In this document: piece by piece, positions 1 through 64,000 of the stretch
Position numbering within the stretch: position 1 is the first letter of the stretch
Layout of the letters: each line of letters begins with the position of its first letter
NCBI GenBank assembly: GCA_028874175.1
Contig: JAPPLN010000117.1
Coordinates: forward strand, 3,938 to 67,937
Reading direction: 5' to 3'
DNA from: Chloroflexota bacterium
GTDB taxonomy: Bacteria; Chloroflexota; UBA11872
DNA length: 64,000 nucleotides
Position numbers and translations under genes: made by a program
Notes under the pieces: generated by a model
Told to the model about the DNA's origin: nothing
The model's input: the letters and a program-made list of their open reading frames with translations, nothing else
Databases searched by the model: none

Positions 1-294
1 CGATCCCGGCCTGACCGTTGAACCGGTGGGGTAGATGCCGCGGATCCCTTCTTCGGGTACATGCGCCAATAGCCGGCCGCGAACGCACGCGGCGAGGAAT
101 CGGGTCTTCCACCGAATCTGGTCGCGGTTGGGATAGCGGTCGCTTCACGTCGGAGACGTCCGGCTCACGACGAGTCAGCCTCCTGTTCCGAAAGCAACCG
201 ACGAGACGAGCTCCCACGTCCGGGATGGCAGCACGTGGCAAAACGAGCGCACTATGGGCGGGAGCGTTGGCGTGCGAGACCAGGGAGTCGAGTT

Positions 295-1254
295 ATGGCG
301 CGGGAGGAGATGGCGGGCGGACTAACGCGGGAGAACCTGCACGGGATCTGGATTGCGCTGACGACGCCGTTTACGGCGGACAACCGGATCGACACGGGCG
401 TCGTGCGGGAGAACGTGCGGCGTTGCCATGCGGCCGGGCTGCACGGGGCGTATACGACCGACAGCGACGGGGAGTTCTACGCGATCGAGCTGGACGACTT
501 TCGCACGCTGGTCGAAGCGTTCGGGGACGAGTGCCAGAAGGTGGACATGCCGTCGCAGGCCGGGGTGACCTGGCTGAACACGCAGGGCACGGTGGACCGC
601 CTGCGGATCGCGGCGGACAGCGGGGTGATGGGCGCGCACGTTGGGCATCCGGTGTTCATGCCGATGACGCCGGCCTCGTTCGACCGGTTCTGGGAGGACG
701 TGTCGGACGCGGTACCCGACGACTTCGGCCTGATCCAATACAACACGCCGCGGCAGCCGCACGTGCTGGGCGGCGCCGAATACCGCGCGTTGGCCGAAAA
801 GTTTCCGAAGCTGATCGGGGCCAAGTACGTGCAGGCGGGCGTGGACGGTTTCATGGACGTGCGGCGGCAGGCGCCGGAGCTGAGCTGCTTTGCCGGGGAA
901 CACGTACTGACGGCGTTTGCCATGCACGGGGCGCGGGGCAACTACTCGTGGATGGCGGGCTACAACCCGACCTTCATGCTGGACTGGTGGGACGAGATCG
1001 AACGCGGCGACTGGGACGCGGCGGCGCGGCGCAACGAGAGGCTGCACGCCTTTGGCGGCATCGCCAAGCGCCACCTGGTGGAAGACGGCAACCTGCACGG
1101 CATCATCGGCAAGGCCATGTCGGCGGCCTCGCCGTTCCTGGTGGAGACCACCTGGGAGACGCGCCGGCCGTACCTGCCGGTGTCACGCAAGGGCTGGGAA
1201 GGGTTCGTGCGCGCGGCGGCTGAGGAGTTTCCGGACCTCGCCTACCAACCGTGA
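295..1254 (+). CDS. Dihydrodipicolinate synthase / N-acetylneuraminate lyase (DapA/NAL) family class I aldolase-dehydratase, probably for sugar-acid catabolism
   Basis: ORF 235..1254 has the DHDPS-family N-terminal signature (IWIALTTPF...DNRID) and TIM-barrel length. The ATG at 295 is preceded by AGGGAG. The ORF-track start at 235 is an alternative. Confidence 0.75.
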   Translation: MAREEMAGGLTRENLHGIWIALTTPFTADNRIDTGVVRENVRRCHAAGLHGAYTTDSDGEFYAIELDDFRTLVEAFGDECQKVDMPSQAGVTWLNTQGTVDRLRIAADSGVMGAHVGHPVFMPMTPASFDRFWEDVSDAVPDDFGLIQYNTPRQPHVLGGAEYRALAEKFPKLIGAKYVQAGVDGFMDVRRQAPELSCFAGEHVLTAFAMHGARGNYSWMAGYNPTFMLDWWDEIERGDWDAAARRNERLHAFGGIAKRHLVEDGNLHGIIGKAMSAASPFLVETTWETRRPYLPVSRKGWEGFVRAAAEEFPDLAYQP

Positions 1255-1285
1255 CCGGTCGGCCCGTGGCAGAGGCTCGCTGCCG

Positions 1286-2854
1286 CTAGCTGCCCCGCTG
1301 GGAGCTTTCGGACTCGGACGGCTCCCCGCTGTGCCTGTGCGTCAGGGCTTCGGCCGGGGTTTGCCTGAGCAGCTCGTCGATGGCCCGATGGGCGGCGGCG
1401 AGTGCGTCGGCTGGGTCCGCCTGGCCCGAGGCGATAGGAAGATCAACGTGGTGTGTCAGCGCGGTCCTGATGCCCGGAGCGTAGGGTCCGTGCAGTGCCC
1501 GGGCGGAGTCGACGGCCTGCATAACCGCGCTGGCGTCCGCTGCGCTATAGCCGCCCTGGAGCTGCAATTGCGCCGCTGACGCTCCGCGTGCCGGCACGCT
1601 GGCCACCGGGGCAATCCGATCGGCTATCCAGTCCAGTGTTCGGAAGGCGGCGTCGGGGTTGTCGCTGCCGCTCAGCAGGGACAGCACGCCAAAGACTGTC
1701 GAATCGGACGCCGCCTGGCGCTGGCGCGGCGGTGCCAACAGGCCGCCGGCGCTGAGTTCGTTGCCAAACAGCCCGCCGAACAGGCCGCCGACCGGCGCGC
1801 CCAGCATGGCCACCGGGGCGCCTTCGACCACCATCTCGGCGCTGTCGGACGACGTCGAGATCGACACGCCTTCGGAGCCCGGTTCGAGCCTGGGGCTAAC
1901 GTCCTCATTGGCGAGATCGTGCAGGAACTCAACGGCTTCCAGAGCAGCAGTGGAATCCAGGCTGGCCTCGCGAGCATCCAGGTTCGCAACTGAGCCGCCG
2001 TTCTGCCAGATCCATTGGTGGCTGGGCATCAATCCCGGCGGCGCAAACGCTCCCCACCGCTGCGGCTGGCCGGCAGCGTCGACCTTGGTGAGACGGCGGG
2101 CGGTTTCCCTGTACTCCTCCCAGTCCCAGTCGCGCAGATCTTCGGGATCAACGCCCGCATCGACGAAGTGGTCCGGGGTATAGCGCAGCATGCTGACGCT
2201 GACCCAGAGCGGCAGGCCGAACAGGTTGCCGTCGGTCGTCAACTCGCCGACCGAGGAAGGGAGAAAGTCGTCCGCGCTGAAGCCGGGGGCGGATGCGGCG
2301 GGGCCATTGACGGGCGCCACGTGGCCGCGCTCGGCAAGGGTGAGGGCGATTTCCGGGCTGAGGACCAGCAGCGCGTCGAGCTGTGGATGGTTGGGCAGTA
2401 TGGCCTCGACCGCCGTGGCGATCTCCTGCGAACCAAAGGTGAGCGCCTGCTCGAATTGAACGATGCGTAACTCGGCGGGCGCCTCGGCGGCGGGCGCGGA
2501 GTCCGCGGCGAGACCGGCAATCCTCAGCGCCACAGGGTCGAAAAGCGGGTTTCCGGTGGGGATGCCGATGGTGACAGGAGCAGCAGGCTGCGGCTGGGCG
2601 GTGCGTTCCCGGACGGCGACCACGGGGGTAACGGGCCGGGAGGCCGGCGAGGCGGCCCGACCCGCGAGCGCCGGCGGCTCGGGTAACTCGGGATCGCCGC
2701 AGGCAGCCAGCAGAGCGGCAGCAGAAGCGCCCAGGACGCCCCAGCCGACGCCGCGCAGCAGCGTGCGGCGAGCCACGGGGCGGGAGCGCGGGTTCAGGCG
2801 TGACAGTGTGGAATGGCCGGACACGAGGCGTACTCCGCAGCAAGGAACTACCAC
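1286..2854 (-). CDS. ABC-transporter solute-binding lipoprotein (family 1-like), Tat-type signal plus lipobox, paralog A
   Basis: The N-terminus RRTLLRGVGWGVLGASAAALLAACGD gives a twin-arginine motif and a lipobox Cys, followed by a Pro/Ala-rich linker. SBP-like motifs are present (DWDWEEYRETARRL, WIWQNGG). It is about 55% identical to ORF 3561..5132. Confidence 0.7.
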   Translation of the reverse strand: MVVPCCGVRLVSGHSTLSRLNPRSRPVARRTLLRGVGWGVLGASAAALLAACGDPELPEPPALAGRAASPASRPVTPVVAVRERTAQPQPAAPVTIGIPTGNPLFDPVALRIAGLAADSAPAAEAPAELRIVQFEQALTFGSQEIATAVEAILPNHPQLDALLVLSPEIALTLAERGHVAPVNGPAASAPGFSADDFLPSSVGELTTDGNLFGLPLWVSVSMLRYTPDHFVDAGVDPEDLRDWDWEEYRETARRLTKVDAAGQPQRWGAFAPPGLMPSHQWIWQNGGSVANLDAREASLDSTAALEAVEFLHDLANEDVSPRLEPGSEGVSISTSSDSAEMVVEGAPVAMLGAPVGGLFGGLFGNELSAGGLLAPPRQRQAASDSTVFGVLSLLSGSDNPDAAFRTLDWIADRIAPVASVPARGASAAQLQLQGGYSAADASAVMQAVDSARALHGPYAPGIRTALTHHVDLPIASGQADPADALAAAHRAIDELLRQTPAEALTHRHSGEPSESESSQRGS

Positions 2855-2937
2855 GCAAAAGGATTGCTGGCGGCACGCGCCTCGCCATCGGCCAATCTCT
2901 ATATTTTTCGGACCGCCCCTAGGTCGAACGGGTTAGA

Positions 2938-2994
2938 TCGAAAGGGCTACTCGAGGCGGCGGAGGATTTTCCGGACTTGACCTACCGGCCGTAG
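2938..2994 (+). pseudogene. Remnant of the 3' end of a DHDPS-family gene, a scar of the tandem duplication
   Basis: cgaaagggctactcgaggcggcggaggattttccggacttgacctaccggccgtag aligns with 1186..1254 of the upstream gene (…AAEEFPDLAYQP*). It carries an internal deletion and a frameshift. Confidence 0.5.
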
Positions 2995-3028
2995 CCGCTC
3001 GGCCGGTGAAAACGGACTGCCGAAGTGG

Positions 3029-3331
3029 TCAGTCGCGTCCCGTCATCGCCATGCCCCGTCGGGCAGAAAACAGCGGCCGGAGCGCATTGATCAGGCCTGC
3101 GAAAATCGCGAGATAGAAGACTCCGCTCCCGTAGATAGTCGCCCATCCGCCGCTGTCGAGAATCTCGTATTCGAAAAACTCAAGCTGCCCAAGCTTGATA
3201 TCAAACCCGCCCCAACTGGCCAGGACCGCCAGAATGGCCGAAGCAGATCCAACACCAACCAGAACACCAAGTACGAGCAGTGAACCGACCACGAAGAGGA
3301 ACAAGGATCGCAGCCAGGGCCGCTCAGTCAT
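3029..3331 (-). CDS. Small hypothetical membrane protein with two predicted TM helices
   Basis: ORF 3029..3424. The internal ATG at 3331 (MTERPW…) is preceded by GAGGGG. It has a strongly hydrophobic segment, LFLFVVGSLLVLGVLVGVGSASAILAVLA. Confidence 0.4.
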   Translation of the reverse strand: MTERPWLRSLFLFVVGSLLVLGVLVGVGSASAILAVLASWGGFDIKLGQLEFFEYEILDSGGWATIYGSGVFYLAIFAGLINALRPLFSARRGMAMTGRD

Positions 3332-3560
3332 CAATCCCCTCAGCATCCCCACGTCCCGGCTCCTCAGACTCCGCCGAGACGAGCACCGCAACCACAAGGG
3401 TCGCGGACGTCCGGCCGCTGCCATTCCGACCGTTCGGACTCAAAGTTCTATCACCGGCGCGCGGGGCAGGCAAGGTTGGGCGTCCGGCCCGGAGCGCCCC
3501 CTGGGGCTCAGGATTTGGGCGGTTTATTGGGTGCCGCCGGGTCACAGCATGTGGTTGGAG

Positions 3561-5132
3561 TCAGCCGCCGCGGACCTGGGTGCTGCTACTGGCGCCTATC
3601 TGGATGCCGGCGCCGGCGGTCTGGGACAGCGCCTCCTCCGCGCTTTGCTCGAGGAGTTCGTCGATGGCGGCGGCAGCGCTTGTGATCGCCTCCGCGGGAT
3701 CGGCCTGGCCCAGGGTCATAGGGCCGTCCACGTGCTGCAGCAAGGCGCCCTTGATTGGCGAGGCGTAGGGTCCCGGGATGGCGCGGGCGGCCTGGACCGC
3801 CTGCATGATCGCCCCGGCGTCGGCGTCACCGTAGCCACCCTGGCCGCGCAACTGCTCGGCCGAAGCCCCGCGCGCGGGCACGGTGGCCGCGGGAGCGATC
3901 TGGGCCGCCACCCAGTCCAGGGTCCGGAACGCGGCGTCCCGGTTGGGGCTGGAGGTGAGCAGACTCAGGACGCCGAACACTTCCGATTCGACAGCCGCGA
4001 CGCGCCGGCGCGGCGGGGCGAGCAAGACGCCGCCCCCAAACGGGTTGCCGATGGAGCCGCCGCCGAAGAGTCCGCCAAGGAGGCCGCCAATGGGGGTGCC
4101 GGACATGGCGATCGGCGCGCCCTGGATGGTCATCCGGCCGTCGGTGATCTGCACGGCCACGGCACCCTCACCGGACGCGTCGGGCTCGAACTTCGGGCTC
4201 ACGTCGTCGTTCGCCAGATCGCGCAGGAACTGCACGGCCTCCAGGGCGGTGGTGGTGTCAAGGACCGCCTGCCGCGCCTCCAGGTCGACGACCGAGCCGC
4301 CGTTCTGCCAGATCCACTGCTGACTGGGCAGCATGGTCGGTGGAATCCAGAGTCCCCACTGCGAGGGATTGCCGGCGGCATCCACCTGCATCAGCCGTCG
4401 GGCGGTGTCCCGGAACTGGTCCCAGTCCCAATCGCGCAGGCTTTCCAGATCGACGCCGGCGTCTTCAAGGAGTTCCGGGTTGCACTGCAGCAGGTTGACG
4501 GACGTCCAGAGCGGAATTCCAAAAAGGTCGCCGTCCCAGGTGAGCGCGTCGATGGCGGAGGGCAGGAAGTCGCCGGCATTGAAGTCGGGCGCGGACGCGG
4601 CGGGGCCGTTGACCGCGGCCACGTGTCCGCGGGCGGCCAGCAGCAGGGTCAGATCCGCGTTCAAGAGCAACACCGCGTCGAGCTGCGGATGGCTGGCCAG
4701 CAGGGCCTCGACCGCGGTCGCAATCTCCGTCGCATTGAAGCTGAGGGCCTGCTCGAACTGGACGACGCTCAGGTCGCCCGGGGCCTCCGCGGTCCGCGTA
4801 GCGTCGGCGGCCAGGCCGGTGACGCGCAGGCTCACCTGGTCGAAGAGCGGATTGCCGGTGGGGACGCCAATGGTGATCGGGGCGCCGGGCTGGGGCGTGG
4901 CCTCGCGTTCGTCAGCCGCGACGACGGGTGTGACGGGTCCCGACCCGGATGCGGCGGTTCGGCCCGAGGCCGGCGGCGGTTTGGGCAACTCCGGATCGCC
5001 GCAGGCGGCCAGCACGGCGGCGGCCGATGCGCCGATGGCGGCCCAGCCGGCACACCGAAGCATGGAGCGGCGCGAGATATGGCCGATGTGGTTCAGGGTG
5101 CGGGAGTCAGCGTGACGAAGGTTCGACTTCAT
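3561..5132 (-). CDS. ABC-transporter solute-binding lipoprotein, paralog B (tandem duplicate of 1286..2854)
   Basis: SRRSMLR Tat motif, then lipobox AACGD. It is collinear with paralog A over the full length. Confidence 0.7.
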   Translation of the reverse strand: MKSNLRHADSRTLNHIGHISRRSMLRCAGWAAIGASAAAVLAACGDPELPKPPPASGRTAASGSGPVTPVVAADEREATPQPGAPITIGVPTGNPLFDQVSLRVTGLAADATRTAEAPGDLSVVQFEQALSFNATEIATAVEALLASHPQLDAVLLLNADLTLLLAARGHVAAVNGPAASAPDFNAGDFLPSAIDALTWDGDLFGIPLWTSVNLLQCNPELLEDAGVDLESLRDWDWDQFRDTARRLMQVDAAGNPSQWGLWIPPTMLPSQQWIWQNGGSVVDLEARQAVLDTTTALEAVQFLRDLANDDVSPKFEPDASGEGAVAVQITDGRMTIQGAPIAMSGTPIGGLLGGLFGGGSIGNPFGGGVLLAPPRRRVAAVESEVFGVLSLLTSSPNRDAAFRTLDWVAAQIAPAATVPARGASAEQLRGQGGYGDADAGAIMQAVQAARAIPGPYASPIKGALLQHVDGPMTLGQADPAEAITSAAAAIDELLEQSAEEALSQTAGAGIQIGASSSTQVRGG

Positions 5133-5155
5133 GGCGCGCCTTTGGCTGTCTCCCT

Positions 5156-5198
5156 TGCGCCATCACTCTACGCCGCCCACCGGGCTGCGCCATCACTC
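5156..5198. promoter_or_regulatory. Two direct repeats of TGCGCCATCACTC spaced 30 nt apart, just upstream of the SBP paralog B start
   Basis: Exact 13-nt direct repeat at 5156..5168 and 5186..5198, which is 24-66 nt upstream of the start at 5132. Confidence 0.25.
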
Positions 5199-5363
5199 AA
5201 AAGGACTAATCCTCAGGCCGCACCACCGGCCAATCGGACGAGTTGCCTGTACCGGCGCCCGGGGCCAGACACATGGGACCAAGAGGGTGCCCACAAGGGG
5301 CACCCCTACGGGATGGATGCGGGCGTCGCGGGTCAGCGAGGAATCGGGCCCGGCTTGTCCCGA

Positions 5364-6110
5364 CTAGCGGGTGAAGACGGTGCCGCGGACGTAGTCGGCT
5401 TCGTCGGAGGCCAGGAAGGCGAGGACGCGGGCTACGCCGATGGGGTCGCCGAGTTCGGCGTGGCGGCGGCGGATTTCTTCGTCGGAGACGCCGGCGGCCT
5501 GGCCGACATCGATCACGTTTTGCAGCTTGAGGGCGGTGGCGATGCTGCCCGGGGCCACGGTGTTGACGCGGATGGGGTAGTAGCCCATTCGTCCTTGCAT
5601 GACCAGACCCAGTCCATGTACGGCGCCCTTGCTGGTGCCATAGGCGAACGACGAACTTCCGCTGGTGACCCCGGCGCCGGAGGCCAGCAGCAGGATTACG
5701 CCGCCAGCTTCGCCCATGGCGCGCACGGCGTGCTTGGCGCAGAGGAACATGCCGCGGGCGTTGATGCCGAGAACGCGGTCGAAGGTGGCGGTCTCGAAGT
5801 CCTCGATAGGAATCGTGGCGCCCTGGAGGATGCCGGCGCAGGCGATGAGGACGTTGAGGCGGCCAAGCTCTGATGTTGCGGCGAGCAGGTCTTCGACGTC
5901 GGATTCGTTAGCTACGTCGCAGGCGACGAAGTGGACGGTCTGCCCTTGGGCGGCCAGGTTGTCGGCAATGGCCGCGCCCTCACTCTGCGGGAGGTCGGCG
6001 AGCACCACGCGGGCGCCGCGCTGGGCGCAAAGCTCGACCGTGGCGCGGCCGATGCCGGATGCGCCGCCGGTGACGATGATGACGCGGTCTTGAAGCGAGT
6101 CGGTGGTCAT
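5364..6110 (-). CDS. Short-chain dehydrogenase/reductase (SDR) family oxidoreductase
   Basis: TGGASGIGRA cofactor motif and YGTSK catalytic motif. The start at 6110 (MTTDSLQDRVIIVTGG) is preceded by GAGGA. Confidence 0.85.
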   Translation of the reverse strand: MTTDSLQDRVIIVTGGASGIGRATVELCAQRGARVVLADLPQSEGAAIADNLAAQGQTVHFVACDVANESDVEDLLAATSELGRLNVLIACAGILQGATIPIEDFETATFDRVLGINARGMFLCAKHAVRAMGEAGGVILLLASGAGVTSGSSSFAYGTSKGAVHGLGLVMQGRMGYYPIRVNTVAPGSIATALKLQNVIDVGQAAGVSDEEIRRRHAELGDPIGVARVLAFLASDEADYVRGTVFTR

Positions 6111-6200
6111 CGGACTGCGTCCTCGTGGAGGTTGCAATGTTTCACGTGAAACATTCGCGCTGTTTCTGACCGCAGAGCCGAACTTCGGGCTTCAACGGCA

Positions 6201-7061
6201 TCAGGCAGGATCCCAGTTGAGGCCAGCCTCAGCCATTGCGGCGTCGAGGACGCGTTTGGCTTCGGGGATGAGTTCGGGGGGGAGGTGTTCGATGAGGACC
6301 CAGGCGCGGGGGGCGATTTCGTTCAGGGCCTTCAGCCAGGCCGCGTGGTCGACCACGCCCTCGCCGAGCTGGACTTCCTCGATGTGCAGCACCAGGCGGT
6401 CCTCGAGGGTGTAGTCCTTCCAGTGGGCGGCTGGAATGCGTCCCCGAGCGGCCTCCAGCAGGCGGGCATAGACCGGGTCGGGATTCCAGGCGTCCCAGAT
6501 GCTGCCGATGAAGTTCACGGGGTCCAGGTTGAAGCCGAGGGCGTGGGTGGGAATCCGGCGGAAGAGCTCGGCGATGCGCTCGGGACGATCCAGCACCGAG
6601 AGGACGTGACCCTCGACGGTGAGCGTGATGCCTTCGGCCTCGGCGGCCTCGGCTATAGCGGCGATGCTCTCGACGGCGCGGTCGAAGGCGGCGTCCTGGT
6701 GGTGATCGGGATGGGGGTACCAGGGACCGACGGGGTTGAGGCCGCCGGGGCGGATGTAGAGCGTTTCGGCCCGCAGCGCGTGGGCGGCCTGCATGTGCCG
6801 CCGCATGCCGTCGATGCCGGCCTGGCGAACGGCGGGCTCCAGCGAAACCAGCGAGGGGTACTGGCCGTTGGCCTGCGCGACGGTCAGACCCTCGGCGCTG
6901 AGCAGGTCGCCGACGCGTCGGAACTCTTCGATCGAATAGGTATCTGGCTGGCCGAGCTGCACGCTTGTGCCGGTGAAGCCAAGCTCAAGGGCGCGTCGGG
7001 CGTCGGCTGCCGTGATTGACGGGGGAGTGGACGGCAACAGTCCAACGACTCCGCTGCGCAT
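6201..7061 (-). CDS. Sugar phosphate isomerase/epimerase (xylose-isomerase-like TIM barrel)
   Basis: A 286-aa ORF with a composition and length typical of the AP-endonuclease-2/xylose-isomerase-like fold. It lies 52 nt downstream of the MFS gene. Confidence 0.75.
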   Translation of the reverse strand: MRSGVVGLLPSTPPSITAADARRALELGFTGTSVQLGQPDTYSIEEFRRVGDLLSAEGLTVAQANGQYPSLVSLEPAVRQAGIDGMRRHMQAAHALRAETLYIRPGGLNPVGPWYPHPDHHQDAAFDRAVESIAAIAEAAEAEGITLTVEGHVLSVLDRPERIAELFRRIPTHALGFNLDPVNFIGSIWDAWNPDPVYARLLEAARGRIPAAHWKDYTLEDRLVLHIEEVQLGEGVVDHAAWLKALNEIAPRAWVLIEHLPPELIPEAKRVLDAAMAEAGLNWDPA

Positions 7062-7113
7062 ACGCTGGCTCCGGTTGCGTGAGACCAGGTGATGGTAGTA
7101 CGGCGGGGCGGGA

Positions 7114-8424
7114 TCAGTGGTCGGCGGGGTCTACTGCCGCCTCGGCGTCGAGGGTCCAGAGTTCGCGGCCCCAGACCATGATGAAGAGCACGACGGCCAC
7201 GCTGAGACTACCGCCGAGGACCATGGCGGTGGGCATGCCGCGTGTCTCGGCCACGATGGAGATGGGCATCAGGCCCAGCGGCGTAAGGCCCCAGCCGAGC
7301 ATCCAGATGGACATGACGCGTCCGCGCAGGCGGTTGGGCGCGAGCAGTTGAATCATGGTCTGGTTGTTGGCCATGTACACGGCCGAGAAGAGACCGGCGA
7401 ACGCCATGACGATCCCGGCCGCCAGGGGTGAGCGGGTCAGCCCGAGCACGATGATCGCTACGCCGAAGGCGGCGGCGCTGAGCATGACGACCGGGCCCTT
7501 GCGGCGGCTGCCGGCATGGGCGACCACGGCCACCGACCCGATGACCGCCCCGATGCCCTGGGCGGCCAGCACCAGGCCCAACTCCTCCGATCCCGCGTTG
7601 AGGTCCTGCTTCACGAAGATGGGCAGGATCATGACCATGGGCATGCTGAAGAGGGAGGGCGACAGGCCCAGCAGCAGCAGCGCGGCCAGCGGGCGGGTGC
7701 TGAAGGCGAATTTGAACCCGTCGCGCAGCGCGACAAACGGCGATCCGCGGGTCCTGGGGTGCTGATCACCCCCGCGGACCGACAGGACGTTGACCATGCC
7801 CCACAGGTAGCCGCCGGTCTGCACGAAATAGGTGCCGGCGATGCCGATGACGCCGATCAGCCAGCCGGCCAGCGCGGGACCGACGATGCGGGAGGCGTTC
7901 ATGGTGGTGCTGGTGAGCGCGATGGCATTGCTGACGTGGCGGCGCGGCACCAGGTCGGACACCAGGGCGTTGCGGGACGGCACGCTGATGGCGAAGGAGG
8001 TGCCCGCCATGACGCTGGAGACCGCCAGGTGCCAGATCTCAATGCGGCCGGTCGCGACCAGCACGCCAATGGCGAGCCCGGCCGCGGTGAAGATCAGTTG
8101 GGAGGTAATGAGCAGCTTGGTGCGGCTGACGCGATCGGCCAGGACGCCGCCGAACGGCGACAGCACGAGCATGGGAATGGCGCGGACCATGGCCAGGGTT
8201 CCCAGGATGAGCGGAGACTCGGTGATGACCGCGACCAGCCAGCCCTGGGCGACGTTCTGCATCCAGAAGGCCATCATGGTCCCCAGGTTGGCTCGCCAGA
8301 GCCGGACGAAGTCGCGATAGGCAAAGGCGGGCGCCAGGCGGTCGCGGTGTCGGGCCAGGCGCGAGCGCCGGCCGGAGGGGGCTTCGAGCGGCGAGGGCGG
8401 GGCCGCCGGGCTATCGCTGGTCAT
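7114..8424 (-). CDS. MFS transporter
   Basis: 436 aa with about 12 TM segments and MFS-like loop motifs. Confidence 0.85.
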   Translation of the reverse strand: MTSDSPAAPPSPLEAPSGRRSRLARHRDRLAPAFAYRDFVRLWRANLGTMMAFWMQNVAQGWLVAVITESPLILGTLAMVRAIPMLVLSPFGGVLADRVSRTKLLITSQLIFTAAGLAIGVLVATGRIEIWHLAVSSVMAGTSFAISVPSRNALVSDLVPRRHVSNAIALTSTTMNASRIVGPALAGWLIGVIGIAGTYFVQTGGYLWGMVNVLSVRGGDQHPRTRGSPFVALRDGFKFAFSTRPLAALLLLGLSPSLFSMPMVMILPIFVKQDLNAGSEELGLVLAAQGIGAVIGSVAVVAHAGSRRKGPVVMLSAAAFGVAIIVLGLTRSPLAAGIVMAFAGLFSAVYMANNQTMIQLLAPNRLRGRVMSIWMLGWGLTPLGLMPISIVAETRGMPTAMVLGGSLSVAVVLFIMVWGRELWTLDAEAAVDPADH

Positions 8425-8520
8425 GGGTCACGCCTGCGCGGATCCTTCCGGCGAAAACCTGAGATCCGGTTCCGCCAGTCCGAATGATTGACGATTGGCG
8501 GGCGCGCGCCAACTGGCGAA

Positions 8521-9507
8521 CTAATGGCAGGTGACGGACGCGCCACGATCGGCCGCCCGGCGGGCGGCGTCGATGATGTCGACGACCCTTGCAGCCTCTT
8601 GCGCGGAGACGGACATGGGTCGGCCTTCGCGAATGGCGGCGACGAACTCGGTCAGTTCGTCGTTCCAGGGGTCTTCGTCGGGAATGGGCAGCATGCGCGC
8701 CCCGTCGGCGTCGGTGACGCCGAGGTGATCGGCGGCTTCGCTGAAGTCGACCGTCCCCCTCCGGCAGATGACCGTGCGGCCCGACTCGGATGAGCCGTCG
8801 AACCCGCGACGGTAGGTGATGGTCGCCAGACCGCCGTCCTGGAAGCGCAGGTTGACGACGGCCACGGCCCGGTCGAACACATGGCCCGCCGGCTCCATGG
8901 TGGCGGCCGCGGCGATGTGGGTGATTGGCCCGCGGCCGTAGATGGCGGGGTAGCCCAGAAGGATGGCGTAGACGAGGGGGTGTCCGCTGATGCGCTGGTC
9001 GAACCCGGCGTCGCGGCCGGCGCGCAGGTCGTAGGGAAAGTGGACGGTCAGGTCGTCGTGCAACGCACCACCGAGCGCGGCGGTCTGCTCGCGAACAAGG
9101 CGCGGTCCGGGGCGGAGCGGACTGGTGTGGCCAACGCGAATGACAAGTCTTCGCTCTTCAGCCACTCGTAGCAGACGCGAGGCGTCCAGCGTCGTGAGCG
9201 CCAGCGGGGATTCGCTGAAGAGGTGCTTACCGGCCGCCAGAGCGGCCGCGCCCATTGGGGCATGGGTGTCGGGGTGGGTGGTGACGATGACCGCGTCGAC
9301 GTCGGGACGCGTGACCGTTGCCTCCCAGTCCTCGGAGTGCTCGACATCGAATCGCGCGGCCAACGCGGCGCGAGTCTCGGGATTGCGACCGGCGACGGCC
9401 GCGAGATCCAGGTCGGTGCGGGCGGCTATGCGCTCGGCTCGCGCCACGGCCATGCCGCCGCTGCCGACGATGGCGACGCGGAGCGGTGAGGGGGCGGGCT
9501 CAGGCAT
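8521..9507 (-). CDS. Gfo/Idh/MocA-family NAD(P)-dependent oxidoreductase
   Basis: LRVAIVGSGGMA Rossmann N-terminus and the AAALAAGKHLFSEKP family signature. The start at 9507 (MPEPAPSPLRVAIVG) is used. Confidence 0.85.
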   Translation of the reverse strand: MPEPAPSPLRVAIVGSGGMAVARAERIAARTDLDLAAVAGRNPETRAALAARFDVEHSEDWEATVTRPDVDAVIVTTHPDTHAPMGAAALAAGKHLFSESPLALTTLDASRLLRVAEERRLVIRVGHTSPLRPGPRLVREQTAALGGALHDDLTVHFPYDLRAGRDAGFDQRISGHPLVYAILLGYPAIYGRGPITHIAAAATMEPAGHVFDRAVAVVNLRFQDGGLATITYRRGFDGSSESGRTVICRRGTVDFSEAADHLGVTDADGARMLPIPDEDPWNDELTEFVAAIREGRPMSVSAQEAARVVDIIDAARRAADRGASVTCH

Positions 9508-9669
9508 GTGCCGGCCGGCTGAACTGTCGGGCGGGTCGGCTGCTTCGCATCCCAGACTTCTCCGTGAGCGCGGCGTCGCGTCCATTCTGGACGTAGGACG
9601 CGCGGTACGCGAACCCGCGCGGGGCGTGCCATGATGCCGCCGCAGCGATCCCCTGAATCAGGAATACTC

Positions 9670-10722
9670 ATGTCCAATGGCAGCCTCGGCATTGGCATCG
9701 TCGGCGCGGGCGACATCGTGCGCACCCGTCACATGCCGAACCTGGCGGATGTAGACGACATCGCCTTCGTGGCGGTGACGAACCGGCGTCGCGAAACGGC
9801 CGAGGCGTTCGCCGCCGACCACAGCGTGCCGAACGTGGTGGACGACTGGCGGGCCGTGGTGGAGCACCCCGACGTGGACATCGTCTGGATCGGCGCCACG
9901 CCCTACATGCACGCACGGGTCTCGGTGGCTGCCCTGGACGCGGGCAAGCACGTGTTCTGCCAGGCGCGCATGGCGCGCAACCTGGCCGAAGCCCGCGACA
10001 TGCTGGACGCTTCGGAGCGGAACCCCGGGCTCGTCGCGGCCGTCTGTCCGCCCGGCATTGGGGTCGCCGGCGATCGCACGATGCTTCGCCTGCTGAAGAT
10101 CGACCGCTTCATCGGCGCGCTGCGACAGGTGCGCATGTCGTCGTTCGGGGACACCGCCGTTGTGAACGACCTGCTGCACTGGCGGCAGGACTTCGACGTC
10201 AGCGGCTACAACGTGATGAACGTGGGAATCATGGTGGAAGCCCTGCAGCGCTGGGTGGGTCCGGAGCGCAACGTGCAGGCCATGACGCCCGTGCACATCA
10301 AGGAGCGACGCAACCCGGAGACCAACGCTCTTGAGCCGGTGCGCGTGCCCGACTCATTCACCGCGATGGGCGAGCTGGTGTCGGGCGCCGACTACGTGTA
10401 CCAGTGGTCGGGGCTGGCCCATCACGAGCCGGCGACCGAGGTCTGGCTCTACGGTGATCAGGGCACGCTGGTGTACGACTTCGACCACGACACCATTGCG
10501 GGGGCCACGTCGGACGATGACGAGCTGTCGCCGATCGAGATCCCGGCGGACGAGCACTACGACCCGAACGTGGAAACCGATTTCATCGACGCCATCCGCA
10601 GCGGCAGCCACGACACCGGGCTGGCGCCCAGCTTCGCCCGCGCCTTCAAGTACATGGAGTTCATGGAGGCCGCCACTCGATCGGCCCGTGACGGCCTGCG
10701 GATCAGCCTGCCGCTTGACTAG
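9670..10722 (+). CDS. Gfo/Idh/MocA-family oxidoreductase, divergent from 8521..9507
   Basis: LGIGIVGAGDIV and ALDAGKHVFCQARMA motifs. The ATG at 9670 gives MSNGSLGIGIVGAG. Confidence 0.85.
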   Translation: MSNGSLGIGIVGAGDIVRTRHMPNLADVDDIAFVAVTNRRRETAEAFAADHSVPNVVDDWRAVVEHPDVDIVWIGATPYMHARVSVAALDAGKHVFCQARMARNLAEARDMLDASERNPGLVAAVCPPGIGVAGDRTMLRLLKIDRFIGALRQVRMSSFGDTAVVNDLLHWRQDFDVSGYNVMNVGIMVEALQRWVGPERNVQAMTPVHIKERRNPETNALEPVRVPDSFTAMGELVSGADYVYQWSGLAHHEPATEVWLYGDQGTLVYDFDHDTIAGATSDDDELSPIEIPADEHYDPNVETDFIDAIRSGSHDTGLAPSFARAFKYMEFMEAATRSARDGLRISLPLD

Positions 10723-10764
10723 GTGACCGGCGGCCGCAACGGCCTGCAACGTCGGTCCGTTGTC

Positions 10765-13185
10765 ATGGGTGTGAAGGCGTGTCGCCGCCGGCCCCGATTC
10801 ACTGGCCCCCTGCGCGCGGCCTTGCTGGGATTCATCCTGGCTCTGGCGACGACCACGGCTTCGGATGCTCAGGCGCCCGACCAAAGCACGCCGGACACCG
10901 TCGGCGCCTTCTTCGCCGTCGAAGCGCCGGACCTTGGCTTCGCGGTGACCGACTTTGAAGACGCCCGCCTCTGGTCCTCCTGGCGGGACCTGGGCGGCGA
11001 AGGAGTGTTTGGCGCGCCAGTCTCGCGACGATTCACGTTCCAGGGGCAGGTTGCGCAGCTATTCGAGCGCGGAATGTTGCGCTGGAAGCCCGGCAGCGGC
11101 GTCTCCGTGGTCAACGTTATGGATCTGCTGGCGTCGAACGGCTACGACGAGCAACTCCTCAGCGACTTTGGGATTCCGGCGTCCGTCGACTGGTCGGACA
11201 GCGCCGGACTGTCCTGGCCGGAGGTCCAGCGCCGGCACATGGCGCTGCTGGAGGGACCAGAGCCCTGGCGGACCGCGCTGCGCGCTGCGTTCTACACGGC
11301 GGGGGAAGCGCTGGACAGCGACGCCGCCGCCATCCTCCTTCACGGCCTCCCAGTGGCTGTGGCCGAGACACATGCTGGCTATGCGCTGCGGGCACAGCGG
11401 GCGGCCTGGGTGTATGCGCCGGGCATCGACGAGGCGCCGCGCCGCGTGGACATTTCCGGTTTCCTGAAGCAAACGTCGCTGGTGCCCCGACGCGCCGCGG
11501 TGCCCCACGGACCCGACTTCCAGCTTCCGCCACGACCGGTCAGCGCCGTGCAATTCTTCGACTGGTGGAGCCACGACTATCTGCCGACCGAATATTTCAC
11601 CCACGGGTTGTCCTGGGAACGAATCGGCATCACGCGCGATCAGGTCGGGTCGCCGGCCTACTACGACGCGAACTTCCGCCTCATTAGAGACCTGGGCGTC
11701 GACGGTGTGTTCTGGGAGTGGTACGGAACGGCACCAAGCCTGACGCCCACCCCGGTTGTGCTGGACTCCCTGCGACGCCACGGCCTGAAGATTGGCCTGT
11801 TCTACGACTGGGAGCTGCTGTACGCCGGAGGTCAGGCCGTGCTGAGCGACCGCGCATACATCACGCCGAACGAGGCCGGCCTGTCCAAGATCGCCGACGA
11901 GGTGATCGCCTTCTACCAGGGGATTCCGCGGGACCTCTGGCTCTATGACGCCGACGGCCAGCTCCCGGTCATCGTCTACGCCTACGGCTTTCCTGAAGCC
12001 CTGGACGATGCGCAGGGATGGACCTGGTTCTTTACCGAACTGGTGCGACGGGTCGAGTCGGCCCTGGACGTTGACGTGATCTTCGACTGGTCGGTGGCCT
12101 ACCTGCCGCCGTCCCAGGTCCAGGAACTGGCGTTCGAGCGCTGGCCGGACGACTACGCCCCATTCAACTTTGTGGTCGACATTCCCCAGTCGCAGTACGG
12201 CCATCACGTCGTGACGTGGAATTACATCTTCGACAACCGCGGGGTCGCCGAGCGCGACATGCTTCCGCGCCTGATTCGCGATGACAACCGCTATCTCCAG
12301 GAAACGGCGTGGCTGGTCGCGCACACCAATCCCAGCCTGGTTTTCATCTACAGCTGGAACGAGTTCTGGGAGGGCTCGCACCTCTTTCCCGACGACACCT
12401 ACGCGTGGCGGCGTTACGAGCTGGCCAAGGCGCAGTTGGCGGAGCTTGCGGCGACGCGGGTCAACGATTTGCCGCGCGCCGTCATCATCGGGGACCCGGC
12501 CGACGCCTACCCGCCCGGCACGAACGATCTGTTCGAGAGCCAGCGACTACTGATCCGGCACTTCCTGCGCCGGTACGTGCCGCAAGCCACCTTCGTTACA
12601 CCCGCGCGAGCCACGACTGACGTGCTGGCCGGGTACGACCTGGTGGTGAGCCTGACCACGGATCGCGCCATCGATCCGGTACTGGCGGCGCTGCCCGAAT
12701 CGACCCAGATCGTGTATTGGAACGCCACTGACCTGGCAACCGGATTCGCGCAGCGTTTCGTGGAGGCGGTCGAATCCGAGCGTCCCGTGGGGCGGTTCGG
12801 GATTCTGGACCGCGAGGGGCAGGCGGTTGACGACACGATCGGCGCCAGGGGCGACGTCTTGCGGGTCACGCCTGCGGCCGATACCAGCGCGATCCTGCAA
12901 TTCGACCAGCAAGGACAGGCGTATCCGCTGGTGGTGCAAGCCGGAAACGACCACTGGATCAACATCTACGATCCCACGGACGCGGCCCTGGCCGCGGCGT
13001 TTGAGGCTGTGTACGGCCGCGCACTCGAGCCGGCGATAACCTTCGCGCTGCTAGGCAACATCCAACGGCTTGAGGTCTATCCGGACGGGCGGGTGGTGCA
13101 AAACAGGTTCAGCGCGCCGGCGGTGTTCGTTCACGAACCGCTGGCGATACCGGACTTCGAGCCGGCGCCGCCCGAGGGCCTCTAG
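10765..13185 (+). CDS. Secreted 807-aa protein with an N-terminal LGFP-like repeat and a large glycoside-hydrolase-like catalytic region of uncertain family
   Basis: Signal peptide MGVKACRRRPRFTGPLRAALLGFILALATTTASDAQA. LGFP-like segment GFAVTDFEDARLW…FQGQVAQLFERGMLRW. The central region has SWNEFWEGS and YDWELLYAGG motifs reminiscent of TIM-barrel GHs. Confidence 0.6.
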   Translation: MGVKACRRRPRFTGPLRAALLGFILALATTTASDAQAPDQSTPDTVGAFFAVEAPDLGFAVTDFEDARLWSSWRDLGGEGVFGAPVSRRFTFQGQVAQLFERGMLRWKPGSGVSVVNVMDLLASNGYDEQLLSDFGIPASVDWSDSAGLSWPEVQRRHMALLEGPEPWRTALRAAFYTAGEALDSDAAAILLHGLPVAVAETHAGYALRAQRAAWVYAPGIDEAPRRVDISGFLKQTSLVPRRAAVPHGPDFQLPPRPVSAVQFFDWWSHDYLPTEYFTHGLSWERIGITRDQVGSPAYYDANFRLIRDLGVDGVFWEWYGTAPSLTPTPVVLDSLRRHGLKIGLFYDWELLYAGGQAVLSDRAYITPNEAGLSKIADEVIAFYQGIPRDLWLYDADGQLPVIVYAYGFPEALDDAQGWTWFFTELVRRVESALDVDVIFDWSVAYLPPSQVQELAFERWPDDYAPFNFVVDIPQSQYGHHVVTWNYIFDNRGVAERDMLPRLIRDDNRYLQETAWLVAHTNPSLVFIYSWNEFWEGSHLFPDDTYAWRRYELAKAQLAELAATRVNDLPRAVIIGDPADAYPPGTNDLFESQRLLIRHFLRRYVPQATFVTPARATTDVLAGYDLVVSLTTDRAIDPVLAALPESTQIVYWNATDLATGFAQRFVEAVESERPVGRFGILDREGQAVDDTIGARGDVLRVTPAADTSAILQFDQQGQAYPLVVQAGNDHWINIYDPTDAALAAAFEAVYGRALEPAITFALLGNIQRLEVYPDGRVVQNRFSAPAVFVHEPLAIPDFEPAPPEGL

Positions 13186-13358
13186 GTCACGCTGCCTGGG
13201 AGCTATTCCTTGTGCGGCGATGAGCCGACACGAACGAGGGCCGCTCGGCCTCATCGTTACAGCTGTCCCCGCGGCCGGATAAGGTTCGCAAATGAGACGC
13301 CAGCCGCGCACAGCCAGATGAGCCCCTGCCGAGCGACTGCACCACGCGGGCACCAATC

Positions 13359-14594
13359 GTGATCGGCCGAGTCCTGCAACTGCGGGTGGCCGACCCGCGA
13401 CCGGGCGTGCTGCGGCATCGGAACTTCGCGCTCTTCTGGTTCAGCCTGGTGATCTCGCATTCGGGAACCTGGATGCAGATCCTGGTGGTGGGCTGGCTGA
13501 CCGACGAGATGACGCGGTCGGCGTTCTGGGTCGGCATGGTGGCCGCGGCACGCGGCGTCCCCATGGTGGTGCTGCCCTTCTTCGGCGGCGTGGTAGCCGA
13601 CCGGATGGACCGCCGGACGCTGCTGTGGATTACGCAGGTCAGCCAGGCGCTGCTGGGCCTGATCCTGGCAATCGTAGTGGCCGCCGACGTGGCGCAGGTC
13701 TGGCACTTCGCGGTTATCGCCATGCTGGCTTCGATCGCCGGCGCCTTCGATCAACCGACGCGGCAGGCCATCGTGCCCGCGTTGGTTCCCCGAGAGGATC
13801 TGCGGAAGGCCATAGCGCTGCATGCGGTGGTCTTTACCGGCGGGGCATTGCTGGGTCCGGCTATTGCGGGCCTGCTGGTGCCCGTGATCGGCGCGGCCGG
13901 GGTGCTGTTCATCAACGCCGCCAGCACCTTGCCGGTATTCGTTGCGCTGGCGTTGCTGAACCTGCCGCCCTTCAAGCCCCGGCCCCGCGAGGCGGTCTTG
14001 AAGAGCGTGCGGGACGGCCTGCGGTTTGCGTTCAGCCGCGAACTGATCGTACTGGTGCTGCTGGTGTCGGCTGTGGCCAGCCTGTTCGGGCGCTCATTCC
14101 AGCAGTTGGCGCCGGTCTTTGCACGCGAGGTCCTGTTTGCCGACGTGACCGGCCTGGGCTGGCTGATCGCGGCGCCGGGGCTGGGCTCGGTTATCGGCGC
14201 GTTCGTGGTGGCGAGCGCAAACTGGTTGCCGGCCAACGGTCGCCTGGCCGGAATCGCCGTGGCCGGGTACCTGGCGGCGCTGGTGGGATTCGCGGTCTCG
14301 ACGTCCCTGGGCCTTTCGCTGGTGCTGCTGGTGCTGGTGGGGCTCTTGATTACCGTGTTCTCGGCATGCGTGCGGACGATGCTGCAACTGGAGGCGACCG
14401 AGGCCTACTACGGCCGCGTGATGAGCCTGAACACCATCACCTTCATCGGGCTTTCGCCCGTGGGGGCGCTGGTCATTGGAGCCATTGCGGAGTCGGTAGG
14501 CATTCAAGCGGCGACGCTGATCGGCGCAGCCGTGGTGGCGATGGTATTCGCGGTGGTGTGGGTGGCGCGTCCGACGCTGCGTCGGGCTACGTAG
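13359..14594 (+). CDS. MFS transporter (EntS/MFS_3-like)
   Basis: GTG start. About 12 TM segments. N-terminus LRHRNFALFWFSLVISHSGTWMQ is typical of this MFS subfamily. Confidence 0.85.
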   Translation: MIGRVLQLRVADPRPGVLRHRNFALFWFSLVISHSGTWMQILVVGWLTDEMTRSAFWVGMVAAARGVPMVVLPFFGGVVADRMDRRTLLWITQVSQALLGLILAIVVAADVAQVWHFAVIAMLASIAGAFDQPTRQAIVPALVPREDLRKAIALHAVVFTGGALLGPAIAGLLVPVIGAAGVLFINAASTLPVFVALALLNLPPFKPRPREAVLKSVRDGLRFAFSRELIVLVLLVSAVASLFGRSFQQLAPVFAREVLFADVTGLGWLIAAPGLGSVIGAFVVASANWLPANGRLAGIAVAGYLAALVGFAVSTSLGLSLVLLVLVGLLITVFSACVRTMLQLEATEAYYGRVMSLNTITFIGLSPVGALVIGAIAESVGIQAATLIGAAVVAMVFAVVWVARPTLRRAT

Positions 14595-14629
14595 ACTGCG
14601 CCGGATCGGGTTCGACGGGGTATCGACTG

Positions 14630-15478
14630 ATGGCGCACATCGGGGTGTTCTACAGCGAGGGGTTCGATCCCGGGGCGTATTCCATGGCGCTGTATCACGC
14701 GCAGATGGAGGCGGCGCGCGGTGGGCATGGGATGAGCATTCACCAGTTCCCGGAAGGTTCGCTGGCGGCTGCGGCCGAGCGCGCGCCGGAAGTTGACGGC
14801 TTGCTGGCGTTCGCCAGCGGAGCGACCGACCTCGCGTTCCTGCTTGGGCACTCGCGACCGTCGGTGGTGTGCGAGCGCATCGTGCCCGGCTGCGCTTATG
14901 TGGCGCCGGACAATTTCGACATTGGCAGCACGGCCGCGCGGCATCTGCTGGACCTGGGGCACGAGCGCCTGGCAGTGGTGCTGCCGGGCGACCCGGCCAA
15001 CCTGGACAGCTATCACGGCTCCCGCTTTGCCGGATTCCGGGACACGGCAGCCGCTGCGGGATACCCGCTGGACGACTCTGACATCTATTTCGGCGAAAAG
15101 GTCGAAACGACCGGACAAACGGCGGTCGAGGCCATGCTGAAGCGCGGCGATATGCCGGACGCCATCTACGTGCAGAACCTGCCGATGGCGCTGGCCGCGC
15201 TGCGGACGCTAACGGAGGCCGGGGTAGCTGTTCCCCGCGACGTTTCCTTCCTTGGAACCACGTTCGCCCAGTTGAACGTGCCGGCGGCCACCGAGCACAC
15301 GACGCCGCCGATGACGGCCGTGACGTTCGAGAAAGAGGAGATGGGGCGGCAGGGCGTGGCCTACCTGGCCGCGGCAGCCGAGGGCCGAGCGAGTGGGCGA
15401 ATGGAAGCGCTGCTGCCGGGCGTGCTGGTCGAAGGCGCGTCTACCGCAGCCACGCGGGCCGCAGCGTTGGTGGGCTAA
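14630..15478 (+). CDS. LacI-family periplasmic-binding-fold ligand-binding domain protein without the HTH, copy 1
   Basis: Collinear with the LacI/GalR regulatory core: MAHIGVFY…VVCERIVPG…DNFDIGSTAARHLLDLGHERLAVVLPG…GTTFAQLNV…MTAVTFEKEEMGRQGV. The ATG at 14630 sits at the domain boundary and no HTH is encoded in-frame upstream. Confidence 0.7.
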   Translation: MAHIGVFYSEGFDPGAYSMALYHAQMEAARGGHGMSIHQFPEGSLAAAAERAPEVDGLLAFASGATDLAFLLGHSRPSVVCERIVPGCAYVAPDNFDIGSTAARHLLDLGHERLAVVLPGDPANLDSYHGSRFAGFRDTAAAAGYPLDDSDIYFGEKVETTGQTAVEAMLKRGDMPDAIYVQNLPMALAALRTLTEAGVAVPRDVSFLGTTFAQLNVPAATEHTTPPMTAVTFEKEEMGRQGVAYLAAAAEGRASGRMEALLPGVLVEGASTAATRAAALVG

Positions 15479-15552
15479 GCGGCGAACCGGGGCACCGGCG
15501 GGTCCCAGGCTGCGTAGACTGCGCCGAATCTGGTTCGGCCGGAGGCGGGACG

Positions 15553-16398
15553 ATGGCGCACATTGGGGTGTTCTATTGCGAAGGGTTTAACTCCGGCGCC
15601 TATAGCGTGGCGCTCTATCACGCGCAGTTGGCGGCGGCGCGCGGTGGGCATGGGCTGAGCCTGTACACGTTTGCGGAGGGATCGCTGGCGGCCACGGCGG
15701 CACGGGCGCCGGAGGTTGACGGGCTGCTGACCTTTGGGCCCGAGGGCGTGGACCTGGACTTTCTGCGAGGACACGAGCGACCGTCGGTCGTGTGCGAGCA
15801 CGTTGTTTCCGGCTGCGCGAACATTGCGCCGGACAATCACGACATCGGGCGCACGGCCGCGCGGCACCTGCTGGACCTGGGACACGAGCGCCTGGCGGTG
15901 GTCCTACCGGGCGATCCGGCGAAGACGGTCACCTACCACGGGTCTCGATTTGCGGGGTTTCGAGACGCCGCCGCGGCCGCCGGCCACGCACTGGCCGAGG
16001 TGGATATCTACTCTGGCCCACAGGTTGAGACGACCGGACAGACGGCGGCCGAGGCCATGTTGGCGCGCGGCGATCTGCCGGACGCGGTTTACGTGCAGAA
16101 CATGCCCATGGCGCTGGCTGCCCTGCGCACGCTGACGGAGGCTGGCGTCGCCGTCCCTGACGACGTTTCCTTTCTCGGAACCACGTTCACCCAACTGACC
16201 GAGCCGAACGCCACCAATCACACGACGCCGCCAATGACGGCGGTGACGTTCGAGAAAGAGGAAATGGGCCGGCAGGGCGTGGCGTACCTGGCGGCGGCCG
16301 CCGAGGGCCGGACGAGCGAGCGCCTGAAAGTGCGGTTGCCGGGTGTGCTGGTCAGCGGCGCCTCAACGGCCAGAGCAGCGGTCGCGGTGGCGGGCTAG
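15553..16398 (+). CDS. LacI-family ligand-binding domain protein without the HTH, copy 2 (tandem paralog)
   Basis: About 75% identical to copy 1. GGAGGCGGG RBS. The upstream CTGCGTAGACTGCGCCG and the downstream GTCCCAGGCTGCG flanks were duplicated with the gene. Confidence 0.75.
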   Translation: MAHIGVFYCEGFNSGAYSVALYHAQLAAARGGHGLSLYTFAEGSLAATAARAPEVDGLLTFGPEGVDLDFLRGHERPSVVCEHVVSGCANIAPDNHDIGRTAARHLLDLGHERLAVVLPGDPAKTVTYHGSRFAGFRDAAAAAGHALAEVDIYSGPQVETTGQTAAEAMLARGDLPDAVYVQNMPMALAALRTLTEAGVAVPDDVSFLGTTFTQLTEPNATNHTTPPMTAVTFEKEEMGRQGVAYLAAAAEGRTSERLKVRLPGVLVSGASTARAAVAVAG

Positions 16399-16418
16399 GC
16401 GACCCACCCCCGTCGGGT

Positions 16419-16440
16419 CCCAGGCTGCGCGCAGCCTGGG
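16419..16440. terminator. Perfect 22-bp palindrome CCCAGGCTGCGCGCAGCCTGGG between the convergent LacI-LBD copy 2 and ftsK; a bidirectional terminator candidate
   Basis: Read directly: the reverse complement is identical to the sequence. Confidence 0.5.
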
Positions 16441-16460
16441 CCACGGATGGCTTCAGCCGC

Positions 16461-18623
16461 TTAGTCGGCGGGCTGGCGTTGAAGGACGGGGCGGCGCAGG
16501 GACTGGGGTAGGGGTGGGCCGACGAAGCCTTCCTCTTCCAGCCGGTGTCCGAGCTTGAGGGCCAACGTCCGCCCGATTCCCAGTTCACGGGCCAGTTGGT
16601 CGGGCGTAACGCTGTCGTGGCGCATGACCAGTTCGGTGGCTTCCACGAAGATCTCGTCCTCTTCGTCTTCTTCCGACTGCTGGAGTTCCTGCCGGGACAC
16701 CTGCATGGGTTCGCCCTGGTCGCGCCAGTGTTGGACGGCCGCGCGAACTTCCTCGTCGGTGACCCGCACACCCTGGATGCGCTGCGCCTTCCCGCCTTCG
16801 GGCGGCGCGTAGAGCATGTCGCCGCGTCCGATCAGCCGCTCGGCGCCGGCCGCGTCCAGCACTGTGCGCGAGTCAGCCTGGCTGCTGACCATGAACGAAA
16901 TGCGGGTCGGGAAGTTGGCCTTGATCAGGCCGGTGATGACGTCGACCGAAGGGCGCTGGGTCGAGATGACCAAGTGGATTCCGGTGGCGCGGGCCATCTG
17001 GGCCAGACGGGCCAGCAGGCGCTCGACGTCGCCGGGGGCGGTCATCATCAGGTCGGCCAACTCGTCGATCACGACCACTATGTAGGGCAGCGGTCCGTCG
17101 GAGTCCTCAGGCGGCGCGGCGTTGTAGGACGCCAGATTGCGCACGCCGGCCTTGCTGAAGGTGCGGTAGCGGCGGGCCATCTCGTTGCTGACCCAGGTGA
17201 GCACGTCCACGACTTCGTTCACATCGGTGACCACGGGCATGCGCAGGTGCGGAATGCCCTCGAACGCCACCAGCTCGACCATCTTGGGGTCGATGAGGAC
17301 GAACTGCATTTCCTCGGGCGTCTTGGCGAACATGATCCCGGTGATCAGCGACGTGAGGCAGACGGACTTGCCCGCGCCGGTAGCGCCGGCGATCAACACG
17401 TGGGGCATCTTGGCCAAGTCGGCGATGCGCACCTGACCGGCGACGTCCTGGCCGAGCGCGACCTTGATATCGGCGTCCGACTCCGCCCAGGCCTGGCTCT
17501 CCATAACCTCGCGCAGGGTCACGACCGCCGGGTTGTCATTGGGCGTTTCAAGTCCCACGAACGGCTGCCCCGGGACTGGGGCTTCGATGCGCACGCTGCG
17601 GGCGGCCAGCTTGAGGGCCAGGTCGTTGGCTAGTGCGGTGATACGCGCGACCTTGACACCCGGGCCCGGCTCCAGAAGGTATTGAGTCACGACCGGTCCG
17701 GGGACGGCCTCCGCCACCCTGACCTGCACCTTGAAGGACTCCAGCGTCTCCTCGATCGAGGCGGCCTTGCTGACGATCTCGTCTTCCGGGACCTCGCCCG
17801 AGTCCTCGGCTGGCAAGAGCATGTCTACACCCGGCAGCTGCCAGCGACCGTCCTGCTGCGGGGTCGCGGCGGCGGCGGGCATCCGGTCGGCGACGCGAAT
17901 CAGCGGCTGCTGGCCCCAGGCGGGCCCGTCGTCAGCCTGATCCTCTCCAGGCTCGTCCTCAACGGCTTCTTGAGCACCGGCATCCGTCTGCGGGGCCTCG
18001 GCTCGGTCCGCCGGCGAGAACCACGGACGCGCGCGCGCGTTGGCGGCGGCGATGACCCGCAGGAGGCCGCTGCCCAAGAAGCGGGTCGCCTGGATAACGA
18101 ACCGCCCCGGCCGCATCACGGCTTCGGCGCCCCAAGGCGACGCGACCAAGCCGTAAGCAAGGGCCAGGACGGCGGCCACAGCAAGAACCAGGAAGGCAGG
18201 GACGTCGCCAATGGCCGCCCGTATGGCCGACCCGATGAGCCCGCCAATCACTCCGCCGCCTTCAGGCTGACCCTGGTTGGCGACGACGGCGGCGAGGTCG
18301 GTCATTGCCGCGAGCGCCGCGACAAACACGGCTGCCGCGACGAAGTGAGTGACGTCAATGATGGAACGGCGGCGAGCGCCGGCGACCAGGACTGCTCCGC
18401 CGATCATCGCGCCGGCCAACGCGCCCAACGGCGCGGCACGGCCCAGGCCGGCGGCCACGGTTGCGGCCGCGCCCGTCACCACCAACGCGTCGTCGACGAT
18501 GAGGCCGACGAACGACAGTACGCCAAAGGCGGCCACGATGAAGCCGCCAAAGCCCGCGATGTCCCAATGTTCAGGCCGCGTCGCGCGCGCTGGCAGCGCG
18601 GCGGCCTTTCGGCTCGTGGCCAC
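16461..18623 (-). CDS. ftsK: DNA translocase FtsK/SpoIIIE
   Basis: N-terminal TM helices, an acidic linker, Walker A (AGATGAGKS) and a C-terminal gamma winged-helix (VMRHDSVTPDQLARELGIGRTLALKLGHRLEEEGFVGP). Confidence 0.9.
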   Translation of the reverse strand: MATSRKAAALPARATRPEHWDIAGFGGFIVAAFGVLSFVGLIVDDALVVTGAAATVAAGLGRAAPLGALAGAMIGGAVLVAGARRRSIIDVTHFVAAAVFVAALAAMTDLAAVVANQGQPEGGGVIGGLIGSAIRAAIGDVPAFLVLAVAAVLALAYGLVASPWGAEAVMRPGRFVIQATRFLGSGLLRVIAAANARARPWFSPADRAEAPQTDAGAQEAVEDEPGEDQADDGPAWGQQPLIRVADRMPAAAATPQQDGRWQLPGVDMLLPAEDSGEVPEDEIVSKAASIEETLESFKVQVRVAEAVPGPVVTQYLLEPGPGVKVARITALANDLALKLAARSVRIEAPVPGQPFVGLETPNDNPAVVTLREVMESQAWAESDADIKVALGQDVAGQVRIADLAKMPHVLIAGATGAGKSVCLTSLITGIMFAKTPEEMQFVLIDPKMVELVAFEGIPHLRMPVVTDVNEVVDVLTWVSNEMARRYRTFSKAGVRNLASYNAAPPEDSDGPLPYIVVVIDELADLMMTAPGDVERLLARLAQMARATGIHLVISTQRPSVDVITGLIKANFPTRISFMVSSQADSRTVLDAAGAERLIGRGDMLYAPPEGGKAQRIQGVRVTDEEVRAAVQHWRDQGEPMQVSRQELQQSEEDEEDEIFVEATELVMRHDSVTPDQLARELGIGRTLALKLGHRLEEEGFVGPPLPQSLRRPVLQRQPAD

Positions 18624-18662
18624 GGGAGGCCCTCCTCGGTGCGAGCTGTCGCCCGCCCCTAG

Positions 18663-20339
18663 CTAGACCTCAGTGACGATCGGCAAAATCACCGGTCGCC
18701 GCCGGGTCTCCCGGAACAACCGCCTCCCGAGTGCGTTCCGGATCTTCCTCTGTAGTTGCTCAGGGGATGCGTCCGCATGGTCGCCGGTGTCGACCACCGA
18801 CCTCACGGTGTCGCGAGCACGCTTCAGCAACTCGTCTTGAGCGTCCGATGCGTACACAAATCCCCTTGTGATGATATCCGGGTCTGTCAAGCATTGACCA
18901 GTGTGACGATCAATGTTGACAACGGTAATCACGAGACCGCCCTCAGCCAGGTGTCGACGGTCGCGAAGGGTGGCGTCGCTTTCCTCGCCAACGGTCAGGC
19001 CATCGACGTAGACGTTGCTTACTTCGGTCTCCCCAACGACGCTGATCTCGTCAGACGAGAGCTCGACGATGGACCCGGACTCGGCCACCAGCACGTGCTC
19101 GGCGTCCACGCCCACGCGCTCCGCGATGCGCCGGTGCTCCTCCAGGTGCCGATACTCGCCGTGGACCGGCATGAAGAATTTCGGTCGCAGGGCCGTGAGC
19201 ATGAATTTGAGGTCTTCCTGACCCGCGTGTCCCGAAACGTGCACCGGCAGCAGGCGCTCATAGAGCACGCTCGCGCCCTGGCGGGCCAGACGGTCGATGG
19301 TCTGATTTACGGCCTCTTCGTTGCCCGGAATGGCCGAAGCCGACACCACCACGGTGTCGTCAGGCAGCAAGTCGATAAAACGATGGTCGCGGTTGGCCAT
19401 TCGCACCAGGGCGGACCGAGGTTCGCCCTGGGATCCGGTGCAGATGATGGCCAGATCGTCGGCCGCATAGTCCCGCAGGTCGCGAGGATCAACCTCCATG
19501 GCGTCGTCGGGCACGTGCAGATAACCCAGGTCGCGGGCCACGCGGACGTTGCGCTCCATGCTGCGGCCCACGAAGCAGACGTGGCGGCCGTAGGCGTAGG
19601 CGGCGTCAACGACCTGCTGCACCCGCGAAATCAGGGACGAGAATGTAGCCACGATGATCCGGCCCGGCGCGTCGTTGAAGACCCGGTCGAACGTCTCGGC
19701 AATAACGGCTTCGGACGGCGTGTGCCCGGGCTGGTCGGCATAGGTGCTGTCCGACATCAGCAGCAGCACGCCTTCGTCGCCCAGGCGACCCAGGGTCTGG
19801 ATGTCGAGCGGGACGCCGTCCACCGGGGTGTGGTCGATCTTGAAGTCGCCGGTGTGGACGATGGTCCCGATGGGCGTGTGAATGGCCACGCCCATGGCGT
19901 CCGGAATGCTGTGGCAGACGTCGAAGAACTGGCAGCGGAAGGGACCGATGGTGACGGTTTCGCGCGCTTTGACCACGCGCAAATCCGCCTGGTCGCGTAG
20001 GCCCGGCTCTTCCAGCTTCACGCCCACCAGGCCAAGCGTGAGCTTGGAGCCGTAGATCGGAAGGTCAAATTCGGGCAGGGCATAAGGCAGCGCGCCAATG
20101 TGGTCTTCGTGACCGTGGGTAATGACGAAGGCGCGCAGCTTGTGGCGGATTTCGCGCAGGTAGTTGAAATTCGGCAACACAAGATCGACGCCGAGCATGT
20201 TGGCGTCGGGGAAGGTGATGCCGCAGTCGAGCACGATGGCGTCCTCGCCGTACTCGATAACCGTGCAGTTCTTGCCGATTTCGCCAATGCCGCCGATCGA
20301 GACGACGCGCACGACTCCGGCCGAAGATTCGCTTGTCAT
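18663..20339 (-). CDS. rnj: Ribonuclease J (metallo-beta-lactamase/beta-CASP)
   Basis: VVSIGGIGEIGKNCTVIEYGEDAIVLDCG…ITHGHEDHIGALPY, an HxHxDH motif. Confidence 0.9.
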   Translation of the reverse strand: MTSESSAGVVRVVSIGGIGEIGKNCTVIEYGEDAIVLDCGITFPDANMLGVDLVLPNFNYLREIRHKLRAFVITHGHEDHIGALPYALPEFDLPIYGSKLTLGLVGVKLEEPGLRDQADLRVVKARETVTIGPFRCQFFDVCHSIPDAMGVAIHTPIGTIVHTGDFKIDHTPVDGVPLDIQTLGRLGDEGVLLLMSDSTYADQPGHTPSEAVIAETFDRVFNDAPGRIIVATFSSLISRVQQVVDAAYAYGRHVCFVGRSMERNVRVARDLGYLHVPDDAMEVDPRDLRDYAADDLAIICTGSQGEPRSALVRMANRDHRFIDLLPDDTVVVSASAIPGNEEAVNQTIDRLARQGASVLYERLLPVHVSGHAGQEDLKFMLTALRPKFFMPVHGEYRHLEEHRRIAERVGVDAEHVLVAESGSIVELSSDEISVVGETEVSNVYVDGLTVGEESDATLRDRRHLAEGGLVITVVNIDRHTGQCLTDPDIITRGFVYASDAQDELLKRARDTVRSVVDTGDHADASPEQLQRKIRNALGRRLFRETRRRPVILPIVTEV

Positions 20340-20364
20340 GGGTGAAATTCCGGTGGTTGGTGGG

Positions 20365-20991
20365 TCAGGCGAAGAGTGAGAGTTGCTGCGTGTCAGGCGG
20401 TGGCGGCGGGTCGGGTTCGACCTCGGTGGCGTCGGCCAGCAGCTTGGGAATCATCTGGAAATCCTGCGACAGGATGTCGCGCAACCGTAGTTGCCGCAGC
20501 GCCGCCGCCGGATGGTAGACGGGGAGGTACACACGGCCGTGCAGCCGCCGCGCCACGCCGCGGGCCCGCGAAATGCGCGCCTCAGGGAAGAAGGCGTTGA
20601 GCGCGTGGCGACCCAGCAGTACGACCAGGTCGGGGCTGATCAGCTCGAGTTGCTGGTCCAAGTAGGGCCGGCAGGCCTCCGCCTCGTCCGGCAGTGGATC
20701 CCGATTGTTGGGCGGCCGGCATTTCAAGACGTTGGCGATGAAGATGTCGGCCCGGGCCATGCCGATGCCCTGGATCAGTTCGTCCAGCATCTGCCCGGCC
20801 TGTCCCACGAACGGTCGGCCGAGCCGGTCCTCGTGGAAGCCGGGTCCCTCGCCGATGAAGACGACGCGCGCCGTTGGCGAACCCTCGCCGGGGACCGCGT
20901 TGTTTCGGCCGCGGTGCAAGCCGCACCGCTCACAGGCTCGAACGACCGACGCAAGACTCGCGAGATCCGGGAAAGTCGGAAGGCCGATCAC
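20365..20991 (-). CDS. Uracil-DNA glycosylase, family 4
   Basis: CERCGL…, GEGPG, and C-terminal YHPAAALR motifs typical of family-4 UDG. Confidence 0.85.
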   Translation of the reverse strand: MIGLPTFPDLASLASVVRACERCGLHRGRNNAVPGEGSPTARVVFIGEGPGFHEDRLGRPFVGQAGQMLDELIQGIGMARADIFIANVLKCRPPNNRDPLPDEAEACRPYLDQQLELISPDLVVLLGRHALNAFFPEARISRARGVARRLHGRVYLPVYHPAAALRQLRLRDILSQDFQMIPKLLADATEVEPDPPPPPDTQQLSLFA

Positions 20992-20994
20992 GCG

Positions 20995-21912
20995 CTACGC
21001 ATGCACCGCGGCGGGCTGGAGGAAGGCGTCCAGTTCGTAGAGGTCGAGCACCGACTTGAGGTCTTCCTGCATAGCCGCCGGGAACTCGATTAGCGGCGAG
21101 CGTGGGACACCCACTGAAAAACCGCTCAGATTCACGGCCGCCTTGACGGCGATGGGGTTGGGCCAACCGGCGGGGAACAGCGCGCGAGCGATCGGCAACA
21201 GGTGCAGATGCTTCTTGCGTGCCGTCTCGAGGTCGCCTTCCACGAAGGCGTCAATCATGTCGCGGGTTTCGCCGCTCACGACATGCGACTGGACGCTCAC
21301 GACGCCCACACCGCCCAGGGCCATGAGCAGGTAGGTGTCGCTGTCGTTGCCGCTGTAAATGTCGAACCCGTCTTCGGCCGTGCGGGCGATCTCGGCGATC
21401 TGGTCGAAGTCCCCGCTGGCCTCCTTGACGGCCACGATGTTGTCCACGGCGCTCAGGCGCGCCACGGTGTCGGCGGTCATGTTGAGGCTGGTGCGGGCGG
21501 GCACGTTGTAGAGCATGTTGGGCAGGGGCGTGGCCTCGGCAATGGTTTCGAAGTGGAGGACCAACCCGTCCTGCGGCGGCTTGTTGTAGTACGGCGTGAC
21601 CTGCAGGAGGCCGTGGACGCCGATCTCGGCGGCTTCGCGCGACAGGTGCACGCTTTCGGCGGTGTTGTAGCCGCCGGTGCCCGCGATCACCAGGGCGCGG
21701 TCACCCACGGCCGACAGCGCTTCGCGGTAGAGATTGAAGCGTTCGTCGTCACTGAGCACCGGCGACTCGCCGGTGGTGCCGGTGACGACCACCGCGTCGT
21801 TGCCCGCGTCGACCAGCCCGGAGACAAGGCGTCCGAACGTGTCGTAGTCCACCGATCCGTCGTCGGCGAACGGAGTAATCACCGCGGTGATGAGCCGGCC
21901 AAAGGTCAACAT
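20995..21912 (-). CDS. dapA: 4-hydroxy-tetrahydrodipicolinate synthase
   Basis: ITAVITPF…VVTGTTGESPVLS…NVPARTSLNM, a canonical DapA. Confidence 0.9.
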   Translation of the reverse strand: MLTFGRLITAVITPFADDGSVDYDTFGRLVSGLVDAGNDAVVVTGTTGESPVLSDDERFNLYREALSAVGDRALVIAGTGGYNTAESVHLSREAAEIGVHGLLQVTPYYNKPPQDGLVLHFETIAEATPLPNMLYNVPARTSLNMTADTVARLSAVDNIVAVKEASGDFDQIAEIARTAEDGFDIYSGNDSDTYLLMALGGVGVVSVQSHVVSGETRDMIDAFVEGDLETARKKHLHLLPIARALFPAGWPNPIAVKAAVNLSGFSVGVPRSPLIEFPAAMQEDLKSVLDLYELDAFLQPAAVHA

Positions 21913-22042
21913 GCGACAGCCTCCGCCCGCAGCCGTACGAGTGGCCGCGATACGCCGTGCTGTAAGGGTTGATTGTACCTAGCGGCCAGGACGGGACTTC
22001 CGCGTGCGGCTGGCCGCTATTGAATGGCTGCGATTAGCGCCG

Positions 22043-22537
22043 TCAGGCGGGAGCCGGCGCGCTCGCTGGCGCGGACGGTCGCGGATCATCGACCGCCGGG
22101 GAACCCGACTCGGCGAGGGCTGGCTGGCCTGACGGATCGCCCGCTGGCCGGGTGCGTTGCTCAATGCTCGACAAGGTGGCCAGCATGGCTTGCTGCGTGG
22201 CCTCCATGCGTGCGATGACCTGAACAAGCTCGTACTGACGCGCCTCTAGGGTGTTCATACGAGCCACCAGACGCTCCATTCGGGCTTCCAACTGGTCCAT
22301 GCGAGCGTTCAGTCGGTCCATGCGAGCGCTCAAGCGTTCAATGCGGTCACTGATACGGCCCATGCGGGCACTCAGTCGATCCATTCGGTCGCTGAGACGC
22401 CCGTCCATGGCGTCCATGCGGGCGCTTAGGCGGTTCTCAAGTCTCAGAATCAGGCCGACAACCGCGCCGGCGGTGGCTAGCCCGCCCACAACCAGCGTCG
22501 CGCCAACGCTCAGGATGCCGACCAACTCGGCGCTCAT
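22043..22537 (-). CDS. Membrane-anchored heptad-repeat coiled-coil protein (nine RLSARMD-type heptads) with a Pro/Ala/Ser-rich tail
   Basis: The start at 22537 gives MSAELVGILSVGATLVVGGLATAGAVVGLIL (one TM). It is followed by ENRLSARMDAMDGRLSDRMDRLSARMGRISDRIERLSARMDRLNARMDQLEARMERLVARMNTLEAR. Confidence 0.6.
   Translation of the reverse strand: MSAELVGILSVGATLVVGGLATAGAVVGLILRLENRLSARMDAMDGRLSDRMDRLSARMGRISDRIERLSARMDRLNARMDQLEARMERLVARMNTLEARQYELVQVIARMEATQQAMLATLSSIEQRTRPAGDPSGQPALAESGSPAVDDPRPSAPASAPAPA
22252..22447. repeat. Approximately 21-nt tandem DNA repeats (GTCCATGCGAGCGYTCA-like) encoding the heptad array
   Basis: The periodicity is visible in 22260..22440: gtccatgcgagcgttcagtcggtccatgcgagcgctcaagcgttcaatgcggtcactgatacggcccatgcgggcactcagtcgatccattcggtcgctgag. 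Confidence 0.6.
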
Positions 22538-22675
22538 GGCGAGTGGTCGTTGCTTCCGATGCGCGATTTGACAGGGCGACTGTAGCACGAGCGACTCTCG
22601 GACCACTCTGCGGGTAATGCCGATGCGGACGCGTCAATGTCACCAGCGGCACGCACCGCTGCGACGGTAACGGCT

Positions 22676-23500
22676 CTACCAGTTGACCCGGCGGCTGAAG
22701 TAGCGGTGCCAGCGGCGCCAGACGCCCTTGCCGTAGAACTGCTCTTCCTGGCGCTCGATGATGACGGCCTCGGTGGTAAGAATCTGCGAGGCCAGGCCGG
22801 CGGCGTTGTAGGGGCTGAGCGCCTTCAGGATGTCGGGGAAGGCGGAACGCCACAGCGAGCGGAACAGTAGGAGCCCCAGCGTTAGCAGGAAAAGCACGGG
22901 CACTGCGCTCGATTCGCGCAAGTACGGGGCCAGCGCCAGCAGCAGCGGAGCCAGCATGGCCACCCAGAGAAGGATTTCAAGCTGCGTGTTAATGCGCCGC
23001 GCCCGGCGGCGATGGGCAAAGGTGTAGGGCGCGCGCTGCCGCTCAAAGCGCGCCCGCTCCAGCAGGGCCAATCCCGCGCCCATCACGCCAAACACCGCGG
23101 ATATCACCAGGCCGGCGGCAATAATTACGCCGCCCGGCGTCCCGACCGGCGGGCCGTCGCGTTCCCGAGGAATCTGCTCCTCGGCCACCGCCCGGCTGCC
23201 CTTGCCCTCGGGGTCAATCAGCAACTCCACCACGCCGGAGGCGACGATCATGACGATGAAGATCGCCAGCGCCGCCAGCAGCACCCCCATACCCGCAAGA
23301 AACCCGGCTTTGAGGAGATCAAACGTCGGCGTCCGGGCCGCGCGGATTTCCTCCAGGTAGATGTCCAGCTCTTCCTGCGAGGCCTCGGGCGACATGCCGG
23401 CCCGCACCAGCGCCTGCTGGGCCTGGCGGTAGTCGTCACGACGGTCCGCCGGACGCTTGACCGCGCGCCACCACGACTGAATCGAGTACAGCACACCCAT
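22676..23500 (-). CDS. Hypothetical polytopic membrane protein
   Basis: 274 aa with four or more hydrophobic helices. It lies between asd and the coiled-coil gene on the same strand. Confidence 0.5.
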   Translation of the reverse strand: MGVLYSIQSWWRAVKRPADRRDDYRQAQQALVRAGMSPEASQEELDIYLEEIRAARTPTFDLLKAGFLAGMGVLLAALAIFIVMIVASGVVELLIDPEGKGSRAVAEEQIPRERDGPPVGTPGGVIIAAGLVISAVFGVMGAGLALLERARFERQRAPYTFAHRRRARRINTQLEILLWVAMLAPLLLALAPYLRESSAVPVLFLLTLGLLLFRSLWRSAFPDILKALSPYNAAGLASQILTTEAVIIERQEEQFYGKGVWRRWHRYFSRRVNW

Positions 23501-23566
23501 GACGCCATCCTAGCCGGGACGGCGTTGACCCTCAGCCAGTGACTGGCCACCAGGGAAGCCTGAGGC

Positions 23567-24586
23567 TCAGACGAGCCCCTGCTCGATCATCGACTCGGCG
23601 ATCTGAATCGAGTTGGTGGCCGCGCCCTTGCGCAGGTTGTCGGAGACGACCCAGAAGACCAAGCCGTTGGGGTGCGACATGTCCTGCCGAATCCGGCCGA
23701 CCCAGGTGGTGTCGTTGCCTTCGGCGGTCATGGGCATGGGGTAGACCTCGGCGGCCAGGTCGTCCACGATCTCAACGCCGGGGACGTCTTCCAGCAGCGA
23801 GCGGGCCAGGTCGGCGTCAATCGGATCGCTGAATTCGGCGTGAACGGCAGCCGAGTGCGCTCGGAATACCGGCACGCGCACACAGGTCGCGGACACGGCC
23901 AACTCGGGAATGTGCATGATCTTGCGCGTCTCCGCCGAGACCTTCCATTCCTCCTTGGAGTAGCCGTCGTCACGCGGATCGTCGATGGAGGGAATCAGGT
24001 TGGACGCGATCGGGTGCGGGAACACGTCCGGCTCCAACTCGGCGCCGTTGGACATGGCGGCGCTCTGCTCGGCCAGTTCGCCCATGGCGCTTCCGCCCGC
24101 GCCGGAGACCGACTGGTAGGTGTCGGCAATCACGCGCCGCACGGGGCTGTGCTCGTGCAGCGGCGCCAGGACCTGGACGATTGGCGTAGTGGAACAGTTG
24201 GGGATCGCCACGATGCCCTTGTGCTCCTTCAGGTCTTCGGCGTTCACCTCGGGAACTACGAGCGGCACATCGTCGTCGTAGCGGAAGGCGGAACTGTCGT
24301 CGATGGCGATGACGCCGGCAGCGGCGACCCGCGGCGCCACGGCCCGGCTGATCGAGCCAGACGCGGAGATCAGGACAAAGTTCAGGCCCGAGAAGTCGCT
24401 GTCGTCGTCCAGAACCATCACGGTGTGGGACTCGCCGTTAAATTCGATCTGCTTGCCGCGACTGCGCTCCGAGGCCCACAGGCGCAACTCACCAACCGGG
24501 AAGTTGCGCTCCTCCATCACGCTCAGGAACTCGCGGCCCACGGCGCCGGTGGCGCCAACAACCCCGATACCAAAACTGCGGCTCAT
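23567..24586 (-). CDS. asd: Aspartate-semialdehyde dehydrogenase
   Basis: GIGVVGATGAVG N-terminus and the active-site region NCSTTPIVQVLAPLH. Confidence 0.9.
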   Translation of the reverse strand: MSRSFGIGVVGATGAVGREFLSVMEERNFPVGELRLWASERSRGKQIEFNGESHTVMVLDDDSDFSGLNFVLISASGSISRAVAPRVAAAGVIAIDDSSAFRYDDDVPLVVPEVNAEDLKEHKGIVAIPNCSTTPIVQVLAPLHEHSPVRRVIADTYQSVSGAGGSAMGELAEQSAAMSNGAELEPDVFPHPIASNLIPSIDDPRDDGYSKEEWKVSAETRKIMHIPELAVSATCVRVPVFRAHSAAVHAEFSDPIDADLARSLLEDVPGVEIVDDLAAEVYPMPMTAEGNDTTWVGRIRQDMSHPNGLVFWVVSDNLRKGAATNSIQIAESMIEQGLV

Positions 24587-25377
24587 GCGTCGTCACTTTC
24601 CTCAAAGAGCAGGTGCTCAAGGCCTATGACCAGGCCGGGCAAGTCTCGCACCCGGCGGGCTGCCATCAACACGCCGGGCATAAACGAATCGCGGCTCGTG
24701 GAGTCATGTCGAATGGTAAGCGTCTGACCGAGCGCCCCAAAGATCACTTCCTGGTGGGCCACGAACCCGGGCAGCCGCACGCTGTGCACGCGCACGCCGT
24801 GATTCACACCGCCTCGAACTCCGGGCAGGGTGAAGCGCTCCGTGGGCGCGTCGATGGCCGCCCGGCCATCGCGGGCCTGGGCGATGAGTTCGGCCGTGTG
24901 AGCGGCCGTGCCCGAGGGAGCGTCGATCTTCTGGTCGTGGTGGAGCTCGATCACCTCAACGTGGTCAAGATGCGGCGCGGCCAGTTGCGCCATCGCCATC
25001 ATCAGGACTGCGCCAATGGCGAAATTTGGCGCGATAAAGGCGCCCACGCCTTCGCCTTCGGCGGCTGCGCGAATCGCATCGATCTGGTCCGGGGACATCC
25101 CCGTAGTTCCGATAACGGGTGAGACGCCCGCCGAAATGGCCATCAAGGCATTCTCCGCAGCCGCGTCGGCCACGGTGAAATCAACGGCGACGTCCGGCTG
25201 GGTCTCGCGGATGGCCGTCGCCACGTCCGTGAACCACGAAAAGTCGACGTCCCGGTCCATCTGGTCGACTCCCGCCGCGAGTTCCATGTCGGGAGCGCCG
25301 TTCACGGCATCCACCACCGTCTGCCCCACGCGGCCGGAGGCCCCGAACACGATGATTCGCAACGGCGATCCCATCAC
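24583..25377 (-). CDS. dapB: 4-hydroxy-tetrahydrodipicolinate reductase
   Basis: LRIIVFGASGRVG and ELHHDQKIDAPSGTA motifs. There is a 4-nt overlap with asd. Confidence 0.9.
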   Translation of the reverse strand: MMGSPLRIIVFGASGRVGQTVVDAVNGAPDMELAAGVDQMDRDVDFSWFTDVATAIRETQPDVAVDFTVADAAAENALMAISAGVSPVIGTTGMSPDQIDAIRAAAEGEGVGAFIAPNFAIGAVLMMAMAQLAAPHLDHVEVIELHHDQKIDAPSGTAAHTAELIAQARDGRAAIDAPTERFTLPGVRGGVNHGVRVHSVRLPGFVAHQEVIFGALGQTLTIRHDSTSRDSFMPGVLMAARRVRDLPGLVIGLEHLLFEESDDA

Positions 25378-25386
25378 AGCGCTCCT

Positions 25387-27654
25387 CTAGTCCCGGTAGC
25401 GGGGCCGCCTCGGTCCGCGACCGCCGCCACCGCCGCCACGGCCACCACGGCCATTGCGGTCAAAGCGTCCTCGGCCACCACGACCGTCGCGTCCGCCGCC
25501 GTCTCGGCGCGGACCGCCACGTCCGCCGCCGCGCGGGGCGGGGGCGGCGGAAGCCAGCGTCTCCTCCGGCGAGAGTCCCATCAGGACGGCCCGCCGCGAC
25601 AGGTTGACGCGGCCCTGGTCGTCGGTCTCGATGACCATCACCATGATGTCGTCGCCGACGTTGACCACGTCCTCGATCATCCCGGGCGGTTCCTCGGCCA
25701 GTTCGTGGCGCGGGACCAGACCCTCGCGACCGGGCATGAACTCGACCATAGCGCCGAAGCCGAAGATGCGGGTCACCTTGCCGAGCATGGTGCGGCCGGC
25801 GTCGATTTCACCGGTCATGTCCCGGATCATCTGGACGGCCTGCTCAGCGCCCTCGCGTGACGGCGATCCGACCATGATGGTGCCGTCTTCCTGGATGTCG
25901 ATCGACGCGCCGGTGTCGGCTTCCAGCTGGCGGATCATGCGACCGCCCGGGCCGATCACCGCGCCGATCTGGTCGGGGCTGATCTGGGTTCGGACGATCT
26001 TGGGCGCGTACTCGCCCACGTCGTCACGCGGCGCCGCCAGGGCGCCGCCCATGACTTCCAGGATCTTCATTCGAGCATCGCGTCCGCGTCGAACCGCCAG
26101 CTCCACGATTTCCGGCGTGAGGTACTTGACCTTGATGTCAAGCTGGATCGCGGTGATGCCCTTCTCGGTGCCGGCGACCTTGAAGTCCATGTCGCCAAAG
26201 TGGTCTTCCGCGCCCTGAATGTCGGTCAGCACCTTGAAGGCGCCGTCGTCCGAAGTGACCAGGCCCATCGAAATGCCGGCCACCGAGGCGCTGATAGGGA
26301 CGCCGGCGTCCAGCAGCGCCAGTGTGCTACCGCAGGTGGAGGCCATCGAGGTTGAACCGTTGGAGGACAAGACCTCGGACACCACGCGCATGGAGTAGGG
26401 AAACTCCTCGTAGCTCGGCACCACGGGCAGCAGCGCGCGCTCAGCCAGGGCGCCGTGCCCGATTTCGCGGCGGCGAGGCGAGCCAAGCCGCCCGGCCTCG
26501 CCGGAGGCGAAGGGCGGCATGTTGTAGTGGTGCATGTAGCGCTTGGGCTGGACCAGTTCCTCCAGGTCGCTCAGGCCGATCTTCTGCTCGTCGCGCTGGT
26601 TGCCCAGCGTCACGATCGAGAGCACCTGGGTCTCGCCGCGCTCAAACAAACCGGTGCCATGGGTGCGCGGCAGGATCCCCACGTCCGCGGTCAAGGTGCG
26701 AAGCGCGTCGTCGGGGCGCCCATCCGGCCGGATGCCGTCGTCCACGATCGCGCGGCGCGTGTAGGCGCTCTCCAGATCGTGCAGCGCCTCGCCAACATCG
26801 CCGGCCTCGTGCTCGCCGTCGAAGGCGGCGACAGCCTCGGCCTGTATTGAAGCCAGCCGCTCGCCGCGGGCATCACGGTCGGTGACGCGCGTGGCCTCGG
26901 CCAGAGCGGCGCCGAACCGGGCGTCCACGGCCTTGAGAACTGCGGGGTCGAGCATTTCGGTCTTAATCTCGCGCGGCTCGGGCTTCACCAGGTCGCGGAG
27001 CTGAAGCTGCAGGTCGATAGCCGCCTGCAACTGCTCCTGACCCCAGGCAATGGCGCGGATCATCGTGTCGTCGTCGACTTCGCGGGCGCCGGCCTCGAGC
27101 ATGACCACGCCGTCACGGGTCCCGGAAACCACCAGGTCCAGGTCGCCGTTGGCGTTGTCCTCGATGGTGGGATTCAGCGTGAACTCGCCGTCGCGCAGAC
27201 CCACGCGCACCGCGCTCACCGGCCCTTCGAACGGGATGCCGGAAATCATCAGCGCGGCCGATGCCGCAATGGTGCCGATAACGTCGGTTTCGGCCGTGCG
27301 GTCGTGCGAGAGCACGGTCAGGATGATCTGGACCTCGTTGCGCATGCCCTTGGGGAAGAGCGGCCGCAACGGGCGGTCGGTGAGCCGGGAGGCAAGGATT
27401 CCTGCCAGCGGCGGGCGCCCCTCGCGCCGGAACACGCTGCCCGGAATCTTGCCGATTGAATAGCTGCGCTCCTCGTAGTCCACGGAGAGCGGGAAGTAGT
27501 CAATCCCCTCGCGCAGGCGGTCGGACATCACGACGGTGCCGAGGATCACGGCATCGCCGTAGGTCACCACGACGGCGCCGTCCGCCTGCTGGGCCAGGCG
27601 ACCGGTCTCGAACGCGAGCCGGCGCCCCCCGAATTGGGTCTCAACGGTATGCAT
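25387..27654 (-). CDS. pnp: Polynucleotide phosphorylase with a Gly/Arg-rich (RGG-like) C-terminal extension
   Basis: Two RNase PH domains, then KH and S1 domains. The start at 27654 gives MHTVETQFGG. The C-terminal 50 aa is GGGRGGPRRDGGGRDGRGGRGRFDRNGRGGRGGGGGGRGPRRPRYRD. Confidence 0.95.
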   Translation of the reverse strand: MHTVETQFGGRRLAFETGRLAQQADGAVVVTYGDAVILGTVVMSDRLREGIDYFPLSVDYEERSYSIGKIPGSVFRREGRPPLAGILASRLTDRPLRPLFPKGMRNEVQIILTVLSHDRTAETDVIGTIAASAALMISGIPFEGPVSAVRVGLRDGEFTLNPTIEDNANGDLDLVVSGTRDGVVMLEAGAREVDDDTMIRAIAWGQEQLQAAIDLQLQLRDLVKPEPREIKTEMLDPAVLKAVDARFGAALAEATRVTDRDARGERLASIQAEAVAAFDGEHEAGDVGEALHDLESAYTRRAIVDDGIRPDGRPDDALRTLTADVGILPRTHGTGLFERGETQVLSIVTLGNQRDEQKIGLSDLEELVQPKRYMHHYNMPPFASGEAGRLGSPRRREIGHGALAERALLPVVPSYEEFPYSMRVVSEVLSSNGSTSMASTCGSTLALLDAGVPISASVAGISMGLVTSDDGAFKVLTDIQGAEDHFGDMDFKVAGTEKGITAIQLDIKVKYLTPEIVELAVRRGRDARMKILEVMGGALAAPRDDVGEYAPKIVRTQISPDQIGAVIGPGGRMIRQLEADTGASIDIQEDGTIMVGSPSREGAEQAVQMIRDMTGEIDAGRTMLGKVTRIFGFGAMVEFMPGREGLVPRHELAEEPPGMIEDVVNVGDDIMVMVIETDDQGRVNLSRRAVLMGLSPEETLASAAPAPRGGGRGGPRRDGGGRDGRGGRGRFDRNGRGGRGGGGGGRGPRRPRYRD

Positions 27655-27769
27655 ACAGGTCACTCCTCGCCGGCGGTCTGGACGAAGAGCGAAGAAGCGA
27701 GCCCGCAACCGGCGTTGCGCCCTCGGTTCTTGGCTCTTCCGTCAGGTCCCGTCGGCGTTCTGATCCGAA

Positions 27770-27815
27770 GCCGTTTACAACAAAGAAAAGCGGCCCGGCT
27801 TCGAAGGGGACCGCT
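27770..27815 (-). terminator. Intrinsic terminator-like hairpin plus U-tract downstream of rpsO, in the rpsO-pnp intergenic leader
   Basis: Minus strand: AGCGGUCCCCUUCGAAGCCGGGCCGCU (about 8-bp stem) followed by UUUCUUUGUUGU. Confidence 0.5.
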
Positions 27816-27881
27816 GATCAATCCGTGCGGGCTCGCCGCGCCTGAGGCGGCTTGCCGCGTATCGCCAGGTATTCACGCGCG

Positions 27882-28154
27882 TTAGCGCCGCGCTCGAATC
27901 TGCAGCTTGTCGATCACCTGCCGGTAGCGCTCGGGATCCCGATCTTGCAGGTATTTCAGCAGCCGCCGCCGTCGGCCGACCATCTTGAGCAGTCCGTAGC
28001 GCGAGTGCTTGTCCTTCTTGTGCTGCTTGAGATGTTCGGTGAGCTCTTCGATTCGGGCGCTGAGCAGCGCGATTTGCACCGGCGCGGAGCCGGTGTCGTC
28101 GGAATTGAGGCGAAGCTCGTCAATGAGTTCGCGCTTGGGAGAGGTAACGACCAT
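27882..28154 (-). CDS. rpsO: 30S ribosomal protein S15
   Basis: The start at 28154 gives [69 protein letters not shown], the S15 signature. Confidence 0.9.
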
Positions 28155-28381
28155 ACGTGGTATTCGATCTCGCCGACCCTGCGCGGGCCGCTGCGTCTCG
28201 GAAGGGAGGCGTCCAATGCGCCGCCCGAATTTCGTAAGTGTAGCGCACGGCAACGGCTCGAGAACCGGATTATCGAAGAGCGTGCACTACAACGTTGCGC
28301 AGCATATTTTGGCTCGATAAACTAGTTTGCGACACAAACTTAGGAGCGGTGCACGGCCGCAGCATGCCTGGGAGACACGAC

Positions 28382-29017
28382 ATGCCGAACACGGAACAGG
28401 AAGCCGCGGCGCTTCCGCCAGAGCAGAGTTGGGACGCCATCCACGCCACCATGGACCGCGCACGGAGCTCCATGTACGTCGCCGGCATGGAATCGATCAT
28501 GCTGCTTTGGGGCGCGGTCGTGGCCCTGGGCCTGCTCGGGCAATACGCCCTGACGACCCTGGCGCCCGAATTTGCGACGGCCATTCCATGGTTCCCCGGG
28601 CCGCTTTGGGGCGTGCTGACAGCGGCCGGCGTGGCGGCCAGCGCCGTCCTCGGGCACCGCGCGAGCAACGAGAACGCTGTGGGTACCGCGGCGCGGAGGG
28701 CGGGGATCCGGGTGTTTTTCTTCTGGCTGACGGTGGCAAGCGCGGCATTCGTCATTCCAGCAGCGGCCGGCCTGTGGACGGCGGACGTCGAAGGGATCAC
28801 GATCGCGCGAGTTGCCGTGGGCATCGTGGCCCTGGGCTACGTCCTGTTCGGCATCATGCACCGCCCCGTGATCGCGGCCGTTGGGGTGGGCTTTGCGTTG
28901 GTGTTCTATCTGTCCAGCCACCTCGCGGGCGACGCCGCACCTGCGATTTCCGCCGTGGGGACGCTCGTCGTGGTTGCACTGGGATCGCTGTGGATCCGCG
29001 GGAGCAACAACCGTTGA
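28382..29017 (+). CDS. Hypothetical membrane protein (five or six TM helices) paired with the downstream winged-helix regulator
   Basis: The ATG at 28382 gives MPNTEQEAAALPPEQSWDAIHATM…, followed by multiple hydrophobic helices. Confidence 0.55.
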   Translation: MPNTEQEAAALPPEQSWDAIHATMDRARSSMYVAGMESIMLLWGAVVALGLLGQYALTTLAPEFATAIPWFPGPLWGVLTAAGVAASAVLGHRASNENAVGTAARRAGIRVFFFWLTVASAAFVIPAAAGLWTADVEGITIARVAVGIVALGYVLFGIMHRPVIAAVGVGFALVFYLSSHLAGDAAPAISAVGTLVVVALGSLWIRGSNNR

Positions 29018-29328
29018 CCGACGAGCCCATCGTCCTCAACGAGACCATTCACCAGTCGACGCGCCTGCGGATCATGACGATGGTGGTTGGTCAGGCCGAT
29101 TCGGACCGGTTGGCGTACGGGTTCATCCAGCAGACGCTGGACCTGACCGGCGGGAATCTGACCACCCACCTGCGCAAGCTCGAAGAGGCGGACTACCTGG
29201 TCATGACCAAGGAGTTTGTTGACTCCAAGCCGCGCACCTGGGTCCAGGCCACACCGGTGGGGCGCCGCGCCTTTACCGAGTACCTCGCCAACCTGGAGCG
29301 GGCGCTGAACTGGCAGCTGACCGCCTAG
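29014..29328 (+). CDS. Winged-helix transcriptional regulator (HTH_34/PadR-like wHTH)
   Basis: IHQSTRLRIMTMVVGQADSDRLAYGFIQQTLDLTGGNLTTHLRKLEEADYLVM is a classic wHTH. The TTG start at 29014 overlaps the upstream stop (TTGA) and has a GGGAG RBS 7 nt upstream. Confidence 0.55.
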   Translation: MTDEPIVLNETIHQSTRLRIMTMVVGQADSDRLAYGFIQQTLDLTGGNLTTHLRKLEEADYLVMTKEFVDSKPRTWVQATPVGRRAFTEYLANLERALNWQLTA

Positions 29329-29332
29329 CTCG

Positions 29333-29360
29333 CCGCGGCCTTGGATCTGCAGATCCGCGG
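29333..29360. terminator. GC-rich palindromic hairpin (CCGCGGCCTTGGATCTGCAGATCCGCGG) between convergent genes
   Basis: A perfect 14-nt palindrome GGATCTGCAGATCC flanked by self-complementary CCGCGG. It starts 5 nt after the regulator stop. Confidence 0.45.
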
Positions 29361-29409
29361 GGTGCGCTCGGGCGTGGGCCTGGGCCCTAAACCCGGACGG
29401 CTCCACGAC

Positions 29410-31242
29410 CTAGCGGCGCGTGACTCTATAGATGACCTTGCCGACATGGTCGCTGACGACCACGGCGCCGTCGGGTGCGATCACGACGTCGGTCGGCCGG
29501 TCGAGCCCGGTCACGAAGGGGTGAACGTCTCCCGTGTAGGTCTCGCCCCTGGGTTCCAGGCGCACGCGCAGCACGTTGTGGGTGTAAGAACTGCGGCCTA
29601 GTCCAGGTCCCCACGTTGCGATCAAGGCGTCACCCTCGAATTCGCCCGCCTGCGGGCCGGTAAAAAAGGTGATGCCCGCCGCAGCCGCGTGGGCGGGCAG
29701 CGCGGCCACAGGACCCACGACCGCGGAGTCCTCGGGCACCTCGTCCCAGACGTCCGGATGCCCGTAGTCGCGGCCTTCGATCACGTGGTTCAGTTCGTCC
29801 GGCGCGTCGTCGGCCGAACGTATTGGAACGTCGGGTGCGTTGTCCGTGCAGAACAACTGCCCGTTGGGTGCGAACGCCAGATCGAACGGGTTTCTGAACC
29901 CGCGCGCCACCACCTCAACGCGCGATCCGTCCGGCGCAATGCGCAGGATCGTGCCCGAAAGCTCGGTCTCCGGCTCTTCGCCCAGGTTGCTGGTGCTGCC
30001 GACCGCCACATAAAGCAGGCCATCCGGTCCGACGACGATGCCGTTGTTGCGATGGAGCAGTTCGGCCTGTTCCGGCAGGCCGGTCACGATCTCCACGGAC
30101 TCGTCCGCGGCGCCCGTCCCGCTCGTGTCGCGCAGCCGGATGATCTTCTTTCGCACGGACGCGTACACGGCGTCCCCGATGAAGGCCACGCCGCGCGGCT
30201 CGTCGACCCCGAGCGGATCCAGCCCCTGGGCAAAGGCGACCGGGGCCTCGGCGCCAGGGACGCCGGCATGCGTCAGGATCGCGTTGTTCGACATCGAGAT
30301 GTAGAGCCGATCATCGGGACCAAAAGCCAGGGCGACCGGCAGCCCAAGCTCGGACGTATCGAGCACCGGCACCATGCGGAAGCCGGCTGGCGGTCGGGGC
30401 GCGCCGGCGACGACCGCGCCCACCTGGCGTTCAAGCACTTCCAAATCGACCCGATCGCCGACGTTCAGCGGGCTGGCGGAGCGAAAGCTGCGAATCAGGG
30501 TCCACAGGCCGGCCGGGTAGGCACGATTCCGCACCGCATCGCCGCTCAGGCGTAGACGTACCGGTTCGGCGCGGCCTGGAGCGAATTCCAGCACGCCGGC
30601 CTGAAAGTACTGCCGAATAACGCCGGGCTCGGCCGTCGGGTCGATCACGGTGTCCGGCTCGCCGGTGTCGCGACGGGCTTCGGTCTTCGGGAACCCAAGT
30701 CCGGTCACGCCACCCAGCGCCTGGAACGCGTCGAGGAATCCGATATCGTCGCCGTCGACGGACTGGTTCGACACTACGTGCCCAAAAGAACCTACGGCCA
30801 TGCCCCCGAATGGGTTGGTGGTTCCCGCTTCAGAGCCCAGATCGGGGCTCCCGTCCAGCCCACCGCCAATGAAATCCCATACCGGGCGTGGGATGGGTTC
30901 GCTGGCTTCGCCCGACCACTCCATCACGCCGCGCTGGAAGTACTGGACCAGCAGGCTGTTCTCGATCAGCGGTTCAGAAACCGGATGGCCCCAACGCCAC
31001 AAGCCGCCGGATGCGTGGTAGTAGGTCAGGAACGAGGCCGCGCGCGCAACGCCGTCAAGGTAGACCGTCAGATTGGCAATGTTGTGGCCCAGCGCCGAGT
31101 CGAACGCTACGCGCGCAACCCAAACGCCGCGCACCGCGGACAACGCGCTCGTCCGGCGCGCCAGCAGCGCCGGAAGGGAGAGCGCCGCGGCTGTGAGTAA
31201 AGCGCGGCGGCCAACACGGCTGCCGGCTCGTGCTACAGGCAT
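29410..31242 (-). CDS. Tat-secreted protein with N-terminal LGFP repeats fused to a soluble quinoprotein (PQQ-type) glucose/sorbosone dehydrogenase-like beta-propeller
   Basis: The start at 31242 gives MPVARAGSRVGRRALLTAAALSLPALLA. LGFP-like repeats: GHPVSEP…QYFQRGVMEW and GFPKTEA…QYFQAGVLEF. The C-terminal NPFDLAFAPNGQLFCTDNAPD…NHVIEGRDYGHP matches the GSDH family. Confidence 0.75.
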   Translation of the reverse strand: MPVARAGSRVGRRALLTAAALSLPALLARRTSALSAVRGVWVARVAFDSALGHNIANLTVYLDGVARAASFLTYYHASGGLWRWGHPVSEPLIENSLLVQYFQRGVMEWSGEASEPIPRPVWDFIGGGLDGSPDLGSEAGTTNPFGGMAVGSFGHVVSNQSVDGDDIGFLDAFQALGGVTGLGFPKTEARRDTGEPDTVIDPTAEPGVIRQYFQAGVLEFAPGRAEPVRLRLSGDAVRNRAYPAGLWTLIRSFRSASPLNVGDRVDLEVLERQVGAVVAGAPRPPAGFRMVPVLDTSELGLPVALAFGPDDRLYISMSNNAILTHAGVPGAEAPVAFAQGLDPLGVDEPRGVAFIGDAVYASVRKKIIRLRDTSGTGAADESVEIVTGLPEQAELLHRNNGIVVGPDGLLYVAVGSTSNLGEEPETELSGTILRIAPDGSRVEVVARGFRNPFDLAFAPNGQLFCTDNAPDVPIRSADDAPDELNHVIEGRDYGHPDVWDEVPEDSAVVGPVAALPAHAAAAGITFFTGPQAGEFEGDALIATWGPGLGRSSYTHNVLRVRLEPRGETYTGDVHPFVTGLDRPTDVVIAPDGAVVVSDHVGKVIYRVTRR

Positions 31243-31351
31243 AGTAAGCGGACCCGCCAGAAACGCTTGAGGGTGCGTGAACACGCAATGGTAGCGAGAC
31301 CCTTGGTCGGCTTCCCTATACTCATTGCATCCCACCCGCAGGTGAACCCCT

Positions 31352-32008
31352 ATGGCATCGCGCCGTCGCCGCCGCACGCGCCGCCAGTCCAGCGCCGCAC
31401 CCAGCAAGAGTCGCTCGTCGAGCTCCGACAAGAGCGGCAAGCGGGATCAGCGCAAGGGCGGGCAGCGCAACCAGCAGAAGGGCGGCCTGGGGCGCGGGTT
31501 CTGGCTGTACATGATCGCGGTGATGGCCCTGTTCATTCCGCTCAACCTGTATTGCCTGAATCAGGCCAGCCCTCCGGGCCCTGGCGAAGAGACCCAGCAA
31601 CAGGCGGCCGCGATTCTGAACTCCGTGAACGACCCGCATGAGCCCTACGCCACCGATCCGCCGACCTCGGGGCCGCACGTGACGCAACTGGCCGCGCATG
31701 GCTATCGGACCGACACCCTGGTGGACGAGATTCAGGTCGCGAACCTCTCACGCGGCTTCGTGATCGTCCACTTCAAGGACGCCGGATTGGAAGCCGAGAT
31801 GCGGCAGTTGGCCGCGGAGTTCGAGGGACACGACGTGATCGTGCAGCCGGACGCCAACCTGCCGGCCGAGACCGCGGTGGCGCTGACGGCCTGGGGCCGG
31901 ATCGAGCGTCTGGACAACTACGACAAAGGCCGCGTTTACAACTTCGTGCGCAATTACGCGGGTCTAGGTCAGCCGCCGGCGACCCCGGCTGCCGGCGGCG
32001 GTGGCTGA
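31352..32008 (+). CDS. DUF3105-family membrane-anchored protein
   Basis: Basic N-terminus, one TM helix, then TSGPHV…GYRTD…RGFVIVHFKD, consistent with DUF3105. Confidence 0.6.
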   Translation: MASRRRRRTRRQSSAAPSKSRSSSSDKSGKRDQRKGGQRNQQKGGLGRGFWLYMIAVMALFIPLNLYCLNQASPPGPGEETQQQAAAILNSVNDPHEPYATDPPTSGPHVTQLAAHGYRTDTLVDEIQVANLSRGFVIVHFKDAGLEAEMRQLAAEFEGHDVIVQPDANLPAETAVALTAWGRIERLDNYDKGRVYNFVRNYAGLGQPPATPAAGGGG

Positions 32009-35000
32009 CTTACCCGCAACTGCACCGGGCCGAGCAGCCCTGAGACGAGCGACTCAGCCTCGATGTTGTCCTCGTGCCAGTAGCGGTGCCAGGCGTTGCC
32101 CATCTTCGTCTCGTCCCGCTTCCAGCGCATTTCGTTGGCGTAGAGGTTGCTCACCCGCACGCGCAGGTTGTTGGACCCGGTCTGAACGAAGCCGCTGAGA
32201 TTGAACCGGTAGGGCGGCCAGAGCCGCACGTCGACGCGCCGGTTGTTGACGAAGACCTCGGCGTGATGGCGCACGTCGCCCAAATCCAGCGTCACCTCCG
32301 ACGTCGCTTGCTCGGCCGTGAGCTCGAAGCTGCGCTCGTAGACGCCGGCGCCGGAATACCAGCCGTATCCAAAGTTCGCCCACGGTTGCAGGGCAATAGT
32401 CGTCGGCCGCGTAAACAGCGCCAGCGGCGCCAGGATGCCGTTGGAGAACTCGGCCGCCTCGATTTCCACGGTCAGCAGCCGGCCGGTCGTGATGTTGTAG
32501 ATGCCCTGAATGTCGGGGGTGCGTTCGCGGACATCCACGTACACCTTGTGGGTGCCCTTGATGTTTGGAATGCCAATGCCAACACAGCCGACCGGCAGGC
32601 GTTGCCGGTACACGAGCGTCCGAGGGAACGCCACGGGCTCGCCCAGCAGCGGGATGTGTCGCCACGGCTCAACCGGCGGACGGCCGCGCTCCCAGGTCAC
32701 CAGCGGGGTGTCCCGCTCGTACGCCAAACCGGACCACACCTCGGCCGGCGGGGCCTGCACTTCCCATTCGTCGTCGGACACGATGACGATGGAGCCGCCC
32801 GAGCGCAGGTCGATCTGCCCTTCGAAGAGGAATGAAATCGGCGCGTCGGACACGCACTCCACGTCCGCGACGATAGTGTTCTGACCCGGACGCAGGTAGG
32901 GCATGATGTTGTAGGTGACGGGGCTGGACCAGTCCTCGGACTCGCCCAGTTGCGTGCCGTTCATGTACACGGCCACGCGGTCCGCACCCACGAATGTGGC
33001 CCAGGCCTTAATGGGCGGCTCGGTCAGTTCGATCGTGCGCATGAACCGCAGGCGCCGGTGTTGGTCGCTCGTGCGCTTGACCGCCCAGCCGCCGTGCTTC
33101 CGAACCCCGGCGATCCAACTGGCTCGCCAGTTGCCGATGGTGTCGGCCCCGGCCTGCGCCAGCCAGGTCTCGGGCCACTCGGAATCGTCGAACAACGGGT
33201 CACGAAGTTGCTCCAGGCGGCCCGCGCCCAACGAGAAGCTGGCGACGCGCATGACCGGCAGTTCGAAACGCCGAATCGATCCCTGGCCCGTCGGAATCCC
33301 ACCGTCCAGCGCGAAGGTCCAGTCCGTCTTGAACTCCAGATCCTTCAGCTGCGGCTTGGTGCTGCGGGGCGCGCGCTGGCGCGAAGCCCGGACCGAGGTG
33401 TCGAAGACAACAACGTGGGCCGCGCGGGGCGGCAGGTCCAACGTAAATCGCCGCCTTCGGCGCGATCTGGTCGTCGCCAGCGGCTCGGTGCCGCCGGTCT
33501 CGGGGTCCCAGACCTCGGGGCGCCCGGGCACATCCGTAGTGACGGTGGCCGTGGCCTCGTCAGGGGATCGGTTGACGACCAGGAGCACCTCCGCGCCGTC
33601 GAGCCGTCGCGGCACGACGATCACGTCGGCTTCGCTGTCGACCGTCGTGCCGGGGGCGAGGATCTGGGCAATCCGCTCGAGCGCGTCCGGCAACTGCTCG
33701 GGAACCTGGAATGTTCGGCCCTTGCCGACGGTTGTTCCTCCCGGCGTCTCGGAAGTGTCCTTAAAGAGCGCCCCTACGGCGCGCGTGATCGAGCGATGTC
33801 TCCAACCGCCCTCGCTGCTGCCTGATGGACACTCGCCCATCACGATGAGCTGCCCGCCCGAGCGCACAAAGGCGCCCAGTCGGCGCATCGCCCGTGGGCC
33901 AATGACGGGCGTCGGCGGCAGGATCAAGCTCGTCACGGTCAGCGCACCCTGCCGGAGGCGGCCGTTTTCAAGACGAGCGTTCCCGTGGCTGATGAACCGT
34001 TCGTCCACGATCTGCACGTCGATACTGGCGTCGGTCAGACCGTCGATGAGACCCTCGTACGCCTCCGCGATCTCGCGCGCTCGCGCATTGGGCCGGCCGT
34101 CGGCGGTATTGGCGGCGATGCTGGTCCAGGGATACAGCACACCGACCGTGGTGGCGGATCTCGAATGTCCCACCACCGCCGACAAGCGGGCCATGTAGTC
34201 CGACAGACCCTTGAAGTGGGACCAGTACGGGTTCTGATGGCCAAAGCTCGGCGGCCAATCGTCGGCCGCCTCCGCGGTGGCCATGGAGTAGAAGAGCCCG
34301 TGGAGCACCAGCATGTTGACGCCGTAGGCGGCCAGCAAATTGGCGCCGTGCCGAATCTCGTCCAGCGTGACACCCCAGCCGGCGCCGCCGAAGGCCTCGG
34401 CCATCACGCGCGGCCGACCCGCCATGGCCGCGACCGACACGGCCGGTTTGACCTCGGCCGCCTGGACGGTTCGCGGTCGGGCGTAGCGAAATCCGTGATG
34501 ATCGGTACCCGGAATCGTGAGGTGGCGCAGGCCGCGGAAGTAGTCCCCCTGCCGGGCCGGATGGGAAGCCACGTGCTCTTCGGTGTGCCCCGTCCACTCC
34601 AGGCCGCGGCGCTGGCACCACGCGCTGATCTGCGCGAACCACGCCTCCTCGTACAGCGCGGCCACCGTGTCATAGAAGTCGCAGCGAACCTTGACGGTAT
34701 TGTTCCCGCCCCGCAGCACGAGCAGTGGGAGTGAGGTCAGCAGGTCGTATCCCTTGTCCTGTTTGAACCGAGCCGGCAGGCCGTCGGTCCAGGGCATTGG
34801 CTCGGCGGCGATGTACGGCTCGTCGAAAAAGACGCCGGGAATGCCGTCGCCAAACGCATCCGCATGGCGCTCGGCGTAGCGTTCGTAGGCGGCGTCCAGG
34901 AAGGTCTTAACCGTCGCGGGGCGCAGGTAGTCGATCCGGTCGTCAACGGTGCGAACGGAGAAACCGAAAACACGCCAGACGCCCTCGGGGCACTCCCAGG

Positions 35001-35526
35001 TGTTCAGCTTGGTCACGTCCACCAACGTCTCGGGATCCAGATCGCCATCCGCGTCAAGCCGGGCGGCGACCTGGACCAGCGGCGTCCCGGTTGGGTAGCG
35101 GCCTTCGAGCCCGACCTCAGCCGGACCTTCGACCTCGTGGATCATGCGCGTGAGGGTCTTGGCGTAGTGCTCGCTGCCCTGGGCGAGGACGGCGGATTCG
35201 GTCTGACCGTTGCGGCCGCCGGGCGAACCGGCGGATCCGCTGGGCCAGGCGTATTCGTCGTAAATCCAGGTCTTGAGGCCGGCGTCGCGACCCTTGCGAA
35301 CGGCAAAGTCGACGGCGTCCCACCACCGCTCGCCAAGGTAGGGGGTCTGCAAGCTCTCGCGGGCGTGCATAAACACGCCGCCGATGCCTTTGTCCGCGAA
35401 CTCCCTAATTTGTCGACCAAGCTCGGCTTCGTGCAGCCGGCCGTTCCAAAACCAGAGCGCCAGCGGCGCATATTCGCCGTCCGGCTTGACAAACGACGTT
35501 CGCAGACGATCAAGTGCTCGGCTCAA
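31969..35526 (-). CDS. Large (1185-aa) cytoplasmic multidomain glycoside hydrolase-like protein of uncertain family
   Basis: No signal peptide. N-terminus LALWFWNGRLHEAELGRQIREFADKGIGGVFMHAR…WIYDEYAWPSG. The middle segment LILPPTPVIGPRAMRRLGAFVRSGGQLIVMGECP resembles a GH42 trimerisation/A4-type domain. C-terminal beta-sandwich sugar-binding-like domains. Confidence 0.7.
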   Translation of the reverse strand: MSRALDRLRTSFVKPDGEYAPLALWFWNGRLHEAELGRQIREFADKGIGGVFMHARESLQTPYLGERWWDAVDFAVRKGRDAGLKTWIYDEYAWPSGSAGSPGGRNGQTESAVLAQGSEHYAKTLTRMIHEVEGPAEVGLEGRYPTGTPLVQVAARLDADGDLDPETLVDVTKLNTWECPEGVWRVFGFSVRTVDDRIDYLRPATVKTFLDAAYERYAERHADAFGDGIPGVFFDEPYIAAEPMPWTDGLPARFKQDKGYDLLTSLPLLVLRGGNNTVKVRCDFYDTVAALYEEAWFAQISAWCQRRGLEWTGHTEEHVASHPARQGDYFRGLRHLTIPGTDHHGFRYARPRTVQAAEVKPAVSVAAMAGRPRVMAEAFGGAGWGVTLDEIRHGANLLAAYGVNMLVLHGLFYSMATAEAADDWPPSFGHQNPYWSHFKGLSDYMARLSAVVGHSRSATTVGVLYPWTSIAANTADGRPNARAREIAEAYEGLIDGLTDASIDVQIVDERFISHGNARLENGRLRQGALTVTSLILPPTPVIGPRAMRRLGAFVRSGGQLIVMGECPSGSSEGGWRHRSITRAVGALFKDTSETPGGTTVGKGRTFQVPEQLPDALERIAQILAPGTTVDSEADVIVVPRRLDGAEVLLVVNRSPDEATATVTTDVPGRPEVWDPETGGTEPLATTRSRRRRRFTLDLPPRAAHVVVFDTSVRASRQRAPRSTKPQLKDLEFKTDWTFALDGGIPTGQGSIRRFELPVMRVASFSLGAGRLEQLRDPLFDDSEWPETWLAQAGADTIGNWRASWIAGVRKHGGWAVKRTSDQHRRLRFMRTIELTEPPIKAWATFVGADRVAVYMNGTQLGESEDWSSPVTYNIMPYLRPGQNTIVADVECVSDAPISFLFEGQIDLRSGGSIVIVSDDEWEVQAPPAEVWSGLAYERDTPLVTWERGRPPVEPWRHIPLLGEPVAFPRTLVYRQRLPVGCVGIGIPNIKGTHKVYVDVRERTPDIQGIYNITTGRLLTVEIEAAEFSNGILAPLALFTRPTTIALQPWANFGYGWYSGAGVYERSFELTAEQATSEVTLDLGDVRHHAEVFVNNRRVDVRLWPPYRFNLSGFVQTGSNNLRVRVSNLYANEMRWKRDETKMGNAWHRYWHEDNIEAESLVSGLLGPVQLRVSQPPPPAAGVAGG

Positions 35527-35654
35527 GGTAATTCAATCCTGACGGGGGAGCGCGGGCGGCGCGCACCGGCGGGTCATAGTCAGCGCCGGCGCAAGTTAAA
35601 GGGCGCGACGTGTGGGTAGTGGGCGGTCGGAGCGTTGTGCCGGAGCGGCACTAA

Positions 35655-35688
35655 GGCGTAATTATAAGGAAAGGCGGCAAATTACGCC
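35655..35688. promoter_or_regulatory. AT-rich 9-bp perfect inverted repeat GGCGTAATT-N16-AATTACGCC upstream of the GH gene; a candidate operator
   Basis: Read directly. It lies about 130-160 nt upstream of the GH start at 35526, in an otherwise GC-rich intergenic region. Confidence 0.35.
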
Positions 35689-35828
35689 AAATTGGTAGAC
35701 ATAACACGGGTCTTGAAGCTCATCGGGCACGCTCGTTGCCTGGCCGCCGCTGGCTCCGGGCAGACTTGCCGGGGGCCAGCGGCGGGCTGTTGAGCGCTTG
35801 AACTGGCGCCGGACCTCGCCGCGTTGGC

Positions 35829-36989
35829 CTATTCCACCGGCCACCCGTCCGGCAGGTCGTTGGCGTCCAGGGCCGACTGAATGGCGGCTGCGGCGTCGGC
35901 GGTCACCCACCCGGTCCAGATGCCCGGGTTGCTCTTCAGCCACCAGAGCGCGGCGTCGTTGGTGCTGGCGCCGTCGTTTTCCCGCTGCCATTGGGCAATC
36001 GCGCTGTAGACCTCAATGTTGAGGCCCCAGGCCCGCAACATCTCCACCACGTCGGGCGCGCCGGTCAGAACGTCGGGATGCACCGCGATCAGAATCGTGG
36101 CGTCTTCGTAGGCGCAGGCCTTGGTGGTGAACCAGCATTCGTCACTGTATTCGGGCTCCTTGAGCCGCACGAGGTCCAACACCAGCGACGGATCGTTCGT
36201 GCCCCATTGGTAACCAAGCCAGGGCTCGCCCCGCTCATAGGCGCCGTACAGGTCGGCATTCGCTGCCGCGCCGTCACCCGGATTGACGATATGCACGTGA
36301 TCCGACAGGCCGTAAGCCTCAATCTGGGCGGCGTTCACCTCTTCACAGGCCCAGCCGATCACACACGACACCAGGCGCGCTTTGTCGCCGGATTCCGTCG
36401 TGCGAAACAACGCTTTGAACTTCTCTTCTTTCAAGTCCTCCACGCTATCTAAATCCGGATATTCCTCCTGGAGGTAGGCCGGAATGACGAACGAGGATTG
36501 CCAGTCTTTACCCAGACTCTCACCGATCGGGGCCACTTCGCCCGCAGCCACTGCCTCTCCCCACGCTTCATCCTGGTTAGGCAGCCATATCTCCATCGTG
36601 ATATGGGTGTCACCGCGCCGCAGGCCCTGAAACAACGGCAGCGTGGCGCCGAACACGACGTCGGTGGGATATCCATAGCCCTTTTCAACGATGTACTGCG
36701 CAATCCGATTCTGTATCTGGGCACTGCTCCAGTTGAGGTCGCTGAAGATGAGGGTTTGTTTTTCTCTGGCTTCCGGCGTAACGACCTTTTCAACTACAAC
36801 TTCAACAACTTTCTCGACAGGAACTTCCCTCTCAACTACAACCTCTTTGACCTCAGTCTGTACTACCGTGACAACTCTCTCGACAGGAACTTCAACGGTT
36901 TTGGTTTCCCCACATGCAGCCGCGACGATGCCTCCTGCGAAGCTCAGCACACCCAGCCGCAACACCCGGCGTCTGCTGATAGATTTCAT
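35829..36989 (-). CDS. opuAC: Glycine betaine/proline ABC transporter substrate-binding lipoprotein (OpuAC/ProX family) with a Val/Glu-rich repeat linker
   Basis: Signal plus lipobox (VAAACGE), the linker TKTVEVPVERVVTVVQTEVKEVVVEREVPVEKVVEVVVEKVV, then an OpuAC-like fold. Confidence 0.85.
   Translation of the reverse strand: MKSISRRRVLRLGVLSFAGGIVAAACGETKTVEVPVERVVTVVQTEVKEVVVEREVPVEKVVEVVVEKVVTPEAREKQTLIFSDLNWSSAQIQNRIAQYIVEKGYGYPTDVVFGATLPLFQGLRRGDTHITMEIWLPNQDEAWGEAVAAGEVAPIGESLGKDWQSSFVIPAYLQEEYPDLDSVEDLKEEKFKALFRTTESGDKARLVSCVIGWACEEVNAAQIEAYGLSDHVHIVNPGDGAAANADLYGAYERGEPWLGYQWGTNDPSLVLDLVRLKEPEYSDECWFTTKACAYEDATILIAVHPDVLTGAPDVVEMLRAWGLNIEVYSAIAQWQRENDGASTNDAALWWLKSNPGIWTGWVTADAAAAIQSALDANDLPDGWPVE
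36764..36908. repeat. Low-GC tandem-repeat DNA encoding the OpuAC VE-rich linker
   Basis: Imperfect repeats of caacttc/aacaactttctcgacaggaacttc. They use AT-rich codons (GTT, GAA, AAA) that are atypical for this genome. Confidence 0.6.
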
Positions 36990-37069
36990 AGCAAGACCTC
37001 CACATCCACTTCACGCCGGACGACCAAAGCGGCCCTCCGCTGCAACTGGCTGCCGCAACGAGAATTGCA

Positions 37070-37104
37070 TATTAAAATCATCAATAGATTTGCAATTTGC
37101 GAGC
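37070..37104. promoter_or_regulatory. AT-rich inverted repeat AATTGCA-N21-TGCAATT inside the 231-nt opuAB-opuAC spacer
   Basis: Read directly. It is the most AT-rich 40 nt of the operon. Confidence 0.25.
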
Positions 37105-37220
37105 AGCACTCTGTAGGCGTAGCCTGCACCCTATCAGCACGCACCTGCCTTGTCAAATAAATCGAAAGAACGGCCGATCCTTGCGCGGCCTTTTCCCAAG
37201 GCTTGGCGCGCTCGCCGCAA

Positions 37221-38288
37221 TCAGCCTACGGACCGCAGCATCTCTTGCCGGCTACGGGACACGGCCTGCGTGAGGCGGTCAATGATGATGGCGAGAAACA
37301 CGATGGATAGTCCGGCAATCGCACCGTTGCCCGGCTGATTCTTCTGAAGCGCTCGCAGCACGTTATCGCCCAGGCCGCCGGCGGCCACCATGCTGGCGAT
37401 GGTCACCATGGACAGGGCCATCAGGGTGGTCTGGTTGATTCCCGCCATGATTGTCGGCAAGGCCATGGGAATCTGGACTTTCGTCAGTATCTGCATGGGT
37501 GACGCGCCGAACGATCGAACGGCTTCAATCGTCTCGCTTGGAACCTGGCGGATCCCCAGATTCGTCAACCGGATGACCGGCGGTACGGCGTAGATGATCG
37601 TGGCGAAAATTCCGGCTGGCTTTCCCAGGCCGAAGGCCAGGATGCCAGGCAGGAGATAGACGAAGCTGGGCATGGTCTGCATCGCATCCAGAATCGGACG
37701 CATGAGGTTGTCGGAAAGCTGGTTCCGCGAGCCCAGGACCCCCAGCGGTAGGCCGATGAACACGGCAACAGCCACCGCCACCACCATGAGCGCAATGGTG
37801 TCAATCATGTTCTCCCACAGGTCCATGAAGCCGACGAATAGCATCGCCGCCACCGTAAACCCCAACAGCCGCCAACCCCCGACGGCATAGGACAGGAAGC
37901 CAAGGCCAACGATTATTGCCGGCCAGGGCACCCACTTGAGCCCGTTCTCAATCTGAAGCAGCACGGTGTCCACGGCTGTGCTCAATCCGTCGAACAGCCA
38001 GCTGCCGTCCGTGGTAATCCGGGTGACCGCATCGTCGATGGCCCCGCTCGCGACCTCGCGCACGGAGCGATCCAGTGTGATGGAACCGCCCCCCGAGGTC
38101 GGAACCTCCGAACTCGACACCGTCGTCGGAAAGCTCATCTCCGTGCCCCACACCAGCAAGCTCAGGACCAGCACCAGGAGAACCAGCGAGAGCCCGGCCA
38201 GCCAGGCATAGTGGCGCCGAATTACGTGGAGCGGCGTCCGCGACGATGACGTCGTTTCGCCGGGCGGCGCTCCGTCCATTCGAGCCAT
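37221..38288 (-). CDS. opuAB: Glycine betaine/proline ABC transporter permease
   Basis: The OpuAB/ProW-type permease core, including the EAA-like loop region. Confidence 0.9.
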   Translation of the reverse strand: MARMDGAPPGETTSSSRTPLHVIRRHYAWLAGLSLVLLVLVLSLLVWGTEMSFPTTVSSSEVPTSGGGSITLDRSVREVASGAIDDAVTRITTDGSWLFDGLSTAVDTVLLQIENGLKWVPWPAIIVGLGFLSYAVGGWRLLGFTVAAMLFVGFMDLWENMIDTIALMVVAVAVAVFIGLPLGVLGSRNQLSDNLMRPILDAMQTMPSFVYLLPGILAFGLGKPAGIFATIIYAVPPVIRLTNLGIRQVPSETIEAVRSFGASPMQILTKVQIPMALPTIMAGINQTTLMALSMVTIASMVAAGGLGDNVLRALQKNQPGNGAIAGLSIVFLAIIIDRLTQAVSRSRQEMLRSVG

Positions 38289-38290
38289 GC

Positions 38291-39514
38291 TTAAGTCCCC
38301 TGCTCGCCTTCAGCCATTCCAGCGAGCAACGCTCCCGGACGAATCTCACCAAGCAACGCTCGCGTGTCGTCAACGACGGCAATCGGATGCCGTGTCTGCG
38401 CCGCGATTGGAATGATATCTTCGATTAAGGCGTCAGGCGTCGTGGTGGTTGCTGGATCAACTTCCGCGCCTTCCAGGGATCTCCGACGTTCGTCGATGAG
38501 CGCCATCACCCGGTCCTTCGTGAGCACACCTCTCAGCGTGAAATCGCGCCCGATCAGAAACACGGCCTCTTGCCTGTGGCTGTCCATAATGTGCAACGCC
38601 GCGCGTGGCCCTTGCCGTTCGTAAACGACAACGTCAGATTCCTGCATAACCGCTCTGGCTTGAATGACTTTAGCTCGAGATACGTCCTGCACGAATTCAG
38701 TCACATACTCGTCTGACGGCAGCGTGACAATCTCCTCTGGCGAGCCCTCCTGAATGATTTCTCCATCCCTCATCACGGCAATTCGATCGCCGACTTTCAG
38801 GGCTTCATTTAGATCGTGCGTGATAAATACAATGGTCTTTTTCAGCTTGGTTTGCAGCGAGATAAGCTCGTCCTGTAGCTCCCGGCGTATGAGGGGATCG
38901 AGCCCACTGAACGGCTCGTCCATCAGCAGCATGTCGGGATTGACCGCCAGCGCCCGCGCAAGGCCAACACGCTGCTGCATACCACCGCTCATCTCTCTCG
39001 GGCGATAGTCTTCCCAGCCGCCGAGCCCCACGGTTTCTATGCTCTCCATCGACATCTGATAGCGAGTTTCTTTGTCGATTCCTCGTATCTCAAGACCGAG
39101 AGCTACGTTGTCCATCACGGAACGATGCGGCAGCAACCCATAGTTCTGAAACACCATCGCGATCTTCTGACGGCGAAACTCCATCAACTGGCTCGTTGTA
39201 TAGGACAGCACGTCCTCACCATCGATAGATATGCTGCCGCGCGTGGGTTCCACGAGCCTGATCAGGGCGCGTACCAGGGTTGACTTACCGCTGCCCGACA
39301 GCCCCATGACAACAAAGATCTGTCCCTGATCCACGCTGAACGACACGTCGCGAAGGGCAACAACGAGTCCAAGCTCGTCCTGAATCTCACTTCGAGACTT
39401 TGAGCCATAGGCGGCTTCCAGCGCGCGCTCCGGCTTGTTGCCAAAGACCTTCCAGAGTCCGTGCACGTCGACCTGCCGCGCACCCTGGGCCACGTTGGCA
39501 GTGCCGTCACTCAC
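38291..39514 (-). CDS. opuAA: Glycine betaine/proline ABC transporter ATP-binding protein with tandem CBS domains
   Basis: Walker A GLSGSGKST, the ABC signature and Walker B, followed by a C-terminal CBS pair. Confidence 0.9.
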   Translation of the reverse strand: MSDGTANVAQGARQVDVHGLWKVFGNKPERALEAAYGSKSRSEIQDELGLVVALRDVSFSVDQGQIFVVMGLSGSGKSTLVRALIRLVEPTRGSISIDGEDVLSYTTSQLMEFRRQKIAMVFQNYGLLPHRSVMDNVALGLEIRGIDKETRYQMSMESIETVGLGGWEDYRPREMSGGMQQRVGLARALAVNPDMLLMDEPFSGLDPLIRRELQDELISLQTKLKKTIVFITHDLNEALKVGDRIAVMRDGEIIQEGSPEEIVTLPSDEYVTEFVQDVSRAKVIQARAVMQESDVVVYERQGPRAALHIMDSHRQEAVFLIGRDFTLRGVLTKDRVMALIDERRRSLEGAEVDPATTTTPDALIEDIIPIAAQTRHPIAVVDDTRALLGEIRPGALLAGMAEGEQGT

Positions 39515-39838
39515 GACAACACCAGGGCCCGGACAGAAGAATCACGCACGTACGTGCCTGGATACGCACACCTGGGCATCAGCCTCGGCTCGCTCGGGTC
39601 GCCTGAACACTCGCCCGGCGACAGTCTCGTGCACATATCCCAGGTAGCGATCATTGCGCTCCGCCCAATCACATGGGACGCGCCGTTCATACTGCCCCAT
39701 GCGTACCTGGCTGTCATAGGCGGAACCACTCGATCCGCCGGGGAATCGACGCGGGGAAAGCGGCGCGCGTGACAGAATTCAACCGAGCATCCAGTCGCCG
39801 CGCGTGACCCCACCGGCCCTGAGCCGCCGCTGGAGCGC

Positions 39839-40708
39839 ATGATCGTCAGCCAGTCGCCACCACCCAACCACCGGGCCCTGCAGGCCATGGTGGACATGCT
39901 GGCCGATGACGATCCGTCCATTCGTGCCCGCGTCATCGCCCACCTCACCCAGGCCGGCGAGCGCGCCGTCGTTGCGCTGGAGTCCGCCGCGTGCACGGCC
40001 GCGCATCCGGACCGAATCGCGGAAGCGCTAACAGCCATCCACCGCGAAGAGGCCTTGGGAGGACTCGACGGGTTCCGCTCGATGGAGCCGAACGGCCCGG
40101 CCGAAACCGGCGCGCTCCTGGTTGCGCGAGTCATTGACCCCGGCATCGATACCGACGACGTTCTCCGATTCCTCGACAAGCTTGCGGACGCGGCCCCGGA
40201 ACCCATGCGCAACGCCGACCCGCAACAGGCGCTCCAGGCACTGGCCGAATACATGCACGCCGCATGGAGGTTCGACGGCGCTCGTGCGGACTATCCAAAC
40301 CCGGCCAACAGCCTGCTGGATCAGGTCGTCAAGCGCCGCACCGGGCTGCCCATCACCCTTTCCGTCGCCTATCTGGCGGTGGCCGACCGGGTTGGCATGC
40401 CCCTGGAGGGCGTTGGCCTGCCCGCCCATTTCGTCCTGCGCCATCCAGGCGCCCGGGATCGTCCGTACCTCGACCCGTTCAACCGGGCCCGCTTGCTCAA
40501 CCAGGCCGAATGCGAGGAGATCGTGCATACCCACGGCTTCACGCTGCGGCCCGAGCACCTGGCGACCGTGAGTCCGCAGGAAATCGCCGCGCGCATCTGC
40601 CGCAACCTCATCCTGGCCTATCGACGCCAACAGGATTCGCAGCGCGAGGAATTCGCCCGGGAAGCGCATCGGCGCCTGCGACCCGGCCAGGACCTGCTGA
40701 CCGTATGA
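39839..40708 (+). CDS. Transglutaminase-like / SirB1 (UPF0162)-family protein
   Basis: NSLLDQVVKRRTGLPITLSVAYLAVADRVGMPLEGVGLPAHFVLR matches the SirB1 N-terminal/transglutaminase-like core. Confidence 0.6.
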   Translation: MIVSQSPPPNHRALQAMVDMLADDDPSIRARVIAHLTQAGERAVVALESAACTAAHPDRIAEALTAIHREEALGGLDGFRSMEPNGPAETGALLVARVIDPGIDTDDVLRFLDKLADAAPEPMRNADPQQALQALAEYMHAAWRFDGARADYPNPANSLLDQVVKRRTGLPITLSVAYLAVADRVGMPLEGVGLPAHFVLRHPGARDRPYLDPFNRARLLNQAECEEIVHTHGFTLRPEHLATVSPQEIAARICRNLILAYRRQQDSQREEFAREAHRRLRPGQDLLTV

Positions 40709-40780
40709 AGCCGCAGGCCGTTCGACGTGCGGCGCGAAGCCCGGCAACCGCGCATCGGCTGACGGGCTGACGGACGAGCT

Positions 40781-41536
40781 ATGCCCGCCGCCAGCGCCTT
40801 TTACGACTGGCAACTCAGCCTGATCGACGTCCGCGGCGTGTACAGCGCCCTGGACGTGGGCTGTGGTGAGGGGCGGATGACACAGGCCCTGCGCCAGCGG
40901 ACCGCGCCCGGCGCCTGGATTGTGGCCGTGGATCTGCAGCCCGAAGCGGTAGCCGCCACGCGCACTCGACACGCGGTCGATGGGATTCGCGCGAGCATCG
41001 AGTCGCTACCCCTCGCGCCAAGCCAGTTCGAACTCGTAACCGCCGGGCACGTGCTGCCGTCCGCGCCGGACATTCCGCGTGCGGTCAGCGAACTTCGCCG
41101 TGTGCTGGCCCCCGGCGGCGCCCTGCTCGCCAGCGCCGATAGCGAAACGTCCGCGCGGCGGTTGCTCGACTGGCATGTCGAGGCCTGCCAGCGCGCCGGC
41201 CTGACCGATCAGGCCACCCGTGCCGCCGCCCCGTCGGCACGCAGCCGCTTCACGCTTGAGAACGGCGCAGAGGCGCTATTCCGGGCGTTCCGGACGGTTG
41301 ACGTGCAGTTCCGCGATGAAGTGCTGGCCTTCCCGTCGGTGGACGCGCTGCTGAGGCTTTACGTGAACGGGCTCCACCTGCGCGGCGCACCGGCAAGCAG
41401 CGACCCAACCGAAGCTGTCTCGTTAGCGAACAAACTGCAGCCGCACCTTCGCGACCTCGCGTCCGCCGCCGTCGAGCCGGGCGGTCGCCTCCTGGTGCCC
41501 CGCCGGTCCGGCTGCCTCGTCGCTCGGGCCGCGTAG
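40781..41536 (+). CDS. Class I SAM-dependent methyltransferase
   Basis: LDVGCGEGR (motif I) and later VLAPGGALL. Confidence 0.7.
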   Translation: MPAASAFYDWQLSLIDVRGVYSALDVGCGEGRMTQALRQRTAPGAWIVAVDLQPEAVAATRTRHAVDGIRASIESLPLAPSQFELVTAGHVLPSAPDIPRAVSELRRVLAPGGALLASADSETSARRLLDWHVEACQRAGLTDQATRAAAPSARSRFTLENGAEALFRAFRTVDVQFRDEVLAFPSVDALLRLYVNGLHLRGAPASSDPTEAVSLANKLQPHLRDLASAAVEPGGRLLVPRRSGCLVARAA

Positions 41537-41588
41537 TTGTAGACCGCGGAGACGCCCACGTAGGCTCACCCATAAGGAGGCGTCGACC

Positions 41589-42056
41589 ATGTCAGACACA
41601 GCACAGACCGGGGTTGGACAGGCATTCCGAGGACTGGCCGGACTCGCCACGCTTGGCACGCTGCTGGCCACCGTTATCATCACGATTCTCGGTATCGTCG
41701 GCGTCGTTGAGATGGACTGGGTCGTCGCGGACCGGACGATCAGTTTTGCCTACATCGTCGGGATTGGAGCCGTCGCGCTAAGCCCGCTCATCGCAGTCGG
41801 CATTGTGGCGATCAGCTTGGGCAACGCGATTGGAATCGTTGCCGTCGCCGCCGGATATGCCGGTGGCATCATCGCCATCTCCGGTGATTACGCAAGCGGC
41901 ATCATCGCCATCAGCGCCGGCGGTCGTGCCAACGGCATGCTGGTCGGCATCGGCGACGAAGCGCGCGGCCTCATCGCCATCGCCTACTCGGGCCGCAAGA
42001 CAGGGGCGTTCGGGAGTTGGCCAGCCTGGCCTGGCGGCGAGCCTTCGTCCGACTAG
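41589..42056 (+). CDS. Small membrane protein with internal GIIAISGDYASGIIAISAGG repeats
   Basis: A hydrophobic N-terminal half and a repeat that is visible directly. Confidence 0.45.
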   Translation: MSDTAQTGVGQAFRGLAGLATLGTLLATVIITILGIVGVVEMDWVVADRTISFAYIVGIGAVALSPLIAVGIVAISLGNAIGIVAVAAGYAGGIIAISGDYASGIIAISAGGRANGMLVGIGDEARGLIAIAYSGRKTGAFGSWPAWPGGEPSSD

Positions 42057-42271
42057 CCGAGGGACGAGTCGACACGCTCTGATCCCGGCACACTGAACTG
42101 CGCGCCGGGTGTCGCGCGGTGGCCTGAGGCGCGCCCTCCCGGCGGCCAAGCCCGAACGGACTACAATCCGAGCGACGCCGGGGCGCCGGGCGCACGCCTA
42201 CCGGGCGGCATGCGGCGGCGGGCACGGGTTCCGTCGCACGCTGCAACCGTCCGGACCCCCGAACAGGATTT

Positions 42272-44344
42272 ATGTCCACCAGCCGCGCGCTAACAATCGC
42301 CGCAATCGTCGGGACCATTCTGCTGATCCCGGTGCTCGTGATCCTGGCGCTGGGCTTATACGGCTCGTCCATCACCGGCGACTTCCCCCTGGCCGAGGAT
42401 CACGGCCCCGAACTGCAGATCGAACCGCCCAGCGGCGCGGCCGGGTCCGATATCACCATCCGCGGCGTGGACTGGGTGCCGCGAACGCTCGTGCGGGTGG
42501 AGATGATCGTGGCCTCGAGCCGTCCGTCGCTGACCGCTGATGGTCAGATCGACACGGCGCGCATGTCCTCGCCCGCCGTGTACGTCGGCGAGGTAATCGC
42601 CTCACGGGCCGGGACGTTCACGGTGGAGACGCAACTGCCCACCACGCTGCCGCTCACCGCCCACTCAGCCATCAGCTTTCGCGCGGAAGCCAGCTATCGC
42701 GGCGGAGAGTTCGCGGGCGCCTCGGAAACCGAATTCGACGTCATCGCTGGACCCGGCGTCATTGAAGCCACGGTCGTGGACGAGGTGAGCGGCCAACCGC
42801 TCACTCGTGGCTTTGTGGACCTGCTCGGCCTGCGCGGCGATCTGCTGGCCATCCAGCCAATTACGGCCGACGGCACTGCGGCCTTTACCGGGCTGGCCCC
42901 AGGCCAGGGCTACGACGTTCGAGCCCGCGTGCCGGGTTACCAGGCGCTACGGTCCGCCGGGGTCACCGTGTCGGAGACCGAGCCGTCGACCGTGCGCTTT
43001 GAAATGCCGCCCGGATCGGCCGGCCGCATCGTGGCGGGCGGCGTACCTATGGTGGGCGCTCCGGCGTCGACCACGATGGCGGTCATCGATCTACCCTCAC
43101 TGACCCCATTGCCACCGGCGGCGGCCAGCGCCCTGCCGGCGGCGTGGGCCATCGCGTCGGACCCCGACCGTGGACGCGCCTTCACCGTGGACGAAGTCGC
43201 CACGCACGTCGAGGTGATCGAGGCCGACAGCGGTGCCGCGGGGCTGCCGATCCCCCTCACGTTCTCGCTTGAGGTGCGCGTCGTCGACACTGAGGAAGAG
43301 CCGGTGGCCGACGCCTTTGTGCGGCTGTTCTGGAACATTCGCGGCACCCGCGTCTTCGTCAAGTCGGAGCGGACCGACGACCAGGGCCGCATCCGTGTCT
43401 CCGACCTGATTAGCGGCAGCCAGTACCAGTTGTTGGTAACCGCCGAGAACCACTTTCAACCCCTGGGCGAACGTACGACGGTCACGATCGAGCCCAACGT
43501 CATCTCGACCGCCACCGTCGTCATGCGCAGGGAGCCCCGGACTGAACAGAGCCTCTGGTCCGGGGAGCCAAGCAGGGGGTCCGGCGAGCCCGGGTCGGCC
43601 GGCGGCATTGGATCCCTGTTCCGGCTGGCGCCCCTTGCGGGAACCGACCGTGCGCCGGCCACGGCCTTGGTCACCGCTGACATCGCCGTGGAACCGCTGA
43701 ACGGCCGCGTATATGTCACCGGCTCCGACCTCGATCGCGGGCATCTCTTCGTGCTGGACCCTGACACTCGCCAGGTCATCCACGACTGGGAAGTCCCGGC
43801 CGGAGTGGGGGACATCGTGCCGACGGGCGACGGTAAAACCGTCTATCTGGCGAACCGGCCGTTCTCGTCGGTGGCGCGCTTCAACGTGGAAACCGGGGAG
43901 CAGGAAGCGCGGGCCATTGTGCCCTCGTGGCCGGAGGCGCTGCTTCGCGACGCGGCCGGTCGCCTTTTCGTGGCTAGCCTGCGCGACGGCAGCGTCAGTC
44001 GGCTGGACCCTGAAACGCTGGAGGTGCAACAGACTCGCCGCCTGGAGGAAGGCGTGAACCGGCTGGCCGTGGACGAACGCACCTCCACGGTCTTTGCCAG
44101 CAACCTCTGGACCGACACAGTGACCGGCTTGGACGCCGAAACCCTGGACATGCGCTTTCTGTTGCCGGTGGCCAAGTCGCCGCGTGCGGTTGCGCTGGAT
44201 CCCGCCAGCGGGTCGCTGATTGTCGGCAGCGCCGATCAGGGCACCGTGGCGATCTACAGCCCCGAAACGTTCGAACTGGCGCAGGCCCTGCAGCTGCACA
44301 TCCCAATCAATGACATCGTGACCGTCGGGACGGCTGACGCCTGA
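42272..44344 (+). CDS. Membrane-anchored protein with carboxypeptidase-regulatory-like beta-sandwich domains and a C-terminal YVTN-family beta-propeller
   Basis: N-terminal TM helix. Segments such as VIEATVVDEVSGQPLTRGFVDLLG and VRVVDTEEEPVADAFVRLFW match the CarbopepD_reg fold. C-terminal repeats (VYVTGSDLDRGHLFVLD, TVYLANRPFSSVARFN, …) match YVTN. Confidence 0.7.
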   Translation: MSTSRALTIAAIVGTILLIPVLVILALGLYGSSITGDFPLAEDHGPELQIEPPSGAAGSDITIRGVDWVPRTLVRVEMIVASSRPSLTADGQIDTARMSSPAVYVGEVIASRAGTFTVETQLPTTLPLTAHSAISFRAEASYRGGEFAGASETEFDVIAGPGVIEATVVDEVSGQPLTRGFVDLLGLRGDLLAIQPITADGTAAFTGLAPGQGYDVRARVPGYQALRSAGVTVSETEPSTVRFEMPPGSAGRIVAGGVPMVGAPASTTMAVIDLPSLTPLPPAAASALPAAWAIASDPDRGRAFTVDEVATHVEVIEADSGAAGLPIPLTFSLEVRVVDTEEEPVADAFVRLFWNIRGTRVFVKSERTDDQGRIRVSDLISGSQYQLLVTAENHFQPLGERTTVTIEPNVISTATVVMRREPRTEQSLWSGEPSRGSGEPGSAGGIGSLFRLAPLAGTDRAPATALVTADIAVEPLNGRVYVTGSDLDRGHLFVLDPDTRQVIHDWEVPAGVGDIVPTGDGKTVYLANRPFSSVARFNVETGEQEARAIVPSWPEALLRDAAGRLFVASLRDGSVSRLDPETLEVQQTRRLEEGVNRLAVDERTSTVFASNLWTDTVTGLDAETLDMRFLLPVAKSPRAVALDPASGSLIVGSADQGTVAIYSPETFELAQALQLHIPINDIVTVGTADA

Positions 44345-45459
44345 TGGACTGGCGACTTGTGGGCAACGCCCACGCCGTGCGGGCTATCCGGGGCTCGTTG
44401 CGGGCGGGCCGGGCCGCCCAGACCTACCTGATCGCCGGACCGCCGGGCGTTGGACGCCGCACCTTCGCCATCCGGCTGGCGCAGGAGATCTGGTGCGCCG
44501 GTGGACCCGAACCGGTCGAGACGTCCGACGCCTACCAGTTCCTGGACGACGCCAACGCCATGTGGCGAACGGCCGTGCGGCGCGGTCACCCCGACGAAGA
44601 GCGCGATCCCGACAAACTCACGACCGGGGACGGACGGCGCGTGGACCTGCGCTTCGTCCTCACCGCCTACAACGACCTGCACGTGCTGCGCCGGGCCGAT
44701 CACGCGCGGGACATCGTGATCGACGGCGTGCGCGAATGGGGCGCCGGGCTGTACCGCACTCCGGCCACTCAACCCATGCGCATCGGCCTGATCGACGCGG
44801 CGCACGAGATCAACGCGCTGGCCGCCAACGCGCTATTGAAAACGCTGGAGGAGCCGGGCGCGCATGCCATCCTGATCCTGATTGCGCCCCGAGCCGCCGA
44901 CGTGCTGCCAACGATCGTGTCCCGCTGTCGCGTCATCGAACTGGGTCCCGTGCCGGCAGCCGAAATCGCGGCGCATCTGACCGCGAACTACTCGCTGTCC
45001 CCCGACACGGTGGGCCGGATCGCGCGAGCGGCCCGCGGACGACCCGGCTGGGCGATCCGCATGGCGCGCGACTCGGAGGCTTGGGCGGCCTACCAGGGCG
45101 CCCGCCATGAGGCCTCAGCCTTCGAGGAAGCGCTCGTGCCCGCGCGCTTTCGGGCCGTGGATGGCCTGCTGCCGCGTGGCCGCATGGTGGCGCAGACCAA
45201 TGAGGCCCTGGCCTGGTTGGGAACAGTCGAGGAAACACAGTCGCATACACTGCGCTCGGCGATGCGGGGCCATCCGCGCGGCGCTCCCGCCGAGCGTCGG
45301 GCGGCCCTGGCGGGTGCCGTAGGGCGCTTGACCCGGCTGCGCGAAACGCAGCGGGCGCTGATCGCCAACGTCTCGCCGCGGCTCGCGCTGGAAGATCTGG
45401 CCCTGCGGCCAGAGCCCGACCCGGGCGACGCGCAAGGAGGTGGTCGTGGTCGCCGCTGA
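44344..45459 (+). CDS. holB: DNA polymerase III delta' subunit
   Basis: TYLIAGPPGVGRRTFAIRLA, NALLKTLEEP and TIVSRCR motifs. The start overlaps the upstream stop (TGATG). Confidence 0.85.
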   Translation: MDWRLVGNAHAVRAIRGSLRAGRAAQTYLIAGPPGVGRRTFAIRLAQEIWCAGGPEPVETSDAYQFLDDANAMWRTAVRRGHPDEERDPDKLTTGDGRRVDLRFVLTAYNDLHVLRRADHARDIVIDGVREWGAGLYRTPATQPMRIGLIDAAHEINALAANALLKTLEEPGAHAILILIAPRAADVLPTIVSRCRVIELGPVPAAEIAAHLTANYSLSPDTVGRIARAARGRPGWAIRMARDSEAWAAYQGARHEASAFEEALVPARFRAVDGLLPRGRMVAQTNEALAWLGTVEETQSHTLRSAMRGHPRGAPAERRAALAGAVGRLTRLRETQRALIANVSPRLALEDLALRPEPDPGDAQGGGRGRR

Positions 45460-46462
45460 TGCGCCCGCCAGGACTGCACGCCCCATTGGAGTCCGTTTTC
45501 GCCGCGCCGGCCGCCTGTACTACTTCGACCCCGGCGACGCCGAACTCGCGGTCGGCGACTACGCCATCGTCGAGACGCCTCGCGGCCTCACCGCCGCGCG
45601 CGTGGTCATGCCTGCTACCGAGGTCAATCTTGACGACCTGCGCGGCGAGCTGAAGCCGATCGTCCGGCGGGCCACCGACGACGACCTCGTCAGCATGACC
45701 AACTACCGCAAGGAGGAAGTCGAGGCTGAGCGCGCGTTCGCCAAGGCCATCATGACGAGCCGGCTGCCGATGCAGGCGGTGAAAGCGGAATACACCTTCG
45801 ATGGCGCGACGCTAACGCTGCACTTCTCGTCGCGCGACGCGAGGCTCGAATTAGGCGACCTGGTGGCCGAGATGGCCGCCCGCTTCCGCACGCGCGTGGA
45901 GCTGCGGCAGGTCGGCCCGCGCGAGAGGGCCGCCATGCGGACCGGCATGGGGCGCTGCGGCCGCGAGCTGTGCTGCGCGACGTTCCTGTCGGAGCTGGAC
46001 ACCGTGTCGATGCGGATGGCGAAGGACCAGAACCTGCCGCTGAATCCGGACAAGATCTCCGGCGCCTGCGGGCGGTTGCTCTGTTGCTTGCAATACGAGC
46101 ACGCCGGGTACGTGGAGGACAAGTTGGCCGCGGAGCAGGCGCAGGGCGGGGGCGGCTGCGCCACCAGCGGCGCGTGCGATAGCTGTGGGGTGCACGAACT
46201 GAAGGATGTGCTGGGCCAGGCGGTGGCGCCGGGCCACGAGCCGGAGCCGAAGCCGGAAGCGTCGGAGCCGGAGCCTGAGCGAGCGGAGCCGCGACGGACT
46301 GGCAGCCAGCGGACGGCCCGTGGACGGAAGGCTCGGGGCGAGGCGTCGGAATCCGGCGAGGCCGGCTCGGGGCAGGAGGCCAAGCCTGCCAGCCCGCGGT
46401 CCCGCCGGCGTGCCCGCAGGCGGCGCCGCGGACGGATGCGGCAGCGGCCGCAGGCCAACTAA
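45446..46462 (+). CDS. PSP1 C-terminal domain protein (YaaT/RicT family)
   Basis: IGVRFRRAGRLYYFDPGDAELAVGDYAIVETPRG…CGRELCCATFL…CGRLLCCLQYE. The GTG start at 45446 has an AAGGAGG RBS; the ORF-track start is 45440. Confidence 0.8.
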   Translation: MVAADAPARTARPIGVRFRRAGRLYYFDPGDAELAVGDYAIVETPRGLTAARVVMPATEVNLDDLRGELKPIVRRATDDDLVSMTNYRKEEVEAERAFAKAIMTSRLPMQAVKAEYTFDGATLTLHFSSRDARLELGDLVAEMAARFRTRVELRQVGPRERAAMRTGMGRCGRELCCATFLSELDTVSMRMAKDQNLPLNPDKISGACGRLLCCLQYEHAGYVEDKLAAEQAQGGGGCATSGACDSCGVHELKDVLGQAVAPGHEPEPKPEASEPEPERAEPRRTGSQRTARGRKARGEASESGEAGSGQEAKPASPRSRRRARRRRRGRMRQRPQAN

Positions 46463-46466
46463 CGCC

Positions 46467-46494
46467 CCGCGGCCCCCGTTGCCGGGGGCCGCGG
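46467..46494. terminator. 11-bp perfect GC stem CCGCGGCCCCC-GTTGCC-GGGGGCCGCGG between convergent yaaT and glnA; a bidirectional terminator candidate
   Basis: Read directly. It starts 5 nt after the yaaT stop. Confidence 0.55.
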
Positions 46495-46516
46495 AAGATG
46501 AAGCTGAGGCTAGACC

Positions 46517-47959
46517 TTAGGCGTCGTAGTAGAGCATGAACTCGTACGGGTGCGGCCGCAGGTTGACCTCGTCGGCCTCGCGGGTGCGCTTGTATTCCAG
46601 CCAGGTGTCGATGACGTCCTGGGTGAACACGTCGCCAACCAGCAGGAACTCGTGGTCGGCTTCCAGCGCGTCCAGCACCTCGTAGAGCGAGCCCGGAACC
46701 GACTGGATCTTGGCCGCTTCCTCGGGTTCCAACTCGTACAGGTCCATGTCGGCCGGCGGGGGCGGCTCGATCTTGTTGCGGATACCGTCCAGCCCGGCCA
46801 TCAGCAGAGCGGCGAACGCCAGATAGGGGTTCGCCGTCGGGTCGGGCGGGCGGAACTCCACGCGCCGCGCCGCCGGACTGCTGGAGTACGTCGGAATGCG
46901 AATGCAGGCGCTGCGGTTTCGCATGGAGTAGACCAGGTTGACCGGCGCCTCGAACCCGGGCACCAGGCGCCGGTACGAGTTGGTGGTTGGCGCCGCGAAT
47001 GCCAGCAACGACGGCGCGTGCCGCAGCAGGCCGCCGATGTAGTGACGTGCCGTCTCGCTCAACATGGCGTAGCCGGTTTCGTCGTAGAACAGCGGCGTGC
47101 CGTCCTTCCAGAGACTCTGGTGGACATGCATGCCCGACCCGTTGTCGCCGAAGATCGGCTTGGGCATGAAGGTGACCGTGTAGCCAGCCTTCTGCGCCAC
47201 GTTCTTGACGATGTACTTGTACAGCATGATCCCGTCGGCGGACTTGACCAGCGGCGCGTACACCAGGTCGATCTCGGCTTGACCGGCGGTGGCGACCTCG
47301 TGGTGGTGAACCTCGACGTCAAGGCCAACCTCGCCTAGCGCCAGCACCATCTGCGTGCGCAGATCCTGCAGCTTGTCGTTTGGCGGGACCGGGAAGTAGC
47401 CCATCTTGTGGCGTGGACGGTGGCCCAAGTTGGCCACGTGCATGTCGTCGGCACCGGTGTTCCAGACGCCTTCCTCACTGTCGATGAAGAAGTAGCCGGC
47501 GTTGGCCGTCTGGTCATAGCGGATGCTGTTGAAGATGAAGAACTCGGCCTCCGGACCCCAATAGCTGGTGTCGGCGATGCCGCTGTCGATCAGGTGCTGC
47601 TCGGCCTTCTTGGCGATGTTGCGCGGGTCGCGCGTGTACGACTCGCCGGTGATCGGGTCGCGGATGTCGCAGGACATCACCAGGGTCGGCACTTCCGGAA
47701 TCGGGTCCACGAATGCGGTGGCCGGATCCGGCACCACCAACATGTCGCTTTCCTGGATCTGCTGGAAGCCGCGGACGCTGGAACCGTCGAAGCCGAGGCC
47801 GTCGTCGAAGAGATCTTCTTCGAGCTTGTCGATCGGCAACGAGAAATGCTGCCAGGTGCCCGGCAGGTCCGTGAACCGGAGGTCGAAAATCCGGCAGTCG
47901 GCGTCGCGCGCCTTGCGCATGACGCTCTGGATGAGATCGTCTCGAGAGGGCTCAGACAT
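46517..47959 (-). CDS. glnA: Glutamine synthetase type I
   Basis: N-terminus [19 protein letters not shown], the GSI ATP-binding and catalytic regions, and a GAGGAG RBS. Confidence 0.95.
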
Positions 47960-48025
47960 TGCGGTGCCGCTCCTCGCGTTGGCAGCCCACCCGCCTCCTG
48001 CGGCCTGACCTGCCGGCTATATATG

Positions 48026-48060
48026 AAAAACGCCCCGCGGCATCGCTGCCATGCGGGGCG
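48026..48060 (-). promoter_or_regulatory. Terminator-like hairpin plus U5 in the glnA 5' leader; a possible attenuator or sRNA 3' end
   Basis: Minus strand: CGCCCCGC-AUGGCAGCGAUGCC-GCGGGGCG followed by UUUUUCAUAUAU, which is 70-100 nt upstream of the glnA ATG. Confidence 0.35.
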
Positions 48061-48227
48061 GGAGGATCAACGTCCCAACGCTCCGACGCTGGAGCGCTGA
48101 CAGCCGACATGCGTCGCCGGCGTGCGGCAATTGTAGGCGGGGGGTCGCCGGGCTGTCTACGCAATCCGACCGTGACACCCGCCGTGCGATACCGTGACCT
48201 GACAACGCTGCACCCACGGGACGAGCC

Positions 48228-48719
48228 GTGAGTTTTTGGGACCGCTGGGCTCGCGAAAGCCGCCTGGCCCTGGCCATTGGCCTGCTGGGGACGCTGGCGG
48301 TGCCAGTGGTGGGCATCGTGATCCTGCGCTTCCTGCTGTCCGGACCCGAGGTGGAGGCGACGGCCAGCCAGCGGCCGGCGCCGCCGCGCCCGGCCGCCGA
48401 AGTCGGCGTGACAGATCCCGGCCCCGTGCCCACCGTGTTGGCGCCGGCTCCACCGCAAACACCGGCGCCCGACGTCCCCGCGGCAACCCCCACCCTGGCA
48501 CCGACTCCCACGCCCACGCCGTCGCGAACCGGCGAGGTGAACGCCACCGACGGCCTGAACGTGCGGACCGAACCCAGCACCCAGGGCCGCGTGCTGCGCA
48601 TCCTGCCCTTCCAGACCCAGGTGGATCTCACCGGCCGCTCCCGCCAATCCGAAGGTCTGACCTGGGTGGAACTGGAGGCCGGCGGGTGGGTGCAGGAGCG
48701 GTACCTGGACCGGCGCTGA
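48228..48719 (+). CDS. Membrane-anchored bacterial SH3 (SH3b) domain protein with a Pro/Thr/Ala linker
   Basis: GTG start, one TM helix, the linker APAPPQTPAPDVPAATPTLAPTPTPTPS, then an SH3_3-like domain GEVNATDGLNVRTEPSTQGRVLRILPFQTQVDL…WVELEAGGWVQERYL. Confidence 0.6.
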   Translation: MSFWDRWARESRLALAIGLLGTLAVPVVGIVILRFLLSGPEVEATASQRPAPPRPAAEVGVTDPGPVPTVLAPAPPQTPAPDVPAATPTLAPTPTPTPSRTGEVNATDGLNVRTEPSTQGRVLRILPFQTQVDLTGRSRQSEGLTWVELEAGGWVQERYLDRR

Positions 48720-48784
48720 TCCCGGCCGCAGACCGCTGGCGGGTGCGGCCGGAAGGGGTGGAATCCGGGGCCCTCGCGCGCAAT

Positions 48785-48808
48785 AAGAGTTTTTTCCAAA
48801 AAACTCTT
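48785..48808. promoter_or_regulatory. AT-rich perfect palindrome AAGAGTTTTTT-CC-AAAAAACTCTT
   Basis: Read directly. It lies 66 nt downstream of the SH3b gene in GC-rich DNA. Confidence 0.3.
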
Positions 48809-49141
48809 GAGCTGCCGCGGGGTGCATTTCCGCCGGATTCGGGACGCGACGGCGGCTGGGGCGGATACCGGCGAACGCGGGCATGACGGGTGGCGCGGCG
48901 GGTCGTTGTTTGGCGAGATCCGGGGATCGTGGGATCGACGGTCCGCCCGCCTTCGGGCAGCGGCCGGGAGCGCCAGCCGGGGAAGGGCTGCCAAATGCAC
49001 CAGGAGCGAGATGAGACGCCGAAGGGGTTGGATCAGTCGCGGCAGCGACGAGGCAGCGGGCATGTGCGGAGTGGATTGCGAGACTTACTCCGGCAGTGTA
49101 CACTTGCTGAGGACGAGCGGCAAGCGACGGCTGGGTGGCTG

Positions 49142-49927
49142 CTAGCAGCCGAAGCCGAGGGTGAAGATGCAGAGCATGCCCTCGATGAACTTGTCGATGT
49201 TGGCGAGGGCGTTCAAGCCGAGTTCGGCCAGGGTGAACAGCGCTTCCGCGGTGAGCGCCCCGGCCTCGAGCAGGTCGAGCAGGTCGGCGTTGCCGGATTT
49301 CTGGACGAGCTCCGCGATCCCGGGGCCGTTAGGGTCGGCGCCGGCCGCCAGGAGCAGCCGCACGACCTCGGTGTTGCCGCGATCGACGGCGATGGCCAGG
49401 ACCGACAGGTCTTGCTCCGCCAGCGTGTTCGGGTCAGCGCCCGCGTCCAGCAGCAGCCGCACGATCTCGGCATCGCCCTCAATCGCGGCTGGCACCAGGA
49501 CCGGGATGCCGGATTCGCCCCTGGCGTTCGGGTCGGCGCCGGCGTCCAGCAGCATCGCCAGAATCGGGACATCGCCAGCGCTGGCAGCGAGCGACGCGGC
49601 AGGCTCGCCGTCCACGGTGCGGGCATCGGGATCGGCACCGGCATCCAGCAGCAGCGGGACGATTTCCAGATCGCCATGCTCCACGGCCACCGGCAGGGCC
49701 GAGCGGCCCTCGTCGTCCCGGTAATTGGGATCCGCCCCGGCCCACAGCGAAAGCTCCACCAGCGTGGTCCGGCGCTCAGCCACGTGATCCAGCAGCAGCG
49801 TCTCGTGACCAAGGACAAACCGGCCCAGGAAAAACAGGAGCACCGGCCCGACCAGCACCAGGGCCACACCGGCAGACAGCACCAACCGAACTCGGGACGT
49901 CACGGCTTCAGTCTCATCGACGCGCAC
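49142..49927 (-). CDS. Signal-anchored ankyrin-repeat protein (five ANK repeats)
   Basis: The N-terminus TSRVRLVLSAGVALVLVGPVLLFFLGRFVL is a TM anchor. ANK repeats follow: G-DPN-RD, ALPVAVEHGDLEIVPLLLDAGADPDA, …. Confidence 0.75.
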   Translation of the reverse strand: MRVDETEAVTSRVRLVLSAGVALVLVGPVLLFFLGRFVLGHETLLLDHVAERRTTLVELSLWAGADPNYRDDEGRSALPVAVEHGDLEIVPLLLDAGADPDARTVDGEPAASLAASAGDVPILAMLLDAGADPNARGESGIPVLVPAAIEGDAEIVRLLLDAGADPNTLAEQDLSVLAIAVDRGNTEVVRLLLAAGADPNGPGIAELVQKSGNADLLDLLEAGALTAEALFTLAELGLNALANIDKFIEGMLCIFTLGFGC

Positions 49928-50041
49928 GAAGTCAGCCCAGCGTCATTTCGAGTCCTTGCCCGACGCGAATCGCCACAGTGCCCGACAGTGGTTCGTCTTC
50001 CAATGAGAACCACTGTCGTCATCAGAGCACAAGCTGGATGA

Positions 50042-51049
50042 TCAATTCCACGCATTGCGAACCAGACTCTTGTGAAGCCGCTCGGCACACTCTTCCCAAG
50101 TGAACCTGAGGGCATACTTCCGGCAGTCACTTCGCTTCAGCGACAGCGCCCCAAGCGCCGCCTTCTTGAGATCGGTGTGTAGAACACCGACTTTGCTACT
50201 CGCTATGACATCTCTTGGACCCATCACGGGATACGCTGCCACGGGGATTCCGCTGGCAAGAGCTTCAATCATCACAATACCGAATGTATCGGTCTTGCTT
50301 GGGAAGACAAACACATCACTGTCCGCGTAGCACCGTGCCAAGCTTTCGCCGTGCTGCTCCCCCACGAAGCAGGCTTCCGGGTATCTTCGGCGTAGTGTCT
50401 CAAAGGCCGGACCACTGCCGACAACAACCTTGGTGCCGTCCAGACTCATGCCGAGGAAGGCGTCCAGATTTTTTTCTACAGCTACCCTGCCAACAAAGAG
50501 CCATATCGGGCGCCGAAGCCCGACAAAGAACAATTCTTCCCGAGGCCTAAATAGCCTGGTATCGACGCCTCTTGACCACGAACGGATATTCTTGAACTTT
50601 CGCTGTCGTAATTCCTTACGCAACGACTCCGTAGAAACGAGTACGGCCGAAGAAGGCGAGTGAAACCAGCGCAGCCACGCATATGTCCACAGCTCCGGAA
50701 TTCCGACACGAAGACGAAAGTAGCCAGGAAAATTCGTAGTGAAACTCGACGTGAAGTGAAGACCTCGACTTGCACAGTAGCAGCGAGCGGCTATCCCGAG
50801 GGGACCCTCAGTCACAACAAAGATATAGTTAGGTCGCAGTTCATTTATCATTCCGCCGAGTTTGGGCCAGACATTGATAGCCAGACGTATATCCGGCGAT
50901 CCGGGATGCGGAATCGTATAGAAGCGGTCGGGCGTAATCATCGTTACTTGATATCCAAACTCGTCAAGATATTCACGAATGCTAGCCAGTGTCCTCACCA
51001 CGCCGTTTATCTGGGGCTTCCATGTGTCGGTTACGATAAGGAGTCTCAT
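50042..51049 (-). CDS. GT4-family glycosyltransferase, probably a lipid (diacylglycerol-type) glycosyltransferase
   Basis: MRLLIVTDTWKPQINGVVRTL is a GT4 N-terminus like SqdX/MGS-type enzymes, and the C-terminal E…E region matches too. Low-GC gene. The start is chosen at 51049; alternatives are 51073 and 51136. Confidence 0.8.
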   Translation of the reverse strand: MRLLIVTDTWKPQINGVVRTLASIREYLDEFGYQVTMITPDRFYTIPHPGSPDIRLAINVWPKLGGMINELRPNYIFVVTEGPLGIAARCYCASRGLHFTSSFTTNFPGYFRLRVGIPELWTYAWLRWFHSPSSAVLVSTESLRKELRQRKFKNIRSWSRGVDTRLFRPREELFFVGLRRPIWLFVGRVAVEKNLDAFLGMSLDGTKVVVGSGPAFETLRRRYPEACFVGEQHGESLARCYADSDVFVFPSKTDTFGIVMIEALASGIPVAAYPVMGPRDVIASSKVGVLHTDLKKAALGALSLKRSDCRKYALRFTWEECAERLHKSLVRNAWN

Positions 51050-51222
51050 CGACGACGCAGCCGAATCAATCATGGTTGCGCGTAGACCTGTGTGCCATGG
51101 GCAAACCACCCAACGCCAAGGCCGGTGCAGGGCCAAGCTGAGGACCCAGGCGTGCCAGGAAATTGTCGATCCTCATCCGTTTCAGCTCTATGACACCTAG
51201 TCCGTTTTCTATGCCACAACCA

Positions 51223-52632
51223 TTATCGTGGTTCCAGAAACACTGGCATACCCCCCTTTGGACGGAGGCTAAACAGAAGCTCAAAGTCGATTCGATGATT
51301 GAGACTGTGCTGCACTCTCCAGTTCTGTCCAATCGTAGCCATGATCAGCTTCATCTCCATCCAGGCAAACCTCTCTCCGATACAGCGACGATGACCGCCA
51401 CCGAACGGAATGTAAGCAAACCGATGCAATGACCGTCGAGAATCCGGCGCCCAGCGCTCAGGAATAAATTTCGTCGGATTATCGAACCAACGCAGGTCGT
51501 GGTGAATGATGTACGGCGAGATACAGAGCAACGTTCCTGGCAGGACTTCATAGCCAGCCAGCTCAAAATTTTCCAAAGCAACACGCCCCATTCGCCAGAC
51601 TGGAGGGTACAGACGCATCGACTCCCTGATAACCTGTTCCGTATAGACTAGATTTGGGAGATCAGCCAATGTCGGGATTTCTCCCCCCAACACAGCATCC
51701 AGCTCCCTGTGAAATCGTGACTGAACTTCTGGATGTGTCCCGAGCAGGTACCAAGTCCAGGACAGTGCCGTCGTAACTGTCTCGTGACCCACCGCAAATA
51801 TGGTAATGATCTCATCCACAATCTGACGATCCGAAATGCCGCCGTTTACTGAGCCAGGGTGTTGCTGTGCCCCTGGATCGAGTAGCAGCGACAGCAAATC
51901 CTGACTTCCGTCAACAGTCCCACGCCGTTGCTCCATCATTCGACACGACAGACGATCGAGGTACGTCTTCTCGCGTCGAAACCTGCTCGATGCAGGTAAT
52001 GGTAGATAGTGCCAAAGATCACGAACTCGCTCATATAAGTGAAATCGCTTGTTCAGGTATCTATTTGCATAGTTCACTGCAGCCCCGATGCGTCTCACTT
52101 CATCGTCAGAAAAGTCCTGTCCGAACAGACAGCGCGTCACGATACTCAGCGTTATCTGCCGCATCTCGTCATCTATATCGATCCTCGTTCGCGCACTCCA
52201 TTTGTCAACGCACTTCAAGGTACACTTGATCATAGCTTCACAGAAACCATCGATCTGCTTCCGATGGAAAGCCGGCTGCATCAGTCGACGCTGTCTCGAA
52301 TGCAGTTCACCATCGGACGTCAACAAGCCATCACCCATCAGGTACTTCATCGCCTCAACGTTGCGCCACCTACCAATACGCTCGTGGTTGTCGACTAACA
52401 CTTCGCTAACTAACTCCGGACTGGAAACTAGGTAAACCAACCATGGCTTGAAGGACATCGTAACTATGTCCCCATATCGCGCAGCCTCTTCCATCAGGCC
52501 GATCGGGTCACGAAGGTACCGAATAGTCTGTCCAACAATCGGTGCTTCGGGCGGGCCCGGTGGTAGACGACTAGGCTTGATCTTCGGGTTTGGTGGTAGG
52601 CACGAATTTGATGGCAGGCAAGAATCTGACAT
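51223..52632 (-). CDS. Cytochrome P450 with a eukaryote-like PPGP hinge
   Basis: SRLPPGPPEAPIVG hinge, the I-helix AVGHETVTTAL, EIRESMRLYPPV (ExxR) and the heme loop FGGGHRRCIGERFA. Confidence 0.9.
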   Translation of the reverse strand: MSDSCLPSNSCLPPNPKIKPSRLPPGPPEAPIVGQTIRYLRDPIGLMEEAARYGDIVTMSFKPWLVYLVSSPELVSEVLVDNHERIGRWRNVEAMKYLMGDGLLTSDGELHSRQRRLMQPAFHRKQIDGFCEAMIKCTLKCVDKWSARTRIDIDDEMRQITLSIVTRCLFGQDFSDDEVRRIGAAVNYANRYLNKRFHLYERVRDLWHYLPLPASSRFRREKTYLDRLSCRMMEQRRGTVDGSQDLLSLLLDPGAQQHPGSVNGGISDRQIVDEIITIFAVGHETVTTALSWTWYLLGTHPEVQSRFHRELDAVLGGEIPTLADLPNLVYTEQVIRESMRLYPPVWRMGRVALENFELAGYEVLPGTLLCISPYIIHHDLRWFDNPTKFIPERWAPDSRRSLHRFAYIPFGGGHRRCIGERFAWMEMKLIMATIGQNWRVQHSLNHRIDFELLFSLRPKGGMPVFLEPR

Positions 52633-52633
52633 G

Positions 52634-53287
52634 CTACTCTCTTCGCCCTGAAGATATTAAAGCTTGCCATAACGCCGAGCCCATCCGAAGTTTCCTTCTC
52701 TTCAAGCGCATATCTGTGAGAATCACTATAGCGAATAGGGACGAGAAATACGCCACGAGAACCCACGAGAGTCCAGAAAACAGCTTTGCAATAGCCAATG
52801 ACCATATGAACGAACATCCGAATCCGAGCCCAGTATTTTGCGTTCGCAGCATCACCAACGCCGCAGGAAATGCTGTAATCAGCATTTGGCCGGGAATGAC
52901 GGCAGCTAAGACACCCAGGGCGGTCGCAGCACCCCGGCCACCACGGAACCCAAGCCATACTGGCCATATGTGGCCAGCCATGGCGGCGATCCCTCCAATC
53001 ATTCCCAGTGTCGAGACAGGCTGCTCGAACTCACCAGAATTGACCATCAAGCTCATCAAATTGGATACGAAGACGGCTGCGAATCCTTTAGTCATATCCA
53101 GTACACCAACAAATAGGCCCCAACGGATTCCCAGCAAGCGTCCAGCGTTCGTGGCTCCCATGTTGCCGTCCCCAAGGGATCGGATGTCTGAGTCCTTGCC
53201 GAGAACTCGGCATGCAACGAGCCAAGCTGTTGGCAGGCTACCTATAAGATACCCGACCAACGATGCTGCAACGGGGGCCCAGATCAT
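52634..53287 (-). CDS. plsY: Glycerol-3-phosphate acyltransferase PlsY paralog
   Basis: GDGNMGATNAGR and HIWPVWLGFRGGRGAATALGVL motifs. Low GC. It is 1 nt from the P450 start. Confidence 0.8.
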   Translation of the reverse strand: MIWAPVAASLVGYLIGSLPTAWLVACRVLGKDSDIRSLGDGNMGATNAGRLLGIRWGLFVGVLDMTKGFAAVFVSNLMSLMVNSGEFEQPVSTLGMIGGIAAMAGHIWPVWLGFRGGRGAATALGVLAAVIPGQMLITAFPAALVMLRTQNTGLGFGCSFIWSLAIAKLFSGLSWVLVAYFSSLFAIVILTDMRLKRRKLRMGSALWQALISSGRRE

Positions 53288-53535
53288 TCTTTACTAGCTA
53301 CCGTCTGGAAAATTGTCCACGTCTAGTGCCATGCCTCTATCGGCCTATCACGCGGGTCGATTTGTCCAGAGCGAAAGTTTGGCGCTTGGTCCGTGTTCCC
53401 TGTTCCGATCTACAGCGAGGGGTCTCGAGCGAACGCCTTAACAACATTAACTTCCAATCCAACAAGCCAGAGACTTCAAGACCGTTAGCCTTGAGCCAGG
53501 ATGACGGAAATGTTCCGAGTGCCGGCCTAGCATCA

Positions 53536-53610
53536 TTCGAAGCGTCAAGACGAATACGCCGCGCACGTCCTCGCGGTAGTCGTTCTGACGTCCGGCGCAG
53601 CGGTTCGATC
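53536..53610 (-). pseudogene. Degenerate third copy of the ankyrin-flanking module (…QNDYREDVRGVF)
   Basis: gaatacgccgcgcacgtcctcgcggtagtcgttctgacg matches 56349..56388 and 57049..57088 of the ankyrin gene. No intact ORF remains. Confidence 0.35.
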
Positions 53611-53830
53611 CGGGAGTGGCGCGGCGTGCGCAACCTCTCTTCTGTCTCCGGGTCGCGCAGCAGAAGCCGCTTGATACCTCTTCATTCTTAACTCGTCCTA
53701 AGCGCCATCATCTGTTCCACCATCTCCACACACTCGGGGCAATCGGATCCTGACCGGCCCGGGTGTCCACTCTGCTCGTGGACCTGGGTCACTACTTCAT
53801 CGAAGGCTTCCCTAGCAGCCCTGGATAATT

Positions 53831-54184
53831 TCATTCTTCATCAGGCGACCGACCGTACCGATTGGATCCGTCGTCGCTCGGGAGCATCATGAACACCAGG
53901 AAAACTATCCAGCCGACCAATGGAACCAAGATTATAAGAAACCACCAGCCACTCTTGCCTGAATCATGGAGACGCCGGACTGAAACCGTCAACCCAGGAA
54001 GAAATAGCAATACCGCCAATCCCCAATAAGCTATCCCGAATACCGTGTGGACATCCGCAAGTATCGAGAGCGTTATGAGGACGATGACATAGGCGAGATA
54101 AAACCACCAGAATTCCGAGCGTCTGGCGCGACCTTCAAAGTCCGCGTAGTGTTCGAAAATTACGCTATTACACGCATTCCACAC
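53831..54184 (-). CDS. DUF805-family membrane protein
   Basis: RRSEFWWFYL and RRLHDSGKSGWW motifs. Confidence 0.7.
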   Translation of the reverse strand: MWNACNSVIFEHYADFEGRARRSEFWWFYLAYVIVLITLSILADVHTVFGIAYWGLAVLLFLPGLTVSVRRLHDSGKSGWWFLIILVPLVGWIVFLVFMMLPSDDGSNRYGRSPDEE

Positions 54185-54249
54185 TGGGAACCTCCGTCCT
54201 TTGCGCTATGCCTCTTCCGCTGCACCAGTACCGCGGGAAACTCATTGAC

Positions 54250-56013
54250 CTATATCCTCGACCATCTGAAGGGTGACGCGATCAGCGTCATCGTCAACGC
54301 TGTAAGCGCCAAGCCGGGGAATATGACGATCCACGGCGCAGCTCGAATTTGTTGCATCGGCACAGCCATCATGCCGCCCCACGATGGTGTAGGAGGCTCG
54401 ATTCCCAGGCCGAGGAAGCTCAGCGTTGCTGCCATGAGGATGGACAGCCCGAAGTGAAGCGTCACCAGCGCAATGATGGGATTAATGGCATCGGACAGGC
54501 TGAAACCGCCGCTGGCCTTGAGGACTGCCACCTCGTCGCGGGTGGCCCGGGCGATTCTTGGCCATAGGACGAGGGTCACCGCAATTGGAAGGCCCGTTAG
54601 GCCCGGATCAAACGCCGCCGTCACCAGCATTGCAAAAAGCAGCAGGGGAAAGGCCGGTATGTTGTCCAACGCTCCCGTGATAATCGCGTCGACCTTGCCG
54701 CCGGCATAGCCGGAAAGCAGGCCCACCCCGCCGCCTACCACAGCGACGGGGATCAGGGAGAGGAGCGCCACTGCCAGGATGGACCTCGCGCCGTGAATCA
54801 ACCGGCTCAGGACGTCGCGTCCGAGAGCGTCGGTTCCCAGCAGATGCCCAGCTCCGGGGGAGGACGATGCGTCCTCGATTGACACTCGGACTGGATCTTG
54901 CGTCGCAATGATTGGTGCGAAGACGGCCACGACAAGCAGGATTCCAATTGCTATCAAAGGAACCCTAGGCACCTTCCGTGCGCTGGACATGGATGGAACG
55001 GGTGGGATGTTCGTCCTCGTGCTGACCGGCTGCCCGCTGGATGGTCGGGCCGCAGCCCCAGGTTCCAGCCGGCGAACGAGCAAGGCCGTGACCAGGCTGA
55101 AGCCCAGGACTATCACCGCCATTCCCGCTGCCGCCATGGCCACCGCCTGGAGCACGGGGTAGTCACGCGCCTGAGCGGCGAAGACAGCCAGCGAGCCGAT
55201 GCCAGGTGCAGTGAACATCACGGTCTCGACCACGATCGCGCCAGCCAGGAAGACCCCAAACAGGATCGGTGTCCAGATGAGGACGTTGCCGAGGCAGCGC
55301 ACCAGGCACGCCCTTACCGGAAGTCGACTACCGCGCGAAGGCTCGATGTCCTGGCTGTCCAGAACTTCCACGATGCTGGAGCGTACGACTCGGACCATGA
55401 CTGCTCCGGCAAGAATCGCCAGGACCAGCGAGGGCAAGACAAGCTGGTTCATCGGGCCGTCCCGCGACCCCATCGGCAGGACGAGCATCAGCATCAGGGC
55501 GAGCCAGAAGCTCGGAACTCCCACGCCAAACACGGCCGCACCCCCCACGACACGGTCAATCAAACTGCCGCGGCGGGTGGCGGCCAAGACCCCCAGAGGC
55601 ATGGAGACAGCCGCCGCGAAGAGCATCGTTAGTGGCAGCAACGACAGGGTAGAAGGCAAACCCTCAAATACCAGGTCGCGGACCGCTGTGCCGCTCTCGA
55701 ACGAGTGGCCAAAGTCCCCCCTGGACATATCGCCTATCCAAGTCAGGTATCGGCTAATGGGGGAGGGGGATTCAAGACCCAGAGACTCACGAAGGAGAGC
55801 CGACTCCTCGCTGAGAAAGGAGTCTTCCGGAAGAATAACCGTGAGAACAAATACTGCCACCGAGAGGATGAACAACAGTACGACGCCCGTGACGAGGCGG
55901 GAAACGATATAGGTCCTGAAGTCCCCGGTAGAAAGAGGCATTCTGGAACCCCCAACGTCCGCGGCATGCGATGCAACTTGAGGATTGCGGGATGAAGCGT
56001 CTGTGTGAGTCAT
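54250..56013 (-). CDS. Fused peptide/nickel-type ABC permease (DppB-like and DppC-like halves in one polypeptide), orphan
   Basis: The first half has a DppB-type core. The second half has HLLGTDALGRDVLSRLIHGARSIL and a DppC-type EAA region. No SBP or ATPase gene is nearby. Confidence 0.8.
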   Translation of the reverse strand: MTHTDASSRNPQVASHAADVGGSRMPLSTGDFRTYIVSRLVTGVVLLFILSVAVFVLTVILPEDSFLSEESALLRESLGLESPSPISRYLTWIGDMSRGDFGHSFESGTAVRDLVFEGLPSTLSLLPLTMLFAAAVSMPLGVLAATRRGSLIDRVVGGAAVFGVGVPSFWLALMLMLVLPMGSRDGPMNQLVLPSLVLAILAGAVMVRVVRSSIVEVLDSQDIEPSRGSRLPVRACLVRCLGNVLIWTPILFGVFLAGAIVVETVMFTAPGIGSLAVFAAQARDYPVLQAVAMAAAGMAVIVLGFSLVTALLVRRLEPGAAARPSSGQPVSTRTNIPPVPSMSSARKVPRVPLIAIGILLVVAVFAPIIATQDPVRVSIEDASSSPGAGHLLGTDALGRDVLSRLIHGARSILAVALLSLIPVAVVGGGVGLLSGYAGGKVDAIITGALDNIPAFPLLLFAMLVTAAFDPGLTGLPIAVTLVLWPRIARATRDEVAVLKASGGFSLSDAINPIIALVTLHFGLSILMAATLSFLGLGIEPPTPSWGGMMAVPMQQIRAAPWIVIFPGLALTALTMTLIASPFRWSRI

Positions 56014-56045
56014 CGTCGACCCTCGCTACGAGTCAAGAGTGTTTC

Positions 56046-56160
56046 TTAGCCCCAATCAAGAGCATGGGCCCAGCCGGCACCAGGGCCACACGGGCGAACA
56101 GGACGAACCGAACCCGAGCTGTCACGGAAATCGCGCCGCCAATGTCCGGTGGCTGAGGTT
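56046..56160 (-). pseudogene. Truncated copy of the recurring N-terminal signal-anchor module (…RVRFVLFARVALVPAGPMLLIGAKKHS*)
   Basis: DNA and protein similarity to 49790..49927 and 59900..60010. It ends at a stop 27 nt before the permease start. Confidence 0.4.
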
Positions 56161-56334
56161 CGCTGAGATTCGGGACCGCACCGGATGGTGTGGCGGAACT
56201 CTCTGAGTGGGTCCGGTCCCGAACGAGGCACGACCATCGTTAAGATTCGATCGGCGACGTGCCCACCGTGGCCCGGACGGGAGTCGGGCCACGGCGGGTG
56301 TCAGAGCGCCGAGGTCGGGCACGAGGTCACATCG

Positions 56335-57282
56335 TCAGAAGGCCCAGGCAAAGACGCCGCGCACGTCCTCGCGGTGGTCGTTCTGGCAGGCGGCCTCCGC
56401 CTGGTCGCCGAAGACCTTTTGGTAGATGCCGACGTTGTTGTCGTTGCCCAGGTGGTTTTCCACGATGTCGTTCAGGTCGACACAGGTCGTGGGCCAGCCG
56501 AGTTCGGGCTCAACGGCCGACGCCGCCAGCAGGATTTGCACGATCTCCGTGTGCCCGCGCCACTGCGCTTCGCCCAGGGGGGTCTCGCCATCCGAGTCGC
56601 GCGCATTCACGTCGACCCCGGCATCGACAAGGATCTGCACCATCTCGGTGTGCCCGCGCCAGACCGCCTGAAAAAAGATTGGATCCCCATCGGCGTCCCT
56701 GGCATTCACATCGGCCCCGGCGTCCACCAGGATGCGTGCGACGTCCGTGTAGTCCCGCCAGATCGCCGAACGCAGCACCGGGTGGCCATCGGAATCCAGG
56801 GCGTTCACGTTGGCGCCGGCGTCGGCCAGGATGCGCACGATTTCCACGTGGTTGCGCCATATGGCCGAATGAATGAGCGGGTCGTTGTCTTCGTCGCGCG
56901 TGTTGGCGTTGAGTCCGCCGGCCACGAGCGTGCGCACCTGCGCGGTCCGGCCCCGCCACACGGCTCCGTACAGGGCGTCGTTAGCCAGGGGCAAGGACGA
57001 CCCCGCGACGGCCGGTTGTGCGGCGGGTGACGCGAGCCCGAAGGCCCAGGCGAACACGCCACGCACGTCCTCGCGGTGGTCGCCCTGGCAGGCGGCCTCG
57101 GCCTGGTCGCCGAAGACGCGCTGGTAGATGCCGACGTTGTTGGTACGGCCCAGATGCTGTTCCACGATGTCGTTGAGGTCGACGCAGGTGGTGGGCCACT
57201 GCGCGAAGACGGGCGTGGCAACAGCCGCGGCCACAGCGACGGCCACGACGGCCGCAATGAGAATTGTTCGTATCCGTCGCAT
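56335..57282 (-). CDS. Secreted ankyrin-repeat protein flanked at N- and C-terminus by a duplicated 48-aa two-Cys module (WPTTCVDLNDIVExHLG…DHREDVRGVFAWAF)
   Basis: Signal peptide MRRIRTILIAAVVAVAVAAAVATPVFAQ. The module is at aa 29-76 and again as the last 48 aa. Four or five ANK repeats lie between (IWRNHVEIVRILADAGANVNALD…). Confidence 0.75.
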   Translation of the reverse strand: MRRIRTILIAAVVAVAVAAAVATPVFAQWPTTCVDLNDIVEQHLGRTNNVGIYQRVFGDQAEAACQGDHREDVRGVFAWAFGLASPAAQPAVAGSSLPLANDALYGAVWRGRTAQVRTLVAGGLNANTRDEDNDPLIHSAIWRNHVEIVRILADAGANVNALDSDGHPVLRSAIWRDYTDVARILVDAGADVNARDADGDPIFFQAVWRGHTEMVQILVDAGVDVNARDSDGETPLGEAQWRGHTEIVQILLAASAVEPELGWPTTCVDLNDIVENHLGNDNNVGIYQKVFGDQAEAACQNDHREDVRGVFAWAF

Positions 57283-57344
57283 ATGAAGCCACCCTTCTTC
57301 ACATTCGCAGAGGTTCATTCGACCCTTCCGATATTGAATTTTCT

Positions 57345-57437
57345 TCACGTTAAGCCAGGACTGTCAAAGGAGGAGGCGCAGGAGGCGGCGGCCACCGCCA
57401 CCACTGCTGCCATGAGGATTGTTCGTATCCGTCGCAT
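57345..57437 (-). pseudogene. 30-aa mini-ORF duplicating the ankyrin signal peptide (MRRIRTILMAAVVAVAAAS…); a paralog remnant or uORF
   Basis: atgcgacggatacgaacaatcctcatggcagcagtggtggcggtggcc against the real start atgcgacggatacgaacaattctcattgcggccgtcgtggccgtcgct. The differences are largely synonymous. Confidence 0.3.
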
Positions 57438-57619
57438 TCAGTCGCCCTTCGTCGGTCGCACACGGTGCAGAGGTGTGATTGTACCTCTTGAGTGATACTT
57501 TTGCACCAGTGTCGTTGCCTCGAGTCAGCGGACGACAGTCGCAGCCCGGCGAGCGTTCGAACTAGGAAGGCCGCGGGTTCAATCAAGCGCGGATAGTGTC
57601 GACGCGTCAGGCGGTAGAC

Positions 57620-58282
57620 CTAGTCGTTGTCCAGCAATCCGTTCCGCACGGCCCAGACAACCATCTCCTGGCTCGACCCGGCCCCCAGCTTGTCGCGGAT
57701 GCCATAGATGGCATTGCGGATAGTCAGCGGACGATTCCCTCGAGCCTCGCCGATCTCCGCATACGACATCCCTTCGGCAAACAGCTTGAGGATCTCCTGT
57801 TCGCGCACGGTGAGCCGTGACAGCTCGCTACCAGCGTCCTCGCCAGAACTGTCGCGAACACCGGCAAAGGCTCGCCGCACCACGTCGCCGGGCACGCGAA
57901 ACTCCCCGTCGACAACGTCACGAATCGTGGCAAGCAGTTCGTCCTTGCCGGTGAACTTTTGCAGATAGCCCGTGGCGCCCGCGGCAATCGCGTCGATTAC
58001 GGTGTGATCGTTGGTCGACGCCGTCAACATGAGCACGCGGGTTCCAGGCACGGCCTCCATGATTTCGCGGCAGGCATCAACACCGTTCTTTACCGGCATA
58101 ATGACGTCCATGATGATGACGTCGGGCTTGACCCGCCGCGCCACATCCACGGCCTCGCAGCCGTCCCGGGCCTGGCCCGCGACCTGAAAGTCCTCGGACC
58201 GCTCCAGCATTTCTCGCAGGCCGTCCCTCATGATGGAGTGATCGTCCACGATCATGACCCTGGCTGGCGGACTTGCAGTCAC
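57620..58282 (-). CDS. NarL/FixJ-family response regulator (REC plus LuxR-type HTH)
   Basis: MIVDDHSIMRDGL…DVIIMDVIMP receiver, and a C-terminal LTVREQEILKLFAEGMSYAEIGEARGNRPLTIRNAIYGIRDKLG. The GTG start at 58282 has an AAGGATGG RBS; the ATG at 58255 is an alternative. Confidence 0.85.
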   Translation of the reverse strand: MTASPPARVMIVDDHSIMRDGLREMLERSEDFQVAGQARDGCEAVDVARRVKPDVIIMDVIMPVKNGVDACREIMEAVPGTRVLMLTASTNDHTVIDAIAAGATGYLQKFTGKDELLATIRDVVDGEFRVPGDVVRRAFAGVRDSSGEDAGSELSRLTVREQEILKLFAEGMSYAEIGEARGNRPLTIRNAIYGIRDKLGAGSSQEMVVWAVRNGLLDND

Positions 58283-58295
58283 GTTGGCACCATCC

Positions 58296-59555
58296 TTAAG
58301 TTGGATCAATTTCGATTTCACAGGTAACGGTTGTGCCCCTTCCAGGACGGCCTGAGGTGACGTGGAGCCGACCGTTCATTTGTTCGGCGTTGGCGTGCAT
58401 GTATTTGAATCCGTGCCCGCGCTCGGCGTAATCGTCGGGAAGACCGATGCCGTCGTCCGACACTGACATGCGCAGACTCTTGTCCTGATAGTCCAGGGCG
58501 ACCGAGACCTTGCTGGCGCGGGCGTGCCGCAAAGCGTTCGTCAGCGCATTGTGCGCGATCGAAAAGAGCCGACTGCGGGTCACCGAAGGGAGCGGCCGTT
58601 CCCTGCCGGTCTGGACGACCGACGCGGGAATCGAGGTGATGGTCTCAAAGGATGCGGCGTGCAGTTCCAGCACGCGGCCCAACGACCGGCCTTCGAATAT
58701 GAGCCCCGCGTCGATCGGGTGCCGAAGCTCCCACATCGCCGCCTTGGAGAGCGCCGATGTCGCTTCGAGCTTGGACACCATCTCGCGCCGTGACTGCTCG
58801 GTCATCTCGAGCGCCGTGTCGATTCCAATCCCAATCATGAATACGGACTGGGCCGTGGTGTCATGAATCGTCTGCGAGAGCTCGATTCGCTCCCGATGCA
58901 GCTCGCGCTCGCGTTTCACCGCCCCTTCTCTACGGATTCTCTCGGCCCGGGACAGGAGGCTCACGGACGCCGCCACGGCATACATTACGATGGTTCTGCC
59001 AAACAGTTCTTTCTCTTCCTTCGCCTCGAGGTCGAGACCCGAAGCAACGGCCAAACATACGATTACGTAAGCGACGACTACTACTGTGGTCCACACCATA
59101 CTCAATCTGAACGAGCCGAAGAAGACCGCAAACCAGGCTAGCGAAGGGTAATACAGCAGATAGAAGAGATTGTTATTCAAACCGCCGCCAATTGCCGTGC
59201 CAGCGGTTATGATGATCACGTCCAGCACGCTAAGCGCAAGCATCCAGCGTATCGTCACTGAAGGACCGGCAACTACGCGATAGTGGACGATGCCGTTTAC
59301 TATTATAAGCAGCACGAGGAAGCTTATGTAGGAAGTATATGTAAACGCGGTAAATGTTGGCCGATATGCCAAGTCAATAATGCTGGCCCCGTGAATGAAC
59401 CAGCGAACCCAGACAAAGATCTTGGCCGGGTACCTCAGCTCTTCCGGATCGGTTGTGTACGGGTGCCAGTTTCTAATTGCACCAGCCTCAACCACAGCGG
59501 ATAGGAGCCGCTGCGCTCGCCTCCTGAAAGCTACATCGTTGCCTGCCGACATCAC
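58296..59555 (-). CDS. Sensor histidine kinase (HisKA_3/NarL-partner type) with a polytopic N-terminal sensor
   Basis: Five or six TM helices, the H-box region LHRERIELSQTIHDTTAQSVF, and an HATPase_c region (ALTNALRHARAS…DDGIGLP). Confidence 0.85.
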   Translation of the reverse strand: MMSAGNDVAFRRRAQRLLSAVVEAGAIRNWHPYTTDPEELRYPAKIFVWVRWFIHGASIIDLAYRPTFTAFTYTSYISFLVLLIIVNGIVHYRVVAGPSVTIRWMLALSVLDVIIITAGTAIGGGLNNNLFYLLYYPSLAWFAVFFGSFRLSMVWTTVVVVAYVIVCLAVASGLDLEAKEEKELFGRTIVMYAVAASVSLLSRAERIRREGAVKRERELHRERIELSQTIHDTTAQSVFMIGIGIDTALEMTEQSRREMVSKLEATSALSKAAMWELRHPIDAGLIFEGRSLGRVLELHAASFETITSIPASVVQTGRERPLPSVTRSRLFSIAHNALTNALRHARASKVSVALDYQDKSLRMSVSDDGIGLPDDYAERGHGFKYMHANAEQMNGRLHVTSGRPGRGTTVTCEIEIDPT

Positions 59556-59818
59556 GAAACCGACACGCTCTTCAGCCCGCCAAGACTTCCGAGGACATGG
59601 GCAAGCCTGGATGAGACCGGCCGACGGCGCACAGGCGATCCAGACGGGTGGTCGCTCGCGGCCACGGGCGTGGCGTTCCTAACGTCGGGGCCATGACGTA
59701 CATAGACCGATGCGTCGATTCGCCCGATGGATACGTAACCACTGTTACGTTAGCACCACCTGAGGAGGCAGAGCGCTCCCAGGGGGTAACGCTGTCTTGG
59801 CGAGGCGCCCGGTATTGC

Positions 59819-60076
59819 CTACGGCGTCGCGCGGACATGGCCCGTCGTCCGGCGTTGGGCCACGTGGTCCAGCAGCACCGCATCGCGGCTGAGAACCAGC
59901 CGTGCCAGGAAAAGCTCCAGCACGGGCCCTGTGAGCACGAAAGCCACCCCGGCGACCAGGACGAACCGAACTCGGGCAGTGTCAGCGCCGATCTCAGCGA
60001 TGCGCGTGAATTCGGGCCAGCAGTATCTCGGGACCGTACCGGTCGTTGAGACATTGCGGCGAGCCTGCAAGGTCAA
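59819..60076 (-). pseudogene. Truncated paralog of the ankyrin-protein N-terminal signal-anchor module (85-aa ORF, no ANK repeats)
   Basis: TARVRFVLVAGVAFVLTGPVLELFLARLVLSRDAVLLDHVAQRRTT against TSRVRLVLSAGVALVLVGPVLLFFLGRFVLGHETLLLDHVAERRTT from 49142..49927. Confidence 0.45.
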
Positions 60077-60156
60077 ACGCGGTCACGATTGGTCCGTCCG
60101 GGCTGAGACAGAATTGGTGTGTTGCCAAAATGCACACGTTGCATGACAATTGACGC

Positions 60157-60444
60157 ATGGGCGTTGCCTTTGACTGGAGCACTGAGAAGAATCAACGGCT
60201 GGTCGACGAGCGAGGGGTTTCGTTTGAACGCGTCGTCTCGGCCATTGAGCAGGGCGGCCTGGTCGACGTGGTGGAGCACCCCAATCAGGATCGCTACCCA
60301 GGGCAGTTGATCTACGTGGTGGAAGTCAGCGAGTACATTCATCTCGTACCGTTCGTCACGCAGACCGACGGCACTCGCTTCCTGAAGACAATCATTCCCA
60401 GCCGCAAAGCGACGCGCGACTATAGGAGGAGGCGATCAACGTGA
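60157..60444 (+). CDS. brnT: BrnT-family (DUF497) type II toxin
   Basis: FDWSTEKNQRLVDERGVSFERV…YIHLVPFV…KTIIPSRKAT matches the BrnT pattern (FEWDxxKN…HGVxF…IISARKA). Confidence 0.75.
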   Translation: MGVAFDWSTEKNQRLVDERGVSFERVVSAIEQGGLVDVVEHPNQDRYPGQLIYVVEVSEYIHLVPFVTQTDGTRFLKTIIPSRKATRDYRRRRST

Positions 60445-60716
60445 GCGACACGCTGAGCGTGGAAGAGCGCGACATTCTTGAGCGATTCGAACGAGGCAAG
60501 CTTCGCTCTGTCCCCGGTGTCGAACACGAGATCGAGGCGGCCCGCGAAGCGGCTCGCCAAACGTTCAACAAGACCAGGCGCGTGAATCTGCGGGTCACGG
60601 AACGCGACTTCAGTCTCGCCCACTCGCGGGCCAGGGAAGAGGGCATCCCCTACCAGACTCTGCTGTCGAGCGTCATCCACAAGTACCTGGCCGGCCGGCT
60701 GACCGAGAAGCGGTAG
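60441..60716 (+). CDS. brnA: BrnA-family antitoxin
   Basis: KTRRVNLRVTERDFSLAHSRAREEGIPYQTLLSSVIHKYLAGRL. The GTG start overlaps the brnT stop (GTGA) and has an AGGAGGAGG RBS. Confidence 0.75.
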   Translation: MSDTLSVEERDILERFERGKLRSVPGVEHEIEAAREAARQTFNKTRRVNLRVTERDFSLAHSRAREEGIPYQTLLSSVIHKYLAGRLTEKR

Positions 60717-60775
60717 GCCAGACGTCCTGACGCTCGGCGGGCGCACCGCGACCTTTAGCGATGGTCGCCTGCGAC

Positions 60776-61264
60776 TTAGTCGAGGTTGCGGGAGAAGCGG
60801 TGGCTGTCGGGAGCGTAGCCGAGCTTCTGGTAGAGCCGCAGGGCGGGTTGGTTGAAGTCGTAGACGCTGAGCCCGATCTGGGTGAGGCCGCGGTCGCGGG
60901 CCCAGCGGTGGGCTTCGGCCATCAGGCGCGTGGCGATGCCGCGGCGTTGATGGTTTTGCGCGACGACGAGTTCCTGGACCATGGCGTAGCGGCGCGGCGT
61001 GAGGGCCGGAACGTCGGGTACCTCAAGGCGTTCCAGAGCCTGGACGCGCACCAGGCCCACGACGGCGCCATCCACTTCAGCCACGAAGAGCGCCTGATCG
61101 GGGTCGGCCAGGTGGGCATCGAACAACCGTTGCGAGCGGGCTGGCTTATCAGTGGGTCGAAAACGGTCAGGGCGCTCGCGTGCGTGGAGGGCATCGGCCT
61201 CGGCGTAGAGGCGGCAGGCGGCGTGGTGGTCGGTGGGTTTGGCGAGGCGGAGGCGGCAGTGCAT
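60776..61264 (-). CDS. GNAT-family N-acetyltransferase
   Basis: The start at 61264 gives MHCRLRLAKPTD… and the acetyl-CoA loop QNHQRRGIATRLM. Confidence 0.75.
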   Translation of the reverse strand: MHCRLRLAKPTDHHAACRLYAEADALHARERPDRFRPTDKPARSQRLFDAHLADPDQALFVAEVDGAVVGLVRVQALERLEVPDVPALTPRRYAMVQELVVAQNHQRRGIATRLMAEAHRWARDRGLTQIGLSVYDFNQPALRLYQKLGYAPDSHRFSRNLD

Positions 61265-61615
61265 GGGAGGTTCAGGATAGGAAGGCTTGTGCTTGGTCGA
61301 GATGCCTCCGGTCTCCGGCTTCGAAGACCCGGTGCCCTGGATCACGTCTGTAACAGGAATCGCCAGGGTCTCCACCGGGACGATCGGGAGGAGAGAAACG
61401 GCTCGCCGTTGGTGGTCAGGCGGACTATAAGCGTTGTAGTGGATAGTGGAGAGCGCTATCGGCACGCTTGCTTTGCGAGGGCGCTTTCAGTCTCTAGGGG
61501 GCCGAAACGCGCCCGATGCGCCCGGATTCATCCCTAGCTGCCTCAAACGTCTAGACGCTGCGGGGCTCGCAAGCGCGATAGAATCAAAGGGGTTGGCGCG
61601 AAGGGACCGGTGAGC

Positions 61616-61765
61616 ATGGAGACTTCGCTAAACGAAATTGTCGGGCTCACGCTCATGGTGCTCGGCCTGGTTCTCTTCGGCGTATCACTTGCCGGCATGT
61701 TGGGATTCGTACCGTCGCCACCCTGGGGGCGGGACGCTGGCCGCACTCACGGCGAACGCTCCTAG
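61616..61765 (+). CDS. Possible 49-aa single-TM small protein
   Basis: The ATG at 61616 gives METSLNEIVGLTLMVLGLVLFGVSLAGMLGFVP…. It is not in the ORF track because it is shorter than 60 aa. Confidence 0.25.
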   Translation: METSLNEIVGLTLMVLGLVLFGVSLAGMLGFVPSPPWGRDAGRTHGERS

Positions 61766-61780
61766 AGTCACGGCGTTCGG

Positions 61781-62014
61781 GTGAGCCGTCGGGAAGTTCC
61801 CGCTAGGTGGGTTTTCATTGGCCTGTTCGCTCTCGTGATCATGGGCATAGGGGTAATGGCCTGGCTCGCTGACGTACCGGCTGACGTTTTCACCCCGGCG
61901 CAACGCAATCTGCTGACGGTTGCCGACTGGATGGTCAAGGCCTCCATAGGCGCCATCCTGGGTTTTGCGGGTGCTCGGGTGGGATCCGGCCCTACCTCTC
62001 CGGAGTCCCGTTAG
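61781..62014 (+). CDS. Possible 77-aa two-TM small membrane protein
   Basis: WVFIGLFALVIMGIGVMAWLA and MVKASIGAILGFAGA hydrophobic segments. Confidence 0.3.
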   Translation: MSRREVPARWVFIGLFALVIMGIGVMAWLADVPADVFTPAQRNLLTVADWMVKASIGAILGFAGARVGSGPTSPESR

Positions 62015-62087
62015 CCAAAGCCCACACAAGCTGTGATGCCGTCGCTCGCGAAGGCGCACGGAAGCAGGCGGGTCTGAGAGGCCGCGC

Positions 62088-62906
62088 CTATGAGGCGTGC
62101 GAGGCCGTGTCGGGCTGCTCCAGTTCCGAATCCAGGCGGTCGGTGACGAACATGTGGCCGGGGGCGTGGGTGATCATGAGGGTGGGGCGGCTGGCCTGGG
62201 CGACGGCCTGGGGGGTGACGCCGCAGCCCCAGAAGACGGGGACTTCGCCCGGCCGGATTTCTACCGGCTCGCCCCAGTCGGGCAGGTTGATGTCCTGGAT
62301 GCCGATGGTGAGGGGGTCGCCGGCGTGGACTGGGGCGCCGTGGACGCCGGGGTAGCGGGCAGTGATTTCGCAGACCTCGGGCACCCGGTCGGCCATGACG
62401 GGGCGCATGCTGACCACCATGGGGCCGGCGAACTCGCCGGCGGGGCGGCAGGCCAGGCTGGTCCGGTACATGGGGACGTTGACGTCCTGGGTCTGGTGGC
62501 GGAGTTCGAACCCGGCGCGGGCCATGGCGCCCTCGAAGGTGAAGCTGCAGCCGAGCAGGAAGCCGACCATGTCTGCCTGAACCTGGTCCAGCACGTCGGT
62601 GGGTTCGCCGGGGTCCTGCACGCCTTCGCGGTAGACGCGGTAGCGGGGAGCGTCGGTGCGCAGGTCGGCGCCGGGGGCAAATTGGGTCGGTTCGAAGTTG
62701 CCGGGCGGGGTGCGCTCGAGCAGGGGACAGGGGATGGGGTTGGACTGGCAGAAGGCCTGGAAGTCGTCGGCGTCGCCGGCCGGCAGCATGACGAGGTTGG
62801 CCTGGACGTAGCCATCGGCCATGCCGTGAGTGGGTCGGTCCCACTCGCCCGAGCGGCAAGCGGCGCGGACGTCGGCACCGCTGGCAAAGGTCCGGGACGA
62901 CCTCAT
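62088..62906 (-). CDS. DUF1445-family protein, the putative hydro-lyase/D-glutamate-cyclase C-terminal-type half
   Basis: GYVQANLVMLPAGDADDF…PMVVSMRP…HGAPVH matches DUF1445. Its start at 62906 overlaps the upstream stop by 4 nt (ATGA). Confidence 0.7.
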   Translation of the reverse strand: MRSSRTFASGADVRAACRSGEWDRPTHGMADGYVQANLVMLPAGDADDFQAFCQSNPIPCPLLERTPPGNFEPTQFAPGADLRTDAPRYRVYREGVQDPGEPTDVLDQVQADMVGFLLGCSFTFEGAMARAGFELRHQTQDVNVPMYRTSLACRPAGEFAGPMVVSMRPVMADRVPEVCEITARYPGVHGAPVHAGDPLTIGIQDINLPDWGEPVEIRPGEVPVFWGCGVTPQAVAQASRPTLMITHAPGHMFVTDRLDSELEQPDTASHAS

Positions 62907-63799
62907 GCCGGGACCCGTCCGTTGGCCTGGGCGTAGGTTTCGCAGACGTCGGCCAGCCGGTGCAGAACGCTCGCCGTGCGGTCGTAGTGGAAGGTGTCCA
63001 CGGTGGGTTCGCAACGGGCGGTGACGCCATCAACGGCGCCGGCTCTGACGATCGCGCGCATCCAGCGTCGATCGTCGGTCTCGGTTGGCATGAGCGGCCG
63101 GCCGGCCAGCATTTCGAGCATGGCGGTGAACCCGTAGGCGCCCCAGTTGCTGACGGATGCCAGCAATACGTGCCGTGCGCGAGTGACGCAGGGCGCGGGG
63201 GAGATGCGGCGCCGGCGCATGAAGCTGGCCAAGCTGCCCAATCCCAGTTCGTTGCCGCCGTCGCCAATGCCCATGCTGATGGGCACGCGCAGCAGGCCGT
63301 CCATGGGAACGGGCGAGGGATCCAGCGTCTCGCCGCGCATGTTGGCCAGGCGGCCGTCGGCGGTAAGCCCCGGCCGTTCGATGGCAATGGCGACGTGGGG
63401 GCGAATCCGGTCCAATAATCGTCCGGTGACGGCCTCGGCCTGCGGGATGCCGTGCGCGTCGATCTCCTCTATTTCCCCCAGGTCGCGGGCGAGGGCTTCG
63501 ATGACGGGTCGGGTCATGGGATCAACCACGGTCACCACGTGCCAGCTCAGGGCCCGCAAGGCGCGGCCAACGGCGGCGGCGCCGGGAGGGCCGTCGGTTT
63601 CAGCGATGCCCTTAATAGGGAATCCCGTGATCAGCAGGGCTACGCCGGGGCGGCGGTCCAGCAGTTCCATCGCGGCGCGGGCGTAGGAATCGGCGGGCAG
63701 GCGGGCCAGCGCGGGCCGGACGCCGCGGTAGTCGAATGGAAACACGGCGTCGGCCACGTCCACCGCGGCGGCCTGCAAGGGATCCGACGACTGCCACAT
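62903..63799 (-). CDS. DUF4392-family protein, the D-glutamate-cyclase N-terminal-type half
   Basis: ALLITGFPIKGIAETDGPPGAAAV…ISMGIGDGGNELG is DUF4392-like. Confidence 0.65.
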   Translation of the reverse strand: MWQSSDPLQAAAVDVADAVFPFDYRGVRPALARLPADSYARAAMELLDRRPGVALLITGFPIKGIAETDGPPGAAAVGRALRALSWHVVTVVDPMTRPVIEALARDLGEIEEIDAHGIPQAEAVTGRLLDRIRPHVAIAIERPGLTADGRLANMRGETLDPSPVPMDGLLRVPISMGIGDGGNELGLGSLASFMRRRRISPAPCVTRARHVLLASVSNWGAYGFTAMLEMLAGRPLMPTETDDRRWMRAIVRAGAVDGVTARCEPTVDTFHYDRTASVLHRLADVCETYAQANGRVPA

Positions 63800-64000
63800 G
63801 GGCGGCCCGATCCAACCACTGTCGAAAAGGGAGCGCCATCATAGTGGGTGGCATAGCCACTCTCGCTGGGGTTGGGGTGACACAGCCACTTTTACTAGCG
63901 AGTCGAGGCGGACAACGAGACTTAGACTCTGTGCGGATGCCGGTGGCGTGTTGGATGTCCGGGCGTCGGCGACAATGTGTCCACCATGTCTCCGAACGCT

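Follow-up and report, generated by a model that had tools for sequence, protein, structure and literature searches.

Regulators of the LacI/GalR type are textbook one-component systems in which a sensor is fused to a DNA reader, and lacI-d type subunits are the classical case of negative dominance through mixed dimers. Sensors and repressor homologues that work without binding nucleic acids themselves have been described in other protein families. In Pseudomonas aeruginosa, AmiC is a cytoplasmic sensor of binding-protein fold that sequesters the antiterminator AmiR until its ligand binds (PMC12591593), while in Staphylococcus aureus MecR2, a XylR/ROK-type repressor homologue without a DNA-binding domain, binds MecI and thereby acts as an anti-repressor (PMC3406092). 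Our full-text literature search found no paper characterising any HTH-less LacI protein, and nothing useful on lac-repressor negative dominance. Here we describe a pair of stand-alone LacI-type regulatory cores, LBD1 and LBD2, encoded in tandem in a stretch of 64,000 nucleotides of Chloroflexota DNA (the window). The features of the locus are as follows:

9508-9669, 5' of the oxidoreductase gene: conserved divergent promoter region, from an intergenic alignment of 22 loci
9670..10722, + strand: GFO/IDH/MocA oxidoreductase (Pfam), first gene of the + strand string
10723..13185, + strand: orphan protein of 820 aa that combines a hydrophobic segment at the N-terminus with a glycosidase-like TIM barrel
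13359..14594, + strand: MFS_3 (EntS-like, DHA3-type) transporter gene (Pfam MFS_3 at 2e-46), 35 nt 5' of LBD1
14590..14603, + strand: left-flank repeat CGTAGACTGCGCCG, within which the MFS_3 gene ends with its TAG stop (14592-14594)
14630..15478, + strand: LBD1, a stand-alone LacI-type regulatory core of 282 aa that keeps ancestral-type residues (Pfam Peripla_BP_3 at 9e-27)
15502..15526, + strand: duplication junction, at which GTCCCAGGCTGCG and TAGACTGCGCCG abut between the copies
15553..16398, + strand: LBD2, 281 aa, a derived paralogue of LBD1
16419..16440, no strand assigned: perfect palindrome of 22 nt, CCCAGGCTGCG/CGCAGCCTGGG, in the gap where LBD2 and ftsK converge

Both ORFs are present where a preliminary description of this DNA had placed them, and its estimate of about 75% identity between the copies agrees with the 77% (protein) and 78% (DNA) that we measured. 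LBD1 is an exact database match to NCBI MDE2867324.1, annotated 'substrate-binding domain-containing protein', and LBD2 is MDE2867325.1. Only core models (Peripla_BP_3, Peripla_BP_1 and Peripla_BP_4) were matched in Pfam, and the LacI HTH (PF00356) gave no Pfam match in either protein. The matched region is the two-lobed regulatory core (Peripla_BP_1/3; 9e-27 and 1e-16), collinear with LacI residues ~62-330. When aligned with 49 full-length LacI homologues, residue 1 of the cores falls right after the hinge, 2-3 residues before the first core β-strand. The in-frame sequence 5' of each start is an Arg/Gly-rich read-through of other frames in which no HTH was found, and tblastn with the N-termini of the 49 homologues revealed no LacI HTH in the window (best E-value 0.015, a 19-residue match at chance level) or within 10 kb at 35 related loci. 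The claim that precisely the HTH is missing was thus borne out by Pfam, the alignment and tblastn. The MAHIGVFY start runs directly into the first β-strand, and a signal peptide or lipobox is absent; the ATG of LBD2 is preceded by GGAGG 9-13 nt 5', and the GC3 of the two genes (0.81-0.82; 0.82 for LBD1) is like that of adjacent genes. The AF2 model of the core has a pLDDT of 93, and its best PDB matches in Foldseek are LacI-family cores (LacI ancestors, AscG, CelR, PurR; TM 0.72-0.83), consistent with the proposed collinearity with the LacI core to the C-terminus. At E <= 0.001 the core matches 58 PDB sequences, almost all of them LacI-family regulators, and LBD2 matches RbsB at E 1e-3 and RbsR at 2e-18.

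A common start, M-A-x-I-G-V-F, is shared by at least 28 database homologues (48-93% identity) and is found in 31 species-level Chloroflexota MAGs (GTDB species loci); the orthologues in related genomes are HTH-less too. When 1.84 billion representatives were searched exhaustively by HMM, only seven proteins reached E <= 1e-30, against 42,799 LacI-like matches overall. In a database of 5.8 billion proteins, near-full-length family members match at 1e-72 or better. The identity of the cores to any full-length LacI member is only 21-35%. The headless-core family is tiny, distinct and lineage-restricted, its hosts being a lineage of uncultured Chloroflexota that, going by bin names, is largely sponge-associated. 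Two database relatives have irregular reading frames: P0029 is frameshifted, and P0311 has been over-extended to 505 aa by the gene caller. We obtained a dN/dS of 0.20 for LBD1 versus LBD2, of 0.17-0.20 for copy 1 and 0.24-0.31 for copy 2 between two pairs of tandem genomes, and of 0.11-0.21 against single-copy genomes, and the ORFs are unbroken in all 21 genes checked (15 loci). The cores are under purifying selection and are not decaying truncations.

The duplication unit includes its flanks, as had been suggested: CGTAGACTGCGCCG is found at 14590-14603 and 15513-15526, GTCCCAGGCTGCG at 15502-15514 and 16417-16429, and the 17-mer given in the preliminary description is present before copy 1 with one mismatch (16 of 17 bases). 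The junction falls inside the downstream hairpin, whose left arm runs on, with a microhomology of GCT(A/G)CG, into sequence within a few bases of the MFS_3 stop codon, and the identical junction is present in all seven tandem genomes (loci L004, L005, L006, L007, L009 and L019 among them). The palindrome, when 16396-16460 is folded, forms a GC-rich hairpin without a U-tract. It lies directly 3' of the lone LBD gene in single-copy genomes, with the same sequence in L015, L017 and L026 and variants in L001, L011 and L021. The pair is the product of one ancestral tandem duplication, and both copies have been kept in at least seven species-level genomes. A dS of 0.65-0.75 between the copies, an omega of ~0.2 and the junction common to seven genomes also uphold the view that the duplication is old and maintained. 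In an NJ tree, copy 2 falls outside all copy-1-like sequences, and comparison of the copy-1 and copy-2 clades shows LBD2 changes fixed at sites that are otherwise constant, or almost so, across the family (D13N, P14S, R83H, Y90N, K157Q, N216T). With respect to the single-copy genomes, an ancient duplication followed by losses and a fast early divergence of copy 2 are inseparable, because the dS values (0.5-0.9) differ too little from one another and lie too near saturation.

The cores come last in a + strand gene string that runs from the GFO/IDH/MocA oxidoreductase through the secreted glycosidase-like protein and the MFS_3 transporter to the core(s), an operon conserved down to 51-58% identity. 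The oxidoreductase has NCBIfam levoglucosan-dehydrogenase and IolG-like matches, below cut-off. The 820-aa protein has no Pfam, NCBIfam or PDB sequence match; its AF2 model (pLDDT 77) matches GH35-type, GH5 and GH99 enzymes in Foldseek (E 8e-9 to 1e-6), and its homologues come from essentially the same lineage, those named by source being Chloroflexota MAGs except one labelled Actinobacteria. The transporter also matches NCBIfam 2A0121 and EntS, both below cut-off. The cores do indeed follow an MFS transporter, as had been noted, though one of MFS_3/EntS-like, DHA3 type instead of the sugar-porter type. No transcription-factor domain was detected among the ORFs scanned in 1..16.4 kb, and the earlier picture of a sugar-catabolism island without a canonical regulator holds for this part, where carbohydrate processing is encoded and no regulator is seen. 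We scanned ORFs of the window and the genes called at six related loci, and found neither an ANTAR nor another output domain. There are no ABC permease or ATPase genes beside the cores, whose neighbours are MFS_3 and ftsK. The window contains no Rfam families or tRNAs; in 9400-16700, a sigma-70 consensus scan gave no promoter-like site, and terminator-like sites occur at chance level. Across the family, the neighbours vary by clade, with MFS_3 in the main clade and a glycosidase-like gene in the distant one, and output genes (ANTAR, HTH or other) are not among the conserved neighbours. In this second, more distant clade (L028-L035, 50-53% identity), the core gene starts 8-18 nt after a β-propeller glycosidase-like gene. 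An ~800-aa protein of the same clade was considered as a counterpart of the 820-aa protein and rejected, being unrelated by BLAST and looking like a polytopic membrane protein. Taken together, we are confident that LBD1 and LBD2 are paralogous LacI/GalR cores without headpiece or signal peptide, at the end of their gene string, from a tiny Chloroflexota-confined family with a common start, purifying selection and a single duplication.

We also compared the effector pocket with that of full-length LacI homologues. R132, equivalent to LacI R197, is the sole column invariant across 77 aligned LacI-like sequences, and the pocket Asn is kept as well (N183, LacI N246). Relative to the full-length consensus, W220 is changed to K, D247 to L/M, Y273-D274-D275 to T-T-F and Q291 to F, or, viewed as motifs, N-D has become N-L, (F/Y)-D-D has become T-T-F, Q has become F and Trp/Phe has become Lys; the replacement of D247, D274, D275 and Q291 by L, T, F and F is seen throughout, or almost throughout, the 28 members. 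The T-T-F strand is followed by an inserted loop of five residues, at which pLDDT falls to 65. We examined 20 positions equivalent to the pocket, and 17 of them do not vary among the 28 members. Judged from these alignments, the pocket has evidently been rebuilt relative to the full-length LacI homologues and then frozen inside the family. Since the pocket motifs common to most full-length homologues have been replaced, the family is more than a resident repressor that has lost its head. Most LacI-family sugar sensors have the acidic D274/D275 pair, and without it the cleft may no longer bind a neutral sugar at all.

The reading that we favour, tentatively and at close to an even call, is that the cores are cytoplasmic ligand sensors that would work via protein contacts or ligand capture. 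The sugar sensor or cytoplasmic binding protein put forward in the preliminary description is also possible. In a fuller version of our reading, a small molecule derived from carbohydrate would be enclosed between the two lobes of each core, as the conservation of the pocket suggests. Because there is no HTH, the signal would have to pass by protein contact, and occupancy would be relayed to a putative partner in the way that AmiC sequesters AmiR; the partner might be the adjacent transporter. Copy 2, which has lost two charged residues at pocket positions (D13N, K157Q), would probably bind a related but different ligand or tune a mixed dimer with copy 1. This chain of lobe closure, relay by contact and an altered copy 2 is possible, although we regard it as quite uncertain. 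It seems unlikely that the two paralogues act as a mixed dimer in which two related carbohydrate signals are combined and which controls the MFS_3 transporter or an unlinked output protein; if true, such a DNA-independent, ligand-gated regulator would represent a signalling mode undescribed for the LacI family.

Among the alternatives, the one that survives best is a core that serves the transporter or traps its ligand, binding, inside the cytoplasm, a solute that has been imported or is about to be exported, and either gating MFS_3 or lowering the free solute and passing it on to the oxidoreductases. MFS_3 is the commonest neighbour of the family, found upstream of the LBD gene in 27 of 35 loci, 23 of which have it directly next to the LBD gene, with a gap of ~35-40 nt where read (window, L001) and no terminator-like site in the MFS_3-LBD1 gap. 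The pair is still together in L036, where the operon is at its most divergent, and the invariance of the pocket is in line with such a role. However, no MFS gene was found nearby in the clade formed by L028-L035, ~2 kb is inserted between the two genes in L003, L015, L020 and L027, and to our knowledge no cytoplasmic binding-protein partner of an MFS transporter has been described. We consider a transporter accessory or trap unlikely.

Less probable still is the idea, raised in the preliminary description, of a dominant-negative anti-repressor, in which the headless cores would dimerise with a full-length LacI paralogue from another part of the genome and so remove it from its operator. It would account for cores that lack only the DNA-binding part and keep a complete fold, and for a locus without a regulator of its own in 1..16.4 kb, and MecR2 offers a precedent for a repressor homologue that has become an anti-repressor without a DNA-binding domain. 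But the 5.8 billion proteins, which include those of Chloroflexota MAGs, contain no full-length LacI closer than 33-35% identity (E 5e-14), and none was found within 10 kb at 35 loci, which weakens the idea; the heterodimer is poorly supported because the nearest candidate is at most 35% identical. In addition, the clade has long been HTH-less (a span down to 48% identity) with no sister full-length copy. Nor does the promoter region point to a LacI-type operator: the GFOa/GFOb divergent region contains conserved boxes (CATTCTGGAC, CGCGAACC and GCGTGCCATGATGCC), but no conserved LacI-type palindrome was seen there across 22 loci or in an inverted-repeat search of intergenic regions. An anti-repressor role is thus improbable.

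A core repurposed for a job other than sensing, such as catalysis with C81-E82, Y128-H129, K157 and K235 of the cleft as active site, would fit the many family-invariant polar cleft residues that differ from the LacI consensus and the loss of the canonical acidic sugar-binding pair. We consider this very improbable, given that the sequence and structure matches are almost all to LacI-type regulators, and we know of no enzyme with this sub-fold. Lastly, mis-called starts that hide an HTH, or a recently truncated repressor undergoing pseudogenisation, are refuted despite the irregular P0029 and P0311, since the in-frame upstream sequence is non-coding and free of an HTH, one start is common to all members, 21 of 21 ORFs are intact with an omega of ~0.2 and neighbour-like GC3, and the AF2 model is confident.

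The headless clade represents a case in which the sensor alone has been retained under selection in many species, its pocket rebuilt and its gene duplicated. If the cores regulate through protein contacts, they would add to the LacI family a mode of action already described for AmiC-AmiR and MecR2, and would help to account for the control of regulator-less carbohydrate loci in uncultured Chloroflexota. The practical value is modest, namely a compact sensor scaffold, predicted to fold well, with a non-canonical pocket. The cores are also a marker for an uncharacterised glycoside-utilisation operon with an orphan glycosidase-like family.

How, then, do the cores compare with known proteins? Other HTH-less LacI-like metagenomic proteins exist (e.g. 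P0141, P0184, P0191, P0226), and these likewise have ~280-290 aa, begin just before the first core strand and carry the NCBI label 'substrate-binding domain-containing protein'. They are remote relatives only (E ~1e-21) and, unlike the family, retain the canonical N-D, G-(F/I)-D-D and L-T-T-x-x-Q motifs. ABC sugar-binding proteins of the RbsB type differ in having a signal peptide or lipobox and adjacent ABC genes, and the cores have neither. With the LacI/GalR cores (LacI, PurR, AscG, CelR, RbsR) the family shares the two-lobed type-I periplasmic-binding-protein fold, collinearity from the first core strand to the C-terminus, the retained R197 and N246, and a location beside carbohydrate genes; it differs in having neither the HTH headpiece nor the hinge helix, and in showing N-L, T-T-F and F where those cores have N-D, (F/Y)-D-D and Q291. 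AmiC belongs to another branch of the fold than the headless cores. Like them, it is a cytoplasmic stand-alone ligand sensor of binding-protein fold, without a nucleic-acid-binding domain and encoded inside its own operon (PMC12591593), whereas its partner AmiR is encoded adjacent to it and no conserved partner gene lies beside the headless-core family. MecR2 is of a different protein family and fold, and its target MecI is encoded in the same locus, whereas no repressor is in view beside the headless cores; what MecR2 has in common with them is that a repressor homologue minus its DNA-binding domain has been retained, and in MecR2 such a protein functions by direct protein contact (PMC3406092).

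Two open reading frames lie head to tail on the plus strand:

14630..15478, +, LBD1 (copy 1), 282 aa, NCBI MDE2867324.1, 'substrate-binding domain-containing protein'
15553..16398, +, LBD2 (copy 2), 281 aa, NCBI MDE2867325.1, 'substrate-binding domain-containing protein'

They are 77% identical as proteins and 78% identical as DNA, and their GC3 (0.81-0.82) is the same as that of the adjoining genes. A Pfam scan of both proteins matched Peripla_BP_3 (9e-27 and 5e-27), Peripla_BP_1 and Peripla_BP_4 only, leaving the LacI HTH model unmatched, and the NCBIfam models for RbsR, CytR, GalR, PurR and LacI were hit partially, far below threshold and over their core part only. Aligned with 49 full-length LacI homologues, the proteins have residue 1 two to three residues ahead of the first core strand (x-x-I-G-V), directly past the hinge of the homologues, and translating the in-frame DNA 5' of either start gives Arg/Gly-rich read-through from other frames. 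No LacI HTH was found anywhere in the 64-kb window by tblastn with 49 LacI N-termini, the top match being short and at chance level (E-value 0.015). All of these analyses agree with the preliminary description of a tandem pair of LacI cores lacking the HTH. By fold and descent, LBD1 and LBD2 are LacI/GalR cores; they are not LacI-type transcription factors, because the HTH, the defining feature of that family, is missing.

Searching 5.8 billion proteins with a word index gave ~26 near-full-length relatives (275-289 aa, E 1e-167 to 1e-72), all of them without an HTH; after a gap, full-length LacI regulators follow, with E 5e-14 and identities of 33-35%. The start M-A-x-I-G-V-F is common to 28/28 aligned members, which share 60 invariant columns. 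Older NCBI records label relatives 'LacI family transcriptional regulator'. When 1.84 billion representatives at 50% identity were searched exhaustively with an HMM, only seven proteins, mostly fragments, passed E <= 1e-30, against 42,799 LacI-like hits in total; the family is therefore tiny, distinct and restricted to one lineage. Scanning one genome per GTDB species gave 31 loci, all in Chloroflexota MAGs except for one contig with a Rhodospirillaceae bin label, every tblastn hit of which is identical to that of a Chloroflexi locus. The bin names suggest sponge metagenomes as the source of many MAGs. Two ankyrin-repeat proteins are encoded in the window (49142-49942 and 56335-57363, both minus strand); such repeats are eukaryote-like and typical of sponge symbionts, which agrees with the sponge-type bin names that related MAGs carry.

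The pair closes a string of plus-strand genes:

9508-9669, divergent promoter region between two GFO/IDH/MocA oxidoreductase genes, with boxes CATTCTGGAC, CGCGAACC and GCGTGCCATGATGCC conserved across 22 loci
9670-10722, +, GFO/IDH/MocA oxidoreductase, first gene of the string
10723-13185, +, 820-aa orphan protein, second gene
13359-14594, +, MFS_3 transporter, third gene, followed by LBD1 and LBD2

The string is convergent with ftsK, RNase J, UDG and dapA. Beyond the divergent promoter, a further GFO oxidoreductase and a further MFS_3 are encoded, along with two solute-binding proteins, an SDR and a xylose-isomerase-like TIM-barrel protein. Together, 5364-10722 and 13359-14594 hold two GFO/IDH/MocA proteins, the xylose-isomerase-like TIM barrel, the SDR and two EntS-like MFS_3 transporters. 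The GFO/IDH/MocA pair shows weak similarity to levoglucosan dehydrogenase, IolG and glycoside-3-dehydrogenase, and the genes as a group look more like a set for oxidative (3-keto) glycoside or inositol catabolism than for classical glycolytic sugar use. No transcription factor was seen in 1..16.4 kb of the window, in agreement with the earlier claim of a sugar island without a canonical regulator. The conserved boxes, none of which is a palindrome in the 22 loci, could be promoter elements or a candidate binding site for some regulator. A GH106-like rhamnosidase of 1187 aa (31969-35532, minus strand) and an ABC-transporter permease (37221-38309, minus strand) belong to a second carbohydrate region, which housekeeping genes (ftsK, RNase J, UDG, dapA, asd and PNPase) set apart from this locus.

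The same arrangement recurs in 27/35 related loci, in 23 of which the core gene is directly 3' of MFS_3; the most diverged operon (L036, 58% identity, found via the 820-aa protein) likewise closes with an MFS_3 gene and a gene for an HTH-less core of 279 aa. For the 820-aa protein, Pfam, NCBIfam and PDB gave no sequence match, and its homologues are confined essentially to the same lineage, the few with a named source being Chloroflexota MAGs with one exception labelled Actinobacteria. Its AlphaFold2 model (pLDDT 77) resembles GH35-type, GH5 and GH99 glycosidase TIM barrels and suggests a glycosidase-like TIM barrel with a ThuA-like domain; a SWNE-x-x-EGSH motif is invariant in its family. A distant clade (L028-L035, 50-53% identity) has no MFS gene nearby, and its core gene lies 8-18 nt 3' of a gene for a 468-aa protein with repeated S/D-x-D-G-x-x-W motifs, which on inspection appear typical of beta-propeller glycosidases. 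These loci encode, over ~4900-10000, a ~800-aa polytopic membrane protein, a 319-aa protein, the 468-aa putative beta-propeller glycosidase and, last, the core; none of the first three has a significant Pfam match. Because the neighbour differs between the main clade (MFS_3) and L028-L035 (468-aa gene), the constant across clades is the terminal position in glycan-processing operons rather than one fixed neighbour.

As the preliminary description had noted, both copies are flanked by repeats:

14590-14603 and 15513-15526, left-flank repeat CGTAGACTGCGCCG, upstream of both copies
15502-15514 and 16417-16429, right-flank repeat GTCCCAGGCTGCG, downstream of both copies

Between LBD1 and LBD2 both motifs abut, GTCCCAGGCTGCG running straight into TAGACTGCGCCG; 3' of copy 2 the first of these extends into a perfect palindrome of 22 nt (16419-16440), and 5' of copy 1 the second starts at the TAG stop of the MFS_3 gene (14592-14594). 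From this placement of the motifs, hairpin and stop codon, the repeat unit is 923 bp. The copies were joined, with GCT(A/G)CG as microhomology, by linking the MFS_3 stop codon to a point at or just past the downstream hairpin's left arm. The identical junction occurs in six further species-level genomes bearing the pair (L004, L005, L006, L007, L009, L019), and in single-copy genomes the palindrome or a variant lies directly 3' of the lone LBD gene, pointing to one ancestral duplication. In all tandem genomes tested, dS between the copies is 0.65-0.75, compared to 0.18-0.23 between orthologues of different tandem genomes. The dN/dS of copy 1 versus copy 2 is 0.20 and, across two tested pairs of tandem genomes, 0.17-0.20 for copy 1 and 0.24-0.31 for copy 2. 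Judged by these rates, both copies are maintained, in line with the earlier view of an old and retained duplication. The tandem genomes L004, L006 and L009 have ~0.7 kb extra between copy 2 and ftsK, missing from the window, and the L004 gene calls divide ftsK into two ORFs. Three genes of the locus are found tandemly duplicated, namely MFS3a (L019, L021, L026), the 820-aa gene (L001, L009) and the LBD gene (window, L004-L007, L009, L019), and the locus seems to be one where local duplications arise easily.

The AlphaFold2 model of copy 1 (pLDDT 93, pTM 0.90) has LacI-family cores as its top PDB structure matches (reconstructed LacI ancestors, AscG, CelR, PurR, RbsR and CcpA; TM 0.72-0.83). 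We mapped the effector pocket through the inducer-contact positions of E. coli LacI, which we take to be established, using E. coli LacI and PurR reference sequences, on which the residue-by-residue mapping depends. R132 (LacI R197), the sole invariant column among all 77 aligned sequences, and N183 (LacI N246) are retained. Other positions differ from LacI: D247 is L/M, Y273-D274-D275 is T-T/S-F, Q291 is F, W220 is K, D149 is E and L148 is C, and the pocket-equivalent positions are mostly invariant across 28/28 members. Full-length homologues retain the usual N-D, F-D-D and Q. Apart from the C-terminal tail, the confidence of the fold is low only in a five-residue loop insertion past the T-T-F strand. 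A pocket rebuilt and then frozen within the family would argue for a specific ligand other than a typical neutral sugar. Copy 2 differs at otherwise (nearly) invariant family sites (D13N, P14S, R83H, Y90N, K157Q, N216T), of which 13 and 157 are pocket-equivalent (LacI L73 and W220); it is thus the derived paralogue, probably with shifted ligand specificity.

LBD1 and LBD2 are therefore stand-alone cytoplasmic LacI-type cores, conserved, duplicated and embedded in carbohydrate operons. The core would bind a small carbohydrate-derived ligand and, having no DNA-binding part, would either relay the signal by contact with another protein or hold the ligand. We tentatively favour a sensor acting through protein contact, while rating it at somewhat less than an even chance. 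A transporter accessory or ligand trap is a rather unlikely second. The preliminary description was right about HTH-less cores and an old, maintained duplication, but its suggestion of an anti-repressor acting by heterodimer formation is weakened to the point of being quite improbable: the closest full-length LacI among 5.8 billion proteins has <= 35% identity, the 35 loci contain none within 10 kb, the shared promoter region has no conserved LacI-type operator, and the clade has no full-length sister. Catalysis by the core seems very unlikely. One relative is frameshifted and another, of 505 aa, is a gene-caller over-extension; for the window's pair, artefact or decay is hardly credible.

HTH-less LacI-like proteins are already on record as a phenomenon, with a generic NCBI name, and we found no characterised example in the literature. 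Other metagenomic ones (P0141, P0184, P0191, P0226) begin exactly where the core does and have retained canonical pocket motifs, whereas the pocket of the LBD family is remodelled; this family is old, under selection, operon-embedded and duplicated. With its mechanism as a proposal, the LBD pair offers a clean, testable case, in an uncultured lineage, of a sensor domain separated from its DNA reader. The proposed mode has precedents in two relatives of regulators that function with no DNA-binding domain: AmiC, which holds the antiterminator AmiR sequestered until amide is bound (PMC12591593), and MecR2, a XylR homologue without the DNA-binding domain, which binds the repressor MecI (PMC3406092).

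Follow-up and report, generated by a model that had tools for sequence, protein, structure and literature searches.

A coding sequence between a membrane protein gene and dapA

The window, a stretch of 64,000 nucleotides from a Chloroflexota genome with a G+C content of 65.6%, contains on its minus strand a coding sequence for a 164-amino-acid protein (22043..22537; ATG at 22535-22537, TGA stop codon at 22043-22045). The asd gene, the gene of a 274-residue multi-pass membrane protein (22676..23500, minus strand), which lies directly upstream and has no family match in Pfam or NCBIfam, and dapA share its strand, and genes encoding UDG and RNase J are also close by. Together with dapB, asd, dapA, rnj, and ftsK, all on one strand, it stands in an order that is fixed in 17 genomes. 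The original prediction had placed a protein of 165 residues on the strand of the housekeeping genes; the strand is right, and the protein has 164 residues.

The open reading frame is a genuine gene for a lineage-restricted, small bitopic membrane protein, since about 65 clusters of orthologous proteins are found, 17 species-level genomes carry it in synteny, and dN/dS is about 0.15 in both nonrepeat parts. A spurious frame produced by a frame error had been named beforehand as one outcome that would overturn the prediction, and high G+C content could give rise to such a frame as well. The base composition, an overlapping antisense open reading frame of 106 codons, and the lack of a canonical Shine-Dalgarno sequence near the ATG would fit such an artifact, but the low dN/dS does not, and neither do the in-frame, whole-residue indels among the aligned orthologues, the N- and C-terminal protein motifs that paralogues keep despite synonymous variation, or the independent calls of the gene in dozens of assemblies. 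Judged by this conservation pattern, the artifact is already refuted, and we give it practically no weight. An exact look-up of the 164-residue sequence returned no record.

Domain architecture and predicted topology

The protein starts with a short tail, MSAE (residues 1 to 4; 22526..22537, minus strand), that has no Lys or Arg and a single, invariant Glu; M1, A3, E4, and L5 are invariant in alignment A1. Residues 5 to 31 (LVGILSVGATLVVGGLATAGAVVGLIL; 22445..22525, minus strand) form an uncharged membrane segment according to hydropathy (best 19-residue Kyte-Doolittle window, residues 13 to 31, mean of 2.14) and are helical in the structural model. The segment comprises 27 uncharged residues in every one of 60 orthologues. 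It is followed by a variable repeat tract (residues 32 to 94; 22256..22444, minus strand), by a conserved, nonrepeat coiled-coil segment (residues 95 to 129, NTLEARQYELVQVIARMEATQQAMLATLSSIEQRT; 22151..22255, minus strand) with the invariant residues R100, Y102, Q106, R110, A113, Q115, and L122 (alignment A1), and by a tail of 35 residues (130 to 164; 22046..22150, minus strand) that is rich in Pro (9), Ala (9), and Ser (5), is predicted to be disordered, and has a semiconserved D-D-P-R-x-S-A-P stretch.

AlphaFold2 predicts one helix from residue 3 to residue 129, with a pLDDT of >90 for residues ~30 to 125 and of 88 to 95 in the conserved segment, and a disordered tail (pLDDT of <50 for residues 137 to 162). 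Residues 32 to 129 have a hydrophobic period of 3.5 residues that was matched by none of 5,000 shuffled sequences, with Met at position a, Leu or Met at d, Arg at g, and Ser, Glu, or Asp at e. Near the membrane, two 4-4 spacings (L33-L37-M41 and M44-L48-M52) interrupt the register as stutters, and beyond them the heptads are regular, with Met at a and Leu at d. As modeled, the chain past the membrane helix runs on for about 100 residues as one unbroken α-helix, and its a/d pattern is canonical. Comparison of the sequences divides this predicted helix into two parts, the membrane-proximal tract of tandem units and the distal 35 residues, whose core includes invariant polar residues (Gln and Tyr) and whose coding sequence has a dN of 0.146 and a dS of 0.95. 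Hydropathy, periodicity, structure prediction, and composition thus agree with the single transmembrane helix, long coiled coil, and Pro/Ala/Ser tail that had been predicted.

The distribution of charges points to the orientation. In 176 proteins (60 orthologues and 116 members of the wider family described below), the N-terminal tail has on average 0.00 Lys/Arg and 1.00 Asp/Glu, and 3.4 to 3.8 Lys/Arg lie within 15 residues past the uncharged stretch. By the positive-inside rule, a tail without Lys or Arg but with an invariant Glu, followed by three to four Lys/Arg beyond the membrane segment, would be translocated and the coiled coil would be cytoplasmic (N-out/C-in). By analogous sequence rules, the helix may assemble into a parallel homo-oligomeric coiled coil.

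Repeat units and length variation

Nine near-perfect heptads of the RLSARMD type had been claimed. Heptads are indeed present, as about seven clear units of the form [D/E/G]R[L/I]xxR[M/I] (residues 46 to 94) and about three degenerate ones, with the two stutters close to the membrane. The seven clearest in-frame 21-nt units (22256..22402, minus strand) encode GRLSDRM, DRLSARM, GRISDRI, ERLSARM, DRLNARM, DQLEARM, and ERLVARM. Tandem Repeats Finder detects an array of 21-nt units at 22294-22388 (4.5 copies, 71% matches, score of 78) and a 42-nt version at 22314-22399 (score of 102), in keeping with the DNA repeats described as visible; the units of the window allele, however, are degenerate, with only 10 to 17 of 21 bases in common (57 to 81% identical). 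Adjacent 21-nt units that are 100% identical occur only in relatives (L005 and L007).

The number of repeats varies among relatives, as had been anticipated, but slippage, the mechanism offered for it, is less plausible in the window allele because its 21-nt units have diverged. Orthologues are 111 to 180 residues long, with a variable tract of 16 to 83 residues. Among orthologue pairs with near-identical ends, the commonest length difference is 7 residues, and the differences between proteins with such ends cluster at 7, 11, and 14. Proteins from genome pairs with 97.5 to 98% identical 3-kb flanks (97.5 to 97.9% in the comparison of repeat number that the original prediction had proposed) differ by 25 to 43 residues. 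We also considered a constant heptad phase from the membrane helix to the conserved segment and rejected it, since steps of 11 and 4 residues occur, too, so that the distance between the two, taken modulo 7, comes to 1, 4, 5, 2, or 6. In sum, the aligned sequences indicate that the number of 7-residue, and sometimes 11-residue, units changes rapidly. Such changes could arise between 21-nt (and 33-nt) units by slipped-strand mispairing or by unequal recombination. As in coding tandem-repeat loci of the contingency type, the units are in frame and their number varies among close relatives; the near-identical DNA units of such loci are not found in the window allele.

Genomic context and transcription signals

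The gene had been assigned to a conserved asd-dapA operon, and a role as an envelope- or division-associated scaffold, rather than cargo, had been derived from this position. Neither view fits the comparison of genomes. The gene order around the 164-codon gene is conserved within one genus-level clade only. Sister genomes keep the cluster pnp-dapB-asd-(Fic)-membrane protein-dapA without the coiled-coil gene, and homologues of the 274-residue protein (57 to 61% identity) have the same position in outgroups that also lack it. The asd-dapA interval has taken up other genes as well, a Fic gene in outgroups and an HEC-01 candidate defense pair in one genome (L016). Furthermore, one complete genome (L013) has a nonsense allele, in which a premature stop codon takes the place of an invariant Gln. 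The distribution of the gene indicates that it was gained in a single genus-level clade of the Chloroflexota and entered the spacer that separates an older membrane protein gene from the dapA promoter region. Because it is absent from outgroups with the same cluster, because Fic and HEC-01 genes have been inserted at the same place, and because a nonsense allele exists, we regard it, from these genome comparisons, as an accessory gene adjoining dapA; nothing ties it to the machinery of lysine biosynthesis or cell division. A position within a housekeeping cluster is, in this insertion-tolerant interval, no evidence for a housekeeping role.

The gene is flanked by spacers of about 130 nt (130 to 138 nt) with conserved −10-like boxes. 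One of these, TGCTACAGT (22579..22587, minus strand), has an upstream TG, lies 42 to 50 nt before the ATG, and is a putative promoter element; in an alignment of 18 upstream regions, GTG..TA.AGT is kept, in contrast to the surrounding spacer. The second, GGTACAAT (21972..21979, minus strand), lies about 60 nt before the ATG of dapA and is conserved in 17 relatives and in two outgroups without the coiled-coil gene (L046 and L048); dapA probably has its own promoter. Just 3′ of the stop codon, there is a perfect 10-bp, G+C-rich inverted repeat (UAGCGGCCAG...CUGGCCGCUA; 21980..22019, minus strand) without a U run. It folds with −29.2 kcal/mol (z of −1.6) and is possibly a terminator-like hairpin. 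A scan of positions 20900-23700 for generic σ70 promoters (with a −35 element required) and intrinsic terminators gave nothing relevant and called neither box nor hairpin, and Rfam searches of the whole window (gathering thresholds) and of 21850-22750 (E values up to 1) gave no RNA family and no lysine riboswitch before dapA. Because conserved −10-like boxes precede both the 164-codon gene and dapA, the latter also in outgroups, the gene would form its own transcription unit, transcribed from its own promoter, and cotranscription with the flanking genes appears unlikely.

These data also bear on the idea of a core envelope or division scaffold, cotranscribed with the asd-dapA genes and comparable to FtsB/DivIC/FtsL, DivIVA, or ZapB. 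The shared strand and the gene order fixed in 17 genomes would speak for it, as would a weak ZapB match (18 bits; cutoff of 31.5) and the layout of FtsB, DivIC, and FtsL, which likewise span the membrane once, have about 100 residues, and continue beyond the membrane segment straight into a helix of the leucine-zipper type. However, FtsB, DivIC, and FtsL are N-in/C-out proteins with basic N-terminal tails encoded by universal core genes, whereas the gene in the window is clade specific, is dispensable in the genome with the nonsense allele, and encodes a protein with the reverse charge bias. Models of these three are not among the Pfam and NCBIfam matches listed, no division-family model reaches its cutoff, stalk length is unconstrained (16 to 83 residues), and the gene is set off by spacers with −10-like boxes of their own, so that we consider such a scaffold quite improbable. 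DivIVA, to which the protein had also been likened, is not among the Pfam and NCBIfam matches listed; it is soluble and has no membrane helix, in contrast to the 27-residue membrane segment found here.

A wider family of small membrane-anchored proteins

Profile comparison places the window protein among the small proteins of a large, unnamed family with a common N-terminal anchor motif, M[ST][AP]ELI[GA]IL.VG. The family has more than 1,000 matches, and the alignment of the orthologues matches that of the wider family with a probability of 99.3% (hhalign; E value of 1.6e-20). The family features are an acidic tail of four residues, one uncharged segment, Arg-rich heptad or hendecad repeats whose number varies in units of 7 or 11 residues between conserved ends, and a conserved nonrepeat helix. 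The window protein has the N-terminal motif in the form MSAELVGILSVG (alignments A1 and A2), together with the short acidic tail, the uncharged segment, and the variable number of units. Most members, however, have 70 to 120 residues and end with LEQRMARLEGVLDGLREALF or RLSRLEGKMDFLEGYIVRRNE. The corresponding LEG.LDGLREA-type motif is missing from the window protein and its orthologues, which have ARQYE..Q.V.R.EATQQAML instead, followed by the 35-residue Pro/Ala/Ser tail, and a longer membrane segment. An end of this kind is common only to paralogues of the same clade (P0066-68, P0142, and P0195). Paralogues are found in the same genomes at other, fixed chromosomal sites, several per genome, and are variable in length, too. 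One of them lies near toxin-antitoxin and ATPase genes.

Family members were seen in metagenome-assembled genomes (MAGs) of Chloroflexota, Bryobacterales, Binatia, Latescibacterota, Thermodesulfobacteriota, and Defluviicoccus. Many come from MAGs with names that match a series of sponge metagenome bins. No conserved partner gene was found around the paralogues and wider-family members, whose contexts differ. Pfam, NCBIfam, PHROGs, and PADLOC gave no credible family but only coiled-coil cross-matches, all below cutoff, DUF7310 included, except for a partial match to FliD_C (PF07195). This match scores 26.9 bits, above the cutoff of 25.4, but covers only model positions 168 to 235 of 236, the coiled-coil end; FliD_C is the C-terminal domain of a flagellar cap protein of 400 to 700 residues, and the match of the 164-residue protein reflects coiled-coil composition. 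A search of PDB sequences with the family profile retrieved two GCN4 fusion constructs (E value of ~0.005), which are meaningless, and a literature search on repeat peptides and on coiled-coil repeats of sponge Chloroflexi yielded nothing relevant. In a plasmid collection, there were four weak coiled-coil matches; the best one, a 429-residue protein of Thermomicrobium roseum, was rejected as a relative because it has 14-residue repeats and a different C-terminal domain.

A layout of N-terminal membrane helix plus coiled coil is also known from lysis-type proteins of phages, and the protein might be a domesticated phage or mobile-element protein of this kind (XhlA-like, i-spanin-like, or similar to DUF2730, the family to which gp25 of phage Mu presumably belongs). 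XhlA, the lysis-associated protein of prophage PBSX to which the protein had originally been likened, is also short and combines a coiled coil with a single membrane helix, but this helix is C-terminal, and XhlA belongs to a cassette with holin and endolysin genes, which do not occur among the neighbors at the asd-dapA locus. XhlA (PF10779; cutoff of 34.7 bits) does not rank among the top 25 Pfam matches of the window protein and scores 16.7 to 26.1 bits in relatives, and the likeness is not sustained. DUF2730 (PF10805; cutoff of 24.9 bits), a family of small phage-associated proteins, comes closer in layout (N-terminal membrane helix and then a coiled coil, ~100 residues), and its alignments span helix and coil. 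It scores 16.2 to 17.4 bits in five relatives, with faint to unmarked hits for some relatives in precomputed tables, and is outside the top 25 of the window protein. These subthreshold matches, PHROG families without known function, a match to an Rz-like spanin (E value of ~1e-3), and the surroundings of the one paralogue near toxin-antitoxin and ATPase genes would be in line with a phage origin. Against it, there is no relative in 2.9 million viral contigs (two scans) or in 50,697 phage genomes, phage and lysis genes are absent nearby, each paralogue has a stable chromosomal position, and the only Pfam score above a curated cutoff is the partial FliD_C match. Taken together, descent from a lysis-type protein seems very unlikely.

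Proposed function of the stalk

Our data are best explained by a membrane-tethered coiled-coil stalk with N-out/C-in topology, a conserved distal module, its own promoter, accessory status, and rapid repeat turnover, and we consider this model probable. With low confidence, and from sequence features, we further propose that the protein is a membrane tether outside the core of lysine biosynthesis and division. The conserved distal segment and the tail would be the working end that binds a partner, and the repeats would be a tolerant spacer that sets the distance of this end from the membrane. Tolerance of the spacer is indistinguishable from selected length variation. Known proteins in which an N-terminal anchor holds a cytoplasmic coiled coil, as predicted here, are YhcB (DUF1043), EzrA, and the N-terminal region of RNase Y. 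None of them has significant sequence similarity to the window protein (the RNase_Y_N match is weak, with 17 bits versus 32), and none is known to have repeats of variable number.

A reversed orientation (N-in/C-out) would turn the stalk into a surface fibril, a contingency-type surface protein with a length under phage or host selection. Pro/Ala/Ser tails are typical also of extracytoplasmic linkers, which counts against a cytoplasmic C terminus, and the disordered tail resembles the wall-spanning linkers of surface proteins. The very fast turnover of repeats between near-identical genomes, the several length-variable paralogues per genome, and the sponge bin-like names of many MAGs would also suit a surface protein. 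In streptococcal M proteins, in-frame tandem repeats within a coiled coil vary in copy number between close strains, too; these virulence factors are secreted and anchored to the wall, and their repeat blocks are larger, whereas the window protein has an N-terminal membrane-helix anchor and a coil predicted to be cytoplasmic. However, the charge pattern of all 176 proteins, with an acidic tail and a Lys/Arg cluster right after the membrane segment, is opposed to this orientation, neither a signal-peptide-like n-region nor a cleavage site is present, and the hydrophobic stretch is 27 residues long. Moreover, the repeats alter the length but hardly the sequence type, which means low antigenic diversity. 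We regard the surface fibril as unlikely.

The first codons of the gene are conserved in an unusual way. From −12 to +45 (22493..22549, minus strand), the nucleotide sequence is near-identical in all 18 genomes, with 14 of 15 third codon positions invariant and a dS of 0.19; in the conserved segment toward the C terminus, dS is 0.95. RNA folding of −38 to +60 gave no difference from shuffled sequences (z of −0.59) that could account for this, and the tether model gives no account of it. It is imaginable, but in our view improbable, that the protein is one member of an undescribed family of small membrane proteins, spread across phyla and with the N-tail outside, in which the stalk length, cytoplasmic or at the surface, is itself under selection and evolves rapidly, as a "length-variable" contingency system of heptad and hendecad units, and that the conservation of the first 45 nt marks an additional regulatory layer.

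In any case, the locus brings to light a large family of small coiled-coil proteins that are anchored in the membrane and have no Pfam or NCBIfam model; among nearly identical genomes, their stalks differ in length by steps of 7 or 11 residues. Should the length of the stalk have a phenotype, the family is a natural experiment on the distance from the membrane that a binding module requires; if it has none, the family is a clean case of neutral repeat turnover, limited only by the periodicity of the coiled coil. The family also merits a model of its own for annotation, which would end mislabels from coiled-coil cross-hits; such hits label family members "chromosome segregation ATPase," "SlyX," or "EnvC."

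Reading frame and reality of the gene

The coiled-coil gene upstream of dapA (22043-22537, minus strand; ATG at 22537, TGA at 22043-22045) encodes a product of 164 aa, one residue fewer than the 165 of the original prediction. A GTG start at 22606 would give a longer reading of 187 aa. However, several relatives have an in-frame stop only 10 to 14 codons upstream of the ATG, and all orthologues begin with MSAEL; therefore, the 164-aa product is the real one. We also considered a spurious ORF or a frame error. Against this, about 65 of the 5.8 billion protein clusters searched are orthologous, each of them stemming from Chloroflexota MAGs or from unnamed metagenome contigs, and in a scan with one genome per species the gene was found at the same place in 17 species-level genomes. 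Across these genomes, dN and dS were 0.030 and 0.193 for the N-terminal 31 codons and 0.146 and 0.95 for the conserved C-terminal coil segment, a dN/dS of about 0.15 in both, and indels among the aligned orthologues comprise whole residues and stay in frame. Judged from this pattern of evolution, the ORF is a real gene. On the plus strand, it is overlapped by an antisense ORF (22251-22571), a mirror ORF of the kind usual for G+C-rich repeats.

The 5′ end of the gene is conserved beyond the protein level. Positions −12 to +45 (22493-22549, minus strand) are almost identical in nucleotide sequence in all 18 species-level genomes, and 14 of the 15 third codon positions in this stretch are invariant, compared to 27% in the first 100 codons of dapA. 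A canonical Shine-Dalgarno sequence was not found near the ATG, and the RNA fold of the 5′ region was no better than that of shuffled sequence. Paralogues (see below) encode the same N-terminal peptide with different codons, indicating that selection acts on the peptide.

Protein architecture and predicted topology

The protein starts with a short N-tail (residues 1-4, MSAE) that has no basic residue and one Glu, followed by an uncharged, strongly hydrophobic membrane segment (residues 5-31). In residues 32-129, core-type residues (L, I, M, V, and F) recur with a period of 3.5 residues; the spectral power at this period is 4.37, whereas 5000 shuffles averaged 0.21 and peaked at 1.79. From residue 48 on, the register is unbroken, with LLILLLLLLMMI at d and MMIMMMMQIQLT at a, mostly Arg at g, mostly Ser or Glu at e, and mostly Ala at f. 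The array had been described as nine near-perfect heptads; the term "heptad-perfect" holds for about 11.5 heptads, but not for the whole helix, because the two 4-4 spacings nearer the membrane (L33-L37-M41 and M44-L48-M52) are stutters. AlphaFold2, run with a 39-sequence alignment, modeled a single helix from residue 3 to 129 with a pLDDT of >90 over most of its length and a disordered tail (residues 130-164; 9 Pro, 9 Ala, and 5 Ser). Hydropathy, model, and tail composition thus agree with the predicted layout of one transmembrane helix and a Pro/Ala/Ser tail, and the original observation was essentially right.

In 60 orthologues and 116 proteins of a wider family, the N-tail has essentially no Lys or Arg and one acidic residue, and 3.4 to 3.8 Lys/Arg occur within 15 residues downstream of the uncharged stretch. 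According to the positive-inside rule, the protein probably has an N-out/C-in topology, which would place the coiled coil in the cytoplasm.

Turnover of the repeat number

The 21-nt DNA repeats of the original prediction are recognizable as in-frame units in the window allele, and TRF reported a period of 21 with 4.5 copies and 71% matches as well as a period of 42 with 77% matches. However, the units have only 10 to 17 of 21 bases in common and, being diverged, probably form a comparatively stable array. Comparison among orthologues bore out the proposed variation in repeat number: the proteins are 111 to 180 aa long, and the tract from the membrane segment to an invariant R-Q-Y measures 16 to 83 residues. 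All 18 loci are 85 to 98% identical in DNA over the 3-kb downstream flank and therefore represent a genus-level clade. Within this clade, loci of relatives with flanks that are 97.5 to 97.9% identical encode proteins of very different length (171 and 136 aa in L005 and L011, 172 and 132 in L008 and L015, 154 and 111 in L009 and L019, and 136 and 111 in L014 and L018). In L005 and L007, neighboring units with 100% DNA identity (two copies of ATGGACCGCATGGACGCCCGC and of ATGGACCGCACGGACGCCCGC, respectively) bear the signature of recent duplication.

When proteins that are nearly identical over both their first and their last 22 residues are compared, the length differences have peaks at 7 and 14. 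Taken modulo 7, the start-to-R-Q-Y distance equals 1 in 35 proteins and 4 in 20; fewer proteins have values of 5, 2, or 6. Units of 11 or 4 residues are also gained and lost, and hence, the membrane segment and the conserved distal segment do not keep a fixed helical phase relative to each other.

With its regular a/d core, Arg at g, and Ser, Glu, or Asp at e, the helix is compatible with a parallel homo-oligomer. The distal end, marked by the invariant polar core residues Q101, Q115, and Y102 and the conserved segment 95-129, may be the specific part, and the repeats look like a spacer under weak length constraint. The protein could then act as a tether or adaptor at the membrane, keeping a binding module and a flexible tail at a distance of 2 to 12 nm from it. 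The comparisons demonstrate the architecture, evolutionary behavior, and accessory status of the gene, and we place high confidence in the structural and evolutionary statements; the tether function, proposed from sequence, is a tentative suggestion. The gene is of moderate interest, for annotation and for repeat evolution.

Genomic setting

In the direction of transcription, the same-strand genes are those for polynucleotide phosphorylase, dapB, asd, the 274-aa membrane protein, the coiled-coil protein, dapA, a uracil-DNA glycosylase family protein, RNase J, and ftsK. This position had been taken to suggest a cell-envelope or division-associated scaffold, a reading that is not supported; several observations speak against membership in a core operon. 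More distant genomes, in which the multi-pass 274-aa protein has homologues with 57 to 61% identity, keep the order pnp-dapB-asd-Fic-membrane protein-dapA-UDG-rnj-ftsK, in which dapA directly follows the membrane protein gene; in the two outgroup loci (L046:3968-4948 and L048:3724-4881), asd and the membrane protein gene are separated by a Fic-domain gene, and dapA is not preceded by a coiled-coil gene. In one ingroup genome (L016:4811-6749, JAKZUJ010000090.1), an insertion of two genes on the opposite strand separates asd from the gene for the 274-aa membrane protein; the two encode an AAA_21 ATPase and a DUF4276 protein, which match the candidate defense system HEC-01 of PADLOC (E values of 1.5e-186 and 1.3e-77). 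The asd-dapA interval therefore tolerates insertions, the coiled-coil gene being one of them. Furthermore, in the orthologue on a complete 3.8-Mb chromosome (L013:8001-8219, OZ240251.1), the codon for the invariant Gln101 is changed from CAG to TAG in an otherwise intact frame, so that the gene either became a pseudogene recently or encodes a shortened product of 72 aa. This allele argues against essentiality, although a sequencing error is possible.

The spacers beside the gene are also long (138 and 130 nt); the housekeeping neighbors overlap or are 3 to 66 nt apart. In the upstream spacer, conservation is limited to TG.TA.AGT (−50 to −42) and the ~33 nt that directly precede the ATG; the downstream spacer has a perfect 10-bp G+C-rich inverted repeat after the stop codon. 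A box, GGTACAAT, lies ~60 nt before the dapA ATG and is also present in outgroups that lack the coiled-coil gene. These features suggest that the gene forms a transcription unit of its own, which was inserted on the upstream side of the dapA promoter.

In the dapA leader (21913-21979, minus strand), the GGTACAAT box is followed by ~60 nt of predicted hairpin that reaches the GGAGG ribosome-binding site. Changes in the hairpin are one-sided only (G-U type), without compensatory pairs, and the leader had no match in Rfam, in particular no lysine riboswitch. The 274-aa membrane protein (22676-23500, minus strand) is exactly 274 aa long across the ingroup, is confined to the Chloroflexota lineage of the window, and had no family match in Pfam or NCBIfam.

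A wider family of membrane-anchored coiled coils

The window protein had no credible match among curated families. Its best Pfam scores stayed below the cutoffs (DUF3450, 29.6 versus 32.6; DUF7310, 29.0 versus 40; FlaC_arch, 25.7 versus 27.8), as did all NCBIfam matches, by far. FliD_C nominally exceeded its cutoff (26.9 versus 25.4) and was rejected, since the match is restricted to the coiled-coil third at the end of the model. The suggested likeness to XhlA was not upheld, with at most 26.1 bits in relatives versus a cutoff of 34.7; DUF2730 reached 16 to 17 bits versus 24.9. PHROG and PADLOC gave weak coiled-coil matches, and no relatives were found in viral contigs and phage genomes.

The species scan also returned shorter proteins with the N terminus (M/V)SAELIGILSVG, from the same Chloroflexota genomes and from MAGs of Bryobacterales, Binatia, Latescibacterota, and Thermodesulfobacteriota. 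A profile of 19 of them retrieved more than 1000 proteins of 68 to 165 aa, and 113 of the 118 newly listed matches have an M[ST][AP]ELI[GA]IL.VG-type start (22493-22537 in the window); behind it come an uncharged stretch, repeats, and a C-terminal motif from a small conserved set. Aligned with each other, the orthologue and wider-family profiles matched with 99.3% probability. Where the ends of members are nearly identical, their lengths mostly differ by 11, 7, or 4 residues, so that variation in stalk length characterizes the family as a whole. The window gene is an accessory, clade-specific member of this large family of small membrane-anchored coiled-coil proteins with fast-varying stalk length.

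The wider family (L022-L044 and P0113-P0230) spans several phyla, has 7- or 11-residue repeats in variable number, and belongs to no curated family; source pipelines wrongly label its members "chromosome segregation ATPase," "SlyX," or "EnvC." Several MAG names in the family belong to bin series that, like SB06xx, presumably come from sponge metagenomes. Names of the SB06xx series occur among sponge-associated Entoporibacteria bins (PMC7883664).

Clade genomes carry several paralogues at other fixed sites, and no conserved partner gene emerged around these or the wider-family members. The second paralogue (GTG start, VSAELIGILSVGATLLIGLGG...; 77, 88, or 95 aa) lies in the interval of cysteine desulfurase and IscA/HesB-like genes upstream of ftsY in seven clade genomes (L022-L024, L032, and L036-L038, each at 8001-8290). 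In a third type (L063:5001-5456 and L064:5001-5351; 109 to 165 aa), Phe replaces Met in the heptads, giving RFGQIDE units; it shares the motif D-A-R-Q-Y-E-M-A-Q and follows an RHH/PemK toxin-antitoxin pair and a hydrolase gene. Another paralogue is found near ATPase and DUF433/DUF5615 genes, and one circular genome has it together with the syntenic copy. In a related phylum, the Thermomicrobium roseum megaplasmid (L062:2650-3939, NC_011961.1) encodes a 429-aa hypothetical protein with about twelve near-perfect 14-residue ARMERVEAQIEALT repeats and a globular C-terminal domain; it is likewise a coiled coil of Arg-Met-Glu-type repeats, but its architecture is unrelated.

Follow-up and report, generated by a model that had tools for sequence, protein, structure and literature searches.

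The window, a 64-kb stretch of a Chloroflexota contig, carries a short protein-coding module three times, and the locus raises the question of whether these copies mark the boundaries of exchangeable gene cassettes or are what remains of a gene family. A sequence-only reading had claimed a module present three times on the minus strand with shared DNA similarity, and this was confirmed: blastn within the 64-kb window aligned copy A with copy C (49763-49941 versus 59843-60021; 71.5% identity over 179 nt, E=1e-21), A with B (56054-56127; 78% over 74 nt, E=2e-12) and B with C (77% over 62 nt, E=9e-9), whereas no fourth copy was found in the window by tblastn or blastn. A repeat search of the window returned one family, D4, with members at 49832-49905, 56054-56127 (78%) and 59912-59985 (69%). 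At the protein level, A and C share 63% identity over 54 aa, and A and B 67% over 24 aa. The core CGAACCGAACYCGRG, described as common to all copies, is exact in B and C and has one mismatch in A; its three matches compare with 0.07 expected by chance, and three were reached in 0 of 100 shuffles. That the resemblance reflects chance similarity of hydrophobic transmembrane (TM) sequence, or metagenome mis-assembly, has virtually no prospect of being correct. The B match is confined to 74 nt of TM-coding DNA, but E-values from 1e-21 to 9e-9 across 64 kb of searched DNA and the excess of core matches speak against low-complexity similarity without DNA identity, as do the extension of the A/C match beyond the TM segment, into a non-membrane ‘LLLDHVAxRRTT’ stretch and ~38 nt 5′ of the start codon, and the long-form orthologues of B, which reach codon 63-71, within the ankyrin repeat. 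An assembly artefact was rejected because the arrangement recurs in six independent assemblies at 99.5-100% identity.

Copy A (49763..49941, minus strand) consists of a ~38 nt leader and codons 1-47 of ANKA, which encode the TM helix and the first ankyrin helix pair. ANKA (49142..49903, minus strand) is an intact gene for a 253-aa membrane-anchored ankyrin-repeat protein (Pfam Ank, Ank_2 and Ank_4, E ~1e-25). Its start had been placed at 49927; however, the GTG at that position is not the conserved one, and the probable start is the GTG at 49903, which gives 253 aa as in the relatives. More than 50 orthologues with 65-99% identity, typically of 253 aa, were found, all in Chloroflexota metagenome-assembled genomes (MAGs), and the dN/dS of ANKA was 0.13 against the related locus L001 and 0.23 against L004; judged from these comparisons, ANKA is functional and under purifying selection. 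The AF2 model (pLDDT 85.7) has a TM helix at residues 2-31 followed by the helix pairs of the ANK repeats, and the Kyte-Doolittle score, taken in 19-aa windows, peaks at 2.62 over residues 7-26. Family members share an N-terminal signal-anchor helix, ~5 ANK repeats and a conserved Cys-containing C-terminal helix, and occur in 220-, 253- and 285-aa forms that differ in repeat number. When 1.84 billion representatives were searched by HMM, positions 33-74 of the module profile matched generic ANK repeats, whereas positions 1-32 matched the module family only; ~11 clusters matched the module from its first positions, about half of them short ORFs, and those inspected included a stub::GNAT chimera and copy C of the window itself. 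The module is the 5′ end of a lineage-specific membrane-anchored ankyrin family, comprising the leader, the start codon, the signal-anchor TM helix and the first ankyrin repeat.

The family lies in an island with conserved flanks. To the right are GlnA (46517-47959, minus strand) and an SH3_3 membrane protein (48228-48719, plus strand; the flank spans 46517..48719), assigned by Pfam and 93-99% and 85-97% identical, respectively, in the relatives whose locus reaches there. To the left is a GNAT acetyltransferase (60776..61465, minus strand; Pfam), found in L002, L004-L008, L091 and L094, while L001 has part of it in diverged form (49% identity); in L008 and L091 it is followed directly by a full module-ankyrin gene. 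Between GNAT and the histidine kinase (HK) is a variable slot, occupied here by a BrnT-like toxin and an adjacent presumed antitoxin (60157..60716, plus strand, head-to-head with C; Pfam BrnT E 1.4e-5, below the curated cutoff); the pair belongs to a multi-copy family, and the slot is also occupied in L097-L099. The two-component pair that follows (57620..59555, minus strand; Pfam), a HisKA_3 HK (58296-59555) and a LuxR-type response regulator (RR; 57620-58321), is kept in L002, L004-L007, L094 and L098, and L091 has the RR and the 3′ end of the HK at the edge of its locus. A second ankyrin family is represented by ANK2 (56335..57282, minus strand; Pfam Ank, repeat D3), a secreted protein that has a signal peptide and ends in a duplicated Cys-containing domain, and whose orthologues are 70-81% identical in all relatives. 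A 30-codon duplicate of its signal peptide (57345..57437, minus strand; repeat D8, 81%) forms a 5′ stub 155 nt upstream of the real start, with orthologues in L004 and L005. The block between B and ANKA holds a fused DppB/C-type ABC permease (54250..56013, minus strand; two Pfam BPD_transp_1 domains), which keeps its position, at 80-86% identity, in L001, L002, L004, L005, L006 and L094, and a DUF805 membrane protein (53831..54184, minus strand; Pfam E 5e-31), which synteny places directly upstream of ANKA in relatives. In the window, a population-specific insertion of low GC (49928..53830, minus strand; GC 0.52-0.55 versus ~0.67 elsewhere) occupies only the DUF805-ANKA intergenic region; Pfam assigns its contents to GT4 (50042-51136), P450 (51223-52632) and PlsY (52634-53287), and an ANK2-domain relic (3′ domain) lies at 53537-53596. 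This lipid block is absent from all related loci, homology to which ends at 53836 (53798 for L005) and restarts at 49903-49920.

Copy B (56033..56127, minus strand) keeps its GTG and 23 of the 253 family codons, followed by a 7-codon unrelated tail, and ANK sequence is absent 3′ of it. It had been described as frameshifted; instead, the remnant is in frame, forming a 30-codon ORF (56033-56125) whose stop lies 20 nt 5′ of the permease ATG. Its position 112 nt before that ATG is common to the window, L001 and L004, an equivalent 23-codon stub precedes the permease in L006, and the junction sequence before the permease is common to the orthologous stubs. Longer forms occur at the same position, extending to codon 71 in L002/L003 and to codon 63 in L005 and comprising codons 18-63 in L094; relative to the long form, B has an internal deletion of roughly 190 nt. 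In the outgroup L007, which lacks the permease and DUF805, a full-length paralogue occupies the B position. B is closer to other family members (19/22 aa) than to A (15/22 aa). The dN/dS of B was 1.5-1.8 (8 nonsynonymous : 2 synonymous), whereas ANKA, the permease and DUF805 gave 0.13-0.51; the dN/dS values are based on 21-47 codons, and the stub samples are small (21-30 codons). Pro, Asp and Arg have been substituted into the helix of B. The B region is ~10-11% diverged and the intergenic DNA 5′ of it 8.6-10.5%, compared with a pS of 0.13-0.24 in neighbouring genes. From its sequence, B is best described as an old orthologous relic, a pseudogene stub without protein-level constraint. The L002 stub is 96.5% identical in DNA to the full-length gene of the same genome, although the stub is old; gene conversion is the better explanation, and recombination between such copies does take place.

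Copy C (59819..60045, minus strand) has ~60 nt of leader and codons 1-47, followed by a tail of 8 unrelated codons, and its frame is uninterrupted over 54 codons. The earlier description of C as truncated and without ANK repeats held: no ANK remnant was found downstream of it. The family start GTG is mutated to GAC, a Glu lies within the TM helix, and the HK is 264 nt away. C matches other family members at 37/46 aa and A at only 31/46 aa; it is at least 13% diverged from each sampled family member, so its source paralogue would be an unsampled one. The orthologue in L097/L098 is shorter, with 21 codons and the GTG retained, and is fused to a 3′ remnant of GNAT. Against L097, the window copy has a pN/pS of 0.78 at 19% divergence, whereas the adjacent HK is 3.5-5% diverged. 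By its sequence features, C can be classed as a pseudogene stub of an ankyrin paralogue.

It had been proposed that the copies delimit exchangeable blocks and that the module acts as a recombination site for their exchange, site-specific (integron-like) or homologous. The shared orientation of the three copies, spaced at 6.2 and 3.9 kb in a region of heterogeneous composition whose content differs among relatives, is in keeping with this proposal, as is the GNAT block of L091, which lies after an ankyrin gene and not before the HK. However, when block content was compared among related genomes, as the sequence-only reading had recommended, the permease-DUF805 block between B and A was constant in 7/7 genome types with B (the window, L001, L002/L003, L004/L006, L005, L094 and L095/L096). 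The variable DNA was found at three sites, ANK2-to-B, the GNAT-HK slot and DUF805-to-ANKA, none of which is bounded by module copies; these sites hold DUF4352 (L002), a divergent paralogue (L005), the lipid block of the window and, for the GNAT-HK slot, cyt c or BrnTA. HK-RR-ANK2 occurs without copy C in five genome types. No integrase, transposase or other recombinase was found in 47-62 kb, Pfam places all sizeable ORFs of 46.5-61.5 kb in other families, and Rfam gave no match in the window. Stub end points are lineage-specific, with module codon 55 joined to GNAT codon 189 in L093, codon 47 to the HK upstream region in the window, and codon 21 to the last ~23 codons of GNAT in L097; about 4-5 nt are shared at this last junction, the one examined at base level, which fits illegitimate deletion and not site-specific exchange. 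At 72-78% identity in this genome, the copies are also a poor substrate for homologous recombination. An exchange site with swappable blocks is therefore very improbable. The related suggestion of recombination between paralogous 5′ ends followed by decay survives in part: the copies are 5′ ends of paralogues, two have decayed and conversion is seen in L002, but they do not delimit cassettes. The likeness to integron arrays (genes in one orientation, an element repeated between blocks, a nearby toxin-antitoxin pair and acetyltransferase) is superficial: the repeat belongs to the coding sequence of a gene family and is no attC hairpin, the blocks comprise several genes and are conserved, and their boundaries are not fixed; neither a recombinase (47-62 kb), nor varying content between fixed sites, nor a structured non-coding site was found.

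Two further explanations take the stubs themselves as their subject. Each stub could stem from one Campbell-type single-crossover integration, in which circular DNA carrying a module-gene fragment and cargo would leave a truncated 5′ copy, the cargo and an intact copy; the direct orientation and layout of B, permease, DUF805 and A match this prediction of insertion-duplication, and in L097 the last ~70 nt of GNAT are duplicated beyond the BrnTA and stub segment, on the far side from the complete GNAT, which resembles an integration duplication. Against this, tandem full-length paralogues in the outgroup L007 and in L091 mean that duplication followed by deletion is sufficient, simple deletions with unlike end points produced the stub::GNAT chimeras of L093 and L097, and no circular element or other junction was seen and viral contigs gave no matches. 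The events are old enough that the near-identity of freshly integrated repeats would no longer show; the repeats now stand at 78% (window) and 96.5% (L002). Such an origin is quite unlikely. Retention of the stubs as working parts, either captured promoters and leaders or short upstream ORFs for permease-DUF805 (B) and HK-RR (C), is doubtful too, if a shade less so. Each stub is seen co-oriented with and directly 5′ of an operon, the GTG of B is kept with its 30-codon frame ending just before the permease ATG in three genomes, and the L002 stub closely resembles its live gene. The isolated fragments found for the module family are all 5′ ends, with no isolated 3′ fragments, which could hint at selection for retaining the 5′ end, for example as a promoter, instead of pure neutral decay; however, the geometry of any deletion within a co-directional array is enough to leave the upstream gene as a 5′ stub. 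The B peptide is also unconstrained, with the helix substitutions already noted, C has lost its start codon and lies 264 nt from the HK, and no sigma-70-like promoter was found beside B or C. Divergence of the B region and its upstream DNA, at or slightly below the synonymous level of the neighbours, is weak evidence either way.

The copies are most probably one working ankyrin gene and two dead 5′ stubs, produced by birth-and-death decay of a paralogue family and not by a cassette-swapping device. Family homology, truncation with loss of parts, relaxed selection and an orthologous position with graded decay, the four marks of a pseudogene relic, were all found. At the B position, the series runs from 23 codons (window, L001, L004 and L006) through codons 18-63 (L094) and stubs reaching codon 63-71 (L005, L002) to a full gene (L007), and for C from 47 codons in the window to 21 in L097. 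ANK2 provides a parallel case within the island, with its own 5′ stub and 3′ domain relic. In a history drawn from ~12 loci of metagenomic origin and not from a genome phylogeny, the family would have undergone repeated duplication, then partial deletion of the duplicates, in the variable island between GNAT and SH3-GlnA, with copy A as the surviving functional gene. B would be the stub of a tandem paralogue that lost its 3′ part when, or after, permease-DUF805 arrived there, and was later shortened again by the internal deletion. C would be a stub left from a paralogue formerly located after GNAT, the truncating deletion having reached the region upstream of the HK. Both stubs would then have drifted without protein-level constraint, marking old deletion junctions and not exchange sites.

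The relatives are Chloroflexota MAGs, and by name the scaffold ROBB21-1_SAMN13943215, identical to the window, and one relative, the isolate CO36386bin_13, fit a sponge study (PMC8163846); the clade carrying the family is probably sponge-associated. Interference with host phagocytosis has been proposed for ANK eukaryotic-like proteins of sponge symbionts (Nguyen et al. 2014; Reynolds & Thomas 2016; cited in PMC8163846 and PMC6306507), and most sponge MAGs are without classical secretion systems (PMC8163846). For the module family, a Sec-type membrane anchor could offer a simple alternative way of reaching the surface. As in that group, the family is an expanded ANK family in Chloroflexota MAGs with several paralogues per genome, and ANKA has the profile-detected ankyrin repeats that characterise the group; in contrast, the module family has a defined architecture and one syntenic island.

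Partial copies beside a working gene also recall silent-cassette systems such as pilE/pilS and vlsE, in which the silent copies carry the variable region without the 5′ end. A presumably expressed gene beside partial copies that would be silent and the evidence of gene conversion in one relative are shared with these systems, but the partial copies here are the conserved 5′ end only and lack a variable part, and are therefore unable to donate diversity. The locus also resembles birth-and-death families of surface or effector genes, which leave pseudogene relics, such as the variable and often truncated ANK genes of Wolbachia. Tandem and dispersed paralogues, varying repeat number, truncated copies, occasional gene conversion (L002) and gene content that differs between close strains are common to both, whereas here the window showed no association with prophages or IS elements, the module relics are all 5′ ends, and one relic is fixed at one position across several species-level lineages. 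The three-copy pattern would thus represent ordinary gene-family turnover in a fast-changing ankyrin island.

Repeat searching of 47-62 kb returned a single three-member family on the minus strand, at 49832-49905, 56054-56127 (78% identical) and 59912-59985 (69%). In blastn comparisons against the whole 64-kb window, copy A (49763-49941) aligned with copy C (59843-60021) at 71.5% over 179 nt (E=1e-21) and with copy B (56054-56127) at 78% over 74 nt (E=2e-12), and B aligned with C at 77% over 62 nt (E=9e-9), confirming the three-copy module described in the sequence-only reading. No fourth copy was found in the window at DNA or protein level. For the core motif of that reading, 0.07 occurrences are expected and three are present, one of them with a single mismatch. 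The A/C alignment extends beyond the hydrophobic part into 'LLLDHVAxRRTT' and ~38 nt of leader 5′ of the start codon, so the similarity is more than transmembrane low complexity, and this alternative failed. Mis-assembly is ruled out, as the window sequence, including copy C, is 99.5-100% identical in six independent assemblies, among them ENA ROBB21-1_SAMN13943215 scaffold_406, NCBI JAPPJH010000119.1 and one JGI contig.

Copy A is the 5′ end of ANKA, an intact gene for a 253-aa ankyrin-repeat protein (Pfam Ank families, ~1e-25), and copies B and C are truncated 5′ ends (stub B and stub C). Of the more than 50 ANKA orthologues (65-99% identity), nearly all are 253 aa long and have the N-terminus 'MTARVRF...', which places the true start of ANKA in the window at the GTG at 49903. 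The named relatives are without exception Chloroflexi/Chloroflexota MAGs, and when each GTDB species was represented by one genome, only four species proved to have a true family member. The AlphaFold model of ANKA (pLDDT 85.7) shows a single long helix at residues 2-31, ankyrin-repeat helix pairs from residues 34-54 onward and a long C-terminal helix of lower confidence; hydropathy reaches its maximum (2.62) at residues 7-26 and gives no second membrane-grade segment in ANKA. When a profile of the module was searched against 1.84 billion representative proteins, positions 33-74 matched thousands of ordinary ankyrin proteins, whereas matches to positions 1-32 were confined to this small ankyrin family; the module therefore comprises a signal-anchor helix specific to this family and the first ankyrin repeat, and is not a portable domain carried on other effectors. 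Approximately eleven clusters matched the module from its first positions, about half of them short ORFs, and the short-ORF clusters that were read are stubs or chimeras. The ANKA C-terminus (49142-49240) has a near-invariant family ending, '...FIEGMLCIFTLG[FL]GC', with a pair of invariant cysteines; in the AF2 model this ending falls within the long low-confidence helix (206-247), and it could be a further membrane-associating or lipidated segment. Gene calls merge DUF805 and ANKA into a single 377-423-aa ORF in L095 (2355-3626) and L096 (2232-3503) (P0003), and in P0017, which could reflect read-through fusion or a gene-calling artefact.

Related loci from other genomes were recovered via orthologues, and the window genes were mapped onto them; the ORF at 62011-63387 gave many low-complexity cross-hits as a synteny marker, and only its matches of at least 50% identity were kept. 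In relatives with loci reaching both flanks, the island has a GNAT acetyltransferase on one side and SH3-GlnA on the other. Along the coding strand, the order in the window is GNAT - (BrnTA, a BrnT-like toxin and presumed antitoxin) - stub C - histidine kinase (HK) - response regulator (RR) - ANK2 (a second ankyrin family) - stub B - permease - DUF805 - (low-GC GT4/P450/PlsY) - ANKA - SH3 - GlnA. The order in L004/L006 and L094 is GNAT - cyt c - HK - RR - ANK2 - stub B - permease - DUF805 - ANKA - SH3 - GlnA, and in L002/L003 it is GNAT - HK - RR - ANK2 - DUF4352 - stub B - permease - DUF805 - ANKA; L005 is as L002, with an additional divergent full paralogue preceding stub B. L001 reads GNAT′ - ANK2′ - 516-aa paralogue - ANK2 - stub B - permease - DUF805 - ANKA. 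The outgroup L007 (GlnA 93%) has GNAT - HK - RR - ANK2 - full paralogue - ANKA, with permease and DUF805 absent; L008 has GNAT - full module-ankyrin gene - ... - SH3, with HK, RR and permease absent; and L091 has ...ANK2 - paralogue - ANKA - partial D-Glu cyclase - ... - GNAT - ANKA. Permease and DUF805 thus form an invariant B-to-A block in every genome with stub B, the HK-RR-ANK2 block exists without copy C in five genome types, and the variable island DNA is not flanked by module copies, so the earlier proposal that the copies delimit cassette-like blocks finds no support among the relatives. A metagenome (JGI) scan with the module alignment yielded one additional locus only, L090. Identity between L094 (10000-13400) and L005 (7280-10800) is mosaic (~93% for the stub 3′ part, permease and DUF805; 68-75% for the ANKA 5′ end), a pattern suggestive of recombination break points, or of rapid evolution, in the vicinity of the module.

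In the window, L001 and L004, stub B starts exactly 112 nt 5′ of the ATG of the permease gene, an equivalent stub lies just 5′ of the permease in L006, and all stub B forms share a common terminal junction ('TCTTGACTCGTAGCGAGG...GACGATG'). The stub is 23 codons long in the window, L001, L004 and L006, covers codons 18-63 in L094, and runs from codon 1 through codon 63-71 in L005 and L002/L003; the short form looks like the long form minus an internal deletion of ~190 nt. The three short orthologues show 8 nonsynonymous and 2 synonymous differences per pair (dN/dS 1.5-1.8), whereas ANKA, permease and DUF805 give 0.13-0.51 in the same genome pairs, and the shared position and junction together with this difference identify stub B as an old pseudogene relic. 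Its former membrane helix now contains Pro, Asp and Arg. The full paralogue at the stub B position in L007 suggests what B once was. The L002 stub (7248-7388) has 96.5% DNA identity to ANKA of the same genome (10001-10141) and only 82% to the L005 stub, indicating that stubs are still convertible by the live gene; this is evidence of a probable recent gene conversion in L002 between the pseudogene stub B and a live full-length paralogue.

Copy C consists of ~60 nt of leader, codons 1-47 and an unrelated 8-codon tail. The family start codon GTG is now GAC, the helix contains Glu, and no ankyrin sequence was found downstream, features that point to a dead gene. A recent origin from A or B is rejected, as C is 72% identical to both and has no more than 86.7% identity (over 90 nt) even to the nearest sampled sequences, gene A of L008 and stub B of L094. 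In the close relatives L097/L098 (HK 95-96.5% identical), BrnTA occupies the same slot and is followed by a shorter C orthologue of 21 codons that retains the GTG and continues in frame into the final ~23 codons of a GNAT gene, with cyt c and HK downstream; in the L097 chimera (3160-3283), the join at module codon 21 shows only ~4-5 bases of shared sequence. L093 has the order ANK2 - module (55 codons)::GNAT (last 41 codons) - HK, its chimera (239-526) joining module codon 55 in frame to GNAT codon 189. Stub C differs at 19% of sites between the window and L097 (pN/pS 0.78), against 3.5-5% for the adjacent HK. A full module-ankyrin gene lies directly after GNAT in L008 and L091, and no GNAT 3′ remnant was found after copy C in the window. 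The simplest history for C would be a paralogue once located downstream of GNAT and cut by independent deletions, with end points differing by lineage. Import of C and BrnTA as a single fragment is rejected, since the BrnTA of L097-L099, in the equivalent slot, is accompanied by another, shorter C stub and by cyt c, and is further weakened by BrnT being very multi-copy and present in unrelated contexts such as L100. For the BrnT-like toxin (60157-60716), 4758 homologues were found at E<1e-5, the 120 best clusters being at 75-97% identity and some on 11-16 contigs, which suggests a toxin-antitoxin family present in many copies in these Chloroflexota; Pfam gave no match to the partner ORF.

The low-GC block (49928-53830; GC 0.52-0.55) encodes a GT4 glycosyltransferase, a cytochrome P450 and a PlsY acyltransferase, and is absent from all related loci. 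Homology to relatives ends at the DUF805 stop codon (53836; 53798 for L005) and restarts at the ANKA start codon (49903-49920), identifying the block as a separate insertion, which replaced the 150-250-nt DUF805-ANKA spacer and is unrelated to the module copies. As it abuts the ANKA start codon, the native upstream region of ANKA is lost. In ANK2 (56335-57282), the ankyrin repeats are flanked on either side by a ~55-aa Cys-containing domain ('WPTTCVDLNDIVE...EDVRGVFAWAF'; 56338-56496 and 57040-57198, 87% DNA identity). Pfam has no match for this domain, which in L007, L008 and L091 is also present as tandem pairs lacking ankyrin repeats, and a short relic of it ('...NDYREDVRGVF...') lies at 53537-53596, in the gene-poor stretch between DUF805 and PlsY. 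A 5′ stub of ANK2 (57345-57437), in which 30 codons of the signal peptide are duplicated 155 nt 5′ of the real ANK2 start, has orthologues in L004 (6156-6245) and L005 (4343-4432); a promoter-like site (TTGACA-18-GAAAAT, 57367-57338) is located at this stub. The ANK2 stub and end-domain fragment indicate that the island is strewn with fragments of its own gene families. No 3′ remnant of an ankyrin gene was found behind the stubs or within 53.3-53.8 kb.

The best-supported account, which we consider likely, is that ankyrin paralogues duplicated within the island, were truncated by illegitimate deletions and left stubs that decayed neutrally. That the module instead acts as a recombination site for cassette exchange, as had been proposed, is highly improbable, since the content between copies is constant, 47-62 kb contains no recombinase gene, the junctions are not fixed and the copies have low mutual identity. 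One-step Campbell-type integration predicts the same stub-cargo-gene layout, including for the ancient B event, but is made unnecessary by the tandem full paralogues in L007 and L091, and we regard it as quite unlikely.

Retention of the stubs for a function, as captured promoters or leaders, would fit the position of every stub directly 5′ of a co-oriented operon and the observation of 5′ fragments only. However, when genes lie co-directionally in an array, geometry ensures that any deletion inside it leaves a 5′ stub, the stub peptides are unconstrained, C has lost the family start codon, and a promoter/terminator consensus scan of 49-61 kb detected no promoter-like site adjoining stub B or C, its notable sites being solely upstream of ANK2 and BrnT; such retention is therefore unlikely. 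Equally doubtful is a version in which the family 5′ end is a preferred end point of microhomology-mediated deletions, and stubs persist because they supply the operon behind (permease-DUF805, HK-RR or cyt c-HK) with an ankyrin promoter, active and possibly host-responsive, and its leader; if true, the island would be repeatedly rewired by promoter capture, not merely decaying. The whole window has no Rfam match, and thus no known RNA element beside the stubs, and a scan of viral contigs found no relative of the module, giving no link to ankyrin-carrying sponge phages.

Under duplication, deletion and decay, the 85-aa ORF at 59819-60076 and the 30-codon ORF at 56033-56125 are pseudogene fragments, not to be annotated as small membrane proteins or recombination sites, and what looked like "cassettes" amounts to a syntenic island that is conserved, together with a single separate insertion of low GC. 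The birth and death of gene families, leaving pseudogene relics, is textbook evolution, and there is no mechanistic novelty in these findings; specific to this case are a defined membrane-anchored family, its restriction to one syntenic island, and one stub holding its position across several lineages. We infer a probable sponge origin solely from the record and isolate names ROBB21-1 and CO36386bin_13. Ankyrin and other eukaryote-like repeat proteins are known to be enriched in sponge symbionts, including Chloroflexota, and are proposed to modulate host phagocytosis (PMC8163846, PMC6306507). The lineages concerned are reported to be without classical secretion systems (PMC8163846), and the signal-anchor suggests a simple Sec-dependent route for exposing ankyrin repeats at the cell surface. 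For sponge-symbiosis research, the analysis defines a specific membrane-anchored ankyrin family in Chloroflexota with rapid turnover at one chromosomal island, by duplication, repeat-number change, truncation and gene conversion, which is consistent with the view that host-interaction genes evolve under changing pressure.
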